A stretch of 36,474 nucleotides of DNA, taken from IMG/VR virus record IMGVR_UViG_3300029820_000012, positions 1 through 36,474 of that record. The stretch is one strand, 5' to 3'. The position numbers and the translations under genes were made by a program. This document shows, in pieces, positions 1-36,474 of this stretch. The notes beneath the pieces are model-generated. The model had not been told where the DNA came from, ran no database searches, and saw nothing but the letters and a program-made list of their open reading frames with translations. The stretch is from a virus. Each line of letters starts with the position of its first letter. Within the stretch, counting starts at the first letter, position 1.

Positions 1-975
1 TGCGCACATGCGCCGCCAGGCGCGCACGAGGTTGTCGCCGCGCATGTTCACGATGCGCTGGCCGCTCCAGTCGCGCACCTGCTCCGTAACCGAAGTCCCT
101 CCTTCGACGGTTATGCTCGGGCGCAGCTCGTCCATGATCTGGTGCAGGCGCTCGCGGCCTGCCAATAAAACCGGCACGGTGCGCACGGAATGGGCGTTTT
201 TCGTCTCCTTCACGCCGTCCTCGTCCGTGTACGCGCGGCAGACCTCGATGTACTCCGACACGGTCGGCTGGCCCGTGGCGAAGTCGTAGGTCGTGGTGAC
301 CTTGAGGTCACACGGGCGCACCGCCAGTGCCTCCTCCTTGCGCAGGCCGCTCAGGCCCAGGATGAGGTAGGCGTTCATGACCAGGTCCGCGCGGTCGTCG
401 CTTGCGGCGAGCCTGCGCAGCGCCTCGGCGGCCTCGGGGATGCTCCACGGCTCCACGGGCGCCTGCTTGGCCTTGGGCGCGATGACGCGCCGGCGGAACG
501 GCTCCACCGACACCCACCCGTCATCGAAGGCGCGGCGCATGACGGCGCGCAGCGTCGTCTTGGTCTTGGCCGGCGCGCCCGAGCGCTCGATGCAGCTTCG
601 CATCATGTCGTGCGTTATCTTCGAGATGTCCGTCGAGCCCAGGACGGGGGAGATGTAGTTGTCCATCTGCCCGTCGTACTCGCGCAGGCTCGCGCGGGAG
701 CGCGGCTTGCCGCGGTTGCTGGGGGAGTCGCGGAAAACTCCCCAGTAGTACATGTCGAGCGTCACGCCCGCGTGCGCCGCCTGGGACACGCCCAGCTCCT
801 GCGCGAGCTGGGCGATGGCGATGTCGGCCTCGGTCTCGGTGCCGTGGACCGTGCGCGACACGCGCCGCACGCGCCCGTCCGCGCGGAAGCCCGCCTGCAC
901 GCGGATCACCCACTTGCCGGGCGCGACCTCGCGCTTGGAGCCGAGTTTTGACCTTGAAGTATCGTTGGTTGCCAT
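1..975 (-). CDS. int: Tyrosine integrase, N-terminal part (gene wraps the contig junction; C-terminal part at 36112-36375)
   Basis: Minus-strand ATG at 975. N-terminus has the phage integrase arm-binding pattern (GKWVIRVQAGFRADGRVRRVSRTVHGTE). Frame runs off position 1 and matches the ORF at the right end residue for residue (VRDWSGQRIVNMRGDNLVRAWRRMCA). Confidence 0.85.
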   Translation of the reverse strand, partial: MATNDTSRSKLGSKREVAPGKWVIRVQAGFRADGRVRRVSRTVHGTETEADIAIAQLAQELGVSQAAHAGVTLDMYYWGVFRDSPSNRGKPRSRASLREYDGQMDNYISPVLGSTDISKITHDMMRSCIERSGAPAKTKTTLRAVMRRAFDDGWVSVEPFRRRVIAPKAKQAPVEPWSIPEAAEALRRLAASDDRADLVMNAYLILGLSGLRKEEALAVRPCDLKVTTTYDFATGQPTVSEYIEVCRAYTDEDGVKETKNAHSVRTVPVLLAGRERLHQIMDELRPSITVEGGTSVTEQVRDWSGQRIVNMRGDNLVRAWRRMCA

Positions 976-1013
976 ATAATGGTCCTGCCTTTCCCTTATT
1001 TGCCGGAGGGCAT

Positions 1014-1058
1014 GCCCCGTGCGGATCCGCCAAGATTGCCGCACGGGGCTTTTTGTTT
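1014..1058 (+). terminator. Perfect 11-bp inverted repeat (GCCCCGTGCGG ... CCGCACGGGGC) followed by TTTTTGTTT; intrinsic-terminator-like hairpin between hicB and int
   Basis: Read directly: arms at 1014-1024 and 1039-1049, T-tract 1050-1058. Confidence 0.6.
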
Positions 1059-1083
1059 AGATGCCGAGCCCGCCCTGCTGGGG

Positions 1084-1533
1084 CTACGCTTCCGCCGCAG
1101 CCTTGCATGGACGGCCCGCCCCGGGCTTGGCCGCGATGCGGTACTCGATGGAGTCGCGCGACACCATGCGGGTGTTGCCGACCCTCCAGCTGCTCAGGCT
1201 CCCGTCGCGGCAGAGCTGCGCCACGCGCGCGGTGCTCACGCCGAGCATCTCGGCGGCCTCGGCGGCGGTCACGGCCGGGATGTCGGACAGCTCGACGCTG
1301 GTCGCGACGGTGACGATCGTGCCGCCGTGGGACGGCGCATGGCCGAGCCCGCCGCCCTCGAACTCCGCCCCGCGCTCCAGCGCCGCCAGGGCGTGGACGC
1401 GCAGCCAGTCGACGGCCATCTCCACGGCCTCCTCGTAGGTATCGCCTTCGGTGGCCCCGGCGAGCCCGCACGGCTCCACGGCGTAGCCGCCCTCGGGGTC
1501 GGGGTAGACCTCGAACTCCTGCATGACGATCAT
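1084..1533 (-). CDS. hicB: HicB-family antitoxin fused to a C-terminal excisionase-type (HTH_17) DNA-binding domain
   Basis: N-term MIVMQEFEVYPDPEGGYAVEPCGLAGATEGDTYEEAVEMAVDWL is the HicB/UPF0150 fold pattern. C-term AAEAAEMLGVSTARVAQLCRDGSLSSWRVGNTRMVSRDSI matches the Xis/AlpA HTH. AAGGAG RBS before the ATG at 1533. Confidence 0.7.
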   Translation of the reverse strand: MIVMQEFEVYPDPEGGYAVEPCGLAGATEGDTYEEAVEMAVDWLRVHALAALERGAEFEGGGLGHAPSHGGTIVTVATSVELSDIPAVTAAEAAEMLGVSTARVAQLCRDGSLSSWRVGNTRMVSRDSIEYRIAAKPGAGRPCKAAAEA

Positions 1534-1570
1534 GGTGGTCTCCTTTCCTGCGGTGAAGGGGAGGGCGGGG

Positions 1571-1750
1571 CTAGAGCAGCCCCGCTTCCTTCCTGATTCC
1601 CCTCGCGGTCGTCTCCTTTATCTCCCGGTGCCTGGGCACTGTCACCGTCACGTCCCCGCGGCGGAACTTGTCGTGCTTGGCGCCGGTGCCGCTGAGCTTT
1701 ACGTAGCCCGCTTCGGTCAGCTCCCGCTCGAGGTCCCTCTTCTTAGTCAC
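1571..1750 (-). CDS. hicA: HicA-family mRNA-interferase toxin (GTG start)
   Basis: 59 aa VTKKRDLERELTEAGYVKLSGTGAKHDKFRRGDVTVTVPRHREIKETTARGIRKEAGLL matches the HicA/YcfA pattern. AAAGGAG SD 7 nt upstream of the GTG. Lies immediately upstream of hicB, the canonical hicAB order. Confidence 0.7.
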   Translation of the reverse strand: MTKKRDLERELTEAGYVKLSGTGAKHDKFRRGDVTVTVPRHREIKETTARGIRKEAGLL

Positions 1751-1755
1751 CGCCT

Positions 1756-1950
1756 AACTCCTTTCGACAATTAAATATTAGCACAGCTAAGTAATAAAGT
1801 ATATAAAAGATTAGCGCGATTAAGGATTATATTTAATCAGCGGCGGGGTTTTCTGAGCCTGCGCCGTTGGAGGTTTTTTCGGAAAATCCTAAAAACCCTG
1901 CCGCGCCGCGGGTCATAATCGTTATGAACACCACTTACGCTCCTGGAGGT
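1756..1950. promoter_or_regulatory. AT-rich intergenic region (likely divergent promoters for hicAB and ORF 1955)
   Basis: About 70% AT island in a 66% GC genome, between divergently oriented genes. Confidence 0.4.
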
Positions 1951-1954
1951 ACCC

Positions 1955-2245
1955 ATGGCTCGCTGCAGCGTCGGCGCATATACGTACGAGGACGATTCCT
2001 GCGACACGATGATCTACGACGGGCTCACGGGCATTCCGCTGAGCCTTGGGTACGAGCTCGTTTCGCAGGAGCGCGGGGACACCGTGAGGGTCGTCGCCCT
2101 GGGCGTGAAGGACGACGCTGCGGGCCCCGTCCCGTTTGCGACGCTCAGGCCGTGCGCGTACTCCCTGGCATCCGAATACGACGTGCGCGCCGTGAGGTGC
2201 CTGCAGACCGGTCAATGGGTCCTCATCGGGTACATGGGCGTCTAG
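1955..2245 (+). CDS. Hypothetical protein (96 aa), plus-strand gene inside the lysogeny module
   Basis: CTGGAGG SD 5 nt before the ATG. GC3-rich frame. Followed by a terminator hairpin. Confidence 0.55.
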   Translation: MARCSVGAYTYEDDSCDTMIYDGLTGIPLSLGYELVSQERGDTVRVVALGVKDDAAGPVPFATLRPCAYSLASEYDVRAVRCLQTGQWVLIGYMGV

Positions 2246-2350
2246 AGTAAGCCTGCGACCTTCCAGCCGACAGCTAGAATGGTTCATAAAAGGTCCCCTC
2301 CCATCGATACGTGCCCCTGGGCTCTTCGCTTGGCGATAGTTGGGAAGGTC

Positions 2351-2386
2351 GGATAGGGCGTGCCTTCGGGTGCGCCCTATCCTTTT
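2351..2386 (+). terminator. 10-bp perfect stem (GGATAGGGCG/CGCCCTATCC) with TTTT tail; terminator between convergent genes
   Basis: Read directly at 2351-2382, T-tract 2383-2386. Confidence 0.6.
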
Positions 2387-2395
2387 AACTATCGC

Positions 2396-2953
2396 CTACG
2401 CCCCGAGGAGCGCCGCGAGCGTGCCGATCGCCTTGGCCACCTTGGGGACGAGCCCTGCGGCCTTGGATGCGAGGTCGAGTGCGTCCTTTGCCTTCTCGGC
2501 GAAGCCTCCCTCGTCCTTCTCCTCGGCGGCGAACCGCAGGTCGGCGAGGGCGAGCTTCACGGCGGCGAGGTCCTCGGGTGACAGGCCCTGGCTGCTCGAT
2601 ATCTGCTTGATCGTCTGGTTGAAGTCGACCGTGACGGTCGCCTCGACGGTGGCGGTCGCCCTCGCCTCTATCTGGTCGGCGGTCGCCTTGGCCATCATGT
2701 ACTCGTACTCCATGCGGTCCCTGTGCGCGAGCAGCAGGTCGCGGATCGTCTCGATGGACGTGATATCGACCATGCCGGGGCTGACGTTTGCCATCACCCG
2801 GGTCCCGGTCTCGCGCTCGATGATATCTCCGAAAGCTGTCACGTACTTAGCCACCACCTTCTGCCTGAGACCGGGCGGGTCGCTCTCGATGACCTCGTCG
2901 CACAGGTTCACCAGGCGGTCGATTGAATCGTACATTCCCATGTTATCTGCCAA
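2396..2953 (-). CDS. Hypothetical protein (about 180 aa; true start probably the internal ATG near 2941)
   Basis: Long GC3-biased minus-strand frame. No recognisable motif. Track start at 2953 is a TTG. Confidence 0.5.
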   Translation of the reverse strand: MADNMGMYDSIDRLVNLCDEVIESDPPGLRQKVVAKYVTAFGDIIERETGTRVMANVSPGMVDITSIETIRDLLLAHRDRMEYEYMMAKATADQIEARATATVEATVTVDFNQTIKQISSSQGLSPEDLAAVKLALADLRFAAEEKDEGGFAEKAKDALDLASKAAGLVPKVAKAIGTLAALLGA

Positions 2954-2978
2954 TCTCTCAGGTGGTTCCGTTGAATGC

Positions 2979-3368
2979 CTACGCGGACCTTACTTGATCC
3001 TCTTCCAGCCCTTCGCCTTCAGGCGCTGTAGCCTGAGCTTGGGACAGCTCGGCCTGGTCGCGTGCCGTCTCCAGGATCTTCGAGCGCCTCTTCTCGGTGC
3101 TCTGCCGGTAGCAATAGAGCAGCTCGCCCTCCTCGGGGTCGAGCTCATCGACGGCACCATCGTTGAGGCCGGGCGGCCATCCGCATAGGTCGTTAGGCGT
3201 GCATCCGAGTACCTGAGCGCATCTGAAAGCATCCTCAAGGAGGATCGGCGTTTCGCCACGCTCCCAAGAGCCATATATGCGAGCGGTCGTGCCAACAAGT
3301 TCCGGCATCTGATTTTGCTTCAGACCCTTGGCTTCTCTAAGGGCCCTCAATCGAAGAGAAAAGTTCAT
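2979..3368 (-). CDS. XRE-family HTH transcriptional repressor (cI-like; no peptidase domain)
   Basis: LRLRALREAKGLKQNQMPELVGTTARIYGSWERGETPILLEDAFRCAQVLGCTPNDL is a canonical HTH_XRE. AAGGAGG SD before the ATG at 3368. Divergent from a cro-like gene. Confidence 0.8.
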   Translation of the reverse strand: MNFSLRLRALREAKGLKQNQMPELVGTTARIYGSWERGETPILLEDAFRCAQVLGCTPNDLCGWPPGLNDGAVDELDPEEGELLYCYRQSTEKRRSKILETARDQAELSQAQATAPEGEGLEEDQVRSA

Positions 3369-3513
3369 ATTTCGTACCTCCTTAGACAGGAGTGTACCAA
3401 TTAGTTAGATAAACGTGTATGAAATCCGTATTTAATTGTTGACAAGTATGAGATACGTAGTAATCTAATTATCGAGATACGAAATCCGCACTTTTCAGAT
3501 TAAGGAGGTACAC
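3369..3513. promoter_or_regulatory. Genetic-switch intergenic region: sigma70-like promoter TTGACA-16-TAATCT (3439-3466) facing cro, plus direct repeats GAGATACG (x2) and GAAATCCG (x2) as candidate operators
   Basis: Read directly. AT-rich. Lies between divergent XRE regulators. Confidence 0.55.
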
Positions 3514-3744
3514 ATGACGGACGTTAAAGAGTCTTTTGCACATAACTTGCGCATCTTCATGGCCCATGCCGACATCAAGACCGCTGAGGAGCTCTCCGCG
3601 GCTTCGGGCGTGTCGGTCTACAGCATCCGCAACTATCTGGCCAAGGCTTCGACACCATCGCTCGAGAGCCTCGCGGCGTTGGGGTTGGCCCTCGGCTGCA
3701 CGCCCAACGACCTGATGGGCTGGAACACGGACGAGGCCGCGTAG
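3514..3744 (+). CDS. XRE-family HTH regulator (cro-like)
   Basis: 76 aa. HTH plus C-terminal ...LGCTPNDLMGW nearly identical to the C-terminal helix of the divergent repressor. TAAGGAGG SD. Confidence 0.75.
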   Translation: MTDVKESFAHNLRIFMAHADIKTAEELSAASGVSVYSIRNYLAKASTPSLESLAALGLALGCTPNDLMGWNTDEAA

Positions 3745-4194
3745 GGATGGGGGAAGAGATGGAAAGTCTCGAAAAGGATGCGGGGCCCCGGCGGATCCGG
3801 TCTCGGGGGCGGTTCGGTGCGCAACCCTCGCCGCCTCCCTAGCCCGGGTCGTTATCCGCCATCCTGCACGGTTATCAGACCAGATCCCGCCCGGATTTCC
3901 CCGTGCCTGCCCTATACCCCTTTAATAACTGCCAATCGGGAGAGGGACTGGAGAGCTTCGGCGGGACTTTCGGTAGCCCGCGGTCTGGCTGCCTCGCCGC
4001 GCGTCGTTGCGCCGACGCCTTCGGCTCGGGCTTTTCCGGCTTCCGTATGCCGGGCGGGGCCCTACTTTACGGCGGCCCGCGTCCTCAAAACTGCCTTCAA
4101 GGAGATGGCTCCCTTCCGTCGGTTGACAGGACGCTTGGATTGTACCGCCGTGAGCAGCGGATTGAAAGCGACTACATGAAAGAGGTTACTGGCT

Positions 4195-4395
4195 ATGGCG
4201 ACACGAAACGCGATTGCGCGGCTGCGCAGGGAGGCCGGTCTTTCCCAGTACCGGCTCGCCGTCATGGTCGGCGTGACCGAGAAGACGGTCTGGAACTGGG
4301 AGCGCCGGGGGATAGCCGACGCGAAGTACGGGGCGGCCAAGAGGCTCGCGAGGGCGCTCGGCGTGCCCATGGAGGAATTGGAGGAAGAGGAATGA
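4195..4395 (+). CDS. Small XRE-family HTH protein (66 aa)
   Basis: IARLRREAGLSQYRLAVMVGVTEKTVWNWERRG is an HTH_XRE. AAGAGG SD. Confidence 0.7.
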   Translation: MATRNAIARLRREAGLSQYRLAVMVGVTEKTVWNWERRGIADAKYGAAKRLARALGVPMEELEEEE

Positions 4396-4667
4396 CAGGC
4401 AAGAGCTACGAGCTGCCCCACGTCGTCACGACGCTGGGCGGCATGGTGACATGGGTCGACGAGGACTCCGAGTGGCACACGGAGGTGTTCGCCTTCCTGG
4501 TGGACGCGCGCGACGCGTTCTACAGGCACGTTCAGGCCGGCGACACCGCCTCCCTGGCGCGCCTGGTGAGGCTCGACCGCAGGCAGGCGCTCGACCTGGC
4601 GTCCTGCGACGTCTACGAGATCGACCCGGAGCCGGGCGAGTGGCCGTTCGGCGGCGGTCGCGAATGA
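4392..4667 (+). CDS. Hypothetical protein (91 aa)
   Basis: ATGA start/stop overlap with the upstream gene. GGAGGAAGAGG SD. GC3-rich. Confidence 0.55.
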   Translation: MTGKSYELPHVVTTLGGMVTWVDEDSEWHTEVFAFLVDARDAFYRHVQAGDTASLARLVRLDRRQALDLASCDVYEIDPEPGEWPFGGGRE

Positions 4668-4816
4668 CCCGGGCGCTGCTGGCCTCGGCCGTCGTGATGG
4701 ACGCCGCCGGCTGGATGTGCGCCGTGCAGGGGGCCTACGGCCTCGCGCGGGTGTGCTTCTCGGCCGCGATTCCGTTCATCGTTGCGTGGGTGGTCGGGTC
4801 GCTATGGGTGAGCTAG
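4664..4816 (+). CDS. Small hydrophobic protein (50 aa)
   Basis: ATGA overlap. Two hydrophobic segments. Low certainty. Confidence 0.35.
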   Translation: MTRALLASAVVMDAAGWMCAVQGAYGLARVCFSAAIPFIVAWVVGSLWVS

Positions 4817-5283
4817 CCGAGCCACTCGGGGCGGTGCTCGATAATCGCCCGGATCACCGCGGGCTGGACGGAGAAATCGGTCGCGGAGAGTATCGAGCCG
4901 ACTGGCGGCATCCCGAAGATACCGAGCTCGCACAGCGCGAGGGCGTCGGAATCGAGCGGGGAGAGGCTGACGGAGCCCTCGTCGAGCGCGCGGGACACCA
5001 GTTCCTTCCGCCTCCTCGACATGCCGAGGAATACGGCGGAGAGCCGTTCGTCCATCCTCCGGCGCTTTGCCCGGGCGCCCCTCACGGTGACGATGCGCGC
5101 GGTCGCGTACCCGAGCATCGCGGCGGCGCCGGTCAGGAGGAGGCACGAGGCCGGGTGCTCGGCGATCATCTGGCGGGCGTCCTCGGCCATCGCGGCGACC
5201 GAGCCGAACCCGACCGCGCCCGCGATGGTGACCAGCAGGTCGATGTTCTCCTTTGCCGCCCTGAGCGCTCTGTTCATCTTCAA
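4813..5283 (-). CDS. Hypothetical protein (156 aa)
   Basis: Strong GC3 bias in the minus-strand frame. Central hydrophobic stretch. Confidence 0.6.
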   Translation of the reverse strand: MKMNRALRAAKENIDLLVTIAGAVGFGSVAAMAEDARQMIAEHPASCLLLTGAAAMLGYATARIVTVRGARAKRRRMDERLSAVFLGMSRRRKELVSRALDEGSVSLSPLDSDALALCELGIFGMPPVGSILSATDFSVQPAVIRAIIEHRPEWLG

Positions 5284-5304
5284 TTCCCTTCCAAGGAGGT
5301 TTCC

Positions 5305-5373
5305 ATGGGTTTCATTCTCGCACTTTCCTTCGCGTTCCTGTTCGGGGTCGGGCTCGGCCTCATGCGCCGCTGA
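5305..5373 (+). CDS. 22-aa hydrophobic micro-ORF (MGFILALSFAFLFGVGLGLMRR)
   Basis: Perfect AAGGAGG SD 7 nt upstream of the ATG. Immediately followed by a 17-bp perfect inverted repeat. Confidence 0.4.
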   Translation: MGFILALSFAFLFGVGLGLMRR

Positions 5374-5385
5374 CGGCGGGCCCGC

Positions 5386-5445
5386 CCCCGTCGCGCCACG
5401 GGTTCCGTACCGCCCCCATTCCGCGGGGCCCGTGGCGCGACGGGG
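5386..5445. promoter_or_regulatory. 17-bp perfect inverted repeat (CCCCGTCGCGCCACGGG ... CCCGTGGCGCGACGGGG) with 26-nt spacer
   Basis: Read directly. Arms at 5386-5402 and 5429-5445. Confidence 0.6.
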
Positions 5446-5596
5446 CCGGACTCCCTACATCCGGCCCGCAAGGTGTCCGCCGCCGACTTGGCGGGGCGGC
5501 GGCACCGCTCCCTTTGGCGGGGGAGCGCCCTCCGGCTGCATCTATCGGTGCGGCCCTCCGGCAAGGGATTGGCTCAACGAATGAAAGGAGAAGGCC

Positions 5597-5827
5597 ATGT
5601 GGATGTCGATAGCCAAGGGCGCGCGTTACGCCTGCTGCGACAACGTCACGTTCCGTGCGATGGTCATGCAGGGGATCATCCCGCGCTACCCGTCGCTCAA
5701 CCCGAACAGCTCGCGCGAGGTGGTGAGCAGCGAGGACATCGACGCCGCCATCAGGGCGCGCGGGGCGGTGCCAGCGCTGCCGTCGCCCGACTGCGTGCCG
5801 GCGCGCCGACCGAGGCGGGTGGCGTGA
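5597..5827 (+). CDS. AlpA/excisionase-like (HTH_17) small DNA-binding protein
   Basis: SIAKGARYACCDNVTFRAMVMQGIIP follows the HTH_17 pattern. AAAGGAGAAGG SD. Confidence 0.5.
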   Translation: MWMSIAKGARYACCDNVTFRAMVMQGIIPRYPSLNPNSSREVVSSEDIDAAIRARGAVPALPSPDCVPARRPRRVA

Positions 5828-5985
5828 TGGGGGATCTGGTCTGGGAGGCGGGCTGCAGGCTCGGCGAGCGGTGGGACTCGCTTCCCGAGAGCGTGCGCAG
5901 CGTCGTGTGCGCCGTGGCGATGCTCGCGCTTCTGGCCATAGCCGGCGCCGTCGAGGGAACCGCGCCGAGCGGGATGTACTACTAG
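5827..5985 (+). CDS. Small membrane protein (52 aa)
   Basis: ATGA overlap. C-terminal TM helix VVCAVAMLALLAIAGAV. Confidence 0.35.
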   Translation: MGDLVWEAGCRLGERWDSLPESVRSVVCAVAMLALLAIAGAVEGTAPSGMYY

Positions 5986-6047
5986 CTCCCATTTACCTTG
6001 ACAGCTGCATAGCGATCGGGGCGGCGGCCCGGGGAAGGGAGCCGCCC

Positions 6048-6153
6048 TATGGAAAGAAGAAAGCCGCCCACCTGGGCGATCATCCTGTTCGTCATCTCCT
6101 ACAGCGTGTTCTTCGCCATCGGCTTCGCTATAGCCCAAGCCACGAGCGGATGA
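6048..6153 (+). CDS. 35-aa membrane micro-ORF (MERRKPPTWAIILFVISYSVFFAIGFAIAQATSG)
   Basis: GAAGGGAG SD. One clear TM helix. Too short for the ORF track. Confidence 0.35.
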
Positions 6154-6586
6154 TGGCGATCAGGCCGTGGCCGTAGGTCCCGCCGAAAAAGCCCGCGACG
6201 GCTCCCGAGACCACGCTGAAGAGCGCCACGAGGTAGTCGTGCCTGCGCCCGCCACGGACGTTCTCGCGCTCGATGCGCGCCGCCTCGTCGCGGTCGCGGA
6301 ACCAGCAGCGCCCCTCCGAGGTCAGCTCGCCGAATTCCGCCCGCGGGCCGGGCACCGGCTGCGGCGCGATCAGGCCCTTTTCCGCAAGCGCCTCGTAGAC
6401 GGCGCGCTCCCTGCCGTATCCCGGCGAGTACCTGCATTCCTCGTTTCCGTGCGCGTCGGTGGCCGCCGCCTCGGACAGCTCGCCGTAGAGCCTGCGGGCT
6501 ATGTGCTCGTCCACCGACCCGCCGTTCTCCTCAATCTCGAGGAGCCTCCTGAGATAGGACTGCTCCTCGCTCGTCAATTCGACCAT
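6128..6586 (-). CDS. Hypothetical protein with C-terminal TM anchor (152 aa)
   Basis: GC3-biased minus frame. GGAGG SD. C-terminal hydrophobic helix. Confidence 0.55.
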   Translation of the reverse strand: MVELTSEEQSYLRRLLEIEENGGSVDEHIARRLYGELSEAAATDAHGNEECRYSPGYGRERAVYEALAEKGLIAPQPVPGPRAEFGELTSEGRCWFRDRDEAARIERENVRGGRRHDYLVALFSVVSGAVAGFFGGTYGHGLIAIIRSWLGL

Positions 6587-6621
6587 CCGGACCTCCGCCC
6601 CGATCGCTATGGCAGTTCATG

Positions 6622-6638
6622 CGAGGCCTTGGGCCTCG
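6622..6638. promoter_or_regulatory. Palindrome CGAGGCC-TTG-GGCCTCG in the divergent promoter region upstream of the ParB-like gene
   Basis: Read directly. 7-bp arms, 3-nt spacer. Confidence 0.4.
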
Positions 6639-6652
6639 AGACAGGAGGATAC

Positions 6653-7906
6653 ATGCAATTCGAGAAGAAGTCTGTGCGCCTGGGCGATATCCGCCCGAGC
6701 GGGCAGAACCCGCGCGAGGACTTCGGCGACATCGGCGCCCTGGCCCGCAGCATCGAGGCGACCGGCGGCGAGCCGCTGAACCCGCCCGTGGTCGTGGCGG
6801 ACGGCAACGTGTTCCGCATCGCGGACGGCGAGCGCCGCTACCGCGCACTGTCCTCGATTTACGGGGAGGACCGCGAGGTCTCCGCGCTGGTGGCGGAGAG
6901 CATGGACGAGGCCGACGAGCTCGTGGCCATGCTCGCCACCGACGACAAGCGCCAGCTGACCGAGGCCGAGCGCGCACGCGGCGTGCAGCAGATGCTCGTG
7001 CTTGGCGTCGACGAGCAGCGCATCGAGCGCGCCAGCCGAGCCACCGCCGGGCAGATCCGCGCGGCGCGCAGGCTTCGCGGGAGTATCGAGGGCCGCCAGG
7101 TGACGCTGGAGCAGCTCGAGGCCGCGAGCGCCTTCGACGACGAGAGGGACGTCGAGGCGGTCCTCGCCGCAGGTGACGGCTGGGCGGGCAAGGCCGACCA
7201 GATCCGCCGCCGCAACGAGCGCGAGGAGGCCAAGGCCGAGGACTACGACGCCTTCGGAGATGCGGGGATTCCCGTGGTGAAGGAGCAGCCGGAGGGTTTC
7301 AACTACACGGACTGGGCCAACGTCGGCCTCGCCGCCCAGAAACTCGAGGGGAAGGAGTTCGCCGCCGGCACCGTTGCCGTGTGGAAGGGCAGCTACTGGG
7401 ACCTCTACGAGCCGGATGACGGCTCGGGCGCCGGGCCCGAGAAGACCGAGGAGGAGATTCGGGCCGAGCAGGAGGCCGAGCGCGAGAAGGCGGCGCTCGA
7501 GGAACTGTACAGGAGCCTGATCGGCTTCGTGGCGTCCGGCGCTTTCGCCATGTCCAAGGACCTCATGGTGGAGGTGCGCGTGGGCCGCGAGGACCCGCCC
7601 GCGCTGCTCATGGCGATGGGCGGCGACAGCCACCCCGAGAACGAGGGGCGTTTCGGGCTCGTGCGAGACGAGTTCGCCCGCAACCTCAAGGCGTGCAGGC
7701 CCAGCGAGTACGAGGCCGGCTGCTGGCTCATGGCGGCGGCCAAGGACATGGCCCAGCTCAACAACCGCTGGGGCGGCGACGACGCGGAGGCGTGGCTCGA
7801 CCACTATGACATCTTCCTCTCCGCGGGCTTCGAGCCCGGCGAGGAGGACGTGTGGCTCATGGAGAGGGTGCAGGCGAGCGCCAAGGAGGAGGAGAAGGAT
7901 GAGTAG
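6653..7906 (+). CDS. ParB-like nuclease-domain protein (ParB/Srx N-terminal fold)
   Basis: N-term LGDIRPSGQNPREDFGDIGALARSIEATGGEPLNPPVVVADGNVFRIADGERRYRAL contains the ParB GERRxRA box. CAGGAGG SD. Acidic C-terminal tail. Confidence 0.7.
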   Translation: MQFEKKSVRLGDIRPSGQNPREDFGDIGALARSIEATGGEPLNPPVVVADGNVFRIADGERRYRALSSIYGEDREVSALVAESMDEADELVAMLATDDKRQLTEAERARGVQQMLVLGVDEQRIERASRATAGQIRAARRLRGSIEGRQVTLEQLEAASAFDDERDVEAVLAAGDGWAGKADQIRRRNEREEAKAEDYDAFGDAGIPVVKEQPEGFNYTDWANVGLAAQKLEGKEFAAGTVAVWKGSYWDLYEPDDGSGAGPEKTEEEIRAEQEAEREKAALEELYRSLIGFVASGAFAMSKDLMVEVRVGREDPPALLMAMGGDSHPENEGRFGLVRDEFARNLKACRPSEYEAGCWLMAAAKDMAQLNNRWGGDDAEAWLDHYDIFLSAGFEPGEEDVWLMERVQASAKEEEKDE

Positions 7907-8255
7907 CGAGAAGAAGGTCAGGGTGACGGTGGAGGCGTGCGGCGAGGCCCGCGCTTTCGAGTGCCGTTGCGCGACGGTCTCGACCGCCAACGGGGACGGC
8001 TCCGGCGACTCTTGCTTCGTGGGCGCGACCAGCACCAGGGACCTGTTCGCGCTCGCCTGCGAGTGCACCGACGCGCTCTGCGTGGCCTTCAGCCAGGCGG
8101 GCGTCCCGGACAGGAACGCGCGCAAGCTCGTGCTCATAGCCGCCCTCGGCGCCAATCCCCATGGGCACGCCGACAGCATCCAGACCACCGACCTGGACGC
8201 GCGCAGGGAGATCCGCGACATGGCTGCGGAGCTTGGCGTCGATGCCGACATCTAG
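7899..8255 (+). CDS. Hypothetical Cys-rich protein (118 aa)
   Basis: GGAGGAGAAGG SD. In-frame ATG overlapping the ParB-like stop. Confidence 0.5.
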   Translation: MSSEKKVRVTVEACGEARAFECRCATVSTANGDGSGDSCFVGATSTRDLFALACECTDALCVAFSQAGVPDRNARKLVLIAALGANPHGHADSIQTTDLDARREIRDMAAELGVDADI

Positions 8256-9435
8256 CGAGCGCCGGGCGGTCGTGCAGCGCGGGGCGGACGGCCGCTGGTT
8301 CGCCCGCCCCTACATGGGCACCGACCGCGCCACGGGCAGGCGGATCAGGCCGTATAAGTCCTGGGACGGGGGCCTGACCCGCGAACAGGCCCAGGCCGAG
8401 TGCGACAAATGGGTCGCGACCTATATCCCCTCCTCGGCGCAGGACAGCTCCAAGCGCCTGTCATCGATGCTCGTGACCTATGTCTCTGACCCGGTGACCG
8501 GCCTGTCCGACAACTCGGTCGCAGCCTACCGCAGCGTGATCAGGACGATGGTGGAGCCGACCATCGGGCGCATCCCCTACGACCAGCTGCAGCCGTGGGA
8601 CGTGTCGGCGGCGTACCGCACGCTGCTCGCGCCCAGGACGGGCAAGGGGCTGTCGCCCAAGACCGTGCGGCTCATGCACTCGCTACTCAAGGTCGCGTAC
8701 GGGAAGTGGCGCCATGTCATCGGCTACAACGTCATGCTCGAGGTCCCGGCCCCCAAGGTGAAACCAGGGGAGCCGTTCGCCCTGTCCGAGCTCGATGCGG
8801 ACGGGCTGTCCCGCGCGATGGTGTCCGCCATGTCCTCGCACGACGCCACGGGCGCCAACATCGCCCGGCGCACCGAGGCCATGGCTGTCTTCCTCGCGCT
8901 CCACACGGGCATGCGGGTCGGGGAGGTCTGCGGCCTGCAGCGCCGCGACTGGCGCCGCTCACTGCACGACATCCACGTAGCCGGGCAGGCCGTCGAGAAG
9001 CCCAGCCTGCACAGGCAGCCCTTCACCAAGGGCAAGCGCTCGCGGAACGTCTCGATCCCGCCGGCGGTCGAGGCGCAGCTGGAGCGCCACCTGGCGTGGC
9101 AGGACACGTGGCTCGTCCGCAAGGGGCCGGCCGCGCCCCTGATCACCTTCGGGCCCGCGGGAGGGCTCGCGAGGCCGTCGACCGTGACGGCCCGGTTCAA
9201 GGCGATCGCGCGCGAGCTCGAGCTGCCCGGGGAGACGGTCTTCCACACGCTTCGGCACACGCACGCCACGTGGCTGCTCACGCACGGGTGGGACATGCGC
9301 CTGGTGCAGGAGCGCCTGGGGCACGCGAACGTCAAGACGACGCTCGAGATATACGGCTCGGTGCTGCCGGGCCGCGACAGGGAGGCCGCCGCGGCCTTCA
9401 CCGATTCGATCTACGGAGGTGATATGGATGGATAA
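8242..9435 (+). CDS. Second full-length tyrosine integrase (arm-binding N-domain plus catalytic domain)
   Basis: N-term RRAVVQRGADGRWFARPYMGTDRATGRRIRPYKSWDGGLTREQAQAECDKW is the integrase arm-binding pattern. C-term RVGEVCGLQRRDW...FHTLRHTHATWLL...LGHANVKTTLEIYGSVLP has the R..HxxR..Y box. Confidence 0.85.
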   Translation: MPTSSERRAVVQRGADGRWFARPYMGTDRATGRRIRPYKSWDGGLTREQAQAECDKWVATYIPSSAQDSSKRLSSMLVTYVSDPVTGLSDNSVAAYRSVIRTMVEPTIGRIPYDQLQPWDVSAAYRTLLAPRTGKGLSPKTVRLMHSLLKVAYGKWRHVIGYNVMLEVPAPKVKPGEPFALSELDADGLSRAMVSAMSSHDATGANIARRTEAMAVFLALHTGMRVGEVCGLQRRDWRRSLHDIHVAGQAVEKPSLHRQPFTKGKRSRNVSIPPAVEAQLERHLAWQDTWLVRKGPAAPLITFGPAGGLARPSTVTARFKAIARELELPGETVFHTLRHTHATWLLTHGWDMRLVQERLGHANVKTTLEIYGSVLPGRDREAAAAFTDSIYGGDMDG

Positions 9436-10105
9436 GTTCAACTTCAACAGGGACTTCTACGAGGGCTGCCGCGCCCTGGGCGACAGGGAGGGCATGGCGC
9501 TCGCGTGGGCGATGCTGCGCTACGGCTACGAGGGCATCGAGCCAAAGCTGAAGCCCACCACCATGGCGGCCTTCAGCTTCGCAAGGGGGCGCATCGACGC
9601 CATGGTGAGCGGCAGCATGGGCGGCCGCGCAAGGGCCGCCAAGTCTTCCGGTCGGGTGCCTTGCCAAGGGGGTAGCCAAGGGGGTAGCCAAGGGGGTAGC
9701 CAAGGGGCTACCCAACAGGGTAACCAACAGAAGGAGAAGGAGAAGGAGAAGGAGATAACCCTTGCGGGTTATAGCGCGGCCCGCCAAGCCCCCGACGACT
9801 TCGACCCGCCCTCGATGGAGGACGTCGAGGCCTACTTCGCCGCCAACTGCCTGCGCGGCGACCCCCGCCAGTTCTTCGACCACTACGCAGCACAGGGCTG
9901 GACGCTGCCGAGCGGCCTGCCCGTGACCGACGTGTGGGCGCTTGCCCGCAACTGGAGCCGCAAGCAGGTCGGCTTCGATGCCGACCGCAAGGCGCGGGGC
10001 GGGCAGACCTCCCAGGAGGTCGAGCGGGCATCCGTGTGGAAGCCCGTGAAGACTGATGCGGAGCGCATAGTCGAACTCAGGCGCGAGCTGGGTGAGGCGT
10101 CATGA
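9428..10105 (+). CDS. Putative replication initiation / replisome-organizer-like protein with internal low-complexity linker
   Basis: N-term DKFNFNRDFYEGCRALGDREGMALAWAMLRYGYEG resembles phage replisome-organizer N-domains. Linker QGGSQGGSQGGS...KEKEKEKE is encoded by DNA tandem repeats. GGAGGT SD. Confidence 0.45.
   Translation: MDKFNFNRDFYEGCRALGDREGMALAWAMLRYGYEGIEPKLKPTTMAAFSFARGRIDAMVSGSMGGRARAAKSSGRVPCQGGSQGGSQGGSQGATQQGNQQKEKEKEKEITLAGYSAARQAPDDFDPPSMEDVEAYFAANCLRGDPRQFFDHYAAQGWTLPSGLPVTDVWALARNWSRKQVGFDADRKARGGQTSQEVERASVWKPVKTDAERIVELRRELGEAS
9661..9750 (+). repeat. Coding tandem repeats: 12-nt CCAAGGGGGTAG x3 then 6-nt AAGGAG x4
   Basis: Read directly inside the CDS 9428-10105. 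Confidence 0.8.
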
Positions 10106-10506
10106 TCACCCTTTGGGAGATGCTCGAGAACGAGAAGGCCGACCCCGCCCACGGCCGCCCGCTCGACCTGACGCGGATCTACATGGCAAACGTCATGTCG
10201 CACGGGGATGCCGCCCGGCTGACCAAGGAGCAGGAGCTCCACGACACGGAGGCGCGCGAGGCGCAGCGCGCCGACCTGTACGAGAGAGTCGCCGCCATCG
10301 CGGGCGGCAAAAAGCCGGAGGGCGAGGAGTCGGAGAGCGAGGACCCGGAGCGCAGGTGTGTCAATGGTGTGCCAACGGGCGCGGCGGAGTTAGGGCAGCA
10401 GACGCTGGGGTTTCCGCCGCTAGACGGCGCAGGCGGCACGGCCGAGGAGGCCGAGGCCGCAATTAATGCCATATTGTCCGAAGAGAGAAAGCGAGAGACG
10501 TTTTGA
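10102..10506 (+). CDS. Hypothetical acidic protein (134 aa)
   Basis: ATGA overlap with the upstream gene. GC3-rich. Confidence 0.55.
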   Translation: MITLWEMLENEKADPAHGRPLDLTRIYMANVMSHGDAARLTKEQELHDTEAREAQRADLYERVAAIAGGKKPEGEESESEDPERRCVNGVPTGAAELGQQTLGFPPLDGAGGTAEEAEAAINAILSEERKRETF

Positions 10507-10874
10507 CCGAGATCTCAGCGGTGATGAGGGCCTACCGCGACGCCCTCGACAGGCACCAGATCCCCTGGGCCGACGACACCTACGACACGGTGCCGGTGGG
10601 CGGCTACCGGACGCGAATCGAGCGCACCAAGACCATCCTGGACGAGCACGAGGTGAGCGTGATCTGGGGCTACCAGTGCCTGCCCGCGGACGAGCCCGAC
10701 GATTCCGCCGGCGACGGCGAGGAGACCGAGATGAAGGTCCGGACCGTGGGCATAACCTACGGCTATCCCGACTACCTGGAGGTCATGTACGACCCGATCA
10801 GCGCGGACCCGTTCGTGGCCGCGCCCGGCGACATCCTCGCGGAGGTCTTCGGCGTGAGGGGAGGGTCCCGATGA
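10503..10874 (+). CDS. Hypothetical protein (start uncertain: TTG 10503 or ATG 10524)
   Basis: GC3-rich frame. TTGA overlap. Confidence 0.45.
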   Translation: MTEISAVMRAYRDALDRHQIPWADDTYDTVPVGGYRTRIERTKTILDEHEVSVIWGYQCLPADEPDDSAGDGEETEMKVRTVGITYGYPDYLEVMYDPISADPFVAAPGDILAEVFGVRGGSR

Positions 10875-11065
10875 GCTACGCGTGCGGCCCCGCCGACTGG
10901 ATCGACCTCGCCGTCGGCAGGCTCGAGGACGCCAAGAGGTCGATCGGGGCGGGCATGGGCCCGACCGCCTGCGAAGAGCTGCGCCAGGCGAGGCGATGCC
11001 TCAACAAGGCGCTGATCATGGTCGCGGAGGAGAAGGAGATCGTGAAGGATTGGAGCAGGAAGTGA
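10871..11065 (+). CDS. Hypothetical small protein (64 aa)
   Basis: ATGA overlap. GAGGGGAGGG SD. Confidence 0.5.
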   Translation: MSYACGPADWIDLAVGRLEDAKRSIGAGMGPTACEELRQARRCLNKALIMVAEEKEIVKDWSRK

Positions 11066-11096
11066 GAGGGGGACCGAAGATGTACACCTGCGAACG

Positions 11097-11426
11097 GTGC
11101 GGGAAACGACGCCGAACTACAGAGAGTGCTCGCCCTCGCTGGCAGCCATTATGGGTGTCCAGGGGCGCTCGTGGTGCGATGAGTGCCGAAGGGAGCTTCG
11201 CATCTTGCATGAATGGGAGAACGAGCAGGAGACCGATGAGCGCATGATCTGCCCCTACTGCGAGGGTTCCATTAGCGATCCGTGGGAGTACGAAGAGGGC
11301 GAGGACGAGATTGAATGTCCCGACTGCGGCCGCACGTTCGAGGCTGAGATCAGCTCCGTGCGCACGTATCGGACGCGCCGCCGTATCGAGGACATGCCCG
11401 ACGGCTGGAACGGGGAGGAGTTCTGA
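11097..11426 (+). CDS. Zn-ribbon protein (CDEC...CPYC...CPDC); start uncertain (GTG 11097 or ATG 11151)
   Basis: GC3 bias identifies this frame over the overlapping 10882-11247 frame. Three CxxC pairs. Confidence 0.5.
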   Translation: MRETTPNYRECSPSLAAIMGVQGRSWCDECRRELRILHEWENEQETDERMICPYCEGSISDPWEYEEGEDEIECPDCGRTFEAEISSVRTYRTRRRIEDMPDGWNGEEF

Positions 11427-11608
11427 TGGGCCGAGGATTCATTGAACTGCATGACGACTACGGCTTCAGGTACTTAGTCAACATCGACAAGATCGTTAAT
11501 GTCAGCGTTGACAACAAAAGGGTCTGGACTGGGGAAAAGTCCTCACTCTATATATGCGGCGAGAGTATGGACCGCCTTTGCGACAGGCTTGTGGGTGATG
11601 GCGAATGA
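11426..11608 (+). CDS. Hypothetical protein (60 aa), lower-GC insert
   Basis: TGATG overlap. GGGGAGGAG SD. Local GC about 50%. Confidence 0.5.
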   Translation: MGRGFIELHDDYGFRYLVNIDKIVNVSVDNKRVWTGEKSSLYICGESMDRLCDRLVGDGE

Positions 11609-11835
11609 ACCGCAGGGATGTGACCGAAGAGCTGTCCGAGAAGGTGGGGAAGTGTCCCCGGTGCGGGGTCGAGCCTATGGTGGAGGTCATGCGCGGCCAT
11701 CCGCGACAGCCCCACTTGGTGGGCGTGGAGTGCCCCGTCTGCCAAGTGAAGTACTACGCCTTTTGGTTGAACGTGGGATCGGCATCGCTTGGGCACGCCG
11801 TGGCCAAGCTCGCGGACAGTTGGAACAGCCGGTGA
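11605..11835 (+). CDS. Small Zn-ribbon protein (CPRC...CPVC)
   Basis: ATGA overlap. Two CxxC pairs. Confidence 0.5.
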   Translation: MNRRDVTEELSEKVGKCPRCGVEPMVEVMRGHPRQPHLVGVECPVCQVKYYAFWLNVGSASLGHAVAKLADSWNSR

Positions 11836-12044
11836 TCCGCTCGGCGGCCGAGCTGTTCCGCGCGACCGCCTGGCGCACGGTGCCCTATCTGGTTTCGGGC
11901 CCCGCGCGCCGGGCGCTCGTGCACGGCCGGGCAGACGCGCCGAGCGTGTCGGCGAGGGAGATCAGGGATTCAGAACGAAGGGCGAGGGCGCTGCAGCGCG
12001 ACCGCGCCCGCGCGCTCAAGAGATCGAGGAAGGCGAAGCGATGA
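11832..12044 (+). CDS. Hypothetical basic protein (GTG start)
   Basis: GTGA overlap. Continuous GC3-rich frame to 12044. Confidence 0.4.
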   Translation: MIRSAAELFRATAWRTVPYLVSGPARRALVHGRADAPSVSAREIRDSERRARALQRDRARALKRSRKAKR

Positions 12045-12141
12045 GGTTGTTTGAGAAGCTGTGGCGGATGCTCGCCGAGAACCGCCGCGTGCGCAAGAGC
12101 ATCGAGGCACGCCGCGCCCGCAGGTGCAGGAGGTCGATGAG

Positions 12142-12390
12142 ATGACGGTGATGTGGGACGTGCAGGAGAGGACGTGCGCGGTCTGCGGGAAGGTCTTCAT
12201 CCCGAAGGCGCCCCACGCCAAGTACTGCTCGGAGGCGTGCCGGCGCGAGCACGACCTGCGCCGCGCGAAGGAGGCCCGCCGCAAGGGCGCCAAGCCGAAG
12301 CGCGACAGGGTCGACCGCTACCTGGCGGGCTCCGGCGCGGCGTATGACGAGCTCCAGGCCATGCGGCGCGAGGTCGCGATGAGATATTGA
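12142..12390 (+). CDS. Zinc-finger protein (CAVCGKVF...KYCSEACRREH)
   Basis: C-x2-C...Y-C-S-x2-C motif. ATGA overlap with a possible 34-codon ORF 12041-12145. Confidence 0.5.
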   Translation: MTVMWDVQERTCAVCGKVFIPKAPHAKYCSEACRREHDLRRAKEARRKGAKPKRDRVDRYLAGSGAAYDELQAMRREVAMRY

Positions 12391-12426
12391 GTTTCCGCAG
12401 GTAGACATAGGTAGATATATAATTAA

Positions 12427-12458
12427 GGCCGCTGGCGTTGGAGCGCCGGCGGCCTTTG
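12427..12458 (+). terminator. GC hairpin (GGCCGCTGGCG/CGCCGGCGGCC) plus TTTGG at the end of the early operon
   Basis: Read directly. One mismatch in an 11-bp stem. Confidence 0.45.
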
Positions 12459-12519
12459 GCAAAGACGCCTCCCGGCATCCTCTATATGGCGTAGAGCATG
12501 GTACCACGCGGGAGGTCAC

Positions 12520-12972
12520 ATGGATGCACGTGAATATCTGGAGACTGTACGGGCCGCCCAGCGCGGCATCGACCGCAGGCTGGCGGTCATCCAGTCGATG
12601 CAGGCGCGCGAGCAGGTGCGCGCCCAGCGCTACGACGCCGTGGGCAAGGGCGCGCACGGCACGGACTTCATGCGCTCGACGGACGACCGCATAGACTACG
12701 AGCGCCGTAGCGGCGCCGAGCTGTCCGAGCTGCGGCACGAGGTGGAGCGGGGTCGCGAGCTCTGCGCGGGCGTGCGCTCCGCCAACCCAGGCAAGCGCTG
12801 GGGCGACGTGCTGGAGCTGCGCTACTGCGAGGACCGCACGCTGCAGGAGATCGCGGGGACCTTGGGCGTGTCGGTGAGGTCGGTGAACTCCGACCTGTGC
12901 GCCGCCCTGGACTGGACGGACATGGTCGGGCTGGCGGCAGCCCGATCCGGTCTCGGCCGCGCCGCAGTCTGA
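12520..12972 (+). CDS. Sigma-70 region-4-like HTH protein; putative late-gene transcription activator
   Basis: C-terminal WGDVLELRYCEDRTLQEIAGTLGVSVRSVNSDLCAALDW is an ECF-sigma region-4 HTH. Lies directly upstream of the packaging module. GGGAGG SD. Confidence 0.6.
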   Translation: MDAREYLETVRAAQRGIDRRLAVIQSMQAREQVRAQRYDAVGKGAHGTDFMRSTDDRIDYERRSGAELSELRHEVERGRELCAGVRSANPGKRWGDVLELRYCEDRTLQEIAGTLGVSVRSVNSDLCAALDWTDMVGLAAARSGLGRAAV

Positions 12973-13040
12973 GCTAGATATAACTCTATCGAGACCCGTC
13001 GGCTCCGCGCCGGCGGGTTTCTCTCTTCTTGCTGGCTGCA

Positions 13041-13148
13041 CGCGATTGCACACGGTTGCACGCCGTTGCACACAATTGCACGCGATTGCCTACGATTGCA
13101 CGCAATTGCCTACGATTGCACGCGATTGCACACCGTTGCACGTTGCGG
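13041..13148. repeat. Array of about 11 tandem 10-bp repeats (CRCNRTTGCA; TTGCAC core) with exact helical phasing, flanked by direct GATATAACT (12977-12985 and 13153-13161); candidate packaging-recognition or activator-binding site
   Basis: Read directly. Every printed 10-mer block between 13041 and 13148 ends in TTGCA/TTGCC. Confidence 0.85.
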
Positions 13149-13296
13149 CTGGGATATAACTAGGGTGTCGATTCGCAGCGCCGCCCGCGCGGTGTGCGGG
13201 TCGGAGTGCGTGGAAGCACAGATGAGTGGCCGGGGTCCCCTTAGCAGTTCAGGGCCCTGGCCTTTCTATTGAACGACAACGTAATGAGGTGGGTCC

Positions 13297-13497
13297 GTGG
13301 TCACACGCGAGGCTATCGCCCGTGCCGCAAGCCGGTACGACACCGTAATGGCGTGGGCTTTCCGCCGCGCCCTGGGCATCGCCCGCCGTGCGGGCGGGCG
13401 CAAGTGCAAGGGGGCCGGCAAGTCCTTCGAGCGCCTGCGCTACGCCGGGCTCGAGGAATGCATGGCCAACCGCGGGCGCTCCCCGGTGGAGTTCTAG
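13297..13497 (+). CDS. Small basic protein (66 aa, GTG start)
   Basis: GC3-rich frame. GAGGTG SD. Overlapping frame 13269-13497 is GC3-poor and rejected. Confidence 0.5.
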   Translation: MVTREAIARAASRYDTVMAWAFRRALGIARRAGGRKCKGAGKSFERLRYAGLEECMANRGRSPVEF

Positions 13498-13499
13498 CC

Positions 13500-13814
13500 G
13501 TGGCCACCAAGACCCGCTACGCCAACGGCCATGCCCGCCGGCAGGTGCGCGCCTGGCTCAAGGCGCAGGGGCTGCCGTGCCACATCTGCGGCGGGGCCAT
13601 CGACTACGAGCTGCCGGCAGGCGACCCGATGAGCTTCGAGGTGGACGAGGTCGTGCCCGTGTCCAAGGGCGGCTCGCCCATCGACCGCGCGAACGTCGCG
13701 CCGGCCCACCGGATCTGCAACGAGCGGCGCGGCAACAAGAGTCTCGCCGCGCTGAACGGCTCGATCTCGCCGCGCCCCCGCGACGTCGGCTGCGCGACCT
13801 CGCTGCCGTGGTGA
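13500..13814 (+). CDS. HNH endonuclease (packaging-associated)
   Basis: CHICGGAIDYELPAGDPMSFEVDEVVPVSKGGSPIDRANVAPAHRICNERRGNK is the HNH motif. Position immediately before the terminase genes is typical of cos-type HNH phages. Confidence 0.8.
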   Translation: MATKTRYANGHARRQVRAWLKAQGLPCHICGGAIDYELPAGDPMSFEVDEVVPVSKGGSPIDRANVAPAHRICNERRGNKSLAALNGSISPRPRDVGCATSLPW

Positions 13815-13924
13815 CCCGACCCTGGGGGATAGCCCCCTCCCCGGGGGGCCGAAGGCGTGCCCCGCGGCATTGCGCCTTTTTTGCGCAGGCCCCGAAACCG
13901 AGTCCATACCGGGAGGTGCATGGA

Positions 13925-14374
13925 ATGTCCACGAAGTCCACGAAGCCGAGGGGCAAGCCCTGGACCCCGGACGAGCGGGAGTTCGTCAGAAACGCGTACC
14001 CGGCGCTCGGACCTGCGGCTATCGCGAAGAAGCTCAAGCGCTCGCGCTCCGGCGTGTGCGCACTCATCAAGAGAATGAAGGAGAGCGGCGAGATCGCGAC
14101 CGGCGAGTCCACGGGGCAGTCCGTGGGCGCGGGCATCTCGGCGCCCCCGGCCGACGGCCCGGACGGCCGCCAGGACACGCTCGGGAGGCTCCGGTGGGTG
14201 CGGCAGGTCATCGAGCGGCAGCTCTACGACGCCGAGCCAAGCCAGGCGGCCCGGCTCGCCAAGGAGTACCGCGAGACGCTCGAGCAGATCGAGCGAATAG
14301 AGGGGGCCGGGGATGACGGTGGCGACGATGTCATCATCAACGCCGTCTCTGTCCTGCGCGACGTCCTCGGCTAA
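13925..14374 (+). CDS. Putative terminase small subunit (N-terminal HTH, C-terminal coiled coil)
   Basis: WTPDEREFVRNAYPALGPAAIAKKLKRSRSGVCALIKRMKESGEI is an HTH. Gene lies between HNH and the large terminase. GGGAGGTG SD. Confidence 0.55.
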   Translation: MSTKSTKPRGKPWTPDEREFVRNAYPALGPAAIAKKLKRSRSGVCALIKRMKESGEIATGESTGQSVGAGISAPPADGPDGRQDTLGRLRWVRQVIERQLYDAEPSQAARLAKEYRETLEQIERIEGAGDDGGDDVIINAVSVLRDVLG

Positions 14375-15812
14375 GCCGAGGCTGCGCCTCGTCCAGCCCT
14401 ACGAGAGATCCATCGGCTCCCTCGCGGTCGAGCTCGCCCCGACGATGGGCTACGACCTCGTGCCGTGGCAGGAGCAGCTCGCCCACGACATCGGCGCCGT
14501 GGACGCGAGCGGCAAATGGGTCCACCCCCGCGTCGGCATCTCCATCCCGCGCCAGCAGGGCAAGTCCGTCGACCTCATCGTGTGGGTCGCGATCATGGCG
14601 GCGCTGGCCGGCTACAAGGTGCTGTGGACCGAGCACAACTACTCCACGACCATGGAGATGGTCGCCCGCTTCCGCAAGATCTTCGGCCGCCGCGTCGGCG
14701 ACACGTCCGAGGGAATCCCGCGCTGGCGCAAGCTCCTGGTCGAGGTCTGCTCCCAGACCGGCCAGGAGTGGATGCGGTTCAGCTCCGGCGGCGTCATCCA
14801 GTTCTCGACGAGGACCAAGTCCTCGCGCCTGGGCTTCTCGTTCGACATCGTCATATACGACGAGGCCCAGGAGCTCACGGGCATCCACACCCAGGTCGTC
14901 AACCCGACCACGGTGTCCGGAGCCAAGCACAACCTGATGATCGTGTACGCCGGAACGCCGACCCGCGCCGGCAACCCCGCCGAGGTGTTCAAGAACCTCC
15001 GGCAGCAGGCGTGGGAGGGCGGCGAGAAGGCGTCCGACCTGCTGTGGCTGGAGTACGGCGTCGAGGAGGTCGGCGACATCTGGGACGAGAGCCGCTGGCC
15101 GGAGGTCATGCCATCGCTCGGATACCATGCCGACATCCGCGCCATCCGCACCGGAATGAAGGACATGGACGAGCTGGGAGCCGCCCAGGAATACCTGGGC
15201 TACTGGCTGCCCTCGGAGGAGCAGGTGGAGCCGCCCGTCATCGGCGCCGACGCATGGGGCGAGTGCCTCGTGGGGAGCGGCCCCGAGCTGACCGCCGGCT
15301 GCAGGATCTGCGCCGGCGTGAGGTTCAGCGCCGACGGCTCGACCGTCGCCGTGGCGTGCGCCGTGCGGCCGCCCGGCTCGCCGACCGTGCACGTTGAGCT
15401 TCCCTTCTGCAAGGACCCGGAGCCCAGCACGGATTGGCTGGCCTACTGGATCGCCGCGAGGGCGGGCAGGTACGCGTGCGTCGCCATCGACGGCAAGGCG
15501 GGCGCCGGCGCCCTGTGCGACAAGCTCGAGGGCATGGGCATGCCCAAGGACTACATCCTGCGCCCGAGCACCGACCAGGCCGTGACCGCCGCGAGCCTCA
15601 TCTCGTCCGGCGCGAAGGCGGGCTCGGTCACGCATATCGCGTGCCCGGCGCTCGACCTCTCCGCCGAGACCTCACCCAAGCGCAAGATCGGCTCGTCGGG
15701 CGGCTGGGGCTTCGGCGGGGACAACGCCGCGCCCATCGAGGCAGCGGGGCTGGCGCTGCTCGCGCTCAGCACATCGAAGAGAAAACCCGGAATGAAGGCG
15801 AGGGTCACTTGA
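14313..15812 (+). CDS. Terminase large subunit
   Basis: Walker A-like SIPRQQGKSVDL and Walker B FDIVIYDEAQE. N-terminal LVPWQEQ motif. Coding signal begins inside the overlap with TerS, so the exact start (14313 or 14328) is uncertain. Confidence 0.85.
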   Translation: MTVATMSSSTPSLSCATSSAKPRLRLVQPYERSIGSLAVELAPTMGYDLVPWQEQLAHDIGAVDASGKWVHPRVGISIPRQQGKSVDLIVWVAIMAALAGYKVLWTEHNYSTTMEMVARFRKIFGRRVGDTSEGIPRWRKLLVEVCSQTGQEWMRFSSGGVIQFSTRTKSSRLGFSFDIVIYDEAQELTGIHTQVVNPTTVSGAKHNLMIVYAGTPTRAGNPAEVFKNLRQQAWEGGEKASDLLWLEYGVEEVGDIWDESRWPEVMPSLGYHADIRAIRTGMKDMDELGAAQEYLGYWLPSEEQVEPPVIGADAWGECLVGSGPELTAGCRICAGVRFSADGSTVAVACAVRPPGSPTVHVELPFCKDPEPSTDWLAYWIAARAGRYACVAIDGKAGAGALCDKLEGMGMPKDYILRPSTDQAVTAASLISSGAKAGSVTHIACPALDLSAETSPKRKIGSSGGWGFGGDNAAPIEAAGLALLALSTSKRKPGMKARVT

Positions 15813-17227
15813 TCTCGATACCTTACGCCGTGGCGTCCGCCGACGGCCTGCTCGAGGAGGACCGCGAGACGGTGCGCTGCCTGCTCAACAGCTGGCAGAC
15901 GCACTACAGGGGCAACCTCCTGCGATCGGACTACTACGAGGCGCGCAACATGCTCAAGGACCTCGGCATCTCCGTCCCCGACTCGCTGCGCGACCTGGAG
16001 GTAGCGTGCGGCTGGGGCTACAAGTGCGTGGAGGTCATGCGCGACCACATCGCCTTCGACGGGTTCACGTGCCCCGACGACGCGGACTTCGACGACCTGC
16101 TCACCTCCGTGGCCAAGCGCAACAAGATGGCCACGCGCGTCGGCAAGGCCGTCAACTCCGCGCTCAAGTACTGCTTCTCCATGCTCGTGGTGACGGCGGA
16201 CGAGGACGGGCACGCCCGCATCTCGGCGTACCCGCCGACGCTGTGCACGGGCATCTGGGACGACGTCCACGAGTGCCTGTCCTCCGGCATGTTCGTCGTC
16301 TCCTTCGCCAAGGACCGCGGGCGGCCCACGAACCGCCCGGACTGGGTCAACGTGATGCTGCCGGACCGCATGGTGCGCATCCGCGAGGTTCGCCGCAACG
16401 AGTGGGCGGCGGAGTACGTGGAGCACGGCCTGGGCGCCGTGCCCATGTTCGTCATGCCGCACAACCCCGACGACGACCGACCGTTCGGCGTGTCCAGGAT
16501 CAACTCCGAGGTGCGCTGGAACATCGACTGCGCCATGCGCGCCAACGTCAACGAGGAGATCGCCGCCGCGTTCGCCGCGTCCACGCAGAAGTACCTGCTG
16601 GGCACCGACGGCGACGCGTTCGCCGACAAGACCAAGTGGAGCGCCTTCATCGGCTCCATCTTCGAGGTCACCAAGACCGAGGACGGCACGATCCCGCAGT
16701 TCGGCCAGCTCACGCAGCCGAGTATGCAGCCCATGACCGAGCACTTCGGCAACCTGTGCAAGCGCATGAGCGCCGCGACCGGTATCCACGTGGGGCAGTT
16801 CGGCATCATGAGCGACAACCCCAGCTCCGCCGAGGCGATCTACGCCGAGAACGAGCCGCTCATCCTCAAGTGCAAGAGCTTCATCCGCGAGGCAAAGGCG
16901 GCGCTGGCGAACGCCGCGACCGCCGCGATCGCGACGGAGCTCGGGTGCTCATACGAGGAGGCGGAGGACGCCTGCGGCGTGTCCGTCCACTTCCTGAACC
17001 CCGCCATGCCTACCCTGGCCCAGCAGACAGACAGCTCCATCAAGCTCGCGTCTGTGGTGGACGGCTTCGCCGGCACGCCGACCTTCTGGCGGCTCAACGG
17101 CCTCGATGACGACGAGGTGCGCAACGTCTCATCCGAGATCAGGCGCAACGTGACGCGCTCGGCGGCGCTCGACCTGATGGCGGGCGCCGCCCAGGCGGCG
17201 GAGCCCGCGCCGCCCGCCGATGATTAG
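15809..17227 (+). CDS. Portal protein (TTG start)
   Basis: 472 aa. N-terminal ...RCLLNSWQTHYRGNLLRSDYYEARN is a portal-like motif. Sits between terminase and the head morphogenesis gene. TTGA overlap. Confidence 0.75.
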   Translation: MISIPYAVASADGLLEEDRETVRCLLNSWQTHYRGNLLRSDYYEARNMLKDLGISVPDSLRDLEVACGWGYKCVEVMRDHIAFDGFTCPDDADFDDLLTSVAKRNKMATRVGKAVNSALKYCFSMLVVTADEDGHARISAYPPTLCTGIWDDVHECLSSGMFVVSFAKDRGRPTNRPDWVNVMLPDRMVRIREVRRNEWAAEYVEHGLGAVPMFVMPHNPDDDRPFGVSRINSEVRWNIDCAMRANVNEEIAAAFAASTQKYLLGTDGDAFADKTKWSAFIGSIFEVTKTEDGTIPQFGQLTQPSMQPMTEHFGNLCKRMSAATGIHVGQFGIMSDNPSSAEAIYAENEPLILKCKSFIREAKAALANAATAAIATELGCSYEEAEDACGVSVHFLNPAMPTLAQQTDSSIKLASVVDGFAGTPTFWRLNGLDDDEVRNVSSEIRRNVTRSAALDLMAGAAQAAEPAPPADD

Positions 17228-18392
17228 CGCGGCGGAGTTCGCGGCATACAACCGGGCCGTGGCGAAGATCGGAGACGGGGCGGCATCCGACGTGGAGTCC
17301 GCCGTGCTCGCATGGTGCCGCGCCCACGGGGCCGCGACCGTGGCCGAGAAGCGCGAGGCCGCGAAGCTCATCATGGAGGGCTTCGTGCAGGGATACGACG
17401 ACGTCGCGTCGGAGTTCGCGGCGCAGTGGTACGACGACCTCGCCGAGCGCAACGGCGCCAGGCTGCAGCAGGCCGTCACCATAACGACCTACAGGCCAGA
17501 ATCGGTCGATACCGTTGCCAGATACCAGGCGAAGAAGCTCGTGAAGGGCGGCGACGCGGCGTTCGCCAGGGCGTGCGGCGAGTACGCCCGCAACGACGCG
17601 CTGCGCAGCCTGAACGAGACGATCATCTCCAACGTGGGCCGCGACAAGGACCACGGCGTGCGCTTCGCGCGCGTGCCGACGGGCTTCGAGACCTGCACCT
17701 TCTGCATCATGCTCGCGAGCCGCGGCGCGGTCTACCACACGCGCGAGTCCGCCGGCGAGTTCAGGCACTTCCACCGCCACTGCGACTGCAAGGTGGTCCC
17801 CGGCTTCGAGGACGACCCGGACGCGGAGCTCGTGGAGGGCGTGAGACCGGAGGAGTTGCGCGAGCGGTGGGCACAGTTCAAGAACATCGACGAGGACGAA
17901 AGTCTGACGAGTGCCGGCAAGGACGCGGCGAAGCGTGCCGTGCTCGGTTCGCCTGGGCCTCCAGTCGTGTACAAGAAGCCGAAAGAGACCTTCGCGCACG
18001 AGCGCGGCGGGTCCTACGACCTCGCGGCGCACGAGGCGCTTCGGGCGGCCGGTCACGAGGTCGTCGTCCGCAAGGAGTGCGCGCCGGAGGGCTTTTCCAA
18101 TATCGACCTGCTGCTCGACGGCAAGCTATGTGAGCTGAAGAGCCCGACAAGCGATGCGTCTGGCGTCAACGGGCTTAGGTTCATCGAGCGCAATATAAGA
18201 AAGGCAGTGCGGCAGTTCGAAAAGGTGGAAGGTGGGCCGGTAAAGCCCTCTATCGTCGTGCTTAACTGCGAGGAAGTCCCTGTGACAAGAGAGGACGCGC
18301 TGAAGCGCGTGCGGCTCGAGATGTCGAGGCATGACATCGACCGCGTTATCTTGTTGACCAGGGGCGGGGCCATAGACGACATAAAGAAATAA
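17220..18392 (+). CDS. MuF/SPP1 gp7-like head morphogenesis protein with a roughly 140-aa unassigned C-terminal extension (PD-(D/E)xK-like signature)
   Basis: CTFCIMLASRGAVYHTRESAGEFRHFHRHCDCKVVP is the conserved gp7/MuF C-x2-C...H-x2-C-x-C motif, ending near residue 205. Extension carries ...GHEVVVRKE...NIDLLLDGKLCELKSP... (E...D...ExK). Confidence 0.7.
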   Translation: MISAAEFAAYNRAVAKIGDGAASDVESAVLAWCRAHGAATVAEKREAAKLIMEGFVQGYDDVASEFAAQWYDDLAERNGARLQQAVTITTYRPESVDTVARYQAKKLVKGGDAAFARACGEYARNDALRSLNETIISNVGRDKDHGVRFARVPTGFETCTFCIMLASRGAVYHTRESAGEFRHFHRHCDCKVVPGFEDDPDAELVEGVRPEELRERWAQFKNIDEDESLTSAGKDAAKRAVLGSPGPPVVYKKPKETFAHERGGSYDLAAHEALRAAGHEVVVRKECAPEGFSNIDLLLDGKLCELKSPTSDASGVNGLRFIERNIRKAVRQFEKVEGGPVKPSIVVLNCEEVPVTREDALKRVRLEMSRHDIDRVILLTRGGAIDDIKK

Positions 18393-18445
18393 GCCCCAGG
18401 TTAGCTATCCAGCACGCCCAGGGCTTTTCTAATCAGATTATACAC

Positions 18446-18519
18446 ACCTGGCTAGCACAATGGCAGTGCGGCGGTCTCCAAAACCGCTTACCGGGGTTCG
18501 ATTCCTCGGCCAGGTGCCA
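18446..18519 (+). tRNA. tRNA-Trp (anticodon CCA)
   Basis: Hand-folded cloverleaf. Acceptor ACCTGGC/GCCAGGT, D-stem GCAC/GTGC, anticodon stem GCGGT/ACCGC, loop CTCCAAA, T-loop TTCGATT, 3' GCCA. Confidence 0.8.
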
Positions 18520-18520
18520 T

Positions 18521-18605
18521 CGGGGCGTGGCGGAATGGCAGACGCGCGTGCCTCAGGAGCACGTGGGCATCGCCCGTGCGGGTTCGAGTCCCGCCGCCCC
18601 GACCA
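18521..18605 (+). tRNA. tRNA-Leu (anticodon CAG), class II with long variable arm
   Basis: Acceptor CGGGGCG/CGCCCCG. Anticodon stem CGTGC/GCACG, loop CTCAGGA. Variable arm TGGGCATCGCCCGT. T-loop TTCGAGT. 3' ACCA. Confidence 0.8.
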
Positions 18606-18616
18606 AAAGTTGAACC

Positions 18617-18642
18617 AGGCCATCCGCACGGGTGGCCTTTTT
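18617..18642 (+). terminator. Intrinsic terminator after the tRNA pair (AGGCCA...TGGCCT stem, TTTTT)
   Basis: Read directly. Confidence 0.6.
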
Positions 18643-18655
18643 CATGCCGAAAAGA

Positions 18656-18691
18656 GCCCCGCACGGGGCAAGACGATGCCCCGCACGGGGC
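18656..18691. promoter_or_regulatory. Two direct copies of the near-palindromic 14-mer GCCCCGCACGGGGC, 22 bp apart, upstream of the scaffold/capsid genes
   Basis: Read directly. The same 10-mer core forms the hairpin at 1014-1049. Confidence 0.6.
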
Positions 18692-18709
18692 GGAAATGGA
18701 GGGAGCATG

Positions 18710-19228
18710 GCCCAGGAGACCACGCCCGCCGAGACCGATCCGACCAACCCTGCACAGGGCGGAGACGCCGGTCAGGAGCCCGACTACAAGGCGCTCTACG
18801 AGAACGCGCTGAAGGAGTCGCGCAAGTGGGAGAGCCGCTCGAAGGCGAACCTCAAGGAGCTCGACGAGCTCAAGGCCGCGGCACCCAAGGCGGACCCGAC
18901 CGTGGAGGAGCGCCTGAGCGCGCTCGAGAGCGAGAACGCCGCCCTCAAGGCGACCGCCGCCCGCTCCGCGCTCGTCGACTCCGTGGCCAAGGCCACCGGA
19001 CTCGACCGCTCCATCGTGGCCACGCTCAACGGCGAGGACGAGGACGCGCTCACCGAGCAGGCCAAGGCCGTGGCGGCCATCACGAAACCGGCCGGCGGCG
19101 CGCCGAAGGCGCCCGAGGCCGGCGGCAAGCCCAAGCCCGGCAAGCCCTCCAAGAAGGACATCCTCGGAATCGAGGACAAGAAGGAACGCATGGCGGCCAT
19201 CGCCGCCAACATCGACCTCTTCAAGTAA
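18710..19228 (+). CDS. Scaffolding protein
   Basis: 172 aa, Ala/Lys/Glu-rich coiled coil (LKELDELKAAAPK...LSALESENAALKATAARS). Immediately upstream of the major capsid gene. GGAGGG SD. Confidence 0.65.
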   Translation, partial: AQETTPAETDPTNPAQGGDAGQEPDYKALYENALKESRKWESRSKANLKELDELKAAAPKADPTVEERLSALESENAALKATAARSALVDSVAKATGLDRSIVATLNGEDEDALTEQAKAVAAITKPAGGAPKAPEAGGKPKPGKPSKKDILGIEDKKERMAAIAANIDLFK

Positions 19229-19246
19229 GGGGAGAAAGGGGCCCCA

Positions 19247-20092
19247 ATGCCCGATATCAAGACCCTCGCAGCCGCGCGCAACGTCGACCTCGTGAACACC
19301 TTCACCAAGTCGCTCGAGAAGCTCACGGCTATGCTGTCCACCTGCGCGCCCATCCACGCGGCCGTTGGCGAGACGCTCCACCAGAAGAAGATCATCGGCA
19401 AGCTCTCCGAGGCCGAGTACACCCCCGGCCAGGACATCCCGCTGTCCAGCTACGACTACGCGGACGTCGCGACCTACGAGGTGACGCTCAAGCCCTACCG
19501 CAGGCAGACCATGCTGCAGGAGGTCAAGAAGCGCGGCTACGACGGCGCCGTCGACAAGACCGACGCCGCGATGATCTCCGACATGCAGCGCGACATCAAG
19601 AAGGACTTCGTCGCCGCGCTCGGCGCCGAGGGCACCACGGCCGCGACCGGCAAGAGCCTCGTGGCCACCGCCGCGAACGCCTGGGCCGCCCTGTCCAACC
19701 TCACCGAGGAGTACGGCTTCGGCAGCGGCGAGACCGTCTACTTCGCCAACCCGGTCGACTTCGCCAAGCAGATCGGCGAGTCCGAGGTCTTCAGCGCCTT
19801 CGGCATCTCCTACATCGAGAACTGGGCGGGCCTGGGCACGCTCGTGTCCACCGGCTCCGTCGCCGCCGGCACGATCTACGCGACCGTCAAGGACAACATC
19901 AAGGTCTACGTCGCTCCGACCGACGGCGACGACCTGTTCGGCTTCTACTCCGACGAGAGCGGCTACATCGCCGTGTCCCACTCGCCCGAGCTCAAGAGCC
20001 TGACCTACGACACCGTGGCCTACGTCGGCCTCGTGTTCTTCGCCGAGTACATCGACTTCGTGGTCAAGGGCACCATCGCCCCGACCGCCTAG
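19247..20092 (+). CDS. Major capsid protein
   Basis: 281 aa. Position after the scaffold gene. Gly/Ala/Thr-rich composition typical of HK97-fold capsid proteins. AAAGGGG SD. Confidence 0.7.
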   Translation: MPDIKTLAAARNVDLVNTFTKSLEKLTAMLSTCAPIHAAVGETLHQKKIIGKLSEAEYTPGQDIPLSSYDYADVATYEVTLKPYRRQTMLQEVKKRGYDGAVDKTDAAMISDMQRDIKKDFVAALGAEGTTAATGKSLVATAANAWAALSNLTEEYGFGSGETVYFANPVDFAKQIGESEVFSAFGISYIENWAGLGTLVSTGSVAAGTIYATVKDNIKVYVAPTDGDDLFGFYSDESGYIAVSHSPELKSLTYDTVAYVGLVFFAEYIDFVVKGTIAPTA

Positions 20093-20111
20093 GCAACCCT
20101 AAGGAGCATCC

Positions 20112-20459
20112 ATGATCGCTTTGGTCACCTACCCGTACCGTGACCGCGAGACCCTCGCGGTGCATCTCGTGGGGGAGGAGGTCGAGCTGACCGACGAGCG
20201 CTTCGCGGAGCTGTCCGCCGGCGGCTTCGTCGACCTCCCGCCCGCCGAGCCCGAGGTTAGCGCGGAGCCCGTCGAGGACGATGGCGCCGAGGGAGAGGGC
20301 GTTGAGGACGCCGCGCCCGCGCCCGAGCAGCCCGTGCCCGAGAAGCCCGCGAACGATATGACCGTGCAGCAGCTTCGCGCTGCCATCGAGGCCGCCAACG
20401 GCTTCGCGCCGCGCAAGGCGACCAAGGCCGAGCTCATCGCCATCCTGGAGACGCTCTAG
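20112..20459 (+). CDS. Head-associated protein with C-terminal HeH/Rho-N-like motif
   Basis: C-term MTVQQLRAAIEAANGFAPRKATKAELIAILETL resembles the SAP/HeH motif. AAGGAG SD. Confidence 0.45.
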   Translation: MIALVTYPYRDRETLAVHLVGEEVELTDERFAELSAGGFVDLPPAEPEVSAEPVEDDGAEGEGVEDAAPAPEQPVPEKPANDMTVQQLRAAIEAANGFAPRKATKAELIAILETL

Positions 20460-20875
20460 TGGACGCCTTCGCGACCGTCGCCGACTACATCGCACGATGC
20501 GGCCCCGTCGATGACGGGGACGAGGGCAGGGTCGCGGCCATGCTCGAGGACGCATCGGCGCACCTGCGCGGCGCGTACCGGCGCCATATGGGCAGCGACT
20601 ACGCCGCCGGCGTCAACGCCACGTTCGACGAGAACGTGAAGCCCGTCTGCGTGGCCATGGTCGCCCGCGCGGTCAACGCGCCCGGCGCCATGGCGGGCAT
20701 CACCCAACAGTCAGAAACTGCAGGCCCGTACTCGTCCAGCTTCACGTTCGCGAACCCCACGGGAGACCTCTACCTGGGGCGCTCCGACCTCAAGCGGCTC
20801 GGCCTCGCCGGCTGCCGCGTGCGCAGCATAGACGCCATGACCGCCGCCGACAGGGAGGGGGATGCGGATGTTTAG
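20459..20875 (+). CDS. Head-tail connector (gp6-like) protein
   Basis: N-term ATVADYIARCGPVDDGDEGRVAAMLEDASAHLR matches the gp6 connector family pattern. GTG start overlapping the upstream TAG. Confidence 0.55.
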   Translation: MDAFATVADYIARCGPVDDGDEGRVAAMLEDASAHLRGAYRRHMGSDYAAGVNATFDENVKPVCVAMVARAVNAPGAMAGITQQSETAGPYSSSFTFANPTGDLYLGRSDLKRLGLAGCRVRSIDAMTAADREGDADV

Positions 20876-21203
20876 GACCGTCACCGTCCAGGTGATCGCG
20901 CCGCAGGAGCCGGCCACCGACGCTCACGGCAACGCAGTGTGCGAGCTCGGCGCGGCAGAGGACGTACCCGGCGTGCTGCCCCAGCCGGGCGGCACGGCCG
21001 ACCTCTCCGCACCGCGCCCCGAGGGGACCGCCGTCTCCATGACGTTCCATTGGCCGCGCGGCGACCGACGCTCGCTGCGCCGCTGCCTAATCCGCTACGA
21101 CGGACGTGCGTACCGTGTGATCGGCGACCCCCAGCCCTATCTGCCGGCCAACTGCCCCGGGCAGTTCGACCGCGCCGTCGAGTGCGAGGCCGTCGATGGG
21201 TAG
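20862..21203 (+). CDS. Head closure / head-tail adaptor protein
   Basis: 113 aa. Position and size consistent. GGGGGATG SD. Confidence 0.5.
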   Translation: MRMFRTVTVQVIAPQEPATDAHGNAVCELGAAEDVPGVLPQPGGTADLSAPRPEGTAVSMTFHWPRGDRRSLRRCLIRYDGRAYRVIGDPQPYLPANCPGQFDRAVECEAVDG

Positions 21204-21483
21204 GCGCGTGCGCGTCACGCCCGTGATGTCGGGCGTGCGCGCCGTGCTCAAGTCGGACGGCGTCAAGGCGATGCTCGAGTCCCAGGCCGCGGCCGCCGCC
21301 GCGCGCTGCAATGTCATGTGCGACCCGGCGCTCAGGCGCGCCGGCGCACGCTACGAGTCCAAGGGCGTGCAGCGCGGCTATACCGCCGGCGGCCTGGTCT
21401 ACGAGGCGGGCGAGAGGGACGGCAGGCTCGCCGGCCTAGACAACCTGCGCAACAACACGCTCAGGAAGGGGTGCGGTCTCTGA
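21196..21483 (+). CDS. Neck / tail-completion protein (HK97 gp10-like position)
   Basis: 95 aa. Translationally coupled (overlap) with its neighbours. Confidence 0.4.
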   Translation: MGRRVRVTPVMSGVRAVLKSDGVKAMLESQAAAAAARCNVMCDPALRRAGARYESKGVQRGYTAGGLVYEAGERDGRLAGLDNLRNNTLRKGCGL

Positions 21484-21830
21484 TGTTCGACATCCTGGCC
21501 GTCCTGCCGCAAGAGCTCGGCGCCGCGCTCGGCGTCCCGTGCTCCACGACAGTTCCGAGCGATAAGCCCGACAGGTTCGCCACGGTCGAGCGCACCGGCG
21601 GTCCGTCCGGCCCCGGCCGCGACAACCCGTACCTGGCGGTCCAGACGTGGGCCAGCACGGAGGCCGAGGCCTACGCGCTCGCGCTCATGGCCCGCGAATG
21701 GCTCACCTGGTGCTGGGAGGCCATACCCGAGGTCTGCAGCGTGTCCGTGGAGGGCACCATGCGCTTTCCCGACCCCGACAGCCGCTTCGAGCGGTACCAG
21801 ATCAACGTTTACATGGTGACGCGCCCGTAG
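21483..21830 (+). CDS. Tail terminator-like protein
   Basis: 115 aa. TGATG overlap. Precedes the major tail protein. Confidence 0.45.
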   Translation: MFDILAVLPQELGAALGVPCSTTVPSDKPDRFATVERTGGPSGPGRDNPYLAVQTWASTEAEAYALALMAREWLTWCWEAIPEVCSVSVEGTMRFPDPDSRFERYQINVYMVTRP

Positions 21831-21853
21831 CGCGCCACAGGAAGGAGGGCCAC

Positions 21854-22510
21854 ATGTCCGAGACCCCCATGTTCGACAAGGACTCCGTCGGCGTAGCCAA
21901 GGGACGCCCCGGCGGCTACGCCGCCGTGTTCCCGGCGGGCACCGACATCAGCGTCTTGGCCGACCCGTCCAAGACACTCAAGGAGCTCATCGATCAGCAC
22001 CACGGCGCCTCTCTCGGCTACATCTCGGAGGACGGCGTGACGTTCACGACCGACACCGACTCCGAGGGGCACAACGACTGGGGAGGCTCCGAGGTCGCGC
22101 GCGACCTCACGAGCTACGCCGACTCCGCACAGATGACCTTCATCCAGTCGTCCGTCGCCGTTCTCAAGACCATCTACGGAGACGACAACGTGACGGAGAG
22201 CGGCGCGACCGTCACCATCCGCCACAACCGCAACTTCACCGACCCGCACGTCTACGTGTTCGACTCAGTCATCTCCTCGACCAAGGTCCTGCGCAACGTC
22301 ATCCCGATCGGCCAGGCGTTCGAGCGAGACGACGTCTCCTACAACAGCTCCGACCTGCTCGGCTACACGCCGACCATCACGTGCGTGCCCTACAACGACG
22401 ACGGCGACACCCACACGACCGCCATCTACGACACCGTCAAGGCCGCACAGGTAGCGCAGGACGAGGGGCGCGCGCAGGGCGATGAGGAGCCCAAGGCCGT
22501 CACGGCCTAG
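21854..22510 (+). CDS. Major tail protein
   Basis: 218 aa. GGAAGGAGGG SD. Position between tail terminator and chaperones. Ser/Thr/Asp-rich beta-type composition. Confidence 0.6.
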   Translation: MSETPMFDKDSVGVAKGRPGGYAAVFPAGTDISVLADPSKTLKELIDQHHGASLGYISEDGVTFTTDTDSEGHNDWGGSEVARDLTSYADSAQMTFIQSSVAVLKTIYGDDNVTESGATVTIRHNRNFTDPHVYVFDSVISSTKVLRNVIPIGQAFERDDVSYNSSDLLGYTPTITCVPYNDDGDTHTTAIYDTVKAAQVAQDEGRAQGDEEPKAVTA

Positions 22511-22527
22511 CCGGACAACAGACAAAG

Positions 22528-22613
22528 GGGAGGGGCATCCGCCCCTCCCGTCCCGCCAAATGCTTGCGGCGGGCGCTGCGCGGTAGGCGCCGCAGCGCCC
22601 TCCGCAAGCATTT
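22528..22613 (+). promoter_or_regulatory. Two consecutive strong hairpins (9-bp GGGAGGGGC/GCCCCTCCC, then a roughly 22-bp interrupted stem AAATGCTTGCGG...CCGCAAGCATTT) between the major tail and chaperone genes
   Basis: Read directly. No U-tract after either. Confidence 0.6.
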
Positions 22614-22633
22614 GCGCCTACAAAGGAGGATTT

Positions 22634-23134
22634 ATGGACATCAATGAGATGACCCCCGAGCAGCTGCGAGAGATGGCGGAGTCCAAGGAGCGCATGCGCG
22701 CGCACCTGGAGGAGCGGTACCTTGGGTTCACCCCCGCGCCCATCGTCGAGTTCGACCCTTCGGCGAAGCGCCAGGCGCTGCAGCCCTGGGAGAAGGCCGT
22801 GGAGGTGGAGGGCGTCGAGTACACGCTCGACATGCGCCGCTTCCGCTCGCGCAAGGTGCTCAAGCAGATCGCGCGCGCACAGCGCGGGAGCGCGGCTCGC
22901 AACAGCGTCTACGAGAAGGCCATCCGCTCGGGTATGACCGAGGAAGAAGCTACCGCCGCGGCCAACGAGGGCGTCAGCATCGACGAGCAGCTCGGCTACC
23001 TGACCGCCATGCTCGGCGAGGAGGTCGAGGACAGGGTCGCCGAGGCGGTGACCGCCAAGATGGGCTACGACGACATCGAGGAGATCGTCCGCATCGAGGG
23101 GCTGCTCATCGAATCCGCGAGCCTAAAAAACTAG
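22634..23134 (+). CDS. Tail assembly chaperone (gpG-like)
   Basis: 166 aa, acidic. AAAGGAGGA SD. Ends with the slippery A_AAA_AAC immediately before the stop. Confidence 0.7.
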   Translation: MDINEMTPEQLREMAESKERMRAHLEERYLGFTPAPIVEFDPSAKRQALQPWEKAVEVEGVEYTLDMRRFRSRKVLKQIARAQRGSAARNSVYEKAIRSGMTEEEATAAANEGVSIDEQLGYLTAMLGEEVEDRVAEAVTAKMGYDDIEEIVRIEGLLIESASLKN

Positions 23135-23508
23135 TCGCGCTCGTCGACGTCCTGCTCGACGGGCGCGACGAGCTCAAGGCGGACCTCCGCCAGTACTATT
23201 CGCTTGACCTGGACGATGCCATCACCGGCGGCGACTTCGACGGACTCCTCACGCTCGTGGGGCAGCTGCCGCCGCAGTCGCGCACGGTGTCGCGCATCGA
23301 CCCGCGCGCGACATGGGACGAGCACGCCTACCTGCTCGCCCTGGCCGTCGACAACCTCTCCTTCCTGCGCTACGAGAACGCCGGGGGCAAGGGCAGGAAG
23401 CCCGACCCCCTGAAGCGCCCGAAGGCCAGGGCCGCCGAGCACGCCGCCCGCCGTCTCGACCTAAGCCGGGACGAGGTCGACTCCCTGCTGTTCGGGGAGC
23501 GCTCATAG
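23131..23508 (+). CDS. -1 frameshift extension of the tail chaperone (gpGT-like fusion; slippery heptamer A_AAA_AAC at 23125-23131)
   Basis: The -1 frame is open and GC3-rich from the slip site to 23508 with no start or SD of its own. This is the conserved G/GT arrangement upstream of the tape measure gene. Confidence 0.65.
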   Translation, partial: LVALVDVLLDGRDELKADLRQYYSLDLDDAITGGDFDGLLTLVGQLPPQSRTVSRIDPRATWDEHAYLLALAVDNLSFLRYENAGGKGRKPDPLKRPKARAAEHAARRLDLSRDEVDSLLFGERS

Positions 23509-23523
23509 GTAGGTGATCAACCC

Positions 23524-26478
23524 TTGCCCACCGTGGCCAAAGGCTCGGTGCTGCTGACACCGAAGTTCGACAACCTCACGTCATCGATCAGCCGCCAGCT
23601 CGACGGCGCCTTCGCGGGCAGCTCGGGCATCGGCTCCAGGGCCGGAGCCAAGACGGGCGCGGCCTTCAGCGCCGGCCTCGGGGCGAAGGCCGGCGCCGTC
23701 GCCGGCATCGTCTCGGCAGTCACCGGCAAGGCCTTCACGGCCATCAGCAACTCGCTCGACTCGGCAATCAGCCGCGTCGACACCATGAACAACTTCCCCA
23801 AGGTCATGGCGGGCCTGGGATACGGGGCCGACGCGGCGACCTCGTCCATCGACAAGATGAGCGACCACCTCACCGGGCTGCCCACGCGCCTGGACGCCAT
23901 GACCTCGTCGGTCCAGAAGATCGTGCCGACCGTCAAGGATGTCGGCAAGGCGACCGACATCATGCTCGCCTTCAACGACGCGCTGCTCGCGGGCGGCGCG
24001 TCGACGCAGGTTCAGGAGGCGGCGCTCGAGCAGTTCTGCCAGGTGCTAGCCAAGGGCAAGCCCGAGATGGAGGACTGGCGCTCGATCGTCACGGCGATGC
24101 CGGGCCAGATGGACCAGGTCGCCAAGTCGATGCTCGGGCCGACCGCGAGCACGAACGACCTCTACGACGCGCTCAAGACCGGCAAGGTGAGCGTCGAGGA
24201 CCTCGAGGACGCGTTCATATCCCTCGACAGGAACGGGTACGCGGGCTTCGACTCCTTCGCCCAGCAGGCAAAGACCGGCACGGCGGGCATCGCCACGTCC
24301 GTGGCCAACCTGAGGAACTCCGTGACCAAGGCGGTCGCGGCGTGCATCGATGCCATCGGCGTCGAGAACATCACGGCGCCCATCCAGGCGGCGACCGGGC
24401 TCATCAAGGGCGCGGGCGACATCGCCGCCGGCGCCATCACGTCCGTCAAGGATACCGTGTCCGACGTTGGCGGCTACGTCGAGCGGTTCATCGGCATGCT
24501 CGAGCGCCTCGGCAGGTCCTCGGACAGCTTCTCGACGCTCGCGTATAACGCGGACGTGCTCATGCGGGCGGTCCGCGGCGCCCTCGAGCCCGCGGCGGAT
24601 GCCGTCGGCAGGGTCATAGACCGCGTCTCCGAGCTCGCCGGCCAGACGTTCACCGCCGCCTGGCCGGAGGACCTCGCGCTCGGAGTCAAGGGTGCCGCCG
24701 ACGCGATCAACGGGCTCGTGGACGGGGCCGGGGGCATCGAGGCGGTCTGCTCCACGATCAGGGGCCCCGTCTCCGGGCTCGTGGGCGATTTCGACGGTGC
24801 CGCGAACAGCGTCCTGTCCTTTGTCGACTCCTCGAGCGGGATGTCGGCAATCGCCGATGCGGTCGGCAGGTTCGTAGGCTCTACTGCGGGCCTGGCCGCC
24901 GCCAAGCTCGCCATCTCGGGCGTGACGGGCGGCATCGACAAGTTCAAGACCCTGCAGGCCGCGCTCAAGGGCGTGGCGAAGGTGGCCGGTTCGGGGATCG
25001 GCGAAGTCGGCGCGCTCGCGTCGATGGTTTCCGGTGAGGCGGCTGGCGCCTTCACCTCGGCGTCCGGCCCCGTCCGCGGACTGCTCTCGGCCATCGGCTC
25101 GGGCGCTGGCGCCTTCACGACGCTCGTCGGCCCGATAGCCGTCGTGGTCGCCGCCGTCGCCGCGCTCGCCGCCGGCTTCGGCTACATGATGACGACAAAC
25201 GAGGGCTTCCGCTCGTCGGTCATGTCTGCCGCCTCGGCGGTCGCATCCGGCCTGGCGCCCGCCTTCTCGGCCGTCGCCTCGGCGGTGGCATCGGTCATGC
25301 CGACCCTCGTCTCCGCGTTCGCCGCGGTGGCCTCGGTAGTCACCGGGCAGCTGCTTCCCGCTCTCGGCAACATCGCCCTCGCGCTGCTGCAGCTGCTCGC
25401 CGCCGTCGCCCCCGTCGTCGGGCAGATCATCGCCGCCGTCGCGCCGGTCGCGGCGCAGATAATCCAGCTTCTCGTCCAGGTCGCCGGCGTCATCATGGGC
25501 GTGCTCGTGCTGGCGGTCAACGCCATCGCCGCAGTCGTGCAGGCCGTTTGGCCCGTCGTCCAGGCGGCGTTCACCGTCGCCTGCGCCGCGATCTCGGCGC
25601 TCATCTCGACGGTATGGCCCGCCATCCAGCTGGTCATCACGACCGCGATGCAGGTCATCAGCGCAGTCATCGGCACCGTCCTCGCCGCCATCAACGGCGA
25701 CTGGGAGGGCGTGTGGGCGGGCATCCAGTCGATCGCCGAGATCGTGTGGCACGCCATCCAGACCATCGTCAACGCCGCGATAGGTGTCGTGTCGTCGGTC
25801 ATCAGCTCGGTGCTGGGCACCATCAGCGGCGTCTGGTCGAGCACATGGGGCGCCATCAAGGGCGCGTTCTCCTCCATCTGGGAGGGCATCAAGGGCGCCG
25901 CCCAGAGCGGCATCGACTCCGTCTACACCACGGTCACCGGCATCAAGGACAAGATCACCGGCTTCTTCGCCGGCGCGGGCTCCTGGCTCGTCGAGTCCGG
26001 CAAGGCCATCCTCAACGGCCTCAAGTCCGGCATCGAGAGCGCGGTCGGCGCCGTCACGTCGTCGGTTTCCGGAGCGGTCGAGAGGATCCGCGGCCTGTTC
26101 CCGTTCTCGCCGGCGAAATGGGGCCCGTTCAGCGGCCACGGCTACACGACCTACTCCGGCCGCGCCCTCATGGGCGACTTCGGAGAGAGCATCGTCGCCG
26201 CGTCCGCCGGCACCGCGGCGATGGCGTCCAAGGCGCTCGCCCGCGTGGAGGACGTATTCGACGTCTCCCCGGTCTCGTTCGCGGCGGCCGACGCCGCCGG
26301 CGCGCGGTCGGTGGCGCTCGGCGCGGCCGCCCCCGCCGGCCTCGGCATCGTGGAGCGAGGAGACACCTACTACATCAGCATCGACGGCTCCCTCCTCGAG
26401 GTCGACGAGCGCATCGCGCACGCCCTCAAGGAGCTCATCGCCGAGGTCAAGCGCTCGTCCAGGTCAAGGAGGGGGTAG
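23524..26478 (+). CDS. Tail tape measure protein
   Basis: 984 aa. Central region ...DKMSDHLTGLPTRLDAMTSSVQKIVPTVKDVGKATDIMLAFNDALLAGGAS...LAKGKPEMEDWRSIVTAMPGQ... is the tape-measure core. Ala/Gly-rich helical repeats. TTG start. Confidence 0.85.
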   Translation: MPTVAKGSVLLTPKFDNLTSSISRQLDGAFAGSSGIGSRAGAKTGAAFSAGLGAKAGAVAGIVSAVTGKAFTAISNSLDSAISRVDTMNNFPKVMAGLGYGADAATSSIDKMSDHLTGLPTRLDAMTSSVQKIVPTVKDVGKATDIMLAFNDALLAGGASTQVQEAALEQFCQVLAKGKPEMEDWRSIVTAMPGQMDQVAKSMLGPTASTNDLYDALKTGKVSVEDLEDAFISLDRNGYAGFDSFAQQAKTGTAGIATSVANLRNSVTKAVAACIDAIGVENITAPIQAATGLIKGAGDIAAGAITSVKDTVSDVGGYVERFIGMLERLGRSSDSFSTLAYNADVLMRAVRGALEPAADAVGRVIDRVSELAGQTFTAAWPEDLALGVKGAADAINGLVDGAGGIEAVCSTIRGPVSGLVGDFDGAANSVLSFVDSSSGMSAIADAVGRFVGSTAGLAAAKLAISGVTGGIDKFKTLQAALKGVAKVAGSGIGEVGALASMVSGEAAGAFTSASGPVRGLLSAIGSGAGAFTTLVGPIAVVVAAVAALAAGFGYMMTTNEGFRSSVMSAASAVASGLAPAFSAVASAVASVMPTLVSAFAAVASVVTGQLLPALGNIALALLQLLAAVAPVVGQIIAAVAPVAAQIIQLLVQVAGVIMGVLVLAVNAIAAVVQAVWPVVQAAFTVACAAISALISTVWPAIQLVITTAMQVISAVIGTVLAAINGDWEGVWAGIQSIAEIVWHAIQTIVNAAIGVVSSVISSVLGTISGVWSSTWGAIKGAFSSIWEGIKGAAQSGIDSVYTTVTGIKDKITGFFAGAGSWLVESGKAILNGLKSGIESAVGAVTSSVSGAVERIRGLFPFSPAKWGPFSGHGYTTYSGRALMGDFGESIVAASAGTAAMASKALARVEDVFDVSPVSFAAADAAGARSVALGAAAPAGLGIVERGDTYYISIDGSLLEVDERIAHALKELIAEVKRSSRSRRG

Positions 26479-26481
26479 GGC

Positions 26482-28809
26482 ATGGCATACGCGGAGACAA
26501 AGCGAAACGGCGTAAAGTACTACGGGGTCTCCCTTTCGACCTGGGTCGAGAACATCAGCGACTCGACCGCGCGAATCCACTGGAGCGCCTCGGTCGACTT
26601 CGGACCGTGGAACATGTGGGGCGTCCGCCTCCATGTGTCGGTGGGCGGGGTGGAACGCGCCAGCGGCGCCGGCGTGACGGTCCAGAACTACAAGCAGGCG
26701 GTCAGCCTGAGCGGCTACACAGACGCCGCGCGTAATGATAACGACTACAGCGTCTGGTGCTCCGCCTGGACGTCCAGCGAGACTGTAAACGGGTACGGCG
26801 GAGTCACCGCGACTACCTCGTGCGGTGAGAACGCCGGTATCCCCAAGGTCCCCGCCTACAAGCCAGACGCGCCGACCGACCTCATCGTCACGGAGTCGAC
26901 CGATGGGACGACAGCCCTCGAGTGGGTCAACCACCCGGACGACGGCGCGCGCAAGTACTACGACGGCATCAACGTCTACCGCCATACGGATGACGGGCCG
27001 CCCGAGAACCCCTATAACCAGGCGACGATCTCCAACTGGCGCGACGTGACGACGAGCGCCAACCACTTCTACGACTACGACGTCAGGGCGCGCTGGCGCG
27101 GCGGCACCTCCGAAATGTCGAACAAGGTGCGTGTGTTCAAGACCCCCGCGCCCCCGGCATCCGTCTCGCTCGCGCGCTCCGGTGACGGCGAGGTCTCGCT
27201 GGTCGTGCGGGGTCCCGACATCCCGTCCTGGATAAGCGGCTTCAAGGTCCGCGCGACTTCGGACGGCGGTAAGACCTTCATCTCCCGCAGCCTCGCCGCC
27301 GACAAGCAGGAGCCGGGCGTCTGGTCCATGACCGACCCGGCTGCCATGGCCGGAGAGAGTATCGTCTACGAGGTCTGCACCTACCGCGACAGGCCCGTAG
27401 CGGGCGCCGGCGACACCATATGCTCGGCATGGACGGCGTCCAACGCCGTGGCGACAATCTGTCCGCCGTACGCGCCGGCCGTCTCGGGGCTGGCTCCGGC
27501 CTATCCGACCGGCTCGACAGCGTCTGTGACATGGGTGCGCAGCCACCCGGACGGAACGGCGCAGACCGCGGCGCAGGTCGAGCTGGTCAAGCCTGGCGGC
27601 GCCGTCGCGGTGACCGACATCAACGGCCCCGCCTCGACGGCTCGCCTGAAGCTTCCCGACAAGGGGGCATACCGCCTGCGCGTCCGCACCAAGGGCTCGG
27701 ACCCGTCATGGGGCGCCTGGAGCCAGTACTCGTCGTTCACCGTCGCAGACCCTCCGCAGGCGTTCTTCACCACGCCGGCACAGGACGGCGACACGGTCGT
27801 CGAGCTCCCGCTGCCCATCGCGTGGAGCGTCGCGGACGAGACCGGGGTCGCGTCCCAGCGGCTGAAGGTGACGTCCCCGTCGGGAACGGTGCTGGACGTC
27901 AACGTGGGCGAGTCCGCGCGCTCGCACTCCGTGTCGACGGGGCTGAGCAACAAGACGACCTACACCCTCGAGCTGACCGTCCGCGGCGGCTCAGGGCTCT
28001 CGGCGAGCTTCACCAGGACCGTGGCGACCGACTGGCTCGTCCCCGCCACCCCGATCGTCAACATCGACTACTCGGACGACTACGCCGCGACCGTCACCGT
28101 TCGCGACGGCGTCTCGGAGTACGCGGTCAGCGGCCACAAGCTCCGCGGACCCATGTCGAGAACGGGCCGCGGAACCATCAGGCTCAACGGGGGAGCCTCG
28201 GTCAAGGGGACGAAGCTCCTGCTCCACAGCCTCCCGCCGTGCCAGTCCTTCGACCTCATGCGCGTCCTGCCGGACGGCTCGCGAAGGACGCTCGCGACGG
28301 GCCTCAAGCAGGGACAGAGCGTCATCGACCGGCTGCCGCCGCTCAACGTGGCGTTCACCTACGTCGCGGTCGGGCACGCCGCGAGCGGCACGGTCTCGAC
28401 GACCGAGGTCGAGACATCGTGCCGCTGCCGCGGCTACGCCTTCAACTTCGACGCGGGCGCGACCTCGGTCGTCGCCGGCACCGTCGGGGCGGGCGGGCCG
28501 CCGGGGTACTCGCGCGGGTACGACCACGGGGTCACCCAGTTCCACTTCTTCGGCTCCGCCGGCGGCCTGCCGATGGGCTACCCGTCCAACAAGATCGATA
28601 TTTCGGAGAGCTGGGACTTCGCCGTTCCGGCAGACGAGATCGGACGCGTTGCGGACCTGTTCCGCGACCATCCCCACTGCTGGGCGCGCACCCACGACGG
28701 CGACCGCGCTTTCGTGCAGCTGACGCCGACCATCACGCGCTCGTCCCCGAGGTGGTACAAGGTGAGCCTCGCGACCAAGCGCGAGGTCTGGAGGGAGCCC
28801 AATGCCTAG
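26482..28809 (+). CDS. Distal tail (Dit)-like protein, enlarged (775 aa) with multiple fibronectin-III-like repeats
   Basis: Position after the tape measure gene. Repeated P-x-A-P-T/S...SxxVxW segments. AAGGAGGGGG SD. Confidence 0.5.
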   Translation: MAYAETKRNGVKYYGVSLSTWVENISDSTARIHWSASVDFGPWNMWGVRLHVSVGGVERASGAGVTVQNYKQAVSLSGYTDAARNDNDYSVWCSAWTSSETVNGYGGVTATTSCGENAGIPKVPAYKPDAPTDLIVTESTDGTTALEWVNHPDDGARKYYDGINVYRHTDDGPPENPYNQATISNWRDVTTSANHFYDYDVRARWRGGTSEMSNKVRVFKTPAPPASVSLARSGDGEVSLVVRGPDIPSWISGFKVRATSDGGKTFISRSLAADKQEPGVWSMTDPAAMAGESIVYEVCTYRDRPVAGAGDTICSAWTASNAVATICPPYAPAVSGLAPAYPTGSTASVTWVRSHPDGTAQTAAQVELVKPGGAVAVTDINGPASTARLKLPDKGAYRLRVRTKGSDPSWGAWSQYSSFTVADPPQAFFTTPAQDGDTVVELPLPIAWSVADETGVASQRLKVTSPSGTVLDVNVGESARSHSVSTGLSNKTTYTLELTVRGGSGLSASFTRTVATDWLVPATPIVNIDYSDDYAATVTVRDGVSEYAVSGHKLRGPMSRTGRGTIRLNGGASVKGTKLLLHSLPPCQSFDLMRVLPDGSRRTLATGLKQGQSVIDRLPPLNVAFTYVAVGHAASGTVSTTEVETSCRCRGYAFNFDAGATSVVAGTVGAGGPPGYSRGYDHGVTQFHFFGSAGGLPMGYPSNKIDISESWDFAVPADEIGRVADLFRDHPHCWARTHDGDRAFVQLTPTITRSSPRWYKVSLATKREVWREPNA

Positions 28810-30400
28810 GGACAGCTTCTGGCTCGAGCCCTTCTCGGCCGAGTACCGCTTCGTGCGGGTCGATCTCGCGACCGGGCTGGAGGGCGCCGAGCTCGCCAAC
28901 ATCACAGGCGGGAGCGTGGAGCGCAACCAGGACACGGCTATCTTCGAGCAGGGGAGCGTCAAGTATGTCGGGGCCCTCGACATGGGCACCGACTTGCTGC
29001 GCGTGTACCTCGAGGCATCGTCCCCCTGGACGGGCGAGAGTCGCACGGAGGCACTGGGGACCTTCTACGTCTCCACGCCGAAGGTGAGCGCGGACGGCGC
29101 CGTCATCACCGGCAGTGCCGACATCTACGGCAGGCTCAGGGCGCTCGCCAAGGACGACTTCGACGGGCCGTACGTCATCCCCGCCGGCACCAACATGGTC
29201 GACGCCGCCAGGAAGATCGCGGAGGGCTGCGGCCTCGAGGTCGTCGCGGACGAGAGCGACGCCGCGCTCACCTCGACGTGGGTGTTCGGCATCTCGACGA
29301 CATCGTCCGACGAGGACCGTGCGGACTCCAAGCTTGCGGCCGTCAACCGCCTGCTCGAAGCCGCCGGCTTCCTCGCGGCGCACACCGACCCGTATGGGCG
29401 CGTGCTGTTCCGCCGCTATGTGGAACCCGACCAGAGGCCGATAGCCTTCGATTATATCGAGGGACCGAACTGCCGCATTACGCTCAGGCTCGACTACGAG
29501 CACGACACCTTCAGCGTCGCCAACGTCATCCACGTCGACTTCTCCTCGCAGGACATCTCCGTGCGCGGCACAGCGGTGGATGATGACCCCAACAGCCCGT
29601 ACTCGACCGTGAGCACCGGGCGACGCGAGACCGCGCGATACGACCTGTCCGACCTGCCCACGAGCATCACGGAGGACTCGAACGTCCTCTCCGGCGCCGC
29701 CGAGATGCAGATCGGCTCGGGGACCAAGGAGAGCGGGACCTACCGCCAGAGCGACAGTCACGGCTCCATCTCCACCGTGTACGTGCCTGACTCCCCGCAG
29801 ACCGCCGTCTTCTTCGGCCTCAAGGTCGCGAGCGACGGGGGTCGCATCGGCTTCTGCCAGGACAAGGTCGGCTCCCTCAAGAAGGGCGAGCCGATCACCC
29901 AGAGCCTGTGGATCAAGGGGACGAAGGGTGCCCGCGTGAGCCTGCAGGCGTGGTGGGTGCCGTCCCTGTCGGCAGGGCCGCGCCTGCATTACGAGACGCT
30001 CACCGGCGAGTGGCAGCGCCTCGTCGCGACCGAGACCCCAGCGGACAACTACAGCGACGTCTCGGCGGGCTACGTGTACCTCGAGGCGGGCGGCGAGGCC
30101 GTGGTGGTCGCCGACAAGGTCGAGGAGGGCGTCGCGGCGACGCCCTGGCCGCACGATGCCCTCCAGGCGGCGGCGGACACCAAAGCCGCGACGCTGCTCA
30201 ACGACAGCAGGTCCGTCATCCAGAGGGTGAACTGCTCCTGCATATACGACCAGGTGTCGGTCTACGACGCGGGTAATCTTCGACTGCCGGCGGCGGGCCT
30301 GGACCTCGACCACGTCTGCATCAGGACGCAGACGATTAACTTTGATGACGGGTGCCCGATGGATATCGAGGCCCGCAAGTTCGAGAGGAGCGCCGCATGA
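28802..30400 (+). CDS. Tail-associated (Tal-like) baseplate/minor structural protein
   Basis: 532 aa. Position after the Dit-like gene. Overlapping start. Confidence 0.5.
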   Translation: MPRDSFWLEPFSAEYRFVRVDLATGLEGAELANITGGSVERNQDTAIFEQGSVKYVGALDMGTDLLRVYLEASSPWTGESRTEALGTFYVSTPKVSADGAVITGSADIYGRLRALAKDDFDGPYVIPAGTNMVDAARKIAEGCGLEVVADESDAALTSTWVFGISTTSSDEDRADSKLAAVNRLLEAAGFLAAHTDPYGRVLFRRYVEPDQRPIAFDYIEGPNCRITLRLDYEHDTFSVANVIHVDFSSQDISVRGTAVDDDPNSPYSTVSTGRRETARYDLSDLPTSITEDSNVLSGAAEMQIGSGTKESGTYRQSDSHGSISTVYVPDSPQTAVFFGLKVASDGGRIGFCQDKVGSLKKGEPITQSLWIKGTKGARVSLQAWWVPSLSAGPRLHYETLTGEWQRLVATETPADNYSDVSAGYVYLEAGGEAVVVADKVEEGVAATPWPHDALQAAADTKAATLLNDSRSVIQRVNCSCIYDQVSVYDAGNLRLPAAGLDLDHVCIRTQTINFDDGCPMDIEARKFERSAA

Positions 30401-30630
30401 GCATGGCTTCCGACCTGCTTGAGGCCATCGCGCCGCCGGACAGGCCCACGGCGCAGATCGCCTACGGCTATGTCACGGCGGTGTCGGGCGGCACGCTCTC
30501 GGTACTCGTGCGCGGTGGCGTGGCCGAGGGCGTGCACATGACGACGTCCTGCTCGGCTGCCAAGGTCGGGCAGAGGGTCGTCCTCATCGGGTCGCCGCCC
30601 GTGTGGACGGCGATCGGGGTACTCGCATAG
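30397..30630 (+). CDS. Small structural protein (77 aa)
   Basis: ATGA overlap. Beta-rich sequence. Confidence 0.4.
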   Translation: MSMASDLLEAIAPPDRPTAQIAYGYVTAVSGGTLSVLVRGGVAEGVHMTTSCSAAKVGQRVVLIGSPPVWTAIGVLA

Positions 30631-30659
30631 GAACGTTATCGAGAAAGGAGCTCCCGCCA

Positions 30660-31085
30660 ATGTCTGACAGCACGGGGGACGCTACGTACGAGATCAAGGT
30701 GGCCGACGGCGGCTATATCGACGGCCTCACCGTCACCGGGGACGACGGAACGTCCGCCGACTACACCTTCCGCTATGAGAACGAGGCCGAGCTCGAGGCG
30801 AGCCGAATCGCCGCCGACGAGGCCGCCGCGCGCGCCAACGCCGCCGCTGCGGCGGCGAAGCCGTACTACATCCAGCAGGCGGAGCCCGAGCGCACGAAGC
30901 GCGTCGACGGGATGCTCTGGGTGAAGGTCAACGAGTCGAAGAAGTCGGTCGACGCGCTCGCTCGTTGGGACGCCGGCAAGACGGGCAACGCGATCTTCCC
31001 CGGCGAGCAGACCGTCCCGGGAAACAGGACCGTGGTCGACATCCCCGGTGCGTGGACGCTTTTCGACGACCACAGAATCGCTTAG
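30660..31085 (+). CDS. Hypothetical tail-fibre-associated protein (141 aa)
   Basis: AAAGGAG SD. Ala-rich central coiled coil. Confidence 0.45.
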   Translation: MSDSTGDATYEIKVADGGYIDGLTVTGDDGTSADYTFRYENEAELEASRIAADEAAARANAAAAAAKPYYIQQAEPERTKRVDGMLWVKVNESKKSVDALARWDAGKTGNAIFPGEQTVPGNRTVVDIPGAWTLFDDHRIA

Positions 31086-31097
31086 AGAGGAAAGAAC

Positions 31098-31493
31098 ATG
31101 GCGGGTATCTTCAGCTACGCCAAGACGCTTTGGCAGGACGGCGTCACGGCGATCACCGCTGCGCGACTCAACCACATCGAGCAGGGCATCTCCGATGCCG
31201 CGGACAGCATCAAGACCCTCGGGGATTCCGTATCCCAAATCGGAAACATCGAGTCGAGGCAGGTGTTCTGGCAGTCCCAATCGGAGACCACGGACCTGAT
31301 GCTCAAGAGGACGTGGACCTCCATCAAAACGGTCACGCCCACCATCCTGTGGACCGTGGCCGATTCGAATGGCCAGGCTATGTGCGGAATCGCGTACAAG
31401 CACTCTGACAAATACGGCGCCTTCATCGAGTTCGGGTATTCCCGAGGATTCGCGTCATGGAAGCTGTTAGACGGCTTGTGGATCAAGGAGTAG
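31098..31493 (+). CDS. Tail fibre / receptor-binding protein N-terminal (constant) module; ends at the TAG embedded in repeat R1
   Basis: N-term MAGIFSYAKTLWQDGVTAITAARLNHIEQGI resembles the conserved N-terminus of siphovirus fibre/BppU-type proteins. GAGAGGAAAG SD. GC drops to about 50% from this point. Confidence 0.55.
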   Translation: MAGIFSYAKTLWQDGVTAITAARLNHIEQGISDAADSIKTLGDSVSQIGNIESRQVFWQSQSETTDLMLKRTWTSIKTVTPTILWTVADSNGQAMCGIAYKHSDKYGAFIEFGYSRGFASWKLLDGLWIKE

Positions 31494-31506
31494 CCTTCCG
31501 TATCCC
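31491..31506 (+). repeat. Shufflon-like repeat R1 (TAGCCTTCCGTATCCC)
   Basis: Read directly. Confidence 0.85.
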
Positions 31507-31739
31507 TGCAATGGTGGGGCACATCGGTTTCGTTCAATCTTGAGACGGCAAAGACGTTTGCAATCGTCGTGATCGGCGCGACTGATACCCCGATAAAAGG
31601 CCCGTTCATGGTTTGGTTCAGCTCGGCAAAACCAAGCAGCACGGCGCTGCCAGACGGTGTAACCATCTCCAATGATGGAAGAATGGTCACCGTCTCATAC
31701 CGCAGCGATGTGACATTCGTAGTGCAGAAATATGTCTGC
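31494..31739 (+). other. In-frame fibre-tip cassette 1 (82 codons, open from R1 to the TAG of R2, same frame as the 31098 gene)
   Basis: No stop for 82 codons in the frame set by the repeat. Ends exactly at R2's TAG. Confidence 0.6.
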
Positions 31740-31755
31740 TAGTTTTCCGTATCCC
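31740..31755 (+). repeat. Shufflon-like repeat R2 (TAGTTTTCCGTATCCC)
   Basis: Read directly. 249 bp (83 codons) from R1. Confidence 0.85.
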
Positions 31756-32051
31756 AAGCTCGCGGCGATTGTTATTCGAGCGACATGAATGACATCACCA
31801 AACCAGGAACATACCGTGTCGGAAATAGCGTCACGCTGAATAAGCCGCCTAATGCATACGGATGGGGCTTCTTGCTGGTGTTCACACCCAGCGACAACTA
31901 CGCAGTGCAGGTCTATGTCCCGGAAGGCATAACTGGAAATTTATATTGGCGCAGTATTTGGAGAGGGGATGCCGATCAATGGAGTGTCGTCAAAGGCAAC
32001 GTACTGGCTTCAGCCGACTCGTCCGACCAGACGGACGCAGAGCTTAGCTAG
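31743..32051 (+). other. In-frame cassette 2 (102 codons from R2; contains the ATG-initiated 88-aa track ORF 31785-32051); ends at TAG 32049-32051
   Basis: Open in frame 0 from R2. Convergent with minus-strand cassette 3 at the junction TAGgCTA. Confidence 0.55.
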
Positions 32052-32055
32052 GCTA

Positions 32056-32244
32056 CCTCGACAGCGCGACCTTTGTTGATGCACCAGTCGCGCTGTTCGT
32101 GTAGCTGAACTTGTCGGCAGAAAAACCGAGCGTCACGACCGAATCGTCGGACATCGTAACCTCGACGATCACATCGGTCGTGTTGTTGTTCGACTGCCTG
32201 AAGCGCACGTTTTTCACTATAGCAGTCACGTATTTATCGCAACG
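32056..32244 (-). other. Minus-strand cassette 3 (63 codons from R3 to the junction stop)
   Basis: Open in the SVS frame of R3. Confidence 0.55.
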
Positions 32245-32259
32245 GGATACGGAATGCTA
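32244..32259 (-). repeat. Repeat R3 (minus orientation: TAGCATTCCGTATCCC)
   Basis: Read directly. Confidence 0.85.
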
Positions 32260-32448
32260 TTTAGTCCAGAGCGTCTTGAGATTTCCAGTAGACCCGTACT
32301 GCAATTTGATGCCTTCTGCTTTCGAGATGGTGACGTAAAGCGATTTGCCGTCCTTTAAACAGAATTGCACTTGGATATAAGTGTCCTCGCCCGATCCCCA
32401 CGAGCCACACGAGATGGAGATGACGTCTCCCCAGAAGGTCGGCACTCG
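32260..32448 (-). other. Minus-strand cassette 4 (63 codons, R4 to TAG of R3; track ORF 32257-32445)
   Basis: Open. Ends at R3's TAG. Confidence 0.55.
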
Positions 32449-32463
32449 GGATACGGAATGCTA
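32448..32463 (-). repeat. Repeat R4 (TAGCATTCCGTATCCC)
   Basis: Read directly. 204 bp from R3. Confidence 0.85.
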
Positions 32464-32646
32464 TGCGCTGTAGATATCCGTGTGCGTTTCGCCAACGCGC
32501 TTGTACACGTTTATCTTCTTGGATGATGCCTTCTCGGTTGGGAACGATGCTATGTACTCACCATCGCTGCATTTGAAGACAATGCCAAAGTCATCGTTTG
32601 TAATTGACAAAGAGACAACTTCCGCCTTGTTTATTAGCTTAACCCG
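32464..32646 (-). other. Minus-strand cassette 5 (61 codons, R5 to TAG of R4; no internal ATG)
   Basis: Open. No methionine codon in frame. Confidence 0.55.
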
Positions 32647-32661
32647 GGATACGGAAAACTA
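32646..32661 (-). repeat. Repeat R5 (TAGTTTTCCGTATCCC)
   Basis: Read directly. 198 bp from R4. Confidence 0.85.
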
Positions 32662-32931
32662 TGCAACCGATACGGAGCATACGTCACCAATCGGTGTCAT
32701 GACTAATCCTGAAGACCAGTTTGTAGTTTTTATTACGGCAGTCTTATTGTTCGGGAATGTGATGTTAAGGCTCTGACCTGCAAGAATCTTACTCGTCGAG
32801 TCCATACAATTCAGGAATATGGCGCTCGGGGCGCCGTTGTTGTCGATAATCAGGAGTGCCGACGAATGGTTGGCGGATTCAAACGAAATCGTCACGCTGC
32901 TTTTGTCGCCTACGGTAAACGTTTTCAACGG
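32662..32931 (-). other. Minus-strand cassette 6 (90 codons, R6 to TAG of R5; part of track ORF 32659-32985)
   Basis: Open. Upstream open frame is antisense to the recombinase 3' end and starts only at a TTG. Confidence 0.5.
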
Positions 32932-32943
32932 GGATACGGAATC
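32931..32943 (-). repeat. Repeat R6, terminal variant (GGTGATTCCGTATCCC; no TAG), abutting the recombinase stop codon
   Basis: Read directly. 285 bp from R5. Confidence 0.8.
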
Positions 32944-33817
32944 ACCACTCCATAGCAGCCGAGTACGAATCGCTCGCCCTGGCAACGACCGTCCTGAAGC
33001 TCTGTAGATAGTGCGACATGGCGGTATTAACAGTCGAATGCCCCAGCGCCACGGCTATGTCCTCGATGGCGGCTCCATGCTCAAGCGATATGGTCGCCCA
33101 GCTGTGGCGCAGGCAGGTCATAGGCACGTGCGGCAAGCTGAACCGCTTGCAGAACGCGCGGAACTTTCGAGCCACGGTGTTCGGATCCAGTTGGCAAAGC
33201 CTGCCGGACCTACGCGCGCCCCTGATGGCGCGGAGCCTCTCGAGGGCAAAACGAGGTAGCTTGAGTCGCCTGTCTGAGAGTTTGGTTTTGCACCCGGTCT
33301 CGATGACATCGCCCTTTACGACATGCAGCCCGCGCCGTACGTGCACCCAGCCGCTCCTCCAATCGATATCCTCAACGCGGACGGCACACGCCTCGCAGCG
33401 CCGCAGGCCGAGCGTGGCGCCCAGGAGCACCGCCGGCTCGAAAGGCTGTCCGACGATCGCCCTAAGGGTCGTTCGCTCCTGTTCGGCCGTCAACGTAGGG
33501 CGGCGCGCGGTTGGTTTCTGCGGCAGCTCCACACCCTGGGTTACATCCCAAATGCGGAGCTGGTGGCGCCTCAGTATCCATCGGTAAATCTGGCGGAACG
33601 TCTTGTACGCCTTCTCCGCCGCGCCTGCCCTGTCGAACTCATCGATCCATTCCTGGACCTGCTCAAAAGTAATCGAATCTATCTCGCGATTGCCCCATTG
33701 GGAGATGAGGTGGCAGCGTATCGCGCTCTCGTAGCCCTCGAGGGTGGTGGCGCGCAGGCGCTTTCGCTTGTCGGCCATGTACTCGGCGGCGGCATCTTTG
33801 AACAGCATTTCGATCAT
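32942..33817 (-). CDS. Tyrosine site-specific recombinase (Rci/Xer-like, no arm-binding domain); candidate shufflon invertase
   Basis: C-term LRHSWATISLEHGAAIEDIAVALGHSTVNTAMSHY carries the HxxR...H...Y box. Preferred start is ATG 33817 with TAGGAG SD. Track start 33955 is a GTG upstream of a 14-bp inverted repeat. Confidence 0.75.
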   Translation of the reverse strand: MIEMLFKDAAAEYMADKRKRLRATTLEGYESAIRCHLISQWGNREIDSITFEQVQEWIDEFDRAGAAEKAYKTFRQIYRWILRRHQLRIWDVTQGVELPQKPTARRPTLTAEQERTTLRAIVGQPFEPAVLLGATLGLRRCEACAVRVEDIDWRSGWVHVRRGLHVVKGDVIETGCKTKLSDRRLKLPRFALERLRAIRGARRSGRLCQLDPNTVARKFRAFCKRFSLPHVPMTCLRHSWATISLEHGAAIEDIAVALGHSTVNTAMSHYLQSFRTVVARASDSYSAAMEW

Positions 33818-33827
33818 CCAATCTCCT

Positions 33828-33879
33828 AAAAATCCCAGACGCATTGCATGGTACGCCGTGCCGAGGCGTCTGGGATTTT
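33828..33879. promoter_or_regulatory. 14-bp perfect inverted repeat AAAATCCCAGACGC ... GCGTCTGGGATTTT directly upstream of the recombinase SD
   Basis: Read directly. Confidence 0.6.
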
Positions 33880-33945
33880 CAGGGGATTCGACAAGGCTCG
33901 TAGCCCTGAAATCAGCGGCAAATAGCGGAAGAAAGGAGGGCAAGC

Positions 33946-34284
33946 GTGGCATCACTGGCGCAGATTGTCGTGACGACGGCCGTGTCCTGTCTGGTATCGG
34001 CGATGGTCGCGGCGGGCGTCGCGACCGTCAGGGCCCAGGGGCGCAAGGCGTCGGAGCGGGCGGAGCGCGAGCGCGAGGCCAGCGAGGCACTCAAAGCGGG
34101 GATGCGGGCGCTGCTCTGGGCTGAGCTGCAGCGCATCCATGAGAGGGCCATGGCGCGGGGCGGTCTGACCGTCGAGGAGCGCCGGCATCTTGAGAGTGTC
34201 TACGCCGCCTACCACGGGCTGGGCGGCAACGGCACGGGAACGCGTCTCTACGAGGACGCGATGAGGCAGCCCGTATTGGATTAG
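33946..34284 (+). CDS. BhlA/UviB-like membrane protein (N-terminal TM plus coiled coil); lysis-associated
   Basis: GTG start 5 nt after AAAGGAGGG. TM helix IVVTTAVSCLVSAMVAAGVATV. Confidence 0.5.
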   Translation: MASLAQIVVTTAVSCLVSAMVAAGVATVRAQGRKASERAEREREASEALKAGMRALLWAELQRIHERAMARGGLTVEERRHLESVYAAYHGLGGNGTGTRLYEDAMRQPVLD

Positions 34285-34296
34285 GAGGAGGAATCA

Positions 34297-34527
34297 ATGA
34301 CCAAAGATGAGATCGTCAAGAAGCTGACCAGCAGAAAGTTCTGGCTGTGCACTGCGGCCTTCCTCGGGTCCGTTGCGGCGAGCGTTGCCGGACTTGCGAC
34401 TGACAACCAGGCGGTCGTGGCCATCGGCACCGTTTGCGGGGTCGCAAGCGCTGCCATCTACGCCGCTGCAGAGCAGGCCGTGGACGCCGCGCGACTCAAG
34501 TCGGGAGGCGAGCATGACGGAGACTAA
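34297..34527 (+). CDS. Holin (two TM helices)
   Basis: 76 aa. TM1 FWLCTAAFLGSVAASVAGL and TM2 AVVAIGTVCGVASAAIYAAA. Charged C-terminus. GGAGGAGG SD. Confidence 0.65.
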   Translation: MTKDEIVKKLTSRKFWLCTAAFLGSVAASVAGLATDNQAVVAIGTVCGVASAAIYAAAEQAVDAARLKSGGEHDGD

Positions 34528-35656
34528 GGCCGAGCCCAAGCGCAAGCTGCCGATGCGCAGCGTTTTCGCCATCGTCCTCGCGCTCGTCGCGGCCCTCGCC
34601 GCCCCGTGCGGAGCCGAGGCGTACCAGAGCGTCGACAAGTACGTGAGCGGCGGCCACGGGTACCTCAATGCGAGCTACCTGGTCATTCACGAGACCGCGA
34701 ACCCCGGCGCTTCTGCCTACAACCACACTTTGTTGTGGTCGCGTGACGACACCTATGCCGTCCACCACGTGATGGAGCTTGACGGGTCAACCGTGTATAA
34801 CACGGTGCCTGAGGGCCGCTTGTGCTGGCACGTGGGCAACGGCAACGGCTACACGATCGGCATCGAGTTGGCCCACGCCACCAATGCCTCCGACTTCGCG
34901 AAGCAGTGGTCCGAGGCCGTCAAATGGGCCGGAGATGAGTTGCGCGCCCGCGGGTGGGACACCTCGAGACTCTTGAGCCACTACGAGGCGGCTCAGCGCT
35001 GGGGCGGTTCCGACCACACCGACCCGAATGGCTATTTCGCCCAGTACGGTAAGAGCTGGTGGGAGTTCAAGCAGGCCGTCGCCGCCTATTTGGGCTCCGG
35101 CTACGTGGCGCCCATTGCGCCGACCAACGGCAACGGCGGGACCTATGAGGGGGGCGGCTACAGCTCACCGGCGGCCAGCTTCCCGAAATCGACTGGTGCC
35201 TGCGTGAGCGTCCACTATGCGCTGCACAACCGTGGCGGCGGCTGGAACTCCGAGGTAACGAACTTCGACGACGCCAGCGAGAACGGCTTCGCGGGCATGC
35301 CTTACGGCTCCCATGACATGCTGATCGCATGGGCCGATACCGGTACCCTACGCTATCGCGTCCATACCCGCGAATCCGGATGGCTCGACTGGGTGCAGGC
35401 CGCATCCTACGGCGACAGCGTGAACGGCATGGCGGGTGTCTGGGGGCAGATCATCGATGGTGTCCAGATGTACTACGTCACGCCTGGCGGTGACTACCGC
35501 CAGGTCTACTACCGCTCTCAGGATGTCGATCATGCCGGATGGTGGGGCGAGGTCTGCGACGACGGAACCACGTATGGCGGAGACGATTACGCCGGTTATT
35601 ACGGTCACGCGCTCGATCGCCTGCAGGTCTACATCTCCGACGGGACTCGCCGATGA
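34514..35656 (+). CDS. Endolysin: N-acetylmuramoyl-L-alanine amidase (amidase_2/PGRP) with N-terminal signal/SAR-like segment and C-terminal aromatic wall-binding repeats
   Basis: [22 protein letters not shown]...[37 protein letters not shown]...[17 protein letters not shown] is the amidase_2 Zn-binding pattern. N-term [31 protein letters not shown]. Confidence 0.8.
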
Positions 35657-35742
35657 TCGCGCTGGCGTTCGTGCTCGGCTCGCTCTTCGGCGGTATCGTG
35701 GCGACAATAGGGCTCTGCATCGTGAGTGTTAATCGTCAATAG
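35653..35742 (+). CDS. 29-aa TM peptide ([29 protein letters not shown]), lysis accessory candidate
   Basis: ATGA overlap with the endolysin stop. Single TM helix. Followed by a strong terminator. Confidence 0.4.
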
Positions 35743-35751
35743 ACGGCTAAA

Positions 35752-35782
35752 CCCCTCCCCGGTATGTGCCGGGGAGGGTTTT
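35752..35782 (+). terminator. Intrinsic terminator (CCCCTCCCCGG/CCGGGGAGGG plus TTTT) ending the late/lysis operon
   Basis: Read directly. Confidence 0.75.
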
Positions 35783-35922
35783 ATGCATGACTTAATATCC
35801 GTTAATAACCGTTCCACAATGCAGTTTCAGCGCGTACGGCGCTGGCGAGAACATCGTTACCTGCAAGTATGCAGATACAGCGCGTGCCAAAACGTCACGT
35901 TCAAGACTCTTAATCCCAAGGT

Positions 35923-35950
35923 CCAGGGTTCGACCCCCTGACGGCCCACC
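35923..35950 (+). other. tRNA 3'-end-like segment (T-arm CAGGG-TTCGACC-CCCTG, acceptor ACGGCCC, discriminator A); candidate attP core
   Basis: Read directly. No matching 5' acceptor strand upstream, so it is a partial tRNA. Lies just downstream of the int 3' end and is followed by a terminator. Confidence 0.5.
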
Positions 35951-35962
35951 CAAAGAACGCAC

Positions 35963-35995
35963 AGGTCAGCGCCTCGGCGCTGGCCTTTTTTGTTT
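35963..35995 (+). terminator. Hairpin GGTCAGCGCC/GGCGCTGGCC followed by TTTTTTGTTTT
   Basis: Read directly. Confidence 0.6.
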
Positions 35996-36039
35996 TCCTC
36001 TATGCCAAATCATAACCGTCCGTTACCGTTCGCGTTTTA

Positions 36040-36076
36040 CGCCCCCTGCCGTTTATGCGCAGCAGGGGGCGTTTTA
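36040..36076 (+). terminator. Hairpin CGCCCCCTGC/GCAGGGGGCG followed by TTTTA
   Basis: Read directly. 10-bp perfect stem. Confidence 0.5.
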
Positions 36077-36111
36077 TGCATTTTGCAGGTAGCGGACCTA
36101 GAAAATGCGTT

Positions 36112-36474
36112 TTAGAGCGTCTCGGCGTTGCGACCGGTGCCATTAAAACCGCCCTCCGCGCCTCCGCCCTCGACGATCTGCAGGGCTCGTCCGACCTGCC
36201 TGGCGGCCTTCTCGCGCTCCGCCAGACCCGGTTTGATGTAATGGCGGTAATCTGTCCCCAGGTCCGTATGGCCGTGCAAATCCATGATGCTCAGGGGGTC
36301 GACCTCGGTCGCCGCCATGATGGTCTCGGACGTGTGGCGCAGGGCCTTGGGCGGGATATACCGCAGGTCATGGCGTGCGCACATGCGCCGCCAGGCGCGC
36401 ACGAGGTTGTCGCCGCGCATGTTCACGATGCGCTGGCCGCTCCAGTCGCGCACCTGCTCCGTAACCGAAGTCCC
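36112..36474 (-). CDS. int: Tyrosine integrase, C-terminal catalytic part (continues from 1-975 across the circular junction)
   Basis: Translation ...LRHTSETIMAATEVDPLSIMDLHGHTDLGTDYRHYIKPG carries the HxxR...H...Y tyrosine-recombinase box. Stop at 36112-36114. Confidence 0.85.
   Translation of the reverse strand, partial: GTSVTEQVRDWSGQRIVNMRGDNLVRAWRRMCARHDLRYIPPKALRHTSETIMAATEVDPLSIMDLHGHTDLGTDYRHYIKPGLAEREKAARQVGRALQIVEGGGAEGGFNGTGRNAETL

Follow-up and report, generated by a model that had tools for sequence, protein, structure and literature searches.

An early-operon tyrosine recombinase distinct from the integrase is conserved in temperate phages of Collinsella and other Coriobacteriia

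The early operon of a temperate Collinsella phage from the gut encodes, besides the integrase of the phage, a full-length tyrosine recombinase of 397 aa (Int2, 8242-9435, plus strand), which is very probably a conserved early-operon recombinase without any role in integration. Related phages always keep Int2 among their early replication genes, and the protein therefore has a conserved job other than insertion into the chromosome. The sequence analyzed here, hereafter the window, is the whole of the IMG/VR record IMGVR_UViG_3300029820_000012 (36,474 nt); its positions 36376-36474 repeat positions 1-99, i.e., a 99-nt assembly overlap, and the phage genome is a circle of 36,375 bp.

The integrase, the shufflon recombinase and Int2

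Integration is the task of another enzyme, Int1, a protein of 412 aa whose gene lies on the minus strand and runs over the circular junction, from 975 to 1 (the N-terminal 325 codons) and then from 36375 to 36112. In the window, its C-terminal part occupies positions 36112-36474, of which 36376-36474 belong to the assembly overlap. Int1 adjoins an attP core (35905-35950, plus strand), whose 46 nt are identical to the 3' end of tRNA-Lys(CTT), and is the integration enzyme of the phage, in agreement with the initial annotation, which had set an attP-proximal integrase apart from Int2. An Xis-like small protein (76 aa, 5597-5827, plus strand) co-occurs with Int1 of type A and is missing where Int1 is of type B (the two types share 25-27% identity), following the type of Int1 and not Int2 across loci; its assignment as Xis is putative, since it had no family match in Pfam and PHROG searches.

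A third recombinase, a Rin-like protein of 291 aa devoid of an arm domain (32942-33817, minus strand), is found beside the tail-fibre shufflon. In this Rin-type shufflon (31226-32941), seven exact copies of TTCCGTATCCC, on the plus strand at 31226, 31496 and 31745 and on the minus strand at 32244, 32448, 32646 and 32931, bound low-GC cassettes; nine matches were counted when two copies with one mismatch are included, against 0.41 expected. As this separate Rin-like gene adjoins the shufflon, Int2 is not the shufflon invertase, and the two proteins share 21% identity (60 bits).

Architecture and constraint of Int2

Int2 matches the Pfam family Phage_integrase (PF00589, E=8e-23) and PHROG 1 'integrase' (E=1e-49), and is at most 28% identical to any characterized phage integrase. 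The complete catalytic box with which it had been credited is confirmed: residues R225, K263, H335-x-x-R338, H361 and Y371 are invariant among 26 homologues with identities down to 34%, so that the inactivating substitutions envisaged for its relatives in the initial annotation are not found at these positions. In the AlphaFold2 model (pLDDT 87), an N-terminal beta-sheet and helix (residues 10-60) precede a core-binding domain (73-167), which is followed by a catalytic domain (183-391). When searched with Foldseek, this model retrieves the Tn1549 Int (E=1e-11) and the full-length lambda Int as top matches, and also XerA, IntI4 and Cre, with alignments to full-length lambda Int covering approximately 390 columns. 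Int2 thus has the catalytic set and, in its model, the two-domain core fold of the tyrosine recombinase superfamily, and is predicted to be catalytically competent.

The N-domain is predicted to be an arm-type DNA-binding domain. The arm-binding domain proposed in the initial annotation is compatible with the AlphaFold2 model and the Foldseek matches, while support at the sequence level is weak, Pfam AP2 being matched weakly by five of the 26 members of the Int2 clade (E-values of at least 0.004) and Arm-DNA-bind_4 at E=0.41. This N-domain is the best-conserved region of Int2 in the alignment of the 26 homologues, nearly invariant across very different phages, and the dN/dS ratio of Int2 (0.18) is the lowest of the operon.

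Conservation of Int2 in Coriobacteriia prophages

Members of the Int2 clade are present in approximately 100 Coriobacteriia prophage loci from isolates, MAGs and viromes, including isolate genomes of Collinsella aerofaciens. The succession ParB-like gene, small ORF, Int2 and initiator recurs in these independent loci with uniform gene order and orientation, and Int2 was found in all 61 loci anchored on its flanking genes. Int2-clade genes always lie in the early operon and never at the prophage boundary, where the recombinase is of variable type (Int1 of type A in 39 loci, of type B in 13, a large serine recombinase in 22, and other tyrosine types). The Int2 clade, which is confined to the early operon, is a distinct one: its members score at least 149 bits among themselves, and no boundary integrase or Rin scores above 61 bits with them. 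Degenerate copies are few, with a frameshift (P0018), a deletion fusion (P0045) or a partial gene (L154).

Collinsella prophages of this kind are very common in metagenomes from the human gut; the homologues retrieved number more than 1,300 for the ParB-like protein and run into the hundreds for Int2. An ORF fusing a PASTA domain to Int2 was seen on one 2.3-kb contig, which looks like an assembly chimera.

Genes and DNA elements around Int2

The early operon lies on the cro side, i.e., the lytic side, and consists of genes downstream of cro. In the window, a run of overlapping genes begins with a ParB/KorB-like gene, continues with a 118-aa ORF and Int2, and ends with a lambda-O-like initiator gene and two small ORFs; the overlaps between consecutive genes (8, 14, 17, 4 and 4 nt) indicate one translationally coupled operon. 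Because it belongs to this run, Int2 should be co-produced with the replication proteins once the phage has infected a cell or has been induced. The 118-aa ORF (7899-8255, plus strand) lies between the ParB-like gene and Int2 and overlaps both, so that these two genes are not directly adjacent, contrary to the initial annotation. This ORF had no family match in Pfam and PHROG, displays a dN/dS of 0.73, and occupies a variable small-ORF slot whose content differs among relatives.

The ParB-like protein (417 aa, 6653-7906, plus strand) is an orphan member of the ParB/Noc/KorB type, with an NPR box (box I), a GERRYRA box (box II), an HTH and a variable C-terminal half. Its identification in the initial annotation, based on a GERRxRA box, is upheld by a match to the PHROG ParB-like family (3e-21), an alignment to Spo0J (1vz0) and Foldseek matches of its fold to ParB-CDP, Noc and KorB over approximately 200 residues, the match to Pfam ParB_N (E=4.7e-4) being under the gathering score. 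The N-terminal ~180 aa are conserved, and both boxes are invariant in 30 sequences. Box III of the ParB/Noc/KorB clamps, ENxxR(E/D), is needed for CTP hydrolysis; this motif is not present in the ParB-like protein, and the aligned segment is an invariant ATDDK. None of the early ORFs scanned was recognized as a ParA gene, nor was any repeated parS-like palindrome found in the window. The ParB-like gene is missing from five loci (L004, L049, L095, L097 and L098), all of which retain Int2; it is a frequent but dispensable neighbor of Int2 and not its obligate partner, and the gene bearing the initiator and origin is the tighter and more widely conserved neighbor.

Upstream of the ParB-like gene, an accessory cassette of approximately 655 bp (5986-6640, its 3' end being at ~6640) carries a 34-aa ORF (6050-6153, plus strand) and a 152-aa ORF (6128-6586, minus strand), and contains 25-nt inverted repeats (6008-6032 and 6587-6611) that bound a 554-bp segment located 1.6 kb upstream of Int2. 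The cassette occurs in 13 related loci, in one orientation throughout, and is missing from 33 others, in which the stop codon of the upstream ORF is immediately followed by the ribosome-binding site and ATG of the ParB-like gene. The palindrome CGAGGCC-TTG-GGCCTCG (6622-6638), which the initial annotation assigned to the promoter region of the ParB-like gene, does lie just upstream of that gene; it is however one of approximately 40 palindromes with 7-bp arms in the window, and, because it is part of this cassette, it is not a conserved operator or promoter element of the ParB-like gene.

Downstream, the start of the initiator-like protein (DUF6291, 228 aa, 9419-10105, plus strand) overlaps the stop of Int2 by 17 nt. 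A putative origin within this gene (9651-9772) begins with 12-nt iterons GCCAAGGGGGTA (9651-9727), continues with a purine-rich tract (9728-9754) and ends with the palindrome ATAACCC-TTGC-GGGTTAT (9755-9772), which shows compensatory variants in relatives; this layout of iterons, low-GC tract and palindrome resembles that of the lambda origin. Iterons and palindrome are located approximately 230-340 bp downstream of the Int2 stop codon in L004, in L067 and in phages of the window type; in L075 and L079, they lie no more than ~1 kb from it. Int2 is usually found directly upstream of the lambda-O-like initiator gene bearing the origin, and an iteron-bearing or replisome-organizer-like gene follows Int2 in distant phages too (L067, L075, L079 and L097). 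This adjacency is not universal, as Int2 stands apart from the replication genes in L095 and L098.

Since its gene overlaps both neighbors, Int2 has no adjacent non-coding DNA. The search for a second att-like site with arm repeats, suggested in the initial annotation, yielded none around Int2, where no suitable direct or inverted repeats and no convincing core-type inverted repeat were detected; no k-mer is conserved near Int2 across divergent loci. The existing repeat arrays are explained otherwise, because the iterons co-vary with the type of initiator and not with Int2, and a 10-nt repeat array at 13027-13156 changes type while Int2 stays 97% identical.

Proposed role of Int2 and alternative explanations

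Which reaction might such an enzyme catalyze? The role that we consider the most likely, although tentatively, is site-specific recombination on replicating phage DNA. Int2 would act in trans on replicating circles of the phage DNA itself, and would interconvert their monomeric and multimeric forms by recombination at a site probably located in or near the origin region. It might resolve multimers, in the manner of Cre/loxP of P1 or of ResD/rfsF next to oriV1 of F, or else fuse monomers into multimers that can be packaged by a phage with a cos/HNH-terminase system. An HNH endonuclease gene that immediately precedes the terminase suggests packaging of the cos type, with multimers as substrate, and monomer fusion would matter because the phage has no recognizable general recombination genes (no SSAP, exonuclease, helicase or primase was recognized among the early ORFs with Pfam and PHROG). 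This specific monomer/multimer mechanism, drawn from analogy, is more tentative still, and the need of a phage for an enzyme dedicated to dimer resolution or multimer formation is likewise argued by analogy. Against this mechanism stand the searches near Int2, which yielded no recombination site, the loci in which Int2 is apart from the replication genes, and the absence of an arm-binding N-domain from the known multimer resolvases Cre, XerCD and ResD; the conserved N-domain of Int2 speaks for a reaction that is directional and more elaborate, or for a further protein or DNA partner.

Several other explanations were weighed against recombination on replicating phage DNA. Int2 might be a co-opted replication factor that cleaves or remodels origin DNA (e.g., the palindrome by the iterons) and aids replication start or a switch of replication mode. 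Such a role would fit the proximity of Int2 to the iterons and palindrome, the compensatory changes in the latter, the overlap of Int2 with the initiator start codon, and the status of Int2 as a core gene, the most strongly constrained of the operon. It is nevertheless unlikely, as loci with a type B initiator keep Int2 (~77% identical) without the same palindrome, and Int2 is not beside the initiator in L095 and L098. Moreover, cleavage by tyrosine recombinases yields a 5'-OH and a 3'-phosphotyrosine, so that rolling-circle synthesis is not primed, and an equivalent palindrome occurs in the lambda origin with no recombinase known to accompany it. The initial annotation had considered a partition or multimer-resolution module of a phage-plasmid, in which the ParB-like protein, Int2 and the initiator with its origin would keep an extrachromosomal prophage by partition and dimer resolution, and this trio does resemble a plasmid backbone (ParB/KorB-like protein, tyrosine recombinase, iteron origin). 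The window assembles as a circle, but this is equally expected from a phage genome or an excised form; relatives from isolates and MAGs occur as integrated prophages whose boundary recombinase adjoins host genes and tRNA genes, and the genes discussed here belong to a lytic-side operon. Given in addition the lack of any ParA or repeated parS-like palindrome in the searches above, and the Int2-bearing phages devoid of the ParB-like gene, extrachromosomal maintenance is improbable; what can be retained from the proposed module, as a conjecture, is recombination of the resolution type, whereas its partition and plasmid part is not.

The target of Int2 might also lie outside the phage, in the host chromosome or in another mobile element, for host takeover, inter-element conflict or satellite mobilization. 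No target was found within the phage, and a near-invariant, putative arm-binding domain would fit a conserved host-side target common to Coriobacteriia; this explanation is nonetheless improbable, as no chimeric junctions were seen except for the PASTA-Int2 contig, which itself looks like an assembly chimera. Int2 could alternatively confer a second integration specificity, as put forward in the initial annotation, inserting the phage at another attB in other hosts: its modeled full-length integrase architecture with an arm-type domain and its expected early expression after infection, the time of integration, would be compatible with this. None of the ~100 loci is however permuted at Int2 or has host DNA adjoining it, Int2 persists while the boundary enzyme changes, phages with a serine integrase included, and it lacks both flanking non-coding DNA and a detectable att-like site, so that the proposal is unsupported and very improbable. 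A function as an invertase, flipping a phage segment such as that at 6008-6611 or assisting the shufflon, could be read from the inverted repeats of the accessory cassette and from the presence of a shufflon in the same genome. We regard it as highly improbable, since 33 of 46 Int2-bearing loci lack the cassette and all 13 carriers have it in the same orientation, a Rin-like recombinase of its own adjoins the shufflon, and the gene order around Int2 is identical in all loci. Lastly, the few degenerate copies could recall a mosaic remnant, or Int2 could be the integrase of a co-assembled element, two origins raised in the initial annotation. Both are refuted and the chance of either is close to nil, given the ~100 independent syntenic loci, among them isolate genomes, the 61 of 61 anchored loci, the invariant catalytic residues and the dN/dS of 0.18.

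Comparison with known systems and implications

The heterobivalent tyrosine integrases, lambda Int and the Tn916/Tn1549 Int proteins, are the best structural matches of Int2; they have its R-K-H-R-H-Y set and the three-domain plan predicted for it. Unlike these integrases, Int2 is found off the element boundary, in the cro-side early operon, where it coexists with a boundary integrase, and neither an adjacent att site nor arrays of arm sites were found for it. Multimer-resolution tyrosine recombinases with known sites are exemplified by Cre/loxP of P1, ResD/rfsF near oriV1 of F, and XerCD at cer/dif. As in these systems, which serve here as a working analogy, Int2 belongs to a replication/maintenance block, close to an iteron origin and a ParB-family gene; it differs from them by its additional conserved N-domain, by the absence of any site in our searches, and by its presence in the lytic-side operon of an integrating phage. 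The ParB-like protein shares with the CTP-dependent DNA clamps ParB, Noc and KorB the ParB/Srx N-domain, with its NPR and GERRYRA boxes, and the HTH that comes after it, and differs from them by the ATDDK segment at box III, an unrelated and variable C-terminal half, a phage early-operon context, and no ParA/parS found. A similar orphan parB-like gene occurs in the early region of the Bifidobacterium phage Bbif-1, without any recombinase.

Additional tyrosine recombinases besides the integrase have been described in other temperate phages, such as p22 of the Bacillus phage phIS3501 (PMC3335513) and gp19, gp50 and gp175 of Tyrovirus (PMC9703825). These proteins are conserved, are encoded among genes for the lytic cycle, replication or structure, and have no function settled for them, the presence of three tyrosine recombinases in one phage being considered unusual (PMC3335513; PMC9703825). 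They differ from Int2 by their Firmicutes rather than Coriobacteriia hosts and by other genome contexts and sizes, and no sequence kinship with Int2 was seen beyond the superfamily. In prophages of Bifidobacterium and Eggerthella, the Rin shufflon recombinases are another case of a tyrosine recombinase that occurs in addition to the integrase (PMC8778435). Rin occurs in the same host class as the Int2 phage (Actinobacteria/Coriobacteriia), but adjoins invertible cassettes of receptor-binding proteins with inverted crossover sites, whereas Int2 has no inverted repeats nearby.

Taken together, the status of Int2 as a core early gene, its strong constraint and its retention alongside either tyrosine or serine integrases point to a lytic-cycle or replication-linked function. 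Annotation pipelines will call this protein an 'integrase', a misleading label since integration is the task of another enzyme and no att site is recognizable for Int2, and this may misguide prophage boundary calling, attP/attB prediction and integrase bioprospecting. A broader scenario, conceivable though rather unlikely, is that the Int2 clade represents an arm-type integrase permanently recruited to the Coriobacteriia replication module as an essential lytic-cycle factor, either building packageable multimers in a cos phage devoid of general recombination genes, or acting at the origin to change the mode of replication. If true, either of these lytic-cycle roles would be undescribed in phage biology for heterobivalent tyrosine recombinases. 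The role of Int2, if confirmed, would add a new functional class to the tyrosine recombinase family, and could help to account for the unexplained 'extra integrases' of other temperate phages.

Int2 is a conserved early-operon recombinase

Across its relatives, Int2, encoded at 8242–9435 on the plus strand within the early operon, is a conserved and constrained recombinase that stands independent of the integration system, and whose residues predict intact catalysis. The initial annotation of this ORF as a 397-aa tyrosine recombinase with a full catalytic box is borne out: R225, K263, H335-x-x-R338, H361 and Y371 do not vary across 26 homologues with identities down to 34%. In the AlphaFold2 model (pLDDT 87), an N-domain at residues 10–60 (a small beta-sheet and a helix) is joined by a flexible linker to the core-binding and catalytic domains, and Foldseek places Tn1549 Int first, with full-length lambda Int among the best matches. 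An arm-type N-domain, as also proposed, is suggested by the predicted fold and by these matches; its Pfam backing is weak.

More than 250 Int2 homologues were recovered, and their contexts were drawn from NCBI, ENA, Logan contigs, IMG/VR and GTDB genomes, with gene order mapped by tblastn of the window's proteins onto the related loci. The same order recurs: boundary recombinase (minus), repressor (minus), cro (plus), optionally the ParB-like gene and a small ORF, Int2 (plus), and the DUF6291 replication initiator-like gene (plus). The boundary enzyme is of the window's own kind (Int1 type A) in 39 loci, a 24–27%-identical tyrosine integrase in 13, a large serine recombinase in 22, and another tyrosine type in a few. 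Whichever it is, Int2 is kept, in every case on the cro strand. Int2 lies between its flanks in 61/61 loci having both, in a search anchored on ParB-like or initiator proteins. Its clade is separate: any two members score 149 bits or more, while the boundary integrases and the window's third tyrosine recombinase all stay at or below 61 bits when compared with the clade. Int2 has a median dN/dS of 0.18, below those of the initiator (0.26), the ParB-like gene (0.49) and the 118-aa ORF (0.73), and degenerate Int2 copies are rare. Taken together, these comparisons refute a mosaic remnant, as had been suggested, and the integrase of a co-assembled element, and they argue strongly against the suggestion that Int2 provides a second integration specificity. 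An ORF joining PASTA and Int2 sequences (P0016), considered as an integration junction, is a probable assembly chimera, the join falling inside the Int2 core-binding domain.

A DNA-level search of cultured phages gave no match, phage and plasmid protein searches returned no cultured phage or plasmid homologue of Int2 above 29% identity, and literature searches found no description of the Int2 clade or of DUF6291.

Genome layout, integration and shufflon

Bases 1–99 are repeated exactly at 36376–36474, and this 99-nt terminal overlap shows that the assembly is a 36,375-bp circle (the window's GC is about 68%). Since the related loci lie in genomes of Collinsella and other Coriobacteriia, the window is assigned to a Collinsella temperate phage. 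Its genes include a HicA/HicB-like pair, a CI-like repressor and cro; a Q/sigma-r4-like regulator and an HNH endonuclease precede the terminase, and structural genes and an amidase-type lysin are present. The HicA toxin (1571–1750) adjoins its HTH_17/HicB-like partner (1084–1533), both on the minus strand between Int1 and the repressor (1084–1750), and the pair is a toxin-antitoxin moron of the lysogeny module. The 450 bp after cro (3745–4194) hold no convincing ORF. ARAGORN predicts adjacent tRNA-Trp(CCA) and tRNA-Leu(CAG) genes at 18446–18605, 5' of, or overlapping, the start of ORF 18460–20115, and likewise in one relative (L038).

The Int1 gene, cut in two by the contig ends, encodes 412 aa on the minus strand and crosses the contig junction (975 to 1, then 36375 to 36112). 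The attP core (35905–35950), located about 160 bp from the Int1 stop, matches the 3'-terminal 46 nt of tRNA-Lys(CTT) exactly, and in integrated relatives Int1 adjoins tRNA-His and one or two tRNA-Lys genes; Int1 and attP therefore constitute the integration system. An Xis-like ORF (5597–5827) tracks Int1 type A and not Int2.

A third tyrosine recombinase (32942–33817, minus strand; 291 aa, without an arm domain) adjoins seven exact copies of TTCCGTATCCC at 31226–32941, three forward and four inverted, where 0.41 matches are expected by chance. These sites flank low-GC cassettes (50–55%) 3' of a tail-fibre-like gene (31098–31493), and the region 31226–33817 is a Rin-type shufflon, a type described in Bifidobacterium and Eggerthella prophages (PMC8778435). 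This 36-kb phage thus has three tyrosine recombinases and, as Int1 is paired with attP and the Rin-like enzyme with the shufflon, neither integration nor the shufflon requires Int2.

Genes flanking Int2

The initiator gene (9419–10105, plus strand), directly 3' of Int2, contains a putative origin at 9651–9772, made of 12-nt iterons, a purine-rich tract and a palindrome with a 7-bp stem, a layout that we take to resemble the lambda origin inside gene O. The iteron sequence switches with initiator type (GCCAAGGGGGTA versus AAGCAAACnnnn) while Int2 remains about 77% identical: the repeats co-vary with the initiator and not with Int2, so they were rejected as Int2 arm sites, and they are origin iterons. 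Their copy number ranges from about 2 to 8.5 among relatives, in which the palindrome shows compensatory variants (ATAACCC/GGGTTAT, ATAGCCC/GGGCTAT, AAAACCC/GGGTTTT and CCTCCCC/GGGGAGG). In the distant phages L067, L075 and L079 an iteron-bearing gene also lies just 3' of Int2, and in L097 this place is taken by a Lin1244_N replisome-organiser-like gene. Further downstream, ORF 10102–10506 carries a direct repeat, GGTGTGTCAAT GGTGTGCCAAC, at 10355–10377, kept in relatives as GGTGTGCCAAT or AGGTATGCCAA.

On the 5' side, the identification of 6653–7906 as ParB-like holds: the NPR and GERRYRA motifs are invariant, the protein aligns to Spo0J, and the first ~200 residues of its model match ParB-CDP, Noc and KorB. 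In place of the box III of the ParB family it carries ATDDK, and its C-terminal half is variable. Int2 does not follow this gene directly, as had been stated, since the 118-aa ORF (7899–8255) intervenes. The ParB-like gene is frequent, yet absent from five Int2-bearing loci (L004, L049, L095, L097 and L098), and its product is therefore not an obligate partner. Bifidobacterium phage Bbif-1 has an orphan parB-like gene in its early region, with no adjoining recombinase.

The palindrome at 6622–6638 is indeed present 5' of the ParB-like gene, but about 40 similar ones occur in the window, and it is part of an accessory cassette of ~655 bp (5986–~6640). The cassette is either wholly present (13 relatives) or wholly absent (33), and in cassette-free relatives the ribosome-binding site and ATG of the ParB-like gene come directly after the upstream stop codon; this all-or-none presence suggests a moron. 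Its two ORFs are convergent (34 aa, plus; 152 aa, minus), and a 25-nt sequence stands in front of each, its two copies making an inverted repeat (6008–6032/6587–6611). An invertible segment between these repeats was rejected, the segment being missing in 33/46 relatives and inverted in 0/13 carriers.

Search for an Int2 target site

In 20 divergent loci, the 10-mers conserved up to 4 kb from Int2 were GC-rich background words only, and core-type inverted repeats (11-nt arms, 6–8-nt spacers) searched in the window gave none near Int2. The window holds 13 overlapping matches (~9 distinct sites) versus 2.65 expected: three sites are intergenic terminator-like hairpins (12426–12455 and two in the attP region), and the remainder lie inside ORFs. 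A 20-nt inverted repeat (10017–10036/10150–10169) was discarded as coding sequence whose variants lack compensatory changes.

Another candidate was a tandem array at 13027–13156, between the Q/sigma-r4-like regulator gene and the HNH/terminase genes, with ~12 units of 10 nt (TGCACRCNNT) phased at one helical turn. Relatives have other unit types (TGCAGACAAT, ATTGCGYGTG), and the array was rejected as arm sites or parS: its type varies among phages with 97%-identical Int2, and it is retained in L049, which has no ParB-like gene. One possible role is binding of the terminase or of a late regulator close to cos.

Synonymous diversity dips at ParB-like codons 14–47 (6692–6793), Int2 codons 4–27 (8251–8322) and 346–393 (9277–9420), and initiator codons 160–192 (9896–9994), with four-fold degenerate diversity of 0.03–0.13 versus means of 0.18–0.23. 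These dips could mark cis-acting DNA or conserved recombination linkers.

Possible role of Int2

Several features point towards recombination of the phage's own DNA: Int2 is expected to be co-expressed with the initiator, it lies close to the origin, the gene trio resembles a plasmid backbone, family and profile searches of the early ORFs recognised no general recombination genes, and the HNH/terminase arrangement suggests cos packaging from multimers. Against a role as resolvase, the putative arm domain is atypical for such enzymes, and the negative target-site search weighs against the multimer reading as a whole; the main rival is an origin-linked replication role. The unexplained "second integrases" of Bacillus phages are a parallel to Int2 (PMC3335513, PMC9703825). 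For the Collinsella phage, we infer that Int2 would act on replicating phage DNA, by the resolution or the formation of multimers.

What the first reader, a model, noticed from the sequence alone, without database searches (positions are those of the whole stretch)
12977..13161. Eleven phased 10-bp TTGCAC repeats flanked by a direct GATATAACT repeat, between the late activator and the HNH/terminase genes
From 13041 to 13148 the sequence is a near-perfect 10-bp periodic array (cgcgattgca / cacggttgca / cgccgttgca ...). The period is one helical turn, so all TTGCAC cores sit on the same face of the helix. This is the geometry expected for cooperative wrapping by an oligomeric DNA-binding protein. 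Location suggests the packaging recognition site of a cos/pac system (small terminase, possibly with the HNH nuclease). A binding array for the sigma-like late activator encoded just upstream is the alternative. The spurious track ORF 13066-13272 is produced by the repeats.
Basis: partly seen in the sequence, partly recalled or inferred. Interest (0 to 1): 0.72.

Follow-up and report, generated by a model that had tools for sequence, protein, structure and literature searches.

The report
Late-activator binding array at phage promoter
The eleven 10-bp repeats are most likely the docking sites for the small sigma-region-4-like late-gene activator encoded just upstream, at the late promoter of a Collinsella prophage; this is a long, strictly phased example of a known phage switch, not a DNA-packaging site.

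Summary
The repeat is real. Eleven 10-bp units lie in strict register at 13036-13145: 8 TTGCAC, 1 CTGCAC, 2 TTGCCT. Shuffled sequence gives none. The array sits between an intrinsic terminator that ends a 150-aa sigma-region-4-like gene (12520-12972) and an invariant GGGATATAACTAGGGTG element. From there a co-directional late block runs to the endolysin.

All 102 Collinsella relatives with the downstream anchor keep an array. In 101 it has 5-14 whole units; one locus gave a chain of one. The last hexamer is always 13 nt before TATAAC.

The repeat core tracks the protein's predicted recognition helix: ..VNSDLC.. with TTGCAC, ..VHSDMS.. with TTGCAG, ..IQADLS.. with TTGCNN. It does not track the packaging genes. 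Two unrelated terminase modules occur behind both main array types.

Three local cassette swaps, one in an unrelated 26%-GC phage, replace only the helix-turn-helix and the repeats, between conserved flanks.

This matches the published Ltr/RinA/Alt paradigm of late activators that bind direct repeats just after their own gene. I therefore call it a new, unusually long and strictly phased member of a known kind.

It is open whether the hairpin plus T-run in the conserved leader means a Q-like antitermination step. No binding or transcript data exist.

The parts
12520..12972 (+). Gene for a 150-aa late-regulator candidate: an N-terminal helical hairpin followed by a C-terminal sigma-70 region-4-like helix-turn-helix (Ltr superfamily, 'LtrA'/Sigma70_r4 type).
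   Evidence: Pfam Sigma70_r4_2 at 5e-7 and Sigma70_r4 at 2.4e-6, both above cut-off. phrog_36 'transcriptional regulator' aligns over residues 1-122. AlphaFold model has pLDDT 89.4, with helices H3-41, H50-88, H94-103, H108-115, H119-136. Only the C-terminal 39-65 residues superpose on sigma region-4 domains.
12874..12927 (+). Codons for the predicted recognition helix (residues 119-136, VRSVNSDLCAALDWTDMV). This is the segment that differs between clades.
   Evidence: Residues 1-120 are 95-100% identical in all clades. Residues 121-150 are 97-100% (clade A), 63-73% (B) and 53-57% (C) identical. Helix boundaries come from the model.
12991..13031 (+). Intrinsic terminator T1 (13-pair stem plus TCTCTTCTT tail) that ends the regulator gene's transcript.
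   Evidence: Terminator scan. RNA fold -26.8 kcal/mol, z = -3.96, 0 of 200 shuffles as stable. Clade B has a different hairpin plus T-run at the same place.
13036..13145 (+). The array: 11 units of 10 bp, consensus TTGC-A-C-R-Y-N-R. The hexamers resemble -35 elements and point toward the promoter. Proposed binding sites of the upstream protein.
   Evidence: Present in all 102 relatives with the anchor: 5-14 units in 101, a chain of one in one locus, mode 9.
13142..13154 (+). 13-nt spacer between the promoter-proximal hexamer (13136-13141) and the -10-like hexamer.
   Evidence: The spacer is 13 nt in 102 of 102 relatives. It is 12-14 nt in five other lineages: L216, L222, L224, L075, L285.
13155..13160 (+). 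TATAAC, the candidate -10 hexamer of the late promoter, inside the invariant GGGATATAACTAGGGTG (13151-13167).
   Evidence: Invariant in all relatives. The equivalent position in other lineages reads TATAAA, TATAAG, TGATATGGT, TGCTATAAT and TGTTATAAT. No -35 lies at a canonical distance, read directly from the sequence. No transcription start has been mapped.
13162..13270 (+). Highly conserved leader with three predicted hairpins (13168-13204, 13206-13219, 13228-13262). The last is followed by TTTCTATT (13263-13270) and is a candidate attenuator or terminator, T2.
   Evidence: Near-identical in 58 distinct sequences. Fold. Variation is compatible with the pairs (G-U to G-C changes) but is too scarce to prove structure. 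The mosaic junction to the packaging modules lies directly after it.
13297..13497 (+). First late ORF (66 aa, phrog_34586, function unknown), preceded by a GAGGTGG ribosome-binding site.
13500..13814 (+). HNH endonuclease gene.
   Evidence: Pfam HNH at 3.1e-5; phrog_338 at 1.8e-26.
13925..14374 (+). 149-aa helix-turn-helix protein at the small-terminase position (TerS candidate). It is not linked to array type.
   Evidence: Weak HTH hits only. Absent from type-2 modules, which carry the same array.
14313..15812 (+). Large terminase subunit.
   Evidence: phrog_9 at 5e-41.

Best explanation
The array is the upstream activating site of the late promoter of a temperate Collinsella phage. The 150-aa protein encoded immediately upstream is read here as a member of the Ltr (late transcriptional regulator) superfamily, of the Sigma70_r4 ('LtrA') type. 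It has a long helical hairpin and a sigma-region-4-like helix-turn-helix.

Proposed mechanism:
- Each helix-turn-helix reads one -35-like hexamer (TTGCAC).
- The hexamers are exactly 10 bp apart, so the protomers line up on one face of the helix. They probably bind cooperatively, perhaps through the helical hairpins.
- The promoter-proximal protomer sits 13 nt upstream of a weak -10-like hexamer (TATAAC), at about -31 to -26. A normal -35 is missing there.
- From that position it recruits or stabilises host RNA polymerase. Transcription of ORF66, HNH, the terminase, head, tail and lysis genes then starts.

Shown by computation: the anatomy, its conservation, the fixed spacing, the co-variation with the recognition helix, and independence from the terminase type.

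Inferred: actual binding, cooperativity, the exact -10 hexamer and start site, and the contact with RNA polymerase.
For: 1. Position. The array fills the gap between terminator T1 of the regulator gene and an invariant -10-like element. A co-directional late block runs from there to the endolysin at 34373-35656.

2. Conservation. All 102 relatives with the anchor keep an array, 5-14 whole units in 101 of them. The last hexamer is always 13 nt from TATAAC.

3. Co-variation. Helix VRSVNSDLC(A/S)AL (39 loci) goes with TTGCAC. VRSVHSDMSSAL (45 loci) goes with TTGCAG. VRSIQADLSAA(L/V) (18 loci) goes with mixed TTGCNN. There are no exceptions.

4. Distant homologues carry their own phased arrays:
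- ..ERQAHADHDAAL with 7 x CTGCAG;
- ..ESYAKLCCSAAL with 4-5 x RTACG;
- ..ERWCRDAIAPAM with 3 x GTGCCGG;
- ..ERWCRRAVETAL with 6 x GTGCCA.

5. Three local swaps. In window vs L018, L216 vs L220 and L283 vs L285, identity is about 90% or more through the N-terminal coding part. It collapses over the HTH, T1 and the array, and returns to 93-100% at the -10 hexamer.

6. An unrelated 26%-GC phage (L075) has the same layout. Its HTH swap changes TTGCAC to TTGAAC.

7. The array type is independent of two unrelated packaging modules.

8. The C-terminal domain superposes on -35-binding sigma-4 domains. The repeat hexamers are -35-like and have the orientation of a -35 element relative to the -10.

9. 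Published precedent. Ltr proteins (RinA, ArpU, LtrA = Sigma70_r4, LtrB, LtrC) need direct repeats just distal to their own gene. A terminator lies between that gene and terS. The C-terminal region sets repeat specificity (PMC3753634). Phi13 Ltr and TP901-1 Alt behave likewise (PMC13123087).
Against: - There is no experimental binding or transcript data for this phage.
- The gene end and the array are physically linked, so co-inheritance alone gives some association. The three bounded swaps and clade C weaken this objection but do not remove it. In clade C a roughly 0.9-kb hicAB-like insertion separates the gene from the array.
- TATAAC lacks the usual T at its last position. The proximal hexamer lies 13 nt from it, not 17 nt.
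- A hairpin plus T-run lies between the putative promoter and the first late ORF. Simple activation does not explain this.
- In the best-studied relatives (phi11, 80alpha) the mapped start lies after such a terminator and more than 155 bp from the RinA site (PMC3152322). The true start here could therefore also lie downstream of the hairpin.
- One 51%-identical relative (L221) shows no regular array.
- Phage 37, the tested LtrA member, shows no regular array either.
Confidence: 0.8

Rival explanations
1. Q-like antitermination. The same protein binds the array, but its main job is to load onto RNA polymerase at the adjacent promoter. It then makes the polymerase read through the hairpin plus T-run in the leader (13228-13270) and through later terminators, as lambda Q does at PR'/tR'.
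For: - A promoter-like hexamer followed within 25-110 nt by a hairpin plus T-run, ahead of the first late gene, recurs in the window, in the unrelated L075 lineage, where it is a textbook terminator AAAGACAGCAGAAATGTTGTC followed by T7, and in 80alpha.
- The window already has a separate terminator, T1, for the regulator gene. T2 is therefore otherwise unexplained.
- There are weak hits to phrog_79 'anti-termination protein Q-like': 5.5e-4 for the window protein and 1e-6 for L216.
- A second -10-like hexamer directly follows the first: TATAAC-TAGGGT here and TATAAT-G-TATAAT in L075.
- An internal terminator-like hairpin lies at 18617-18638 in the late block.
- The RinA authors call the mechanism 'more complex' than direct contact.
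Against: - None of the 50 best Foldseek matches listed is a Q protein, and a profile search of solved structures finds no Q protein.
- The phrog_79 hits cover only the generic helix-turn-helix.
- In other Collinsella-type lineages the leader hairpins lack a T-run.
- The leader is too conserved to give covariation.
- The second hexamer lies at about -6 to -1, not in the transcribed region where sigma-dependent pause elements sit.
- Known Q binding elements are one or two sites, not 5-14 (own knowledge).
- In phi11 and 80alpha the triphosphate 5' end maps after the terminator.
Confidence: 0.12
2. Packaging recognition site (cos or pac) bound by the small terminase and/or the HNH nuclease.
For: The array lies about 0.8 kb upstream of the terminase genes. 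Arrays of direct repeats do serve as TerS sites in some phages (own knowledge). HNH-terminase phages use cos sites.
Against: - The same array types and the same leader precede two unrelated packaging modules: a different TerS family and a TerL about 30% identical. Both modules occur with both core types.
- The core co-varies with the upstream HTH instead.
- The same architecture in L075 lies 2.5 kb and several genes upstream of its terminase.
- In HK97-type HNH phages cos lies between HNH and TerS (own knowledge). That would be 13815-13924 here, not the array.
Confidence: 0.04
3. Iterons of a replication origin, or a plasmid-type partition site bound by another phage protein such as the ParB-N protein at 6167-7906.
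For: Arrays of phased direct repeats are typical of iterons and of ParR/omega-type centromeres (own knowledge). A ParB-N domain protein is encoded in the window.
Against: - The array is fixed 13 nt from a -10-like hexamer in every lineage.
- It always follows a sigma-4-like gene and co-varies with that gene's helix.
- No replication initiator is adjacent.
- Co-variation with the ParB-N protein could not be tested, because that gene lies outside the fetched flanks.
Confidence: 0.02
4. A neutral slippage-prone minisatellite with no sequence-specific function.
For: Copy number is polymorphic (5-14), and changes occur in blocks of whole units, as unequal recombination would produce.
Against: - TTGC is kept in nearly every unit across about 900 units.
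- The three promoter-proximal units are conserved in order across clades.
- The offset to the -10 hexamer is fixed.
- Analogous arrays with other cores sit at the same place in distant lineages.
Confidence: 0.02

Closest known systems
Ltr superfamily of late transcriptional activators of Gram-positive phages (RinA, ArpU, LtrA = Sigma70_r4, LtrB = DUF1492, LtrC). Quiles-Puchalt et al. 2013, PMC3753634; Ferrer et al. 2011, PMC3152322.
   Same: - A small protein is encoded directly upstream of the packaging and late genes.
- It has a C-terminal sigma-region-4-type helix-turn-helix.
[quoted passage not shown]
- A terminator lies in the intergenic region.
- The C-terminal residues and the repeats are exchanged together between related phages, while the rest of the intergenic region stays the same (compared).
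- In 80alpha I read TGGCAG, 5 nt, TGGCAG (period 11), then 11 nt, TAAAAT, about 100 nt, a terminator, then terS. The order of parts is the same as here.
   Different: - Published sites have 2-4 repeats of 7 nt, or 3.5 repeats of 18 bp in Phi13. Here there are 5-14 units in strict 10-bp register.
- The hosts here are Actinomycetota (Collinsella), not Firmicutes.
- tblastn found no similarity in 50,697 phage records. NCBIfam hits are below threshold.
- Phage 37, the tested LtrA member, shows no regular array.
- For RinA the mapped start is more than 155 bp from the binding site. Here a -10-like hexamer abuts the array.
Alt activator and the P-late promoter of lactococcal phage TP901-1 (Pedersen et al. 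2006, as cited in PMC13123087 and PMC3152322).
   Same: The activator gene is followed at once by several imperfect direct repeats about one helical turn apart. In L291 I read four units with periods 10, 11, 11; the published position is -76 to -32. They lie upstream of the late promoter and terS. The L075 protein hits 'Alt-like transcription activator' phrog_2198 at 8e-5.
   Different: - No detectable homology exists between Alt and the Collinsella family (hhalign E = 0.29).
- There are four units, not 5-14.
- The distance from the last unit to the -10 region is longer, about 26 nt by my reading.
- The TP901-1 leader is about 500 nt long.
Sigma appropriation at T4 middle promoters: a MotA box centred at -30 replaces the -35 element, together with AsiA (own knowledge, not tested here).
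   Same: A phage-encoded DNA-binding protein occupies a site about 12-13 bp upstream of a sigma-70-type -10 hexamer and takes the place of -35 recognition. The MotA box also contains TTGC.
   Different: MotA is unrelated in fold, binds a single box, and needs AsiA to remodel sigma region 4. Nothing here shows that host sigma is remodelled.
Lambdoid Q antiterminators at PR'/tR' (PMC9388147, listed; own knowledge).
   Same: The order is regulator gene, its DNA site at a promoter, a short leader, a terminator, then the late operon.
   Different: None of the 50 best listed fold matches, and no profile match, is a Q protein. Q binding elements are one or two sites. No sigma-dependent pause element is evident in the transcribed region.

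Membership tests
Ltr superfamily late activator plus its repeat site (Quiles-Puchalt 2013) | The regulator gene lies immediately upstream of the packaging and late gene cluster and is co-oriented with it. | tested here: met
   Gene at 12520-12972, followed by ORF66, HNH, TerS-like, TerL and portal genes, with the endolysin at 34373-35656, all on the + strand.
Ltr superfamily late activator plus its repeat site (Quiles-Puchalt 2013) | A small protein with a C-terminal helix-turn-helix. For family II (LtrA) this is a match to Sigma70_r4. | tested here: met
   Pfam Sigma70_r4_2 scores 29.7 bits (cut-off 25.7). Sigma70_r4 scores 27.4 bits (cut-off 24.1). The C-terminal domain superposes on sigma-4 structures.
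Ltr superfamily late activator plus its repeat site (Quiles-Puchalt 2013) | Direct repeats lie just distal to the regulator gene, upstream of the late promoter. | tested here: met
   Eleven units at 13036-13145, starting 64 nt after the stop codon.
Ltr superfamily late activator plus its repeat site (Quiles-Puchalt 2013) | [quoted passage not shown] | tested here: met
   Perfect helix-to-core association in 102 loci, and three bounded cassette swaps. This is comparative evidence, not functional evidence.
Ltr superfamily late activator plus its repeat site (Quiles-Puchalt 2013) | A terminator lies between the regulator gene and the late genes. | tested here: met
   T1 at 12991-13031, z = -3.96. 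A second candidate lies at 13228-13270. Both are predicted only.
Ltr superfamily late activator plus its repeat site (Quiles-Puchalt 2013) | The protein binds the repeats and is required and sufficient for late transcription. | not testable with these tools
   Needs EMSA or footprinting, a reporter assay and a knockout.
Ltr superfamily late activator plus its repeat site (Quiles-Puchalt 2013) | Detectable sequence homology to a characterised member. | tested here: inconclusive
   phrog_36 joins the window protein with the L075-type proteins, and those proteins hit Alt-like phrog_2198; L285 hits ArpU TIGR01637 below threshold. There is no tblastn hit in 50,697 phage records. hhalign against TP901-1 Alt gives E = 0.29.
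Complete sigma factor (ECF or sigma-70 family) | A sigma-2 domain for -10 recognition and core binding, in addition to sigma-4. | tested here: not met
   The N-terminal 90 residues form one long helical hairpin. Whole-chain matches to ECF sigma factors have rmsd 13-17 A and E above 0.5. NCBIfam sigma models match region 4 only and score far below cut-off.
Lambdoid Q antiterminator | Homology or fold similarity to Q-lambda, Q21 or Q82. | tested here: not met
   No Q protein is among the 50 best Foldseek PDB matches listed, nor in the profile search of PDB sequences. The phrog_79 hit covers only the HTH.
Lambdoid Q antiterminator | A promoter-proximal binding element followed by a terminator that is read through only when the factor is present. 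| tested here: inconclusive
   The layout is compatible: array, -10-like hexamer, leader, hairpin plus T-run (also L075). Termination and read-through are not testable here.
Terminase recognition site (cos/pac) | The site co-varies with, and is specific to, the cognate small terminase. | tested here: not met
   The same array types lie in front of two unrelated TerS/TerL sets.
Terminase recognition site (cos/pac) | Virion DNA ends, or packaging initiation, map at the site. | not testable with these tools
   No read data are available. Contig ends near the locus are scattered, not at one point.

The most novel reading that the evidence does not exclude
The sigma-4-like Ltr proteins may not be simple activators. 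They may polymerise on a phased row of -35-like hexamers and hand a protomer to RNA polymerase at the adjacent -35-less promoter. That would make the polymerase resistant to the terminator placed 25-110 nt downstream. This would be a Q-like, promoter-loaded antitermination switch that arose independently of lambdoid Q. Array length (5-14 units) would tune its threshold. It would also explain the long-standing oddity that RinA binds more than 155 bp, and across a terminator, from the mapped terS start.
Probability: 0.12. Interest if true: 0.75.

Novelty: new member of a known kind. Interest (0 to 1): 0.4.

Why it matters
It places the late-gene switch of a very common prophage of Collinsella aerofaciens, an abundant human gut actinobacterium, at a defined 230-bp region. 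It names the likely regulator and gives its operator.

The natural cassette swaps give a first recognition table for this protein family, linking helix sequence to hexamer:
- ..VNSDLC.. with TTGCAC;
- ..VHSDMS.. with TTGCAG;
- ..ERQAHADHD.. with CTGCAG;
- ..ESYAKLCCS.. with RTACG;
- ..SERSVKNKI.. with TTGCAC;
- ..SESSIKRII.. with TTGAAC.

Arg at the third helix position is present wherever the core keeps TGC. It is Ser in the two lineages whose cores lack TGC (RTACG and TTGAAC).

The table can be tested directly and used to build orthogonal phage-derived promoters.

The fixed 13-nt offset, and the recurring terminator after the promoter, also sharpen an open question about how Ltr/RinA proteins act.

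For annotation: ORFs called across such arrays are artefacts, and such arrays should not be labelled as pac or cos sites.

Tried and rejected
- Rfam search of 12300-14000 at E up to 1: no hit.
- The sigma-70 promoter scan found no canonical -35/-10 pair anywhere in 11800-14500. This fits an activator-dependent promoter but gives no start site.
- blastn and tblastn against 50,697 phage records gave only one irrelevant 200-bp hit and no protein hits.
The single-protein query worked.
- RNAalifold on 58 distinct leaders found that the sequence is too conserved. Only one double change occurs, so RNA structure is neither proven nor refuted. The fold energy of the leader is not unusual for its composition (z = -1.15).
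- I tested whether the protein is a complete minimal sigma factor, which could have explained the short 13-nt spacer. I rejected this because no sigma-2-like domain is present.
- I tested whether the GATATAACT pair marks the boundaries of a mobile or recombined cassette. I rejected this because the upstream copy is present in only 6 of 102 relatives.
- I considered the 20-bp super-period as a sign of dimeric sites. I rejected this because it is not conserved in relatives.
- I followed a phased TTGCACACAT array in L054/L117 as a possible Q-linked case. It lies at a junction with opposite-strand genes and an IS fragment, so it is uninformative.
- I looked for clustering of contig ends as a proxy for cos. 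Five contigs end 440-705 nt upstream of the regulator gene, but the ends are scattered. I read these as assembly breaks.
- A profile search of PDB sequences found no relative with a solved structure.
Full report
**1. The observation**

Window 13036-13145 contains eleven 10-bp units in perfect register: CTGCACGCGA, TTGCACACGG, TTGCACGCCG, TTGCACACAA, TTGCACGCGA, TTGCCTACGA, TTGCACGCAA, TTGCCTACGA, TTGCACGCGA, TTGCACACCG, TTGCACGTTG. Tandem Repeats Finder finds period 10 and period 20, and the repeat finder gives ten successive spacings of exactly 10.

Eight of the eleven TTGCAC on the + strand of the whole 36.5-kb window lie here. The pattern TTGC-N6-TTGC-N6-TTGC occurs eight times, all here, against none in 100 shuffles.

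GATATAACT occurs exactly twice, at 12977 and 13153. The description is therefore correct, with two corrections:
- Only 8 units are exact TTGCAC.
- Only the downstream GATATAACT is a conserved feature (section 3).

**2. Surroundings**

The window is 66% G+C. Upstream lies a 150-aa ORF (12520-12972) that passes the Pfam cut-offs for Sigma70_r4_2 and Sigma70_r4. It aligns over its full length to phrog_36 'transcriptional regulator'.

A strong intrinsic terminator (12991-13021 plus a T-rich tail, z = -3.96) follows that ORF. The array begins five bases after the tail.

After the array the order is:
- a 13-nt spacer;
- TATAAC, inside GGGATATAACTAGGGTG;
- a leader of about 110 nt;
- a 66-aa ORF (13297);
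- an HNH endonuclease (13500-13814);
- a 149-aa helix-turn-helix protein at the small-terminase position (13925-14374);
- the large terminase (14313-15812);
- an SPP1-type portal (15809-17227).

The same-strand block ends with an endolysin at 34373-35656. The array thus sits at the boundary between early and late genes.

The host is Collinsella, mostly C. aerofaciens. The regulator gene was found in 57 genome loci, nearly all titled Collinsella or Coriobacteriaceae/Coriobacteriales and many on long bacterial contigs. It was also found in 48 IMG/VR contigs.

**3. What relatives show**

All 102 relatives that contain the downstream anchor carry an array. In 101 of them it has 5-14 whole units, with a mode of 9. 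One locus gave a chain of a single unit.

The last hexamer is 13 nt from TATAAC in 102 of 102. The unit consensus is TTGC-N-N-R-Y-N-R. The three promoter-proximal units are conserved in order, and copy-number changes occur in blocks of whole units.

The upstream GATATAACT is present in only 6 of 102 relatives.

The block from GGGATATAACT to CTTTCTATT is almost invariant in 58 distinct sequences. The mosaic junction with the downstream genes lies directly after it.

**4. Which protein goes with the array**

The regulator's residues 1-120 are 95-100% identical in all relatives. The differences are concentrated from about residue 121. In the AlphaFold model (pLDDT 89) this is the recognition helix, H119-136, of a sigma-4-like helix-turn-helix.

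Three helix types map without exception onto three array types:

| Recognition helix | Loci | Array core |
|---|---|---|
| VRSVNSDLC(A/S)AL | 39 | TTGCAC |
| VRSVHSDMSSAL | 45 | TTGCAG |
| VRSIQADLSAA(L/V) | 18 | mixed TTGCNN |

In the third clade a hicA/hicB-like cassette of about 0.9 kb separates the gene from the array. The array stays attached to the terminator and promoter.

The packaging genes downstream come in two unrelated versions:
- Type 1: HNH, TerS and TerL about 95% identical to the window.
- Type 2: ORF66 about 61% and HNH about 58% identical, a ParB-like nuclease, a TerS of another PHROG family, and a TerL about 30% identical.

Both versions occur behind both TTGCAC and TTGCAG arrays. 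This speaks strongly against a terminase-specific site.

**5. More distant lineages**

Homologues 31-55% identical have the same scaffold and a hypervariable recognition helix (alignment A1). Each has its own phased 10-bp array at the same place:

| Lineage | Helix | Array | Distance to -10-like hexamer |
|---|---|---|---|
| L216 | ..ERQAHADHDAAL | 7 x CTGCAG | 13 nt to TATAAA |
| L220 | ..ESYAKLCCSAAL | 4-5 x RTACG | 23 nt to TATAAA |
| L222 | ..ERWCRDAIAPAM | 3 x GTGCCGG | 12 nt to TATAAG |
| L224 | ..ERWCRRAVETAL | 6 x GTGCCA | 13 nt to TGATATGGT |

An unrelated 26%-GC viral contig (L075) turned up in a pattern search. It has a 125-aa protein of the same architecture (also phrog_36, and 'Alt-like' phrog_2198). 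Next come five TTGCAC units, 13 nt, TGCTATAAT, a textbook terminator, and later the terminase. Its close relatives L285-288 keep the N-terminal 90 residues and the promoter. They carry a different helix-turn-helix and TTGAAC units instead.

Sliding identity profiles for three pairs (window/L018, L216/L220, L283/L285) show the same picture. Identity is about 90% or more through the N-terminal coding part. It collapses over the helix-turn-helix, terminator and array, and returns to 93-100% exactly at the -10-like hexamer. These are three natural cassette swaps of recognition helix plus repeats.

**6. What the protein is not**

Foldseek against the PDB gives no whole-chain match. Only the last 39-65 residues superpose on -35-binding sigma-4 domains such as SigD4, SigC4 and sigma-E region 4 on DNA.

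The N-terminal half is one long helical hairpin, not a sigma-2 domain. The protein is therefore not a complete sigma factor.

None of the 50 best listed fold matches is a Q protein. A profile search of PDB sequences finds no relative.

**7. Comparison with what is known**

The Ltr superfamily paper (PMC3753634) describes small activators encoded just upstream of terS. Its family II is defined by Sigma70_r4. That paper reports the following:
- A terminator lies in the intergenic region.
- The C-terminal region sets repeat specificity.
- Related phages differ only in the repeat block.

Phi13 Ltr needs 3.5 repeats of 18 bp. TP901-1 Alt binds four imperfect repeats at -76 to -32 (PMC13123087). I read those four units in the TP901-1 sequence with periods of 10-11 bp.

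In 80alpha I read two TGGCAG repeats (period 11), 11 nt, TAAAAT, about 100 nt, a terminator, and then terS.

The window's element has all the comparative hallmarks of this kind. It differs in three ways:
- copy number (5-14 against 2-4) and strict 10-bp register;
- host phylum;
- no detectable sequence similarity to characterised members.

I therefore file it as a new member of a known kind.

**8. Mechanism**

- Shown by computation: the anatomy, conservation, fixed spacing, co-variation, and independence from the terminase.
- Inferred: each sigma-4-like domain reads one -35-like hexamer, in the orientation a -35 element has relative to the -10.
- Inferred: protomers line one face of the helix and bind cooperatively.
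- Inferred: the proximal protomer, at about -31 to -26, substitutes for the missing -35 contact at a weak -10 (TATAAC).

The geometry resembles T4 MotA boxes centred at -30. That comparison comes from my own knowledge and was not tested here.

**9. The open point**

A conserved hairpin plus TTTCTATT (13228-13270) lies between the putative promoter and the first late ORF. The regulator gene already has its own terminator.

The same order, promoter-like hexamer then terminator then first late gene, occurs in the L075 lineage and in 80alpha. For phi11 and 80alpha the published 5' end lies after that terminator and more than 155 bp from the RinA site. The authors call the mechanism more complex than direct contact (PMC3152322).

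Two readings remain possible here:
- a Q-like antitermination component, to which I give about 0.12;
- a true start downstream of the hairpin.

The leader is too conserved for covariation to decide whether it acts as RNA.

**10. Verdict**

The packaging interpretation is not supported. The activator-array alternative is well supported by comparative evidence (confidence about 0.8 that the array is the binding site of the adjacent protein and controls late transcription).

Interest is moderate. The principle is known. New here are the long phased arrays, the fixed 13-nt offset across unrelated lineages, the natural specificity swaps, and the recurrent downstream terminator. These are useful, testable additions.

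Noticed in passing
L042 4532-5206 (also L043-L045, L047, L215, L218): A hicA-like (56 aa) plus hicB-like (150 aa, with HTH) cassette, with its own AT-rich promoter region, is inserted between the regulator gene and terminator T1. It separates the gene from the array by about 0.9 kb without disturbing the array or promoter. The family assignment is by eye and by a weak HicB-like PHROG hit elsewhere in the window; it was not verified.
   Followed up: partly
window about 13271 (just after TTTCTATT); L004 4762-8448: A sharp mosaic junction. Two unrelated packaging modules are attached to one and the same promoter and leader. The second module has HNH (135 aa), a ParB-like nuclease (348 aa), a phrog_83 TerS and a distant TerL.
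   Followed up: yes
window 12399-12470: Upstream of the regulator gene lies a direct repeat GGTAGACAT/GGTAGATAT followed by TATAAT. After it comes a GC-rich hairpin (GGCCGCTGGCG...CGCCGGCGGCC) followed by TTTGG. This may be the promoter or operator, or an attenuator, that times expression of the regulator itself.
   Followed up: no
window 9663-9755: Tandem 12-mer GCCAAGGGGGTA x5.4 and AGAAGG x4.5 inside ORF 9419-10105 (DUF6291). They encode GGSQ and KE repeats, so this is a coding repeat, not a regulatory array.
   Followed up: no
window 6167-9435: A 579-aa protein with a ParB N-terminal domain is followed by a tyrosine integrase (424 aa). Both are co-oriented with and embedded in the early region rather than at a prophage end. 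This is an unusual position for the integrase.
   Followed up: no
window 13815-13924: A GC-rich gap with partial palindromes lies between HNH and the TerS candidate (CCTGGGGGATAGCCCCCTCCCCGGGGGGCC...). By analogy with HK97-type HNH phages, this is where I would look for cos.
   Followed up: no
window 18617-18638: A terminator-like hairpin (AGGCCATCCGCACGGGTGGCCT followed by TTTTCATGCC) lies inside the late block. It is mirrored by a hairpin on the other strand at 18656-18691.
   Followed up: no
L221 3454-3700: A 51%-identical relative of the regulator has no phased array. Instead GCCGTTCG occurs twice, 21 nt apart, and a GATAC-N9-GTATC palindrome abuts TATAAT. This may be a different binding mode in the same family.
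   Followed up: no
L054 (minus strand) 13534-13593 = L117 88-137; L064; L111: Other phased TTGCAC arrays (TTGCACACAT x5-6, TTGCACAAAT x5, TTGCACTTAT x5) occur in unrelated 39-45% GC viral contigs. Their contexts do not show a sigma-4-like gene next to them.
   Followed up: partly
A1 alignment, last about 20 residues (window protein 129-150): The C-terminal tail ALDWVDxVGxAAAReGxGQAALF is conserved across the Collinsella-type family even where the recognition helix is hypervariable. It is a candidate surface for RNA polymerase contact or for oligomerisation.
   Followed up: no

Follow-up and report, generated by a model that had tools for sequence, protein, structure and literature searches.

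Rin shufflons have been described in Bifidobacterium prophages (Sci Rep 2018; PMC6109161) and in Eggerthella lenta clade 1 prophages (Microorganisms 2022; PMC8778435). In the dnaJ2-integrated prophages of Bifidobacterium breve and B. longum, such as Bb423phi1, a tyrosine recombinase without an arm-binding domain stands at one end of the array and the constant region, Rc, at the other; an asymmetric rix site of ~11 bp heads each Rv, two direct sites lie in and after the expressed gene, and inversion at rix is documented at the level of reads (PMC6109161). The E. lenta shufflon has small tandem Rv between rin and the RBP gene, with sites in the gene and just past its stop, and a published core of 5'-ttccgtat-3' (PMC8778435).

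The locus discussed here has the same layout. It lies in the window, the whole stretch of 36,474 nt analysed (IMG/VR record IMGVR_UViG_3300029820_000012), which is a complete, circularly assembled phage genome. Its core, TTCCGTAT, is the one published for E. lenta, and it shares with the Bifidobacterium systems a homologous recombinase (40% identity) and a conserved hairpin ahead of rin. The locus is a Rin shufflon, a Collinsella-type member of the family with a short constant region, and we put at roughly 0.85 the probability that it serves a siphovirus-like temperate phage of the human gut in swapping the C-termini of a tail-tip protein. The phage probably infects Collinsella or another closely related member of the Coriobacteriia. 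A first-pass annotation of the sequence had read the region as a shufflon-like multiple-inversion system for switching fibre tips, and this mechanism is supported by isomeric relatives that break at the repeats, dozens of natural fusions at GDSVS, the tail-gene context and the armless recombinase. The accompanying claim that such a system would be unusual is not supported, as the locus matches the published Rin shufflon (PMC6109161, PMC8778435), down to the ttccgtat core (PMC8778435).

Sites, constant region and cassettes

The features of the locus are as follows.

31098..31226, plus strand: Rc, the 43 codons that encode the constant N-terminus of the tail-tip protein (MAGIFSYAKTLWQDGVTAITAARLNHIEQGISDAADSIKTLGD), a single long helix in its model
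31225..31236, plus strand: rix R0 (ATTCCGTATCCC), the fusion site, located within the expressed gene, a near-palindrome (GGGAT-TCCGT-ATCCC)
31227..31493, plus strand: cassette P0, 88 codons, now joined to Rc and expressed as a 131-aa protein
31491..31506, plus strand: rix R1 (TAGCCTTCCGTATCCC)
31497..31742, plus strand: cassette P1, silent, 81 codons, with close homologues (P0017, P0037) that are Rc fusions elsewhere
31740..31755, plus strand: rix R2 (TAGTTTTCCGTATCCC)
31746..32051, plus strand: cassette P2, silent, 101 codons, a knob-like beta domain in its model, with a homologue (P0022) that is an Rc fusion
32053..32253, minus strand: cassette M0, silent, 66 codons, of a cassette family also present in other loci
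32244..32259, minus strand: rix R3
32257..32457, minus strand: cassette M1, silent, 66 codons, without a Met codon, present in 13 related loci
32448..32463, minus strand: rix R4
32461..32655, minus strand: cassette M2, silent, 64 codons, without a Met codon (cassette 5 of the first-pass annotation)
32646..32661, minus strand: rix R5
32659..32940, minus strand: cassette M3, silent, 93 codons, with homologues (P0021, P0027) that are Rc fusions
32931..32946, minus strand: rix R6 (GGTGATTCCGTATCCC), whose left flank contains the rin stop TGA and which sets the fixed outer limit of the invertible region
32942..33817, minus strand: rin, a 291-aa tyrosine recombinase without an arm-binding domain, with R139, R237, H260 and Y270 assigned by alignment
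33817..33891, no strand: inverted repeat, conserved (AAAATCCCAGACGC N23 GCGTCTGGGATTTT), that spans the ribosome-binding site of rin

An exact-match scan places the 10-mer TCCGTATCCC at 31227, 31497 and 31746 on the plus strand and at 32244, 32448, 32646 and 32931 on the minus strand. Six copies had originally been counted, all at correct coordinates; the seventh, at 31227, had been missed. This copy, R0, lies within the 131-aa gene, where it reads GAT TCC GTA TCC CAA (D-S-V-S-Q), and the earlier placement of all repeats downstream of a fibre N-terminal gene is therefore wrong. The core of R1, at 31497, is 3 nt past the stop of the expressed 131-aa gene, a position from which R1 could not yield a fusion, so that R0 is the fusion site and only 43 aa of the 131-aa ORF, not all of it, are constant. 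The proposed swapping of C-termini stands, with this shorter constant part and with seven cassettes, including the one now expressed.

The site itself, rix, is a 12-bp sequence (ATTCCGTATCCC) that heads each cassette and reads S-V-S in frame. All seven sites have an exact core TTCCGTAT, of which the window contains one further exact copy, at 4041, and conservation across the rix family is confined to the positions of its logo, TAG-n-AT-TCCGTAT-CCC. TAG-NN-T precedes five of the copies (R1-R5), while R6, correctly described as lacking TAG, has GGTGAT, in which TGA is the stop codon of the recombinase. Three sites (R0-R2) point one way and four (R3-R6) the other; within each group the sites are direct repeats, between which an unbiased recombinase would delete cassettes. 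The distances between repeats (249, 498, 204, 198 and 285 bp) are all divisible by 3, as had been reported.

Seven cassettes of 64-101 codons tile 31227-32940 with 3-nt spacers, and the frame that the repeat imposes (S-V-S) is open through every segment, in agreement with the first-pass annotation. They terminate, again as annotated, at a TAG that stands 3 nt ahead of the next site, the exceptions being P2 and M0, which converge tail to tail at TAGgCTA (32049-32055). The absence of a Met codon, pointed out for M2, extends to M1. A pseudo-site, CTCCGTATCG, occupies 32668-32677, close to the 3' end of M3. A chance origin of this arrangement is excluded by three figures: the only exact copies of TCCGTATCCC are the seven within 31227-32940, against an expectation of about 0.07 in 36 kb; with at most one mismatch there are 11 matches, against a shuffle mean of 2.6 and maximum of 6; and the calculated probability that seven ORFs totalling 559 codons would all be open in one prescribed frame is ~2e-12. 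The low GC content remarked on earlier is also borne out (0.48-0.53 over 31501-33000, against about 0.68 elsewhere).

Several observations connect the locus with the phage tail. It lies between tape-measure and tail genes on one side and holin and amidase genes on the other, and P2 matches the tail fiber family phrog_16472 (E 9e-7). Rc has weak PHROG matches to the N-termini of head-fiber and minor-tail proteins and is helical in AF2 models, as residues 2-45 in the Rc-P2 model and as two helices (2-12 and 21-48) in the Rc-P0 model. Pfam and NCBIfam profile searches matched no family to any cassette, nor did a Pfam search of the 131-aa protein match a family; the exact 131-aa Rc-P0 protein is present in a public collection. 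The AF2 model of P2 has as top Foldseek matches a phi812 baseplate chain, the R1 and R2 pyocin fibres and chains of the 80alpha and phi11 baseplate or host-recognition device, at probabilities of about 1 and rmsd of 2.2-2.9 A but with weak E-values. For P0 the best fold matches, also with weak E-values, are the C-terminal domains of phage K gp144 and a phi812 baseplate chain. The structure predictions proposed at the outset thus give two modelled cassettes, P2 and P0, that resemble receptor-binding knobs, with weak scores (Foldseek E-values of 0.005-0.3 across the cassette models, which have a pLDDT of 72-76 from shallow alignments). One fusion homologue is named 'pyocin knob domain-containing protein' by NCBI. 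From these models and this context we infer that the tail-tip protein may bind a receptor.

Proposed mechanism and evidence from related loci

In the proposed mechanism, the gene starting at 31098 would encode a small tail-tip protein made of the fixed 43-residue helix Rc, which presumably anchors the protein to the tail, and one of seven C-terminal domains of 64-101 residues. Rin, the enzyme that we take to be responsible, would bring two oppositely oriented sites together in a synapse and exchange strands within the invariant asymmetric core TTCCGTAT. The DNA between the paired sites would thereby be inverted and a new cassette joined in frame to Rc. One inversion would suffice to express M0, M1, M2 or M3, and two would bring P1 or P2 into place; in simulation, 1440 arrangements and 7 alleles can be reached. 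Deletion between direct sites is presumably avoided. Such inversion likely takes place in this particular phage, and a phage population with mixed receptor-binding tips could hedge against variation of the host surface.

Related loci occur in Collinsella, Eggerthella, Slackia and Olsenella, with 2-13 cassettes each. Two of the related loci, L012 and L014, come from different metagenomes and, two inversions at the sites excepted, are 100% identical in DNA. Exactly two inversions separate their cassette orders (+7+44-45-24-13-46 and +46+13+24+7+44-45), and overlaps of 10-14 bp at the junctions confine the crossover to ATTCCGTATC. Another pair, L042 and L047, shares a set of 10 cassettes that differ between the two loci in order and orientation. 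Among loci with at least three sites, 46 of 47 have one block of rin-oriented sites followed by one block in the opposite orientation, which is what an inversion-only system predicts.

The protein record points in the same direction. In other assemblies, more than 30 distinct C-termini occur on an Rc N-terminus of ~96-100% identity, switching exactly at GDSVS. Five of the six silent cassettes have homologues among these natural fusions, and an M1-type cassette is joined to a variant Rc in P0041-P0044. One of the six predicted alternative fusions, Rc+M2, has an exact public match (P0002, from locus L071 of an ENA assembly), with an R0/R5 junction in the DNA; it comes from a relative of 97-99% identity with different neighbouring cassettes and is not an isomer of the window phage. 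Where the window locus is compared with relatives, 112 of 126 ends of homology blocks fall within 12 bp of a repeat. The cassette pool comprises 153 families in about 60 loci.

The recombinase and competing explanations

As had been proposed, the rin product is an armless tyrosine recombinase: it matches only Phage_int_SAM_3 and Phage_integrase in Pfam and is XerC/XerA-like, with XerC-like, XerA and XerD proteins as its best solved and curated relatives. Our reading of the alignment places a Thr at the position of the first catalytic His of XerD-like enzymes. The annotated contact of the gene with R6 is also correct, since its stop codon (32942-32944) overlaps the R6 flank, and the first site likewise starts a few bases at most from the rin stop in more than 50 relatives. 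The protein shares 80% identity with WP_158574133.1 of Eggerthella sp. AM16-19, from a locus with these repeats. Its identity to WP_080997367.1 of B. longum, whose gene adjoins TTCCCTAACCC arrays, is 40% over 273 aa (E 4e-62). These two proteins stand in for the published Rin of E. lenta and Bb423phi1. The inverted repeat upstream of rin would fold into a hairpin with 26-nt arms (-52.8 kcal/mol, z -5.8), the arms are unvarying in about 50 relatives, and an analogous hairpin precedes the Bifidobacterium-type rin. Its position over the ribosome-binding site makes a role as attenuator or insulator of rin expression probable.

The locus could descend from a Rin shufflon in which inversion has been lost or has become too rare to matter, leaving six silent cassettes as dead cargo. 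No flipped isomer of the exact phage was found: the four to five assemblies in which the recombinase, the upstream gene or the P2 ORF is identical, drawn from several samples, all have the order seen in the window. Consensus assemblies, however, give the majority isomer only, so that minority isomers would be invisible. The very stable conserved hairpin that buries the rin ribosome-binding site could be taken as a further sign of silencing, but all relatives have it, and among them are L012 and L014, the pair in which inversion is demonstrated. The Thr at the first catalytic His position is also compatible with a locked array, whereas the seven exact sites, the seven intact in-frame cassettes and a full-length rin with its R, R, H and Y argue for a working one. 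We consider loss of inversion unlikely. Still less probable is that the cassettes are rearranged by an agent other than Rin, whether another phage tyrosine recombinase, an invertase supplied in trans by the host, or homologous recombination at the short repeats. The window does encode two more tyrosine recombinases, of 412 aa (across the contig ends) and 424 aa (8161-9435), but the linkage of rin to the array is strict, as the position of the first site beside the rin stop in more than 50 loci illustrates. Distant rin homologues also pair with different sites (TTCCCTAACCC, TTCCCTATCCC and TTCCTTAGGCC), a pattern that co-evolution of enzyme and site would produce. An identity of 12 bp is too short for RecA-type recombination. 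On the other side, a second inverted locus in Bifidobacterium has no flanking recombinase (PMC6109161), and no biochemical test of any Rin was found in the published studies consulted (PMC6109161, PMC8778435).

We give almost no credence to the cassettes being independent small genes or paralogous ORFs that share the repeat as a regulatory or leader element. Gene callers do call some of them as stand-alone genes, for example an 88-aa ORF inside P2, and some have a GTG or ATG near their start. However, M1 and M2 could not be started from a Met codon of their own, the repeat lies in frame within an expressed gene, natural proteins switch sequence exactly there, the breaks between isomeric relatives coincide with the repeat, and most ends of homology blocks lie at or near it. 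Inversion by Rin between rix sites remains the reading that we prefer.

Cassette exchange and comparison with other systems

Beyond inversion, rix and Rin might tentatively be viewed as an integron-like exchange platform that moves whole cassettes between phages, with the hairpin as a throttle that keeps its activity rare; we regard this as possible but doubtful. Exchange could come about when direct rix sites recombine, or when the recombining sites belong to the genomes of two co-resident phages; if real, it would create a very large shared pool such as the 153 families seen here in arrays of 2-13 cassettes. The idea draws on the homology-block ends at rix and on the occurrence of Rc+M2 beside unrelated cassettes in the 97-99% relative. 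The Rin shufflon family is common in gut Coriobacteriia prophages (Collinsella, Eggerthella, Slackia and Olsenella), and the literature searched contained no mention of a shufflon in Collinsella. A short Rc of 43 aa combined with many cassettes (seven here, up to 13 in relatives) makes a compact natural scaffold for tip swapping, which could aid the assignment or engineering of host range for phages of bacteria with almost no cultured phages.

An integron proper was rejected: the integrase models, with cut-offs of 265 and 435 bits, reach scores of 46 and 22, and the repeats are 12 bp long and in frame, not attC hairpins. XerA and integron integrase are the best NCBIfam matches of the rin protein, both far under their cut-offs.

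The invertible tail-fibre systems Min (p15B), Gin (Mu) and Cin (P1) likewise switch a receptor-binding C-terminus by inversion, and Min is also a multi-segment shufflon. Unlike the window array, with its 12-bp sites and adjoining tyrosine recombinase, they use serine invertases, together with Fis-dependent enhancers and 26-bp crossover sites; the Gin/Cin/Pin/Min class was accordingly set aside on the identity of the enzyme adjacent to the array.

The R64/IncI shufflon (Rci, sfx, pilV) is closer in design, with a tyrosine recombinase adjoining the array, multiple inversions among short asymmetric in-frame sites and a constant N-terminus that takes alternative C-termini. The sfx sites of R64 are conserved on one side only, and so is the rix family of the window. 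The targets differ, a PilV pilus adhesin in R64 and a phage tail-tip protein here; PilV was rejected as the target, given the lack of a Pfam match for the 131-aa protein and the phage tail-gene context. In contrast to R64, most window segments are single cassettes flanked by direct sites and thus cannot flip alone. Membership of the Rci family was also rejected: when 72,556 plasmids were searched with tblastn, the 223 matches were all weak (identity below 60%), and the recombinase is not detectably related; the organisms listed were Bacillus, Ligilactobacillus, Enterococcus, Streptomyces and similar, with no IncI hosts among the matches listed.

Within the Rin shufflons, the window locus differs in detail. 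Its rix is TTCCGTATCCC, against TTCCCTAACCC in Bifidobacterium, and its Rc of 43 aa contrasts with 168 aa there (PMC6109161) and with 156-171 aa in the Eggerthella- and Slackia-type loci, where Rc belongs to a 'much larger gene' (PMC8778435). Bifidobacterium has 5 alleles (PMC6109161), the window 7 and Collinsella relatives up to 13. The Bifidobacterium Rv domains resemble the TP901-1 RBP head, whereas two window cassettes resemble pyocin or staphylococcal-phage knobs in models, and the E. lenta Rv proteins carry H-type lectin domains (PMC8778435), whereas no Pfam domain was detected in the window cassettes. The E. lenta system is hosted by Eggerthella and the window phage probably by Collinsella. 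The window locus leaves the known shufflon mechanism unchanged and adds a complete phage genome to the Rin shufflon family.

Repeat sites and cassette anatomy

The 10-mer TCCGTATCCC occurs in seven exact copies in the 36,474-base window, all within 31227-32940 and none elsewhere, with three on the + strand (31227, 31497, 31746) and four on the - strand (32244, 32448, 32646, 32931). When one mismatch is allowed, 11 matches are found, whereas shuffled sequences gave 2.6 on average and at most 6. The first-pass annotation, which proposed a tail-fibre shufflon, placed six of these copies exactly and missed the seventh, at 31227; its statement that all repeats lie downstream of the fibre N-terminal gene fails at this copy, which lies within the 131-aa gene (31098-31493) and reads GAT TCC GTA TCC CAA (D-S-V-S-Q). 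Because the copy is in frame, the constant part of the tail-tip protein (Rc) comprises only codons 1-43 (31098-31226), and the remainder is a cassette. The recombination sites (rix, R0 to R6) and the cassettes, each read from its site in its own orientation, are as follows.

Sites and cassettes of the array
rix core: TTCCGTAT
P0: + strand, cassette of 88 codons
P1: + strand, cassette of 81 codons
P2: + strand, cassette of 101 codons, ending back to back with M0 at 32049-32055
M0: - strand, cassette of 66 codons, ending back to back with P2 at 32049-32055
M1: - strand, cassette of 66 codons, no Met codon
M2: - strand, cassette of 64 codons, no Met codon
M3: - strand, cassette of 93 codons

The seven open cassettes fill 31227-32940, separated by 3-nt spacers; every cassette ends with the TAG in front of the next site, save the convergent P2 and M0. 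By our own arithmetic, 559 codons would stay open in the prescribed frames with a chance probability of ~2e-12; the repeat-cassette arrangement is real and far beyond chance. A recheck of the window sequence agrees with the originally described spacings, TAG ends and convergence point at 32049-32055, and the reported lack of Met codons in the fifth cassette (M2) holds for M1 as well. The array (31501-33000) has a GC content of 48-53% against ~68% in the rest of the window, in line with the contrast noted earlier. This low GC is compatible with circulation of cassettes among phages whose hosts differ in base composition. The recombinase gene, rin, is intermediate (58-63%).

M3 also contains a pseudo-site, CTCCGTATCG (32668-32677, - strand), which places a second S-V-S near its C-terminus (…CSVSVA) and is kept in the M3 homologues P0021 and P0027, two natural fusion proteins from other assemblies. 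Recombination at this position would leave five residues, S-V-S-V-A, alone after Rc.

A simulation in which any two sites of opposite orientation can recombine by inversion reaches 1440 arrangements. Each of the seven alleles can then be expressed: four need a single inversion and two need a pair. Since most segments lie between direct sites, the possible inversions are only those that span the convergence point. Some means not visible in sequence would have to prevent deletion between direct sites, a puzzle also raised in a 2018 paper (PMC6109161).

The recombinase Rin and the tail-tip module

The ORF at 32942-33817 (- strand), whose stop codon abuts R6 as first described, encodes a 291-aa tyrosine recombinase (Rin) consisting of a SAM-like core-binding domain and a catalytic domain only. 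Among solved and curated proteins, the nearest are XerC-like, XerA and XerD. By alignment, R139, R237, H260 and Y270 are present, and the first catalytic His position is occupied by Thr. Rin is 93% identical to a Collinsella aerofaciens protein (such strains include NZ_JAQLEM010000033) and 80% identical to the recombinase of an Eggerthella sp. AM16-19 locus with the same repeats. It shares 40% identity (E 4e-62) with B. longum proteins whose genes adjoin TTCCCTAACCC arrays. Homology to Rci was considered and rejected, as no sequence kinship was detectable in a tblastn search of 72,556 plasmids.

Immediately upstream of rin, an inverted repeat, AAAATCCCAGACGC-N23-GCGTCTGGGATTTT (33817-33891; core arms 33829-33842 and 33866-33879), overlaps its ribosome-binding site and folds on the rin strand with -52.8 kcal/mol (z -5.8). 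The arms are invariant in ~50 distinct relatives whose Rin proteins are 59-100% identical, and the loop varies; Bifidobacterium-type rin genes carry an analogous element, AAAACCCACACG...CGTGTGGGTTTT. An operator bound by Rin was suggested by the ATCCC common to the rix sites and the repeat of the window, and by the AACCC common to both in the Bifidobacterium type. This reading was rejected: three more distant loci (L031, L032 and L066) have different rix sites (e.g., TTCCTTAGGCC) and keep the AAAAACCCA-type repeat, so the expected covariation of arms and rix fails. Probably the element limits the amount of Rin, as an attenuator, terminator or insulator. Between 30300 and 34400, a scan for sigma-70 promoters gave none.

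A 99-bp terminal direct repeat (1-99 and 36376-36474) indicates that the window was assembled as a circle and represents a complete phage genome of ~36.4 kb. Permuted contigs, 100% identical over the compared stretches, occur in several human gut metagenome assemblies. Samples from which this phage was assembled include run ERR1190944 (PRJEB12124) and those behind the ENA assemblies ERZ27235324 and ERZ1309174. Three tyrosine recombinases are encoded (412, 424 and 291 aa), the last adjoining the cassettes. The 424-aa recombinase is preceded by a 579-aa protein (6167-7906) with a weak ParB_N match.

Surroundings of the array
23524-26478: tape-measure protein, 984 aa, upstream of the 131-aa gene
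Upstream of the 131-aa gene: 775-aa protein, then 532-aa tail protein (phrog_1887)
Directly before the 131-aa gene: 77-aa and 141-aa proteins
Downstream of the 291-aa recombinase: 112-aa gene, 76-aa holin-like gene, 380-aa Amidase_2 endolysin
36112-36474 joined to about 1-975: - strand, 412-aa tyrosine recombinase
8161-9435: + strand, 424-aa tyrosine recombinase

Receptor-binding genes of siphoviruses usually stand where the 131-aa gene stands, with tail genes upstream and lysis genes downstream. AlphaFold2 models of the fusions (pLDDT 72-76, shallow alignments) predict Rc as a single ~45-residue helix in Rc-P2 and as two helices in Rc-P0; a small beta domain follows. The eight PDB entries that Rc-P2 resembles most are, without exception, tail-fibre or baseplate chains of phages or pyocins: a phi812 baseplate chain, R1/R2 pyocin fibres, chains of the 80alpha baseplate and of the host-recognition device of phi11, and the fibre of Pa193, with probabilities of 0.97-1.00, E-values of only 0.005-0.3, and an rmsd of 2.2-2.9 Å in seven of the eight (4.9 Å for Pa193). 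Rc-P0 best matches the C-terminal domains of phage K gp144 and the same phi812 chain. On the question, raised in the first-pass annotation, of whether the cassettes form receptor-binding tip folds, the P2 and P0 models resemble such knobs, with weak E-values for both. At the sequence level, P2 matches a PHROG tail-fiber family (E 9e-7); Pfam and NCBIfam gave no match for Rc or any cassette, nor for a homologue that NCBI names 'pyocin knob domain-containing'.

Inversion and cassette exchange among relatives

With the 131-aa product as query, a protein search returned over 30 proteins (90-143 aa) with an identical N-terminus (...SIKTLGDSVS) and unrelated C-termini, among them homologues of P1, P2, M1, M2 and M3. 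Exact look-up of six predicted alternative fusions found one, Rc+M2, in an ENA assembly, where DNA matching window 30911-31236 is joined to inverted 32656-32448, that is, R0 to R5. This contig was ruled out as an isomer of the present phage: it is only 97-99% identical, has different neighbouring cassettes and belongs to a relative. Comparison of L019-L023, L025, L028, L033, L057, L059 and L061 with the window, L002, L011, L013, L016 and others shows that the constant region of the family comes in two forms, with the same (L)G(D/E)|SVS junction to the cassettes. The Collinsella type is a short helix of 43-47 aa (MA..W.D...ITAA.LN..E.GI...LGD), and the Eggerthella/Slackia type has 156-171 aa and ends in ...LWRVPLDGI...LATLGD.

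Viral and genome collections yielded 67 related loci, mostly from Collinsella and some from Eggerthella, Slackia and Olsenella, with 2-13 cassettes per array and 153 cassette sequence clusters in all. Reading on from the stop codon of rin, the first site has the orientation of rin itself, and the last, oppositely oriented, lies within the Rc gene. Site orientation switches once in 46 of the 47 loci with at least three sites, as predicted for an inversion-only system. The sole exception, L030 (IMGVR_UViG_3300045988_112471, sites 3496-5245, orientations + - + + - -), contains a pair of double-ended segments that are convergent, an arrangement it shares with R64-type shufflons.

Two loci from different metagenomes, L012 and L014, are 100% identical in DNA, and their cassette orders (+7+44-45-24-13-46 versus +46+13+24+7+44-45) differ by exactly two inversions that break at the sites. 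Their alignment blocks overlap by 10-14 bp there, and the differing flanks confine the crossover to ATTCCGTATC. Another pair, L042 and L047, shares one set of ten cassettes, whose order and orientation differ between the two loci. Such isomeric relatives, together with the natural fusions, support the proposed shufflon mechanism with its anatomy corrected to a 43-codon Rc and seven cassettes. For the phage itself, every contig retrieved by exact look-up of three window proteins (Rin, the 141-aa protein upstream and the product of the P2 ORF) has the same arrangement as the window; consensus assemblies show the majority form only, so this uniformity neither proves nor excludes activity.

When window 31150-33000 is compared with L001-L072, 112 of 126 homology-block ends lie no more than 12 bp from a rix site (9.5% expected), and the same cassette families recur beside different neighbours in related loci. 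Both observations indicate that cassettes are exchanged between phages as units, which leaves room for a hypothetical integron-like role of rix and Rin.

Site structure and relation to published Rin shufflons

A logo over 355 distinct sites reads TAG-n-A-T-TCCGTAT-C-C-C, with no conservation outside it. The sites of distant rin homologues, TTCCCTATCCC (L064), TTCCCTAACCC (Bifidobacterium type) and TTCCTTAGGCC (L032), give the general form TTCC-NNA-NNCC. We infer an asymmetric overlap region, about TTCCGTA, that would fix rix orientation; of the two arms flanking it, the right one (TCCC) would be well conserved and the left one poorly. The R0 site is near-palindromic (GGGAT-TCCGT-ATCCC). The R64 sfx site is likewise conserved on one side only, a feature it shares with rix.

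A Rin shufflon was described in Bifidobacterium prophages by Mavrich et al. 2018 (PMC6109161), with an armless tyrosine invertase rin, an Rc of 168 aa, Rv cassettes of 95-100 aa, and 11-bp rix sites, TTCCCTAACCC, of which one lies in the gene and another directly behind it; read-level evidence supported inversions at rix. In 2022 the system was also reported from Eggerthella lenta clade 1 prophages (PMC8778435), where the repeat is 5'-ttccgtat-3'; this 8-mer is exact at all seven window sites, making the two rix cores identical. The initial view of the system as unusual therefore gives way to a published precedent.

A literature search found no paper linking Collinsella with a shufflon, and a systematic inversion survey (PMC9881135) names neither Collinsella nor Bifidobacterium, with a single occurrence of 'Actinobacteria'. 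Among 50,697 GenBank phage records, megablast of 26000-36474 gave no match, and a Bifidobacterium-type locus gave no useful match. Compared with the published prophages indirectly, through related loci, proteins and the papers' descriptions, the window system belongs to the Rin shufflon family already in the literature. Its novelty is modest and lies in the Collinsella-type host clade, the very short constant region, the many cassettes and the broad shared cassette pool.
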